From Sarea resinae (taxonomy: Eukaryota): 41,687 nt of DNA. Where the stretch lies: positions 124,001 to 165,687 of the forward strand of contig JAPEUD010000056.1 of NCBI GenBank assembly GCA_026026165.1. The letters run 5' to 3'. Position 1 is the stretch's first letter; each line of letters begins with the position of its first letter. The notes under the pieces were generated by a model. That model was given only the letters and a program-made list of their open reading frames with translations, ran no database searches and was not told the DNA's origin. A program made the position numbers and the translations under genes. Shown in pieces: positions 1 to 41,687 of the stretch.

Positions 1-1
1 G

Positions 2-253
2 CCTCGTTCCGGGGGTGTGGTCTTCACGATTCGCACTTATTTTCACCCCATCACCGAAATTTGTGAGGAGCCATATGTCCCGGGCCGTCTCGCGTCTGCA
101 GTGCGCAGCTGGGGCGATGACGTGGCGAAATATAAGGGCCGGGAGAGATACCAAGATGTCCTGTTAGAATATCTGGACCGAAAGCATGAAGAGCAGTTGG
201 CCAACGGCTTAGATATGGAGAAAGAGACGGAGGCGCATTCTTACCCATACTGA
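2..253 (+). CDS. 3' end of a DUF3445 / heme-dependent oxidative N-demethylase alpha-like protein (partial)
   Basis: Frame open from the window edge: PRSGGVVFTIRTYFHPI...PGRLASAVRSW...KYKG, recognised as the typical C-terminus of fungal DUF3445 proteins. Stop TGA at 251-253. Confidence 0.75.
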   Translation, partial: PRSGGVVFTIRTYFHPITEICEEPYVPGRLASAVRSWGDDVAKYKGRERYQDVLLEYLDRKHEEQLANGLDMEKETEAHSYPY

Positions 254-1067
254 ATACCGGCACTCGAACGTGTCAGATGGATATATATAGTCAGGTAGAC
301 GCATCAGTCGGCGAGCCTGAAATACAAGTGGTTTGAAGGTGGCACTAGGATTCAAAAGACCTAACAATCGACGAATTCATGTTTTCTTAAGGAGTGCATT
401 TGAGTATACAGAATGGCTTCATATTCCAAAGACAAGATAGCCCTGTAAGAGGAATAGATTTAAAACAATTCTGGTTCAAACCCGATCATGTGACACATAC
501 GCTGTCATTTTCTTTCCAACGAACCAATACGGGAAGCGATCCTCAGTGAGAACCTAAGGATGTCAACAAGATATTCTCTTGTGACGGCCAACCTGTCTGG
601 AGTGTCGTCCGCATTATGAGGTGTGGTGGCAGACGCGGAAGAGCTAGACGTTTTAATTGGTGAAATTGCAACCCCTTTACAGGATCGCGGAATATCGGAT
701 GCTAAATCTTGCAGGAGACGCGTATCCCCGATAGGCGAAATTGTCGCTCCATTGCAGCTGTCACCTTGGCACGTCTAGGCCTCCACGAATCCAGCAGCAA
801 CCGCAGACAGCTCTTGTCTTGTCTTGTCTCAGTCCTTGCTTTACGGTCACAGGTCCCAAAGCGGCAGTGGATGCTTCCACCCAACTATATGATCCGGCTT
901 TGAGCGGGTTTCCAGTTATTGAAGAGCCAAGGTGCCTTGTAAATGTCATTGGATCGTGAATGGTTGCGATTGACACACTCCACATCTCTCAAGCGTATTT
1001 CCGAAACCAGTCCGAGCGAAGTAGTCTTAGTAACACTCAGAGAGGTAGCTATGAGCATCCGGAATCG

Positions 1068-2704
1068 TCAAGTCTTCTTCCTTGAAGATCTCGCTCTGTG
1101 ATTTCGAGTAGCCTCTTCGATCTTCGCGACCCGCCAAGAGCATTCATCGGCAAATTCACAGATTCGACATTTGTAGGCCTCTTCGATCACGACGCCTCTT
1201 GCTTCCCTCTCTCCTTTCCACCATTTCATCTCATCCTCGAGGTACCTCTGCAGCAGATCATCATCGTATAGGAACGTTTTCGTGCCCAATATTGACCCAT
1301 TCGACTGATTTCTATATTCTGCTTCGAGGACCTTCCCTATGCTGTTGGTTCCTGCGGGCATAGTGTTTTGAAATTCTTTAATCATCAGATCCCACAGCTG
1401 CGCCAAAGAATTGTTGGCCAAAAGCACGTCCATTGGATCTCCACTCGGATCGTTTGTATGAGAGGCTGTTTCAATTGTTGTATCATTGCATGCTCCATTT
1501 AGACTACCTACTTGGGCAATGAAAGCATCAGAAAATTTCTCGGAAGCGTTGAGCTGATAGCGATGCCAAAGAGTGTTTGCATCGACTCTGTTTGTAGCTA
1601 GGTTCGATAGCAGTCGGTGGTAGAGCATGAGCTGCAGCATGGTTGGTCGGAAGGATGCTTTTGCAGGCAAGGTTTTTGTTCCCCGAGTTTTCACGTCTGT
1701 CAAATATATCTTAGATCTGGTTTGCGAGCGAGTCTGGGTGGTTTCTGAGGTGAGATGTTCTGCATCCATGGCTCGGTGCGAGGTTAAAAAGTTGATCATA
1801 GTGGCCTGATTCGGATCGGTAATAGGAGTATCGCAGTCATTAGGCGCACTCTTGATGTATGGCTCTACTTCCTTCTCCAATGGTTGATCTGGACACTGAT
1901 ATGACAGCTCGTCGATTATCCCATTGACCACCATTCCATCTACAGTACCCCAGATTTCCAGTTCCCTAGTCATGCCAGTTTGTCTCAAGGTCCTGAGGCC
2001 TTGGATAACGTTCCAGATTCGTAGGCCCCATGCGTCTTCTTTGGTTTGTACATCGATTGCAACAGTCTCATGAACCTGGTCTTCAAGGACCTTGTGGACG
2101 GCAGAACCTTGCCTCATAGCCGGAGTCCGCCGCTTTCGGCCGTGTTTAGTGAGTGTATACCAGTACTGTAATTCACACCAGGAAGGCGAAACAATGTCTG
2201 TTACGGAAAATGCTTTCTTAGGAGCAGTCCGAAAGCGCTCCAGAGGGGAAAGAGATCGAGCATCAGCGGCTTCTTGCCTGGCGCCCGACACTTCAGCGGC
2301 CGAGAAGATGTCATCAGGGCCGCCTTCTCGACGAACTAAACGCTGGCCGTCAGTCAGCGTGGCTTCAAGTGGGATGGCAATGGGGCTGTACCGTCCGTCG
2401 CGTTACCGTGCCCTGCCATCTCGACTGATGACAGGGGACCTTGAACTTGGACCAAGTGAGGGTCCTTGCTGTGAGCGCCATCTCTTCGTTCTTTACCAAG
2501 TACTCTAGGTACCTGGGCAAGCATCGGTTCTTCATCGTCTTCTATATCACCTAGCACAAACGATTGTTCCTCCGGATCAAGCTCCGGAGGCAAATGCGAC
2601 AACAGATCGTTCAAAGCCGTCTCTTCGTCAGGTGTGAAATCGGAACCGTAATCACTGCTCGCATCACGGCCAGCTATACATAGCGACGAGGACGGGGCAG
2701 CCAT
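1068..2704 (-). CDS. EXO5: Exonuclease V (Exo5/Dem1 family), 2 exons: 2704-2392 and 2335-1068
   Basis: SVTDIVSPSWCELQYWY, GSAVHKVLE, RELEIWG...NGIIDEL, TDVKTR, QLMLYH and C-terminal KCRICEFADECSWR (Fe-S Cys). Intron 2391-2336 (GTACAG...GCTGAC...TAG) joins the SDYGSDF N-terminal exon in frame. Confidence 0.9.
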
Positions 2705-3669
2705 ATCGGTGAAACAATGAAAGTGGCAGAGCTATCTCGGCTTGGATGGGCGTAAAGACGGAAGGCATCGCGTGCCGCTAACGAGGGATATACTTACCTT
2801 CCAATTCCATTGTTAGCGTCATTACTCGGTCTGGACTTTGGTGAATTGAAAAGTAGCGCGAGGTCACTAAATCGCGAAATCCCGTGCCTTGACAATTATC
2901 TGTGTTTGCAAAATTCTTGACGCCTCTCTTGCCGAAAACCCTCAAAGAGTTGACGGTTTTGATTGAAAGTTTTTATTATCACTAAAATATGTGCTTTCAG
3001 TCCCTTTTTGAAAATATCTCACTAAATATAGCGTTTCCAATATGATATCTTACAGGATTGCTATATATACTTACTTCTACCAGTATAATAACTTCTAACT
3101 GAATTATATATATTCATATTTGTAGGAGTGCTGCGCTATATAGTAGACAAATAGGCATAGCCCGGACGAGCCGGGTTACAGGAGTCTTTTTGGCGCACGT
3201 AGGAACAAGATTGCCTATTTACTGGACCTTACAATATTGTTCGTGGTTTCCAGCAAGCCGGATCGGCCAAGAATGTTTCTACCACAGCTATATAATAACG
3301 GTGAATCTACTTGAATCTAGAATTATTTCCCCGGCCCTGCGCTGTCATCGATCCTAAAATTCACCCCAGGTACGGAAGGCCTTTTACGGATAGGTGCCTT
3401 GTGATATGCCACTGCCTGTGAAATAGTAGCATCCATCTGTACCTGGGTCTTGAAGGCTGCCTCGTTTCTTCCAGGACCTGCTCGTTACCCTATTTGCTTC
3501 CTGCTACGACGAAGGCCGATATTGTCGCGCAGACCAAATGTTCAGTTCATACCAGGTTTCATCGTTAGTGTGCAATTAGAATCCTTCCTTGGGAATATCT
3601 GCGAAAAGACATTATGCTGGGCAGTACCCCACTTTAGGCGTTTCAGAACAAGATCTTTCTGCCAGCTCT

Positions 3670-4565
3670 TCAGGATGAGTCATGGTCTTCTCCGCCGTCT
3701 CTTCTGTTATAGCCTTCTGATTCAAAAATGACAGATACGTCTGCCAGCCGACAGCGACTAAACCTGCCGAGACGTTAGCACCCTATCCAAGTACCAAAAA
3801 CGTGGTATTTACCTACCAGCAAAGACGTTTCGAAACTGAGGTTGTACGAAAGTAAAGTTAAAGGCCGTCACCGCTGGCCACAGTTTGCAAGAATTGACGA
3901 AACTTATTGGGACGGTTCGCCTGATATGTTGCCACGTTTCCGACAGATTGTCCCCTGTGAGCAAGGCCTGAGCCCCGAAAAAGTAGCTATTGAAGATGGG
4001 TGTAAAAACGATCTGGTTAACTGTGACCTTGATGCTCAAAGAAAGGACTTTTGACGAGTAATTGAAAGAGTTTCCAAGGAACATGAACCTGCCACGGTGT
4101 TACTTCGTCGTTTTGAGGGGTAATTCGCAGCTGGCAGGCAGCGTACCATCTGTAGCTTGGTATGGAACAGCAACCGCCAATGATAATTGCACGCAAGGTC
4201 CTCTGCGGGCTATACTCGTCTCCCCCCATTGTCTGGGCGGAGAGGTCGCCACATGTGTAAATGACCAGTGAAGTACAGAGCTGTGTTATATGTGGTCGTT
4301 TTCGCTGGGCTCGAGCATAGGCACGGAACAGCTGTGTAAGCGGTCCTAGTCGCTGCCATAGAGGTAATCGGGCTACGCCGTTGGGACTGGGAACTGTTTT
4401 CTGTCCTCCAGATACTTCCGGTCTGGTAAGATTGGAGGCTTTGGCTGACGAACGATCGGGCCCGGTACTTTCGTGTCTCTTTCCAATAGAATTTCGAGAG
4501 TTCTGCGTTCTTTGAAACGACCTTCTGACGGCGGCACGGCCAGAACAAGCCGCAACACAGCTCAT
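3670..4565 (-). CDS. Mpv17/PMP22 family membrane protein, 3 exons: 4565-4147, 4088-3817, 3763-3670
   Basis: GDLSAQ, RTLRA, KVTVNQIVFTP, KLWPAVTAFNFTFV, GWQTYLSFLN motifs. Two GT-AG introns keep the frame. The start ATG is inferred (N-terminus looks like a mitochondrial presequence). Confidence 0.85.
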
Positions 4566-5110
4566 CGCGGTGTCACGAAGAATGACTAGAGGGTACTGAG
4601 GTTGAGGGGAGGCAACGTGCAGCTCGTCCTCACCTTTCATCAAGGTAGGGTAGTCGGCAAGCCGCGTACTGTATAGAAATCCTTGCAAGGTGTCGGGACC
4701 GATAATAGGCAACCTAAAACGGTGCGAGCACAACTTTACCCGCCCGCAACTCTAGCAGTATCTTGAAACCATCCTAGCTCTTTGTTTCTTTACTACAGCC
4801 TCACACATTCACGAAAGCATACATGTTTCACTTAGGAGCTCATTATATAGTTTGTAAGACTGGAAGATTGTTCTCAGTCGATTTCAGTGAGCGCCATCAC
4901 CAATTAATACACAAGAGAATCGCGACCATCCCAAAGCAAACCCATAATAAGCACCGTACCATTTCCCTGATTGAAGAAAGTCATGAAACCCATCCCGACA
5001 ACTTTCCCGCACATGTCGAGCCGCCAAGCCCCAGTACATTCAAGCCATGATCGCTCATGTGATAGGAAGGAGACGTGGAAAGATCGAGCGCGGATGCCAC
5101 GTCAAATTCT

Positions 5111-5722
5111 TTAAGAACGCTCTCCACGAAGACGACGGGCAAGCTGGATATCCTTGGATTCTGTTTGAAATTATCAGTCGAGTACGCGAACTACGCGATG
5201 TAGATGACTTACGGATAGTCACACGCTTGGCATGGATGGCGCAAAGGTTGGTATCCTCAAAGAGAGAAACGAGGTAAGCCTCGACTGACTCTTGAAGAGC
5301 ACCGATGGCAGAGGATTGGAAACGGAGGTCCGACTTGAAGTCTTGTGCGATTTCGCGGACCAGACGCTGAAATGGAAGCTTTCGGATCAGGAGCTCGGTC
5401 GACTTCTGGTAGCGACGGATCTCACGGAGAGCGACGGTACCTTGATTCCATATTAGCACGCGAAGTTTCGCATTTGGTCAGATAGATAACATACCAGGCT
5501 TATAACGATGGGGCTTCTTGACACCTCCGACGGACGGAGCAGACTTGCGAGCGGCCTTAGAGGCGAGCTGCTTACGTGGGGCCTTGCCACCAGTTGATTT
5601 ACCTAGTCAATGTTAATAATTTGTATGTTTTCCATGTGAGAATTGAGCGATCGCAATGCGACCGACAATGATCCACGATAGAGATGTCAATACTTACGGG
5701 CAGTCTGCTTGGTACGTGCCAT
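5111..5722 (-). CDS. HHT1: Histone H3, 4 exons: 5722-5698, 5602-5495, 5440-5213, 5160-5111
   Basis: Spliced translation [74 protein letters not shown]...[17 protein letters not shown]. Three GT-AG introns. Confidence 0.98.
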
Positions 5723-6958
5723 GTTGAAAGATGACTACCGCGAAAGATGATTTGATGAAATGGATGGAGTCGTGATGATGTTGATGGGTGAAGATGGTGG
5801 CGTGGAGTAGATGTAAGAAGAAGAAGCGAGGAGGTGGGTGGCAGAGGTTTAAGTAGAAATTCGGTTGGGCGAGTGATCTGGGCGGGCGCAGCTTCCTGTG
5901 CACGTTGCGTGTTTCGCTTCTTCGATAGACTTTAGCGCGGTTTTATTGTGTCGAAAAAGCGTCTGGAAAGCAGCTCACATTGTCGATGTTTCCTGCCAAG
6001 CGAATCCGTGTGAGAAATGCTCTTGAAAGCGAAATGGAACCAATCAGGCGACGTTCCACAACAAGCGAGCATATGAGTGAGCTGGAGGTTCTCTCAGTAG
6101 TACGCAGTGCGGCAGTAGTCTTCCCCCACCAAAGGCAGCTACAAGTACTCCGGAGTTAGTACGCAAGATTCGTCTAGAGTACCTAGGTACCTTAGAGTAC
6201 TGTACTCCGAGTACTGTGCTACGACTGTCACTAACAAGCGGCGGGATACCCGGCAAATACCTTGCTCTGGACAACGATATATCCCCGACAAGTACCGGCT
6301 TCTCTTTATTTGCCTGTCCTCTTACCGCTGTCCGGTCAAGTACAAGGTAGTCCTAGCAACGGGATGTGAATAGAGATGACTCATAGCCTTGGAAGTTATT
6401 GGTTTCGATCTTCTATATCGCAGCCTTACCAATCGATATTCTGATACAATGCGACTGCAGCCGTTAGTCACTTCTCCGATGCGCACTGAGATTCGTAGGT
6501 TTCTGGTAACGTAGGCAGATACGGCGGGAAGGTACCAATCTAGTGCTGAATCATGCCCGCTCATTGCGGCCTGGGTACGGTAAGATGGATGCTAAGATGG
6601 GTACCTTACTCCGGAGTACTGGCTGATTCAGATGACCGGTACGTATTCGTGGAACCTTATCATCGCGCGAAATCTCGCGTCACTGATTGGTGTTACGCCA
6701 GGGTTAGGTGAGTGATCCTCCTTCATGGAACAATGTGACCTCGAAAGAGTTACCGCCATCGCCTGTTTTGGGCTTAGCTTGAATCTGGTGAGTGATCCTG
6801 AATGACTCCTTGCCGAACCTCAAATACTTGTTCGGCACCCCACACGTCTTTCCCTCAAAATAACACGTCCATCGCGAAAGAGTCAGATTTCCAGATATCC
6901 ACCTGAAGACTATCGCATCAAGAAAATTCTTTAAGACTCTCCATCTTACTCTACCAAC
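5723..6958. promoter_or_regulatory. Shared divergent H3-H4 promoter region
   Basis: Head-to-head H3/H4. Contains CGCGAAA (SCB/MCB-like) at ~6666 and ~6873, ATTGG (CCAAT box) at 6686-6690, an AACCCT-box-like element at 6700-6716, and a 13-bp direct repeat GGTGAGTGATCCT at 6707 and 6787. Confidence 0.7.
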
Positions 6959-7444
<486 letters not shown>

Positions 7445-10400
7445 ATACCTCTCGGGTTTTCGGGTCTTCGTTTTGTCTTTTTACGCCGTATTACACTCTG
7501 ATCGTCAGTGGCTTGGTCGGGCTTTCATTGTTGTTGCGTTGGGAGGGTTTGTCTGGATGGTCTTATAACGGTTTTGCATGATGGGGTTCTCTGCTTGTAC
7601 CATAGGGTTTCGGGCGTCAGACGTGATAGGGAATGATTGCAAATGACTTTTGACATTATTTTATTTGATGCATTTCGGGTGATTTGGTGACCATCGTGGA
7701 TAGTGTGCTTTGGGACTTTGGCCTTGTTTTATATTGATCTATTGGATATTATCAGAAGCAAGGGCTACTCGCAGTATCTGGTAGGTGGTCGTCTCAATAT
7801 TACCTATTTAAAGCATGCTCTATAGCAACCGTCATGGTACGCTGGGCGCGGAAAGCCTCATCTAAAGTATATTGAACCGACAGCAGACGGATAATATGAG
7901 AACTTGATTGATCCTCCTGATAGGCATAGAACTCGAACAGTACTCGCAATTTTCATCTGAAAAGCTTCATAGGTAAATAATGATCGCTCGACGGTTTTAT
8001 CTACGTCTCATTCAAGTATTGCTGATTGCAAGGTATTACTCAGGAAATGCTTCTTTTCAGGTGTTTGCGTAGTATTAGAATAACTGTAGTAGATTTATAT
8101 CAATATACTTCTTATTGCTAGCTTTCTAAGGTGTTGATAATTAATATCAAGAGAGCGGTATATTTCTAAATATATTTTCAAAATAAAAATTAAGTAATGT
8201 TATACTGAAATTAATATATAGCTTTCACCATAGAATGCAACTCGAATACCAGGATAATCTCTTCTAGGTAGGTGATTTTTGATAGATATTCTATTTCTTT
8301 AGAGGGGCATACCTTAATCACCTTACCTACCTTAGGTACTCTACAGTATATACTTCGCTTCGTAGATTCACGTCAACTCGGCTAAGCTCCGCGGAGCAAC
8401 GTACTGTCCTATTTGGAGCGCGCGGAACTGCATGATAATAACAATCAACCAACTAGAACCACCGTAATGTGCATGCTCCATAGCCGATTGGCCATATGTT
8501 ACATCCCCCAATCGCTTTCCGCAGTTTATCTAGTCACAGATTAATTACAATCACCAAAGAAGTGGCATGGGTTCTTCATGGCGGATTTGAGCCAGTCAAT
8601 GGCGACCCGGCTTGATCGCACGTCAGCGGGTGGCTTTCCGTTGGCTCTAAACGGCATAGACTCAGCAGGTCCACTACTCTACTCAGTCCCTGCTCGAAAA
8701 TGGATGGTGGAAAATATTAGCTCCTCCATCCCAACGAATCCTGTCTTTCATATGGGAGTATCCTTAGGAATCTTGCTGGGCTTGCGTGCATGGCGCCTGC
8801 ATGGCGTTGGGACCCTTGGCGCCTCGCGCAATCCATTTCGCTTTGGTCCGCATAGGGCGGTGGTAAGGAGATCCGTGGATAGGTGCACGGTCAGGGCAGT
8901 GATTTGTTGTCAGCGGACAGTAGACCTGATTGGGTGCCAAATGTGTGTCACCTTGTAGCGAAGTCGAAAATTTCATTTTTGCATAGCCTTCGAATCTGAT
9001 AGCCTTCCATCAAAGTTCTGACGCACCGGAAAGATCTCAATCAGAAGGTATCGGATCCGGGGTAACTGAGCTGGCGAGTTGACGAGTCCACCTACCACCC
9101 ACCTATCACTGTGTCTCGGCGTGGACCGAGATGGACACTACCACACGGCTTTGCGGCTTCCGACATGCAGCAAATTCTAGACTTTTCTCACAACATAGTA
9201 CGATACTACCTCACCTTAGCAATCTATCAATAGCCAGAAGACAACAGCAGATTGCACGTTCCGGTGCAAAACCCGACTGTTGGGCTAAGGCACGCAGGTG
9301 TCCCTCGCAGCTCCCTCATCGCTCTCATAGCCGCGTGAATCTGCGTTTGATGCTTGGGGTTGGTAGGTAGCAAAGCCTGCAGGAACGGAAGATGCCATCA
9401 TCCGACGAGTCTCAGATCAGAAGCACACGGGGATCCCGTGTTGAAGGTGCTGACACGGAAGACCAAATTGCTCTTCGGCACCAAATCCCTTCCCTGGACG
9501 GATATCATCCACGTCGCAGCAGGAAGGTTGGAGATGAGCTCCCGTTCCTATGGCTCAGCGTCAATCGGTACAAGTGAAAGAGTGGCTTTACAAATGCACA
9601 GAACTGGCCAGAACATGACCATTCGAGACGAGGCGCCCTGCGTACCTTACATGGATAGGTTCTAACATTCAGTTCCAATCACTCCAATTTCTCCATTTCC
9701 CTCGGGTACAGACCAGGAGCCCTGGAGCGAAGGATTCGACACGTTCCCACTACCTACTTGACACCTGGTAGCACGAGCCAATCAGTCATTTCGATGCTGA
9801 AACGGGCTGAGGCCACTCTCGATGGTACGTCACGGAGTACATGTACGGTATTTCGGAGTACGGGCGTCCATGCTGCGTACTCGTAAGTGCCACAGCCGCG
9901 AAGGGGAAAGACCGGCACAGCCACCACAGCCACGCCTTTACTTGTTCTAGAAGAGGCGACCGGCATTCATCGGCCGCCGATGTAGATGTTAGCGCCATCA
10001 GGATGACGTCGAGGGCATGGGTATCGACCCTCCATAAACCCCGACACCCTTCCTTCCGTCATTGAATTGATATTCATTGCTCTTCATTCGATTGAGAACG
10101 GTCATCGACTGGGAAAGCTAAATCTCGACATCTTCCCACCCATTTTGAAAATCAAGTCCAGTCTACCTCACTTCTCCATTATTAATCCCCCATCCTCTCC
10201 AAAATACACCCACCAAAGGCATTGCCCCATACATTTCGATCGATTCATCCTCGGCTGCACTATCCCTCGACTTCTACGTCCTTCCACTGCTCCTCAGTCA
10301 TACATTCTCCGCCCTTTCTTCGTCTGGCTGGACCACACATCCACACTCTAGCAGCTCGGCTCGGATCTACTTCCGATCTCTGACTGTGTTGCTACTAGAG

Positions 10401-10465
10401 TATTTCACCAGACATTTCGCCACCCACCCACCGGCCCCTCTACATCTCCGCATCGGATCGCAGAA

Positions 10466-12715
10466 ATGCTAGCTCATTATCCTCGACGTCAACAACCTCC
10501 ATCATTCGCACATCATCTACAGTATACTGATCTACCTTCACCATCGTCCTCCACCTCACCTCTCTATTACACAACTGCGTACTCTTCCAGTCCACCATCG
10601 CCTTCAGAACACGCTCGAGAACCTCTCAGAAGCGATTATCTCAAATTGAACTTCTCGTCCGAGGCAACTCAATCTTGCGCGTCTGATAGCACAGAACAAT
10701 ATCGATTCATATCCACGCCTTTTCAACCTCCGATCAGGGTCCAAAAATCGACACCTGCGACGTTTGCTGTCTCACAAGCACAGTGCTCGATGCTGTCAGA
10801 AAACGGGTTACCTCACAGCGATTGGGATTCTTACGATAGTGGATCTGGTGGCTTCAATTCGGTCTGTTTTCAACAAAAGCCGGCTGGTCAGGCGAGAGAG
10901 AAATCACATCAAAGAGCATTGTCGGGCTCCTCGATAGCGTCGACGGGTCCGGCATCCCCATATGACCAAGCAACGTCCCATCCGCAGATTGCGAACCCCG
11001 AAGCGTCACCACTTTCATCCTCGGGCTTTGACTCATCGTATGACGCTGACCAAGCGCAGCCAATAAGCTACGTCAAGCCGTTGCCGACGCCTTCACATAC
11101 CCCGTCTCAAGATTCATTTTTGGCTCCCGCTTTTCAAAATTACAATCCGTCTACCCAGGATTCCGAATCGAACATGGCAGCTCAGATGGCGATGAAACGG
11201 GCACTTCTAGATCATCACGGTTCGCCCGCTGCTGACACTCCTGGCTTCTCATATTCGGCTGCACGTTCAGACACGACTGCGGGTCACGACTCACCCGCGA
11301 CGCCCAAGACATCTTATGACGAAGGGGAAGACGGATTCAAGGTACCACCGAATGGTGAGGAGAGATCTATGGATGCTGAGCAATGGATGGGCGAGTACTT
11401 ACAATTTGATGACCTTTCAGATCGCCATCATGGACCGAAATTCGCCAGAACTATATCGGATATCTATCAGGATGAACTTTTCAACCCAGCTTCTGTAATG
11501 CCTGTACCTGCATCATCCAAAGCTGGGAACACCACATCATTGTTGTCGCCGTATCGCGGTATCGTTTCCGAACGAATCCAGGCCGCAAACAGCAGACATA
11601 TAAACGCGAGGTCTCAATCTCCAACGGCTACCGTGTCTCGTGACACATCACCTTTCCGACCAGAGTCGCCATATGCCCCGTCTGTCGCGGGCCTCGGTGT
11701 TCAAAGATCTCCTCGGACAGCTTTGGGTTCAGCAACTCATATGCGGCAACAGCAGAAAGCCGAGGCGGATGCACTGGCTTTCAAGCAACATCAGCGCTCC
11801 TCGGTGGATCCCGATACTCCAAAAACCATATCGCCAAAAGACGCTTTGCTAGACTATCACGAGACCGAAGAAGATGCTAACATGCCTTTGTTCTTGCCGA
11901 ATGATCGTTTCAGCGTCAATGGAAGCCAAGAAAACAGCTTCAATGATTCCGATCATGACCGAGCTCATGTCGACGACGGTTTCACTGAACATGGCTTCGG
12001 CAGCCTTTCCACGAGTAGAAGGCCGAGCTCATCAAGTTACTCTTCCCGGTCAGCACCAGCGCAAAATGGCTCTGGCTTTACTTTCGTACCTCCTTCCGTA
12101 CCTGGTAGTGTCCAGATGCCACAGCAATATCCATTCCTATCACAGCAACGGCGGCAAGAAAGCAGTACCCGCAGCCGCGGCAGCCATGGCCACAGCCACT
12201 TCGAGCAAAATCCCGAATTCCCCGCCCATCTTACATCGATGGAATCGAGTGCCAGCGATGCTGGTTTGGAAATACCAAGCGAGAACAAAAAACCTCCTGG
12301 TGCTATGGCCGAGGGTGGCACGTACACTTGCACTTACCATGGATGTACTCTTCGTTTCGAGTCGCCAGCAAAATTGCAAAGGCACAAAAGAGAAGGGCAC
12401 CGCCAATCAACACCCCAGATCAGTAACAGCGGCATGACCTCAGCGGCGCTCATGCGGAACAGCCAAGCGGGCCCTCACAAGTGCGAGCGCATCAACCCAT
12501 CTACGGGAAAGCCCTGCAATACAATTTTCTCACGACCTTATGACTTGACAAGACACGAAGATACCATCCACAACGCACGCAAGCAAAAGGTTCGATGCCA
12601 TCTTTGTACCGAAGAAAAGACTTTCTCGCGCAACGATGCGTTGACTCGGCACATGCGGGTGGTGCATCCTGAAGTCGATTTCCCAGGCAAGTCCCGTCGA
12701 AAGCACCAAGATTAG
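10466..12715 (+). CDS. RPN4: Rpn4-like C2H2 zinc-finger transcription factor (possible optional intron 11355-11420)
   Basis: 749-aa ORF with a long S/P-rich region and three C-terminal C2H2 fingers. FSRPYDLTRHEDTIH and KTFSRNDALTRH closely resemble the yeast Rpn4 fingers as recalled. Orthology is an inference. Confidence 0.8.
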   Translation: MLAHYPRRQQPPSFAHHLQYTDLPSPSSSTSPLYYTTAYSSSPPSPSEHAREPLRSDYLKLNFSSEATQSCASDSTEQYRFISTPFQPPIRVQKSTPATFAVSQAQCSMLSENGLPHSDWDSYDSGSGGFNSVCFQQKPAGQAREKSHQRALSGSSIASTGPASPYDQATSHPQIANPEASPLSSSGFDSSYDADQAQPISYVKPLPTPSHTPSQDSFLAPAFQNYNPSTQDSESNMAAQMAMKRALLDHHGSPAADTPGFSYSAARSDTTAGHDSPATPKTSYDEGEDGFKVPPNGEERSMDAEQWMGEYLQFDDLSDRHHGPKFARTISDIYQDELFNPASVMPVPASSKAGNTTSLLSPYRGIVSERIQAANSRHINARSQSPTATVSRDTSPFRPESPYAPSVAGLGVQRSPRTALGSATHMRQQQKAEADALAFKQHQRSSVDPDTPKTISPKDALLDYHETEEDANMPLFLPNDRFSVNGSQENSFNDSDHDRAHVDDGFTEHGFGSLSTSRRPSSSSYSSRSAPAQNGSGFTFVPPSVPGSVQMPQQYPFLSQQRRQESSTRSRGSHGHSHFEQNPEFPAHLTSMESSASDAGLEIPSENKKPPGAMAEGGTYTCTYHGCTLRFESPAKLQRHKREGHRQSTPQISNSGMTSAALMRNSQAGPHKCERINPSTGKPCNTIFSRPYDLTRHEDTIHNARKQKVRCHLCTEEKTFSRNDALTRHMRVVHPEVDFPGKSRRKHQD

Positions 12716-13512
12716 CAAACAGTTGCAACCGAGCAGCCCACCTCTCTCTATCCTTGACGTCTCTTAATGGAATCTTGCCCGGTCCATTGGCAGTATCCCG
12801 TTCATACGAGGCCTGTCCGCTGTGGTATCACTACTATTGGGCGAATATCTTGTCGCTTAGGTCGGCCTTGCGCTTTGGGCTGTCTGTCCGCTTGAACGGT
12901 TCGCTTGTTTGGATGAGTCTTGGCGACCTTACGATTGATCAACATCGGGGCGATTTTCGACGAAGTTATGACATCATATGATTACGGCTATCTCCCCACT
13001 TTGGAAATGACCTGCTTACCTGCCAACCATACCTACCAGAGATCCTGCTGTGGTACCTGACGTGACGTTATCTTCGCACCGTCCTGTCACCTCATTACAA
13101 GTTCACTTACCTCGACATTCCTTGTGCATTCCATTGTCATCTCACAAGAGCGTCATTATCACCTTTTCATAAATTATTGTTCCTATCCTGCCGATTTGCT
13201 GAACTTGCGACCTATTCTCGGGACAAGGCACCTGCTGCTTCAAATGTTTTATATCTGGTTTGTTTTTGAGCGTTCCAAAGCTAGCGCCGAGCTTGCATAA
13301 TTTTATTCTCTTTCACTTTATCTTCTGCATTATAGCGACTGTACTTCTATGACGACCAAGAATGATGTTTGAGCTAGCTTGATCTTGGATAAAGAGCTAT
13401 GATTCTCGAAAGGCATGGTCCTTCGACATGTATTATACTACACTGTAATCTTAAAAGATATAGATAATTGTCATCGATGGTCCTACCATAATCGATACAT
13501 TTCCCGTAACCA

Positions 13513-18495
<4,983 letters not shown>

Positions 18496-18899
18496 TTAGG
18501 CTTCAAGGATTGTACTACCCAATTGCATCTCTCTTACTGGTAGAGACCTGTCAGGCGCAAAGATCTCACAGCGTGAGGGGATATGATCTGTGAATCACCG
18601 GATTATGATCTACTAAAACTTCCCGTCGATCGTCTTCCGATACAGCTTTACTCCGAGTATTACCCTACTGCGCAGTAGTCATTTAGCTTCCGCCTTAAGG
18701 CAAGGTACGAAATATAAGTAGTACCTCCCTACTTGCACTATGTAGCTGTCAGTGATCGCTGCGTGGTCTGAAGGTCCGAAATCGCTTGCTTTAGATTTGA
18801 AGGTCACTAAATACCTAGTACTACCTAAGTAGGTACTGTGGAGCTAGGAAGTAGCTACAGGCATGGTTCATGGTAGATACTGTAGTAGTCACGTGCTTA

Positions 18900-18928
18900 A
18901 GAAGTAGATTACCTCAGCATACTTAGAC
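18900..18928 (+). repeat. Left target-site duplication (18900-18908) and left TIR (18909-18928)
   Basis: AGAAGTAGA|TTACCTCAGCATACTTAGAC. Confidence 0.85.
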
Positions 18929-19157
18929 CTCGCTTAGTCATATAGTCTGCTAAGTATAGACCACTATTACCTAACTAGGCAATTAACTAGCTAGAGGTCT
19001 AAGGCACTTTTAACTGACTTTGTATAGGCTAAGCAGGTTATTTATATAGAGGCAATTATTATTAACTTTAAACTATAAGATATCTGCAACTACAACGCTA
19101 TCTGCAATAAAAAGAGGCTAAAAAGAAAGGTCTAGATCTGCTCTATATTTGATTAGA

Positions 19158-21959
19158 ATGTTAGCATCTGCTCCTTTTTCTAGAACTAGTAGGAAGCGCT
19201 ATAAGACAAAGGCTTTATCTGCTGCAGATACACCTTAGAGACTGTAAACTCTACTATCTGCACTGTAGTTATAGCCTAATCTCAATTTGCTACTATTACT
19301 ACTATTATTAATACATCTGCTATTACTGCTTAAGGTGCCTGATTCGCTATTATTATCTTTAGATTTGCTTTTAACGCCTAAGTTATCTGATTTGCCTGCA
19401 TATCTACTATTATATTTGCGTTTATCGCCTAAGATATCTAATCTACTACTGTTATCTTCTCTTTCTACTTTATCTCCTAATACAACTAAGCGTTTAAGCC
19501 TAGAGGAAAAGGTCTAAGGCATCCTAAGGCAACTATAAGAATAGCAGATAACACCTATCTGCTTTATACAACTCTAGCTAGAGAGCACTGTAGAATGTAA
19601 CAAGCGGCAGCAGATAAAGAGAAGAGAAGACCTTCTTAACCTTATCCTTAGTTATAAGAGTCTTTGTACACTTCTAATTAGTGCAGACAAAGGCTAAGCT
19701 GCAGTTGTTAACAGCGCTATTACTCTTATCTGCAATAAGCTAGACAGGCTGCAGGGCAAATATCTGTTGTTTAGGCGATACAATAAGGACCTAGGTTTTA
19801 AAGAGCTTAATATCTCTAGCACTACAGACACTATTAAGCAGATAGCGCCTATACTTACACGTCTTATCTGTAGTGCAGCAGAGGCAAAACAGTCTAGCAC
19901 TGTGTATTAGCAGAGAACCCTAGCAGATAAAGGCTAAATAGTTATAACTACATTAATACTAAGCCTTAGCTGTTTAAGGACTTCTATAAACTGTTTCGCG
20001 CGCCTGTTAGGACTATATTTAAAGGATATAAGGCTAACCTGCTAAGCGTTAAGCGTGCTGTATAGCCTTAGACTTATAGACAGATATCGCACAATTAATA
20101 TGCAGAAGCTGTAGATATTAGAGCAGAGCAAGGAACGTGATATTAACGCCTTCTATTTAGCAGACCTAGCTAACTAAAACAAGGCAAATATCTCCTTTGT
20201 AGCGCAGACATAGGATTTCACAGTGGTCTACAATAACTTTAAGTAGCAACAAAGGGTGCGACACTAGACTGTAGGTAATACCAGAGATTTTTGTTTATAC
20301 ACAACTAGAAAGCTACTGCGCAAACAATGCTTGCTAAACAGACTACTTACTTAAGACATATACTATCTAGATATCTATATAGAGGTAATAGATCTGCTTA
20401 AGGCAGATAGGAATTTTATAGACAAGACACAGACTAAGATATTAACTCACCTTATTGCTAGTTCTATCTGCGCAGCGTTTCTAGAACAGACAGAGGCTAT
20501 ATTCGCAGCAGATAGTGTTTAATTCCTGCAGATACTATGCGTTAATGTTCTTCTGCCCTTACAAACAAAGCATCTCACACTAGGACTAATTACTAAGAGT
20601 AAGGGTTCTATTTCAGGCACATATAATGTGCTTAACAACATATTTGTCTGCTAGCTCAGCTAAGATACAGTCAACTTTAAGAAACAGTTAGTCTTAATAT
20701 TTAGAGATTAGAAAATAGCAAGCCTTATCTGCTCTTACTAAATTAAGCAGGTAGAGGCAGCAGATGCCTACAATCGCCTTGCCTAGGCATTACTAGTGCC
20801 TAGTCTCTTCTACTTACAGATAAACCTTTTAGCATTAATTGTTAGGTCATATTATAGTAGAGAGAGTAATATCTAGCAATACTTAACCCTCTATTTGCAT
20901 ATTAACTTCCTTAGCTATTAGAATATACCTGCAGATAAAGCGCTATTCTACTACTAGTAAGAACTAGTCTAGCATAGCTTTTAGGCGCAGATTGTTGCTC
21001 TATTTATATCGGATTTGCCTGCTAGATTTAAGAACAGGCATAAAGGTTAGATAGCTAAATATATCTGCTAACTAAGTCCTACAGATTTTCTTTAACAGGT
21101 AGAGGATATCTGCTAAAGAGTCTTTTCTACTACTGCCTATTAGGAACTAGCCTAGTACAAAACAAGTAAGGACCTAGCAGATATAGCTTCTTTAGCGCCT
21201 AATTAAAAGCAAAGCTCTTATAAACAGCGTTTGCTGTATGATTTAGAGTATTCTAATTATGTCTGCTTCTTACACTATGTTAAGACATATATAACGTTAA
21301 GGCATGCTATTAAACACGCAGATATTAGGTTGCTTTGCTGCGTTATTGCTTGTAGCTGTCTATATTTTAGTAGGAGTTTATTGCACAACTACTTGCGAGA
21401 AATAATTTGTCTTTAGCAGCTAATATCTACTCCTATCTGTGATTGATATCTGCAGCAGGCAATCCTTGCAAACAGTCTTGTCAGCAACTATACTAGATTA
21501 GACGCCTTCTTTAAGGTCGATTAATTAAACAAACTCTTAAACCTTAAGCTAAAGACTCTTTTGCAGATAAAAGGCAACTCAACATTTAATGTAACAGCGC
21601 TGTTTAAATAGTTAGTGTTAATAAGCAGCTATCTTGCTCTACTACAGGCTTAGTTTGAATTCTTATTTAGCGAGCAGATTAACGCATCTTATCTAGATAG
21701 GTCTGCTGCAGAAGATATTAAAAGTCTTGCTAATCTAATCGCTTAAGATTTAATTATCTGCTACTAAGATCGCTTATCTGTGTATGTTGCACCTAGTCTA
21801 CTACAGTTAGGCGTTAATCAATTAGCGCGCAGAGGATTACCTTTGTTTAACAGCAGATATATAGAACTAGGCGACTAAGTTGTTAGAGATATTAAGGAGG
21901 ATATAGTGCAAGCCTTAGTAGGCTTAGACATAAGCATTTACTTGTATATCTGCTATTAA
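19158..21959 (+). pseudogene. RIP-degraded DUF6589-like (Academ-type) putative transposase, about 930 codons in one frame
   Basis: One frame from ATG 19158. As read: NCFARLLGLYL, VVYNNF (20223), LIFRD*KIASLICS (20694), LLVPSLFYLQINLL (~20790), RHAIKHADIR, FFKVD*LNKLLNLKLK. Reverting transitions gives VVYDNF, IFGDQKT..LIRS, PVPGLFH and EVDRLNELLNLELK, motifs I recognise from DUF6589 proteins. The 3' end is approximate. Confidence 0.8.
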
Positions 21960-22152
21960 TATACAGTTATATTGATATCTTGTTAGGCGCAGGATATATA
22001 GCGTGTGCAGCTAGGGCACAGCAGATATTCTATAGTGTAATGTTCTAATATTATCACTCTATAATATTATGTTCGCAGGTAAAAGACTTGATTTAATACT
22101 AGAAAACGCGTGACAGCACTAACACGCTAATAAACTAACTACTAAGCTAACT

Positions 22153-23494
22153 ACTAGGCCTTATAGCAGACAATAGCTAATATCTTAAGGATGTTTCTAG
22201 ATACCTGTGCTACTTCTGCTCTAAGGTAGGTCACTTCTGCGCCTAGGTCTGCAACCTGCCGTTCTATAGCACCTTGTTCTAGTGCAGATAGCATGATTGA
22301 TTTGCTGCTAGTGCAGATATTTGTCGAAGGCGTTGTAGTAGGCTGTACAAGTGCTTGCTTAGTAATATCGCTCTCCTTAACAGGCTTTTAACTGTCCTTC
22401 TTGCAGCTCTATATACTACATTAGCTTATGCCTAATAAGTGCAGATAGATCTGTTATACCTTCTTTTACAGTAGACTATTGTCTTAATTATTATTTGCTT
22501 GTTTAGCTAATTAATGTGTCACCTGCTGCAAAGGAGGTTGCTCCTAATATAGGGTTAGTAATGTTTAATATCTGCACTGCTAATCTGCTTATAGGCTGCG
22601 TATCATTGTCTTTATTATTATTGTCTGTGTCTGTATTATAGCGGCACAGTTTGCCTGCTACACAGCACTCTACACAGTTGTCCTCTAGCTTTACTATCTG
22701 CCTTTTTAGCCTACTCTAATAGATTATGCATAGAATACCCTTATTAACGCACCTTTTGCATTTCCTAGTGAGTGAAACGCCCTAGTACAGATTATTCACA
22801 ATAAGATTAGCGTGAGTATATGCCTTTTAGCGAGTCTCTAAAAGGCTATCCTACACAGCTAGATTAGAGGCTAGCTAGTTAGGCTAAATCAGACAGCAGA
22901 TATCCTATATACTATCCTAAAAAGTAGACTAGCTTAGTAGCAGACTATCTAGAGAGGGTGTCTAAGCTAGTTAAGCTAGCTAAGCTAGCAAAGAGAGTGT
23001 CTAGGGCGGCAGAGACAGCGTCTAAGGCGGCAGAGACTGTAGAGACATTAGTGACTGCAGTAAAGATAGTTTATTAGACAGCAGAGATAGCAGGCTACGC
23101 GGCATAGACAGTATAGTATCACTAAGAGGAGCGGCTATGTTCTTAACGCTTGCTAGATTATCTAAACGCAGGTTCTTATTATAGGCAGCCACCTCTTCTG
23201 CTGCCTCTATCTCTTAGCGGCTAAAATGCAGCTGTCTTATTAGCTGCGGCTGACTAAGTCATTTATAAGGCGGATCAACATACTAGAAGTAATAACAGTA
23301 GTCTGCTAACATTTGCTACTACTCTTACTATCTTATTTATCTTAACTATCTCTCTACTGTTATTACATTAGTTGTTGTCTTAGATAATAACCTTAGGCTA
23401 TAGCCTATAAGGGTCTTAGTGCTCTAGCCCTCTCCTTAATCACAGCCTTAACGTACTAGTTTAATTCATTATTGTCTGCTTTACTAGGCAGCAT
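22153..23494 (-). pseudogene. RIP-degraded accessory gene of the transposon: P/S-rich linker, Zn2Cys6-like cluster, C-terminal coiled coil
   Basis: In frame at 22760-22644: CKRC-VNKGIL-C-x17-CVEC-CVAGKL-C. The C-terminal IERQVADLGAEVTYLRAEVAQVSRNILKIL has a heptad pattern. Candidate GT..GCTAAT..AG introns at 23283-23232 and 22459-22409. The start and one frame change are unresolved. Confidence 0.6.
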
Positions 23495-23721
23495 CTTAGT
23501 AGCTGTTTAACGCTGATATAATCGCTGCTAATAGGCTGTTAATAAGGGTAGTAATAATGTTAATAATGATAATGCTAATAATGTTGATAATAATAATGCT
23601 AATAATGTTAATAAGGATGTTAATAAGGATGTTATAGTTAGGTAGGTTATAAGACAAATAAAGAGGTTGAATGCAAAGGTGTGCTGCTAACTAATGCAGC
23701 TATATAAGCGAATAGCTTTAC

Positions 23722-23823
23722 ATTCACTATTATTTAGTCTGCCTTTGTTTACCTTCTTTGTTTGCTGTAGATATTCACTGCTATTTAGTCTGCCTTTATT
23801 TACTTCCTTTGTTTGCTGCAGAT
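23722..23823. repeat. Two-copy 51-bp tandem duplication inside the transposon
   Basis: ATTCACTATTATTTAGTCTGCCTTTGTTTACCTTCTTTGTTTGCTGTAGAT at 23722 is repeated at 23773 with transition differences. Confidence 0.85.
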
Positions 23824-23949
23824 ATTTCTATTTATATTAATAGGAGCTAATAGCCGCTGTCTCTTTAGTGCCTTATCTAACGCTAACTTGTTAATAGTTA
23901 TCGATTTACAGCGATAATTAGTGGCTGTTAGCGGCTAGTCAGACAGTTA

Positions 23950-26130
23950 ATTTAACTCTAGTAGCGTTAGTAACAAAGGAGAATTAGCTATAATTAGTGC
24001 ATCCCTATATAAACGCAGAACCTAACTATCTGCGCAGATAAACGCTGCTAATAAGTCTAGATTAGCCTTGTTAAAGTCTCCTCTATCCTATTCTGCACAG
24101 CGAAGCAGCGTTTCTGCGTTGTAGATACTATGCTTCTGATTGCATATCTGCTAAACAATATCAGACGAAATCACACATCCTAGGACTAGGATCTAAATCA
24201 TATCGCTGTATTTCGTCTGCGCCTAGTCTAATATCTATTGCTTAATCTAGCTGATTAAGTGCTTGTTGTTCTTTAACTGCAGCATATCACTGCTAAATAG
24301 TCTAAAGTCAGGCCTTTTAGACAGCTAAAGTTCTAGATTGCAGTTCGAACAGCAGCGTCTGCTAGGAACAGGCTCTTTAGTGCTATTATCTGCTAAGTCT
24401 TTGTTAAAGGTCTGTAGGAATATCTGCTGCAGGCAAGCCTTTTCCTTGTTTGCAAAGTTATATAGCAGATGTAGAAGGTTTGCTCTCTGTTTATACACGC
24501 TTCTAGGCCTTAAATCTGTAGGACAAGGCCTTAATTCAGCAGGTAGAGCTACACGCGATCCTCTTAGAGTCAATTCTTACATAGTCTGTAGTTGACTATC
24601 TGCTTTGTCTAGCAGTGCAATTAAGGCAGAGATAGAGACATTACTTATATTGTTAGAATCCTTACTATCTCTGCAATTGTATTCTTAACTCAGCTGACTT
24701 AACTAGGATAAGGAAACAAGCGTCTGCGCTGCAGTAGCCCTAATCTGCTGCTAACTATTAGTCTTGCTAATACCTCTAAGGTTTGTCTGCACCTTTAGAC
24801 TCTTACACTAGTTATTAACAAGCAGTATTGCCTTACTCTTCTAACTGCTGCTGTGTGCTGCACAACTAAAACGTTGCTAGACTAGGCTTATAAGGCAGTT
24901 GCAGAACAGACTAAAGTAGATAACACGCTTAATATCTGCGATATCTGCTCTTTATACAACTGCATTAGAGCAGAACAATACCTAGATCCTAGACAGTTGT
25001 TCTAAAAATTCATGCTATATCTGCTCCTTGTTATTTGTTGCAAGTGTAGCATAGTATACTCTAATAGTCTGCATTGCTAGCCGCGCTAGATATCTACGCT
25101 CTTACAACTATCTGCGCACCTTATTACAAGCTTCCTTTAGCAATCGCTTGCTGTTTATAAAGACAACTGTCTTTGTTATCTGCTGCAGAGTTAGACAATT
25201 ATTCTAGTAATACTGACTAGCATATTAACCTGATGCTAAACAGTCTAGACTAAGCGCAGCTAATGCTATAGCGTCTAGTCTGCTAGTCCTAGACGTTACA
25301 TCTGCAGCAGACAATAGAGTATCCCTAATACTAGCGCTGCAGCCTTTAATAATAAAGTAGAGGCAATTAAACAATTGCTTGTTGCCTCTGCATATATATT
25401 CTTAGACGATTGCTAGTTCTAGACGATTAATAGAAGTGCAGACAACCTTAACATCTTCTCTAAAGCCTGTAAGTCAGCGTATATCTGCGAACGTATTATT
25501 ATCTAGCGTTGTAGTGCAGGCGAACTAGGGCTTAGTTCTAAGTAATCTGTGTAGTATGCTAAGACTAGCATAAGAACAGCAGAAGAAGGACTAATTCGAC
25601 ACTAGATGCACCTTATCTAAGACTACTAGCAATATCTGCGCCTGCAGTCTAATATCCTTCTATATCTGCTCTAATTTTAGGCTGACAGCTAGTTCTAGCG
25701 ACATTAGGATATAGGTATATTTGCCTATACAGACAGCCTTAAGCAGCAGATAGTTGTTATTATCTCTTGTTATATAAACAGGCTTTATACTAGTGAGTCC
25801 TCTTATCTACGTAGTCTGCTCTTTGCTAATCTTATTTAACAGAAGGATAATAAGAACTATAGCCCTACAGACTAGGCATAAGAGCGACTGCATTATTATG
25901 CTCTTTCTAAACAAGGTCTTAGTAACAAGGAATAAGTCTTGCTTAGTATATAGCAACTAGCAGAGTGCTGTTAGCTGCCCTAGCTGTCTGCTATATAGAT
26001 ATATCGCGCAGATAATAGCGTTAATAGCCTCTTGTTGTTCCTTCTTATCTGCATTATAGAGCTGTTAAATGTTATCTTACAGCTTCTATATTTAACGCTC
26101 TTTGTCTATTAACAGTCTATTATAGGCTAT
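23950..26130 (-). pseudogene. RIP-degraded RecQ-like superfamily 2 (DExH) helicase of the transposon
   Basis: As read: motif I TKTLFRKS (25923-25900, reverts to AKTSFGKS), motif II VLDKVH (DEVH, 25617-25606), motif III FACTTTL, motif IV KTVVFINSK, motif V CSNAVV*RADIADI, motif VI QRFSCAAH (QRFGRAAR), and RecQ Zn-binding CCSNC (~24340). Ends are approximate. Confidence 0.88.
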
Positions 26131-26708
26131 TCTATTACGCTGTTATTACTCTATCTCTTTATCTACCTTGCAGTTATATAACTCTCTGCAGGTGTGTTTC
26201 TTTAGCAGTATCTAACCTAAGCAATAACAGCAGATATAGTTAATAGCAAGGTGGTTATACAGGTGTAGCACAGATAAAAACAGCCCTTACAGGCGCTTAT
26301 AATTGACCTAGAGTGTATCAGAAATTATTCGCTGCAGGTATATAGCAGATATTGCTATAGCAGTCACAAATTAGCATATCTGCTAGAATTAAAGCTGCTT
26401 GCTCCTACTAACGCGTTTTTAACTTTAAGGCATAAGATATCCTAAACTAATAATCCTTATAAGATGTAAAACAGACTATTACATAGCCTTATATATTCTT
26501 TATAGGTGATTAGGTTTTAAAGATACTTGCAGATATAATTGCAGAGATATACTAAGTTAAATATCTGCAACGCGTTAATAACTCGCGCTTAGTCTATACA
26601 AAGTTAGTAAATCTGCCTCAGACTATAATCTCGTGGATTTCCCTTTTAGGAATGATTAGTTATTTATCTAAACAGGCTAGATATTAATCTAGGTCTATAT
26701 GATCTATA

Positions 26709-26737
26709 GTCTAAGCCTACTAAGGTAAAGAAGTAGA
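26709..26737 (-). repeat. Right TIR (26709-26728) and right target-site duplication (26729-26737)
   Basis: GTCTAAGCCTACTAAGGTAA|AGAAGTAGA. Confidence 0.85.
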
Positions 26738-29480
26738 TAAAACTACTAATTAGTCTATAGCTTTATTTATTACCTTTCTACTTCTGTACATATCCTAACC
26801 TTAGGTAGTGTAATTCTACATTTGTTAGTAATCTTAATACTTAGCGATTTAGTACCTTAGTACTGTAGTGCCTTAAAAGCAACATTTATACATTGTGTAA
26901 GAACCTCTATATATACATATATATTAATATTAGGCTACTAAACTTAAAGAGGCTATAAGACTTAGAAATTACACTATTTATTATTTAATACTAGGTACTT
27001 TCTTTTTCTATTAGGCTACCTTCTTCTAAACTTCTAGCTAGAGTAGAGTAGGCTCTAGTAATACTACTAATAACTAATATAGAGAAACTATATATTCTTA
27101 GCACCTATATATATTAGCAAAAATAGCGATCTGCTTCTAAAGACTTTAGAAGGCTAGAATAGCTTATAGAGCTTATAGAAGTTTTAGCCTCTTATAGAGT
27201 TGCTTATTCTATAGAGCTACTAAGGTAGCTTTTATAGCTAGCAAGAGTATATACTATACTCTTAATAGCTCTAGTATTAAAGAGTGTGATAATAAAAGAA
27301 CTAGCTAAGCAGCTAGCTAAGCAAGGCATATAAGGTGCTAAGTCTCTGTAGGTCACGTGACTAAGTCATGTGACTAGGCAGCTAGGTGTGAATATACAAC
27401 ATCTAGAAGCCTATAATGCAAGGTACGTACTAGGTACGTAATCCGGTGACCGGTTCATGCCACTAGTGCAACTTCGCGAACTTAAGGGCTATAGAGTAGG
27501 CTATAGGCTAGGCGCTAATTAATTATAGAGTGAATTTCTATGAATTTTTGTAATTTCCTATTTAGGAAGTTATAGCGTTGATGCCTATAGCGCTAGAGCT
27601 ACTTTCGCTAGAATTTCGCTTGATTTCTCGCTTATATAAGCAATTTAGCAAATTCTTATAAAGTATTACTACATAACATGTAGCATTATAAAGCTATATA
27701 GTAGCATTATAAAAATACATAGTAAATAAGAATATTAGGAAGTTAGTATAGAATTTCATGTTGTAACACTATAGGTGCATGAAATATTTTACATTTTTGC
27801 TGATATAGCAATGCAAAACTAATGCTATTAATAGTTGCTAGTAGACACTAATTTTATAAATCTCTTAAATACTATTTATATGCTCTACACAATGTTTAGC
27901 ACCTATATTAAGTCTATATTATAACTGTCTTAATTTGCTTAAAGTTATATTATTTTTTATACTCTTTAAGTAAAGTTTAGAATTAAATAGGAAAAATTGT
28001 TAAAAATATCAACTAGTGTAAGAGATCAAACTAGATGCACTAGATAAGTGCTAGACAGTCCTAAAGATATAGGAACCGCTAAATTATAATAGCGCCACTA
28101 TGCTTAATAGTTGTAGAGTGTGTCACTATCTTAGGTCTTGCTACTAGTATATCTATAGAGAACTTAAATAGGTAGCAGAACAAGTGTATCAATTAATATA
28201 AGCTATTAGCCTATAGCCTAGTAACTAAGTAATAAGAAGAAGAGAAGAAAACTAACGCGCTAACTGCTTGCTTAACTGTCTAGAAAACTAATAACTAAAT
28301 GCATAAAGAACTAATAATGCCTCTTTACCTAACCCCTAAGAAACACTACTAAGCTAATCAACACCTGCTGACTAATCATTTGCTGGTTCTACCCTATCAC
28401 ACTAGAAGAGAGATTAAATTAAGAACAATAGGTAGATTATATAATTAACTTACAAATATAACTGCTATCTACTACTAGGCTAGGTACCTAGCTGCTACCT
28501 TATAATTAACTCAGCTATTTTAAGACAGTCTTATAACAGTATCACAACCTAGTAGAACTACCTATAGTTTAGATTTTATAAACTGTGTTAAAACTGTGTT
28601 AAGACTGTTACAACACCTACCCTAGGTTGCAGAGATTTAGAACTACCCTTAGTTGCAGCATACTTTTACACACCTATAGAAGTTGCAGAAAACAAATTCA
28701 GAAAATTCAGAAAATTTAGCGAAAAAGTAAATTGACTACAGTGGGAATCGATCCTAGGAGCATTACGTAATCACTAATTATTGACGTTACACTAATTAGG
28801 CTATATAACTTGTTTGAAATCTAGCCCTATAGTAAGGTAGGAGGTAATATATAGCCTACTAAAACTATAATATTATTTTTAGCTAGCACACTACTTTATA
28901 GAGTTACTAGTAATACTAGGATAATATTCTTATAGTTTGCCTCTTAGATTATAAGCTAGAATAACTTAGTTTACTCTACTAGAATAACTTAAATTTAATA
29001 ACTTAAGAGTATAGCTATAGCTAGTAGTATATTATTTAGCCTTATTTATAAGCTTCTTACAGCTATTATAATTAAGTAGTAGAGAAAGTATAGAGGTACC
29101 TAGTAGGTACTAGGTAGGTATAGTAGGTAGGTAGGTAGAAAGGTAGAAAGGTTACTTAGTAGTAGTAGTAGTTTACTTAGTATAGTATTAACTGCTGATT
29201 TTATACATACACCTAGCAATTTACAACGTGTTTTCTAGGTGTCTTATAGGCTATCTAATTTACTATACAATTTGTATAGAGGAAGTAATAGCTAAGGCAA
29301 TAGGCTAAAAATCTTAGCAAAATAAGCAGGTAGTGTAAATAGTAAAATAGGCAGTGCGGTTAGCAATTCCCTACAAGTAGGCTAAATAGTAGCTTAACTA
29401 TAAGTAGAGCGATTCCTATGCCTTTATCTCACTTGCTATAAGTGATTATAGATAGCTATAAACATGAATTGCTAGCATTA
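26738..29480. repeat. AT-rich RIP-degraded repeat relics, family unassigned
   Basis: Strong TpA excess and CCA/TCA depletion, no recoverable long frame. Interrupted by a short unmutated stretch at ~27420-27490. Confidence 0.7.
28733..28810 (-). pseudogene. tRNA-like relic (Pol III A/B boxes) inside RIP-degraded repeat DNA
   Basis: AGTTATA-TAGCCTAATTAGT...GGATCGATTCCCAC-TGTAGTCA, followed by a TTTTT run. A-box-like and B-box-like motifs at tRNA spacing. The acceptor stem is restorable by reverting transitions. Confidence 0.5.
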
Positions 29481-29823
29481 GGAGATGTAACAGAGGCTAG
29501 ATCTTCCTTCAAGCCTTGCGAATGACTTAATACTTCAGCGTGACTGATTTGCAAAGCTAGTACATGCTTCAAACTCCATCGATAGAATGCTCTCAAAAAA
29601 CGCCGTGCGCCAACCAGAAACCGACCGCCCTATGCAAAGCAAAACTGGAAAGTCGAAGCCTACCGTAATGGGGGGACCGCGTCAGACATACTCGCTGTTC
29701 GTTGTTGCATGAAGGCAGTTGCTGCGAGAATGATTCGGCATTGCAAGGTGAGATACGCAAAACAAGAATCAACCCTGTATCCGGTAAGGGTATGCGTGTC
29801 CAAACCATCCTAAGGTCGGTCTC

Positions 29824-32800
29824 TTAGGCTATGATGAGCTGTAGGTCATGCGTTAGAATAACCGCACAATCGGTCAACAACGGCTTGAAAGACTTACCTC
29901 TACAAGCTTTTCAATCAGTGGCGCACATTTCTGCTCTTGCTCCTCTGATTGTTCGGGCGAGAAGCATAAGAGACCACCGAAACCAAACTCTTCCAGGGCA
30001 TTCTCTAGTGCCTCACCTGGATTGGCGGGGGTTTCTACCCTCGGCGAGCAGACGGAGCGAGCAAGAGCGTGAGCATATCGAAGCGTGGAAGGATTCTGAG
30101 AAGTGGATAGGACTTTGCGTAGAACTTTAAATATAAGACCATGTCTGATAGGTTTCATTAGTCCAAGCAGCACACACGAGAAAACTATTAGGAATACAAA
30201 CAAGATAGCAACAATTTTCGGTCTAGAGACAGCAATGCGGTCGAGGAACATTAATGTTCGCTGACTTGCAATATCTTCATGAGCTTGCAAACCGATGATG
30301 CTTAGGATGCCGTTGAGGAGAAGCTCTCGATCTTTAATGGAGTCAAGGTCTATCATCGCCAGATACTCATCGTCTGATATATGGCCAAAGGAGGAAGGGG
30401 AGCCAGCAGTCCATTTTAGCTCTTTCGCCTCGTCATCCGTAGGACTTCCGATACCGAGCAGTGAATAAGGAAGCATACAAATGTTACTTGTGGAGCGACT
30501 TTTCTCCACCTTGTTGGCACTGGCCAATTGGGAGAACGTCGATAACACGCGTACTGTCGTCGGCTTAGTTGCTGGGTCAAGAAAACCCTTAGCTAGGCTC
30601 CCCGCGCACGCAATGTGAAAGTCCCTCGGGCTGAAACGAACGCCATAAAGCTCGTCGAACTCGGCCAATGGTGCTTCGATCGGAACACGCCCGTGGAAAA
30701 GGATCTGGATGAGACTGCCAACTTTGACATCCCCAGATGTTGAGATGACTTGTAATGTTGCCTCTAACAGAGAAGCTGTATGGCTGAACATGGCCGGTAG
30801 GCCTAATCTTACCAGAGCCATGGCAAGCCAGAAAAGTTGGAGTAAATAGCGAGATGTCGTAGGAAGTCTCTTTATCATCTTCGTCAGAGCCTTGATAATC
30901 GCGACCAGCATATCTCTGTCCTGGGTCTTTGAATAATCACTAAGACTATTCTTCAATGCCACCAGGGTCTGATAAAGTAGATCGTCGTCAACGACTGCGG
31001 CGAGACAACCCATCACAGTGAATGCTCGGGGTTGAATAGCAGGGTTACTCTGAAAAGCCGTGCTAGCCACCAAACTCATCCAGCGAGAACGCCAGACATT
31101 GGCATCATCAACGCTCGGAGCTCCGATGAACACAATCTCAAGGAACAGGAACACCAATGTTTCTAGGTTTGAAAATTTCGAAGCCTCTGAGTCCCCATAT
31201 TCTGGACGTAGACTGTCTTCAGTAGAGACCGGGGTCAGACTAAATAGCAGCTCGTGTCTCGCTTCAGAAAGAGATTCCAAGAGACTCTCGAGTCTCACTA
31301 GGTTCGCTTCAGGTAGTGGGAAAGATTGGCACAACGTGTGCACAACATTAGTCAAGAGAGAATGAGTTAGTCGCCTGTGCGTCAGCGAACCGCTGTTGAC
31401 TAACATGGTGATGATATGGAATATCTCTGGCAGATATATTTGGGCTAGATTATTGGTAACGAAGGAGACGGCTTGAAGTATGCGGAGAAGGGCGCTAATC
31501 TCGCCCCATACTTGATTATCGACCAATCTCTTCGTGGGCCGGACAGAAGAGCGATTGAGAGCCTTTCGAATTTTGGCGATGATCTTTCCAGAGACAGTGA
31601 CTGTTCTCAATGAAGCAGCTATAGAACAAATTGCTTCGGTAACATTATCATCCGTATCAGGTCGTAAGGCGTGTTTTATCATCTCATCGAGAAGGATTTC
31701 TGCCACATATTCATCCTTTGCTATCGCAGGCCACACATGCTCCTGAAGGCAAAGGTCCAGGTCCGGATTATGAAGCGCCAGATCCACGAGCTGTCTTACT
31801 ATCGATAAAACGCGATCTCTACCCTTATCACCGTCGTCGTCGAGTGTAAGTACGTGCGTACGGATATTTTGGAGCCAGGGAGACAGATACAAAATGCTCA
31901 TTTGGCGCTGCGTAGGTTGTATTGAATTCCACCCGACGAAAAATTCACACAAAAAATCATGCGTAAGGTGTGGTTCTGACCTTGCAAGCCGCTGGCTGAC
32001 TCCGACCAGCAGTACGATTGACTGAGCCGGTACGCCGAGCCCTTTTTCAGAGTAAGCTAAGATTCGAGACATCACGATAGGAAAGTTCAGGCAGACCTTT
32101 GGCGCTTACGAAGCGCCTATCAAGCGAAAATCGAAATCGCTTTCCCAGAGCGCAGAGCAAGTTGTACGAAGCCAATCGCGTAGGGGTGTCATTACTGGCC
32201 AAATTTGACAGGCAAATGTTGACAAGTGTTCCTGGAACATCGTCGGGCTTCAGAAGGCGGTCAATAGATTTGACCTGTCTGACCTCGCCTCCCTGTTTAG
32301 CTTTAGCATTCCTGATAGCTTGCAATATCTCCATCTTTTTAGAACTCGTGAAGAACATGACAATCTTTCCGCCCTGGGTCTTGAGACCAAATGTATTGTC
32401 ATCTTCTGTCTGGATGGGCGCAGTAGCCTCCTCAATGTCTGCGATCCGAAAAATGTCGTTTACTATCGCACCAAGACGTATGGCGGGAAAGATTTCTTGC
32501 TTTTTTATCGTGGTAATTTGGGCATATTGAGGTCCAACTTTAACCACGACTTCGATTTTGCCCTTCGATTTAGAGAGTCTGGTAACGGGTTGAAAGACAA
32601 AAGTCGGATCGGCCACGACGGAGACTGTAGTAAGAGATAATTAGTTTCGATCACGTCCAACCAAGAATACTCGATGATCATACTCGTGTCCTTTGGCAAC
32701 TGGATTGAACTCATATTGAAATGGCTCTGAAGTTCTTGTAAACCAGAAATCATGAAATACTCGATTTTCTTCGGATGAAATTGACTGTCATCGTTTTCGG

Positions 32801-35800
32801 CAGCAATTCGAAGGGCCCTGCGGAAACACTTTCTGTACACGCTGTTCATGTTATACACATATATTCTTTTCAAGTGCAAAGATATCTCTGACGGTATAAG
32901 TGAGTCTAGCTTCCGTAGCAGCTCGTCGCGAGGATCAGTCAACGTATCGTAAAATGTAGTGTCCATGATAACGCAGAAAGGGCGATGCCATAACCTGCTT
33001 GCGTTCTAGAGTGTCTTAGCAAGGCTACAAGCAAAGTCTTATAATTGCTTACCCTCAGAAATGTGTAAATAACAAGATCATGATCCATGCCACCGGCCTC
33101 TATGTGCCGCAGAATTAGGCAGATAGCTGGCAAACCATCCTAAGTACGTCGTAAGAGTCAATTCAGGATTAAAGAGTCTTGCCTACCTTTGTGTGCCCAC
33201 CAGCATAGATCGCACGAGCAGATACAACGGAGTCTACATTTCTCCCTGCGTTCTTAAGCATGAATTGCTGAAATCTAGAGTATGCCGGAGGGATATTCGC
33301 CGATATCTGAGGCCGATTCCACGACACATCCATTGGTGGACTGCCCAGTCCTGATACTAGAGAGCTCAACTGCATGAAAGGCGTCTGCTCAGAGGTTGCT
33401 TCTAATGACTCGGCGGTTGGTAGTTCTTGTGGACTCATTTTCTGAATTAGGATCATTTGTTGTTTAACATTATCCCAATGATCATAGAGGAATTTATGCA
33501 GCGCAATGCACGATCCGAAATCGAATGACTCCGGTTGACACCAAGCCTCTTGCGTCGCCGGAGCCCTCTGGAAGACAAATCAGCGGCCTGTCCGTATTTC
33601 TCAAGACACCAAGTAGCTCACCGAAATATCCCTCAAAAATTCACTTATCCGACAGATTTGCACCGTCAAGAAGTCATTCAGAGGAAACATGTAAGGTTCC
33701 TTCGCACCAAACAAAACATTGTTGGCCAGATTTTGCAGCACCTTGGCAATGAGGAGCAGACCTCGCCGCATCTCTTTAGTAGGCACGACGTCCACCAATC
33801 CTTCGGCATCTGGCGCAACAATTGCGGGGCAGAAAAACCGTAGAAAAATGAAGGCTCCAACAGCTGTGTATCTTGCATCAGGGAAACGTTGAGAGACCGC
33901 CATAGAAATCGTATGACATATGCGACGAAGGGTTTTCGGAATCCTCTCGGTAGAGTCACAAATATCATCAATGAACACTTTCGTGACTTCCTGGAGCTGC
34001 AATGCATTGTTAGTCAGCTCATGGCCCCCTGTAGCTCGTGCTGGGTCCAATTCTAGGTTCAGATTATCCGCCGCGAGCATAAGTCTCTGAAGCACCTGTT
34101 GCAGCGTCGAACGCAGGTAGGATGATCCTTTCCATTTGGCGTAAACGGATAGCATCTTCGTGGCGACACAATTTCGTCTAAGAAGCTCTGACTCATTTTC
34201 TAAAGAAAATTTCAATGAGAATGGAGAAAAAGAAGAGCGAAGATTCCCCATACCGGTAGTAGCGACTTCATGCTCGACGAGGAGTTTGAGAAAATCAAAC
34301 CCTTTGCCCCTGGTTTCGAAAATGTTAAGTAGAGAGATGGTCAATTCGTCAACCTCGTTACTAGGACAGGCGTCGCAGAATGCGATCGCAAGGGTCATAT
34401 CACTCACGACCAGCTGCACAGATCAGTCAGCGCACACGGTTTAAGCTTTAGTAGCTCGAAGTATTGCTTGATCATCTGGAGGCCGGGAACATCATCGATC
34501 ATGTATCATATCGAGCCACAGAAAAGAAGTCAAAGCTGAAGAGTGGCTGAATATATCTCCTCAATACAACCATGATGATCTCACACTACTGCTGATTTTG
34601 GATCGAACGTACCTCTAAAAGAAGATCATACTTCTCGTTGAGCGCGGAATTTGAGAGCCTGCTAAATTCTGTCCCTTGTATGAGAATGTTGTAGAGCACT
34701 CGCATAAAAGCAGCTCGAATCTCGACATTAGCGTGATATCCAGTCCCTAATGCCTGCTTGAGTCCCACATCTATGTTTGCACTCAAAAGATTTGACAAGC
34801 CTATAATGGCAAGCTCAGTGGTTGAATGTGAATCTTCTCTGGTGACTGATGCCGAAGACGTTTCTCTCCATAATTCAGGATCGATCCTATGCTTGTCCAG
34901 TAATGACAAGAATCGGCCAAAATATTGGTTGAAAAGCTGCGCCCTGATCTCGCTGGAACCTGTCTCACTTTCACTATCAGGCTGCTGCAACGGCAGCCCA
35001 TAGGTCAATTCCACAAGAGCTCTGAGGCACGCGCGATCGACATCATATTTCAGACGAAGAGCAGGGTCTGCGCGAGCCACGGAATGAAAGGGTTTGATGC
35101 CATCGTCTGCAGGCGAAATGGGGCGAGACATCCAATCAAACAAGAGCTCCAGAAGATTATTGCGAGTAATCGATTCATGCCGCAAGCTCAACATCTCCTT
35201 CTTCCTGGTGACAACTTCACAGAGCTGGCACACTTTGATCTTTAGCCTCAGCACGGTAGTGGTATCCATCGAGCAAGACTGGGCATAGCGAGCTAGATTC
35301 AATGATAATGAGCCGAAATCGACGGAGAAGAAGGCCTCATGAGATTTGTCCAAACGATCCACGATAGTCCTCATCAAAGAGGCCACTTGCTCCGCGAAGG
35401 TAATGCGAGTCTCCTCGGACACACTTATTTGACCATCAAATACGCTTGCGACTTCAGACTCCAATGCTTGGAAGAATTGTACGTAGAGTTTGGGGTTCAG
35501 CTCAGTACCGAGAAAATCCCTCGTAGCTTCGCGCACTTGGAGATTACTACAGGTCAATAATTGAAGGCAATCAATGTTGAACCTGTCGAGGAGCGAATAA
35601 CCATCTCCCTCAGCAGAAAGTCGATCAATCCAGCGAAGTCCCGCTAACATCGTATCGTCAACGGGTACGTCCAGGTCTGACACGCAGGATCCTCCTAATG
35701 ATGCTAGAAATCCCGAGTAATTACGCCATTCCATGAAAATCTGGGTATCAGTTGCGGTCTGAGAACGTTCTTCTGGCGCGTGGACCTGAGATTTTGGAGC

Positions 35801-38683
35801 AAGGAAAACGGCACTTAATCTTCTCCATCGTGAGAACACAACTTCCCACGCAGTCAATATACCTGCTGTTGGGCGTGACATCTTTAGTAAGAGACGGCGG
35901 AAACGTTTCTGGAAGGCAACCAGGCCGGTGAGGCGAAACGTCTGAGAAGACAGCTCCAGGTAAACCTCCGAGTTTCTCAACATAGTCAATGGAGACCTTC
36001 CTAATTCTGCTTCATTCTCTGTCAAAAGGCCTTCCTCGCAAAATAAAGCTAAGCAACTGGTTGCCGCAGCACAAAGCTTCAAGTCACTCGAACAAAGTAA
36101 AATCAGAAATGCGACTTCCAATGCAGCGGACGCTGCTGCTCGTTCTGAGATCTCTCTCCCGGCAGCAATCATGGTTGCAGAATCCTGCGGACATCGAGTT
36201 GTGTGAGTAGAGCTAGAAATTCTGCTAAGTACCAAAGACTGACCTTTTGAGACTTGAGAAATGACAATCTGAGCTCTAAGTAATCATGGATAAAATTAAT
36301 AACAGTCCTCGTCGCACGGCCATTGATTCCGCCGTCAATTATCTTGCTCGCAAGTGTGGATAGAACAAGTGATCTGGGGAAATTATCAATTAGCATCGCC
36401 ATGGCCAACACGAAGCTATTATGAGATCAAAAATTTGGTTAGGCAATAGGACACGAGCAATTCTGATCGACCATCAACAACGGCTGAAAGAAAATTCTCG
36501 ACTTACGTTGCTCGCCAGAAGTTCGCGTGGAACCCCTTGAAGTGCCTCTCCCGGCTCTTCTTCAGAAGACTGGTCACATTGTGTTCCATTACTTTTCTAG
36601 AAATGATGCTGGCAAATATTCGAAGCTTCTCATCGTCGACTCCAAGAAAAGCAACGAAGGGGCGGAACCCTGCCTCAAAGAATTTGTTGTAGCCAGCTTC
36701 GTCACTGGGTGCTCCGTCAAAGAGCACCATAGGGCGGACGGTTAAAAATTTCAGCACATAGAATTGGAGTCCTGGACGCTGCTGCTCAATCCTATCGTCG
36801 ACATCTCTACGCTTTTCAGAAGTAGTGCCGTCCTTGGTCGACACCTTTCTGTCATTAGATAACACGCTCTGACCTTCTCAGTAATTCTGCTGCAGAAGAC
36901 CGGGAGAAAGTACACACCTGTAGACACGTCCTAAGTGAAGGAGCTATGGCTTCGAATAGAATATGATATTTGTCACATTCTGGGTCTCGCGCAAGGTGAA
37001 TGCAGGCCTCTAAAAGCGCAATCGGATATTGCACCGGGGCCTGCGGGTCTAGACATCGGACAACCGCATTATCGAGGATGGAATCAACGTCCAGGCGAGC
37101 GAGACTAACGAGGACTTCGGTCATCAATTTACGAGGTATAGAGTTTTGGTCACCCTCAGAACGAATTTCCTTGCCAAATAACTCATCTCGAAGCTCATCT
37201 TGGATTGCCAGAGCGTAGCTCGAAAGCGCCGACTCGCTGTCCAACGAAAAGTGCCGCGATACTTTGCATACTAGAACAAGGCAGTATGTTGCTGCATCGC
37301 GGTTCCTGGTAGACCGCAGACTTTTCCTTAACCCTTCCAAGAACGTTGCTCTTTTCGCCACATTGACATTTTTGGCGTCCTTCATATGCTCAGCAACCCA
37401 AAAGACCTCTGGAGTGAGCAGAATCAGCGTCAGTTGCAATGGCCATGCTATTCCTTTCCTGCGGTTCATGTCCGCAACTGAGTTAAACATATCGGAAAAA
37501 GTCTCTGCTGCGCCATCCAATCTCTTCTGCGTCGCATGCAGATCAATGAATTCGCCAGGGAAGTTTTCCAGCCAACGCAGTATAGTCGATGGTAGCAGCA
37601 CGGCAATGGAGTTCTGGGCGGAGCTTTTTAGATGCAGGAAGCATCCACACAGTTCCTGTAAAACGAGAACTAATTTTCTTTCGTTTGCCCACAGGTGAGG
37701 TAGCACTTGGATGCCGGCCAAGGCATGTTTTTCCGTCTCAGCAGTTGCAGAAATGCCATCCATGCTTCCAGCATTCGCAGCATGTCCTCCGGGAGAAAAT
37801 CTAAGATTTTTCAGGTGGCCCTGGAGAAATGTGAACACAAGAGACCAATTAGACGCGGATAAGTATTGGATGACAGTCGCGACTGGTTCGTCGATACCGA
37901 GAAGGTCATCGTCGTACTCATACCACTTCTCTGCACGGCGTCTGCCGGTGTTATCCCACCGCATGCATGGCTCAATTTCCAAGAACTCGAAAGGTGGCAG
38001 CTGGCAGTCAGTAGGGATAGGTTTAAGTATCCTGGTCAAAACTTCGAGGGCACGCGCCACCAAGGGATCCCTGAGCCTCTGAGGGAGAAGCCGGCTCGAT
38101 TTATGTCTGTCATGGCCTCGGCGAGGTTGAGATCCACTCGAACTTATTGAAGGTGCGTTCGAATAACTATCGGAAGATGAATGTGCTGACCACGAATCCC
38201 TCCGCACTTCGAGGCGTTCTCGATCCCTCCGTTCGTTGCGATCGTTCTCCTCCGCGTAGGTGGTCCAATTTGTCGTACAGCAATCCGCAAGTAGCTGTAT
38301 AACATAGGCTTCAGAGCGCAGCACGCTTTCAGGGGACGAGCTCTCTCGGAATTGCTATATTCGTTGCTTATAAGCTTATGCCTTGGCCAATACGGAAAAG
38401 TAGCATATCAACAAACCTTATGCAAATGTTCCAAAAGCGCTGTAATCTCTTCAATCACAGTATCTATAGATTGCTTGCTTATCTCTATCAGTGTCGTGCA
38501 AGTAAGACGGATGACTTCGTCACGGCTGATGTCGCTGAGTTCGCCATCGGAATAGAGTGGGAGCTAAACAACACTGGTCAGACTCTACATCTGTTTGACA
38601 CAGCAGATATTTGGTTGCCAGCTGCCTACCTTGTTTTTAAGCCTTTCGACTAGGGAACGAACCAGCCCGGTTTCGCCGTTCAT
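29824..38683 (-). CDS. IRA2: Neurofibromin / Ira1-Ira2-like Ras GTPase-activating protein, multi-exon
   Basis: RasGAP domain (LLRRNCVATKML, AFIFLRFFCPAIVAP, LLLIAKVLQNLAN), Sec14-like segment (KRIYVYNMNS), PH-like segment, and C-terminal RWMSLVASTAFQSNPAIQPRAF. Start MNGETGLVRSLVERL at 38683; last exon LIIA* ends at 29824. Internal ORFs are joined by GT-AG introns. Confidence 0.92.
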
Positions 38684-39409
38684 GGTCCCTGGTAACTCTT
38701 GGGTTTTGCAATTGACACGTTCGCATGGACATGAGGCTGACGAGCGCTGTTCTACAGGCCTTCGTGCAGTTATTCGATCGTTCTCTCGTTCTTAAATTGC
38801 CCTCGCCTCGCCATCTGACCTTGAGGACTTTCGAGGACGCATCCGTGGTCTAGATCAATATATCAGTTGTGTAAGGTCGTGGGGCACGAATACGTATCTC
38901 GCGGTGAGCTATGTAAGGAGGTACGGTAGGTACTGCAACTTCGTTAGAATGGCGAAGACCGCGACGTACGAAGTACCTAGTACTTCGTACTCAAGGGGTC
39001 TACTCTGTACAAACTGTAAAGCAGAATGCTGCTGAGCTTAAAGACTGTAGCGCTAGGACATCTATAAGGTTCTACTACTCGCGCTGTTTAGAGGCTTTTG
39101 CTATGCTAATTTAGTTCTCTTTAAATAATTAGGTTACTAGGAAATAATATTTTATATTTATTAAGAATTATATATATATAAGGTATTAAGTAGATCTAAG
39201 TACTACTTTAGTAGCCTTTTAACTTTAAAATAAAAACTTTAATACTTATAGGTATACTTTCTCTCTCTAAGTCTTTAGTTAAAGAGAAAGAGTATCTATT
39301 AAGTACTTAAGTGCTTTCTCTCTAAGTTTTAACACTTATTTTAGGTTTAATTTTAGCAAACTAAGTACTATATAGTATAAAAGATTATACACTCTAATTA
39401 GGTAATTAC

Positions 39410-39775
39410 TATTAGTATTATAACTTTAATTCTAGTTACTCTTAAGTATCTAAACTATTATAAACTATTATAAAATAGTATAGATATATCTAGAAGCTTT
39501 TATAGACCTATAAAAGCTAATAGAACTCTATAAAAACTCTATAGAATCTTATAAAATATTCTAAAAGATTCTATAGCTATACTAACTAAGTACTAAGTAT
39601 CTTAGAACATACTAAAACTATTTATAAGTCTATAGAACTTAACTTCTATAATATACCTAGGTACTAGAGTTATATAACTATCCTTTAACTTTCTTAAAAA
39701 GTATATATTATTATTATTAGTTTATTAATTACAAATTACTTATATAATTACCTAGTAGTTATTACTAGAAGTTAT
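39410..39775 (+). mobile_element. Old, heavily RIP-mutated LTR copy A
   Basis: Begins TATTAGTATTATAACTTTAATTCTAG and is colinear with copies C and D but more diverged. The 3' end is approximate. Confidence 0.65.
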
Positions 39776-39799
39776 ATCTATATAATAATTATCTTATTA

Positions 39800-40228
39800 T
39801 ATATTATATATTATAAACTTAGAGATTCTAGCTATAGAGGTGTAAGGCAGTTAATATATAGACTTAATTAACTTACTAGAAACTTCTAGTAATAACTAAT
39901 TACATAAGTGATTTGTAAGAAAGTTAGAGAATAGTTGTGTAACTCTTATATTATAGAGATTCTATAGATATCTAAAAGATTCTATAGATATCTAAGAGAT
40001 TCTATAGACTACTAGATAGTTCTAAAACATTCTAAAGAGTTCTAAAAGGTTCTAGATACTTAGTTAGTATACCTATAGAATCTTCTAGAATATTCTATAA
40101 TATTCTATAGAGTTCTATTAGCTTCTATAGGTCTATAGAAGCTTCTAGATATATCTATACTATTATATAACATTCTATAACAGTCTAGATACTTAAGAGT
40201 AACTAGAATTAAGGTTATAATTCTAATA
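39800..40228 (-). mobile_element. LTR copy B (inverted)
   Basis: Near-perfect reverse complement of 40605-41050, differing almost only by transitions. Confidence 0.85.
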
Positions 40229-40604
40229 GACTTATATAAAATCCTAGCTAGCTGCATTTTAAATCCCTAGATAGGATCTAGTAATACCTTATCTATATAA
40301 AGGACTATAGTCTTATCTATTAGTCTAAATCACAATAAAAAGGCCTAAAACTCCTAGGTTATTGCAATTTAGACTAGGAGAGAGATTATAGCAGAAAATC
40401 TACAACAGGCTATGTTTTTCTACTAGATAACAATATAGTTTCCTAGAATTCTAAACTGCAAAAAACAATTGCCTTAAGCTCTTATAAAGTAGAATACATA
40501 GCCTTAAAAGAGGCTATAAAAGAGAATTTATATATAAATTCTCTAATTAAGCAAATCCTCTTGCTAAAAGACAATATTAGCATAGAGGATTCTAAGGCTA
40601 TATA
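40229..40604 (+). pseudogene. Ty1/copia RT-RNase H junction fragment, RIP-degraded
   Basis: Reads LLGYCNLD*ERDYSRKSTTGYVFLL...VS*NSKLQKTIALSSYKVEYIAL, reverting to GYCDSDWGGD..RKSTTGYVF...SWNSKLQ..IALSSCEAEY, the copia RNase H signature. Confidence 0.9.
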
Positions 40605-41059
40605 TATTAGAATTATAACCTTAATTCTAGTTGCTCTTAAGTATCTAGACTGTTATAGAATGTTATATAACAGTATAGATATATCTAGAAGCTTCTATAG
40701 ACCTATAGAAGCTAATAGAACTCTATAGAATATTATAGAATATTCTAGAAGATTCTATAGGTATGCTGACTAAGCATCTAGAACCTTCTAGAACTCTCTA
40801 GAATGTTCTAGAACTGTCTAGTAGTCTATAGAATCTCTTAGATATCTATAGAATCTCCTAGATATCTATAGAATCTCTTAGATATCTATAGAATCTCTAT
40901 AATATAAGAGTCACATAACTATCCTCTGACTTTCTTATAAATCACTTATGTAATTAGTTATCACTAGAAGTTTCTAGTAAGTCAATTAAGTCTATATATT
41001 GACTGCCTTACACCTCTATAGCTAGAATCTCTAAGTTTATAATACACAATCATTCTATA
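40605..41059 (+). mobile_element. Full-length solo-LTR-like copy C (~455 bp)
   Basis: Starts TATTAGAATTATAACC (TGTTAG in copy D) and ends ...CATTCTATA. Contains three tandem 20-bp units TATAGAATCTCTTAGATATC at ~40828-40887. Confidence 0.8.
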
Positions 41060-41561
41060 CTATACTTCTTTAGCACCTTCCTCTACTTATATCTTTGTGC
41101 TACTCTTTAACAACTAGAATCACACTAGTATAACTTTTATCCACCTATAGAAGTTCTATAGATGTATAAATTAGTTGTACAAGTTGTCTTATGCTTTTAC
41201 ACTATTGTTACAGTTCTATAGATGCATAAAAGGTTAATATAAAGGCTGTTTTATAACTCTGCACTGTTACAGTTCTATAGGTGTATAAGATTGCAGCACA
41301 AAGGCTGCTTTGCAGAACATAAGCTGCTATACTATAGTTCTGTAGACATAAGCTATAGGTACTATAGGATCTAGGTAAAGGCAGTATATATTAAGCACTT
41401 AACTTGCTCTCCTATAGATGTTTCTCTTTAAAGGGGAGTATACCTATAAGGCAGCACAAAGGATTAGGAAAAGCCTTATTAAGTGTATATATACACAATA
41501 TCTATAACTATAGGCTTAGTTCAAGCAGTCTACCCTAAGTAATCCTTATCTGCAAGTTAAA

Positions 41562-41687
41562 TGTTAGAATTATAACCTTAATTCTAGTCACTCTTAAGTA
41601 TCTAGACTGTTACAGAATGTCACATGACAGTATAGATACATCTAGAAGCTTCTACAGACCTATAGAAGCTAATAGAACTCTATAGAA
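41562..41687 (+). mobile_element. LTR copy D, 5' part (runs off the window), least mutated copy
   Basis: Begins with canonical TG (TGTTAGAATTATAACC) and keeps C/G at many sites mutated in copies A-C (e.g. GTCACATGACAG). Confidence 0.85.

Follow-up and report, generated by a model that had tools for sequence, protein, structure and literature searches.

A conserved third gene in a clade of AcademH-like fungal transposons, and the dispersed DNA word that accompanies it

The window, a 41,687-nucleotide stretch of a Sarea resinae contig, contains a transposon in which the segment between the transposase and helicase genes holds six regularly spaced cysteine codons. The initial annotation read this segment as a third gene, encoding a zinc cluster and a coiled coil and making the transposon a three-component element. 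We know of no third ORF of this kind in described AcademH families. This raises the question of whether the gene is real or was created by the mutations that degraded the element, and what its product might do. We are almost certain that it is a genuine element gene, and the window holds a dead copy of an accessory gene that is conserved in one clade of AcademH-like fungal transposons.

The element and its inactivation

The element spans positions 18909–26728 of the window (7,820 bp), limits given by its terminal inverted repeats (TIRs) and by homology among six copies, and is bounded by identical 9-bp target-site duplications (18900–18908 and 26729–26737). The left TIR (18909–18929, plus strand), which starts TTACCTCAG, marks the start of homology in all six copies, and the right TIR (26708–26728, minus strand) was placed by the same comparison. 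A DUF6589 transposase (PF20231, E 4e-28), broken by repeat-induced point mutation (RIP), lies on the plus strand at 19485–21941, which is the extent of a tblastn match with the family-B protein and not the true start and stop. DUF6589 we take to be the Academ transposase; no relative with a solved structure was found for it. On the minus strand a RecQ-like helicase, also RIP-broken, runs from an approximate start at 26061 to a stop codon at 23802–23800 (23800–26061; 55% to the family-B helicase by tblastn). The family-B helicase contains DEAD, Helicase_C and RecQ_Zn_bind domains (Pfam), which were also found in the element loci L031 and L039.

The genome holds 14 DUF6589 loci, two of them identical (L034 and L035), which form three element families about 70% alike. 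The window copy and five further copies elsewhere in the genome make up family A, and 9-bp duplications were found in all six of these and in six of six B and C copies with both ends available. Among the variable ungapped columns of the family-A copies, 1,033 show C/T or A/G differences and 2 show any other, a transition excess that points to RIP. RIP has killed this AcademH-like transposon in the window, and no live copy was seen in the genome.

AcademH elements are described as producing target-site duplications of 9 or 10 bp (PMC10045372) and as low in copy number in ascomycetes (PMC10799480, PMC5751038). On these accounts the present element resembles them in its 9-bp duplications, its transposase with a RecQ-like helicase (RecQ-related, superfamily 2), its TIRs and its low copy number, and is unlike AcademH as described in the citing papers in that it has a dispersed DNA word and, with introns, a third gene. 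No zinc-cluster gene or dispersed word is described for Academ elements in the literature covered, to which the original AcademH description and Repbase do not belong, so an earlier mention is possible. KolobokH is likewise reported as a fungal DNA transposon with a RecQ helicase; its helicase is described as lying downstream of the transposase domain (PMC9587614), whereas here the helicase is a separate, convergent gene and the duplication is 9 bp.

Several details of the element were noted along the way. Within 18909–26728, RIP strikes CpA and CpG alike and varies with the 5′ base, with rates per copy in the family-A element of 0.65 for CCG, 0.60 for CCA, 0.50 for TCA, 0.43 for TCG, 0.10 for ACG and 0.06 for GCG. 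One DNA sequencing run, which may be the source sample, held transition alleles only. Both ends (18909–19010 and 26620–26728) are self-folding, with the CTCAGACC of the TIR inverted again about 90 bases inward in all related elements examined, and the copy on C14 carries an insertion of about 330 bases at the site equivalent to window positions 26064–26077.

The third gene and its conservation

After reversion of transitions, the third gene reads as five exons and 378 codons on the minus strand, from 23494 to 22154; eight stops, all TAG or TAA, remain in the reverted frame, and the model on the unreverted window copy has 20. Exon 1 (23409–23494) opens with an ATG at 23494, encodes a short acidic helix and has similar counterparts in families B and C. 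Exon 2 (23284–23356) is followed by exon 3 (22593–23231), which encodes an acidic and P/S-rich tract, a conserved helix and the six-cysteine domain, and then by exon 4 (22460–22543) and exon 5 (22154–22408), which encodes a basic patch, a P/S/T linker, the coiled coil and the stop. The order of parts is therefore a low-complexity N-terminus, the six-cysteine domain, a basic patch and a C-terminal coiled coil. The P/S-rich tract (22932–23135, minus strand) had been claimed only for the reverted sequence, and rightly so, as proline occupies 7 of 68 positions in the window copy and 17 of 68 in the consensus; the C-terminal heptad repeat was also found as described, at 22267–22172. The exon 5 product matches the C-terminus of the annotated protein P0001 at 58% over 26 amino acids.

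The introns were correctly suspected and undercounted: there are four, of 52, 52, 49 and 51 nt, and not two. Intron 1 (23357–23408, phase 2) and intron 3 (22544–22592, phase 0) are new; the first intron is also in phase 2 in both third-gene copies of the un-RIPed metagenomic element L039 (g1 and g2), and intron 3 has equivalents in family B and L039. Intron 2 occupies 23232–23283, and intron 4 (22409–22459, phase 0) shares its phase and its AAG|GTATG context with family B and L039. Overall, the phases are 2,0,0,0 in the window gene and 2,2,0,0 in the L039 copies. Two smaller readings did not survive comparison among copies. Where branch sites with GCTAAT had been proposed, the consensus has GCTGAC, and the TATA-like sequence near 23701 (23699–23706, minus strand) is TATATA in the window copy alone and TGTATA in the other five of six, which makes it a RIP product and excludes it as a promoter element.

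The cysteine pattern C-x2-C-x6-C-x17-C-x2-C-x6-C is present on the minus strand at 22760–22644 as claimed, with one TAG within the loop. A looser version of it arose in 2 of 1000 order-3 Markov simulations of the element. That RIP had made these codons out of arginine codons was one concern, and the copies exclude it. All six codons specify Cys in all six family-A copies, and five of them lie in RIP-poor contexts (ACG and GCG, 0.06–0.10 per copy); the fourth lies in the RIP-hot CCG context (0.65), yet families B and C, like un-RIPed L039, also have Cys there. Only an extra, seventh cysteine (forming 'CC') is a RIP product, being Arg in L031, L033 and L036.

Nor is the segment peculiar to the window copy. 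The six cysteines occupy the same place and strand in 12 of the 14 DUF6589 loci, five remain in L037, and the segment is deleted in L038; it is thus found in 13 of 14 loci, and in elements of another fungus besides. L038 and L074 (9124–11349) are internally deleted elements that have both termini and 9-bp duplications, lack the third gene and keep the dispersed motif discussed below. RIP hides the gene from annotation: in P0001, the NCBI model (labelled Sarea resinae) for the copy with the least damage, the cysteines are spliced out.

Outside Sarea resinae, a metagenome scan with the transposase gave 48 loci, 13 of which also matched the helicase; L075 and L084 were too fragmentary and were left out, leaving 11 relatives. 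Three of these (L039, L049 and L055, from two families) carry the domain twice, in the interval between transposase and helicase, where the initial annotation proposed to look for homologues, and on the helicase strand. The other eight lack the gene, and in most of them transposase and helicase nearly abut. This arrangement, and with it the notion of a three-component element, therefore holds within one clade, and elsewhere the elements have two genes. A transposase tree of 24 rows places all six gene-bearing rows in one group (support 100/99), together with the gene-less L070 and two partial loci. In un-RIPed L039, both copies are free of stops, consist of five exons and arrange their parts in the same order; the third gene matches the L039 domain in a profile comparison at 93% (E 3.6e-7). 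Among annotated proteins, one from Cenococcum geophilum shares 84% identity with g1, and its last two splices are the same. The terminal repeat is also shared by L049 and L055, and their target-site duplications, like that of L074, are 9 bp long. In L039, a stretch of about 670 bases (7451–8119) that separates the third genes from the helicase stop contains open, repetitive, Ser/Gln-rich frames with no Pfam match.

Selection on the gene was measurable in two ways. Between the un-RIPed L039 copies, the dN/dS comparison that had been called for gave 0.32 (0.16–0.64) for the Cys domain and 0.27 (0.12–0.56) for the coiled coil, compared with 0.85 for the N-terminal part and 0.65 for the linker. 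Between families, transversions were used, since RIP does not make them. Across the core (codons 23–101), each of the three family pairs had a lower share of them at codon position 2 than at 4-fold sites (10/79 vs 10/21, 7/79 vs 7/23 and 5/79 vs 10/20; p 0.001, 0.015 and 2e-5); for the A–C pair the difference was not significant across the full 109 codons (p 0.41). The Cys domain and coiled coil are under purifying selection, and the N-terminal half is under little constraint.

A RIP artefact, or a captured and non-functional fragment of a host gene, can accordingly be given almost no credence. What speaks for it are the stops in the window copy and two remnants, L090 (C46:74328) and L091 (C71:160272): each is a decayed six-Cys domain, and neither a transposase nor a helicase lies in the 5.0 and 3.5 kb examined. 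These are outweighed by the intact L039 copies, the purifying selection and the conserved introns, which refute it. In a search of the genome with the third-gene protein, the best 15 matches scored comprised 13 in elements and the two remnants, with no intact host gene or donor among them; recent capture is rejected on that basis, with capture in deep time still conceivable. With the cysteines preserved and the segment shared among copies, the central claim stands: the third gene is real and belongs to a transposon with a DUF6589 transposase and a RecQ-like helicase.

The six-cysteine domain and its relatives

The predicted product is a nuclear-type protein of about 380–450 amino acids, which combines a six-Cys zinc domain of non-canonical form with a coiled coil at its C-terminus. 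A Trp-rich helix conserved in the alignments (22761–22874, minus strand), at residues 26–39 of the predicted model, precedes the cysteines and belongs to the same domain. The CX2CX6C..CX2CX6C spacing is that of the fungal Gal4-type binuclear zinc cluster, whose loop is typically about 5–12 residues, and in which Lys18 of Gal4, four residues after Cys2, is a basic recognition residue and CGG the usual half-site. The spacing CX2CX6C ... CX2CX6-8C is invariant in the domain alignments. Additional likenesses are the downstream coiled coil and a candidate site that contains CGG. The predicted fold comes nearest to the Zn2Cys6 proteins Put3, Pho7, Gal4 and Leu3, at the weak scores given below.

The label 'Gal4-type', nevertheless, is not sustained. 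The loop had been called slightly long, and it is: 17 residues here and 13–21 across 21 domains. The domain is central, 100 residues from the coiled coil, and has an additional N-terminal helix. Glycine occupies the position of the Gal4 recognition lysine (Cys2+4) in 19 of the 21 domains, and arginine comes after Cys5 in 17 of 21 and after Cys2 in one. Scores against Pfam Zn_clus (PF00172, cut-off 21 bits) were 17.3 bits for L031 and 14–18 bits for the L039 exons; one isolated first half reached 21.3 bits, over profile positions 17–34 only. In every case the first half of the motif aligns to the second half of the profile, and with weak scores the first half aligns to Gal4 residues 25–40 and the second to residues 8–23. 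The domain thus appears to be Zn2Cys6-like and outside PF00172, and the weak alignments are suggestive of swapped halves. A first fold from 6 sequences (pLDDT 41) was discarded; the model predicted from 20 sequences has a pLDDT of 86, and in a Foldseek search with it Zn2Cys6 DNA-binding domains fill the first ten places, with E values of 2–6. A VIA search with the same model gave no match at Z 2.

A profile search of 1.84 billion proteins returned 15 matches: 11 with the helix-plus-six-Cys domain, all of those with a taxon label being fungal; P0001; and three (P0002, P0003 and P0006) that were dropped as repeat-driven noise. P0004, P0005, P0007, P0008, P0010 and P0012 are fungal proteins with two copies of the long-loop domain, several of them beside C2H2 fingers. 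Word-indexed searches yielded only P0001 and one new relative, P0037, in which Atlas features over residues 1–60 were all below 0.9 and give no more than a lead. Scores against DUF3716 (PF12511, cut-off 22 bits) were below the cut-off, at 11–15 bits for L039, with weak matches in 5 of 11 domains, and the element loci were not among the three DUF3716 matches in the genome. REP9-1 and REP9-2, of the Zymoseptoria IS3EU element REP9, are described as six-Cys DUF3716 accessory genes inside a fungal TIR transposon; REP9 belongs to another superfamily, with a 6-bp duplication and an integrase-like transposase (PMC8232023), and the match of the third gene to DUF3716 is sub-threshold.

A dispersed DNA word and the possible role of the third protein

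A search for end-binding sites revealed that the hexamer ATCCGC (or GCGGAT) is scattered throughout the gene-bearing elements. In the window, 69 ATC[C/T]GC sites lie on both strands of 18909–26728; 68 are ATCTGC, the RIP form, and 30 of these are ATCCGC in another copy. Counts of ATCCGC are 52 in L031 (8.5 expected), 53 in L039, 46 in L049 and 35 in L055. The highest-ranking 6-mer of all five gene-bearing elements tested is this one or a hexamer that overlaps it (3.1–6.5 per kb), compared with 0–0.75 per kb in seven of seven gene-less elements outside the clade and 0.3–0.4 in host flanks. The non-autonomous L074 retains 4.9 per kb.

The excess extends into transposase and helicase codons, in several frames and both orientations. 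Against synonymous codon shuffles, three coding sequences have 20 sites vs 5.1, 16 vs 5.0 and 15 vs 3.7 (each 0/1000), and a fourth has 9 vs 3.1 expected (2/1000). No excess was seen in any of ten coding sequences from gene-less elements or in two host genes (at least 125/1000 shuffles). Sites turn over between genomes (2/13 and 0/15 shared) and are kept between the tandem units of L039 (7/8 and 7/10, vs 31% for other 6-mers). The shuffles and this conservation indicate selection on the word itself: elements of the gene-bearing clade are strewn from end to end with (AT)ATCCGC, selected as a DNA word. RIP did not spare the sites (0.71 vs 0.63 per copy). No enrichment at the ends was seen across the element, and recognition of the ends by the third protein, one of the roles first suggested, is therefore not favoured.

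The nearest known parallel is VANC of the Arabidopsis VANDAL transposons (PMC5735166), described as an element-encoded accessory protein with a short, dense motif in its own family, and an example of the sequence-specific counter-silencing by transposons that is documented in plants; no fungal case was found in the literature covered. A dense, short motif specific to the element family is what ATCCGC provides. The parallel is one of analogy, with homology not expected: VANC sites are reported mostly as non-coding tandem arrays in one orientation, whereas ATCCGC is scattered over the two strands and enters coding sequence. The function of VANC is demonstrated (PMC5735166), whereas that of the third gene is a proposal. 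By this analogy, the third protein would oligomerise through its coiled coil and its zinc domain would bind the dispersed ATCCGC sites, ATATCCGCA being the candidate site for the L039 g1 and g2 domains. Bound protein might then coat its own element family, with the high density of sites conferring family specificity, and the likely purpose would be continued transcription of the element or its escape from heterochromatin, by VANC-like anti-silencing or transactivation, rather than strand cutting. It would be dispensable in cis and act in trans on deleted copies.

We give even chances to the third protein reading the motif. A role in activation or anti-silencing is put slightly lower, and so is binding of the motif as a mark of its own element, in the manner of VANC. 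The broader picture, of a clade that would supply a sequence-specific chromatin regulator of its own, in the form of a coiled-coil protein with a half-swapped zinc cluster, and would have recast its DNA, transposase and helicase codons included, so as to hold about five sites per kb, as a fungal counterpart of VANC with different words (ATCCGC, ACTGCT) in different Academ lineages, is tentative and somewhat doubtful. Evidence against motif-reading includes the ACTGCT lineage, in which the gene-less L056 and L059 have another dispersed word (42 and 20 sites), which is more frequent than in codon shuffles for four of five coding stretches and is also the top word in L061 and L077, so that dispersed words can exist with no third gene in cis. 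Inside the clade, the transposase of gene-less L070 retains 5 ATCCGC sites vs 1.0 expected, and L041, which may or may not carry the third gene, has no excess. Gene and motif occur together in one clade, a correlation worth about one independent event; the recognition lysines are missing; the same word would be used by domains only 22–26% identical; and the lack of RIP shielding and the death of every copy in the genome weigh on the same side. As a side observation, (G/A)ACTGCT is strewn inside coding sequence along L056 (418–7439), L059 (2293–7799), L061 and L077, and L076 is rich in ATATTG.

Harbinger transposases have a Myb-like partner protein, and on that model the dispersed words could be read by the transposase (or the helicase, or a host factor), with the third protein serving as a transposition helper in end binding, target choice or chaperoning. 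The ACTGCT lineage and L070 would suit a transposase reader, as would the few ATCCGC sites in the subterminal hairpins and a preprint describing a plant transposase that alone activates cognate copies sequence-specifically (10.64898/2026.08.24.746577). Yet six of eight gene-less lineages have no strong word despite a transposase and helicase, two-gene elements with related termini exist, so that transposition does not need the third protein, and the motif is not enriched at the ends; we regard this as unlikely. A selected passenger module that has nothing to do with the motif, passes from one transposon family to another and affects the host, in the way of REP9-1 in Zymoseptoria, is more improbable again. 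It draws on the related domains in other fungal proteins, on the weak DUF3716 matches, and on reports that passenger genes pass between fungal transposon families (PMC12730594) and that one of the six-Cys DUF3716 genes riding the IS3EU element lowers pycnidia formation (PMC8232023). The doubled cassette of L055 (11550–16880) is also about 85% identical in nucleotides to that of L039, with transposases 48% identical and a sister, L070, that has no cassette, a likeness that could reflect either exchange between families or loss. A passenger sits poorly, in turn, with a position, orientation and exon pattern fixed across two distant fungi and five families, and with the co-occurrence of a CGG-containing word. 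Returning to motif-reading by the third protein, the intact L039 element, a candidate protein and a candidate site reduce the question to a single binding assay. Should the protein prove not to read the word, a selected hexamer dispersed inside transposase and helicase codons would still be unusual, and so, in either case, is a zinc cluster with apparently swapped halves.

The neighbours of the element are ordinary host genes, encoding the pentafunctional AROM protein (13655–18495) and a neurofibromin-like RasGAP (29874–38354). Between the element and the latter, positions 26729–29500 form a separate RIPed stretch with several multi-copy repeats (70 matches), probably solo LTRs or small elements, in which the motif is not in excess. 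Towards the end of the window, 39400–41687 is very AT-rich and contains long inverted repeats (446 bp at 91%).
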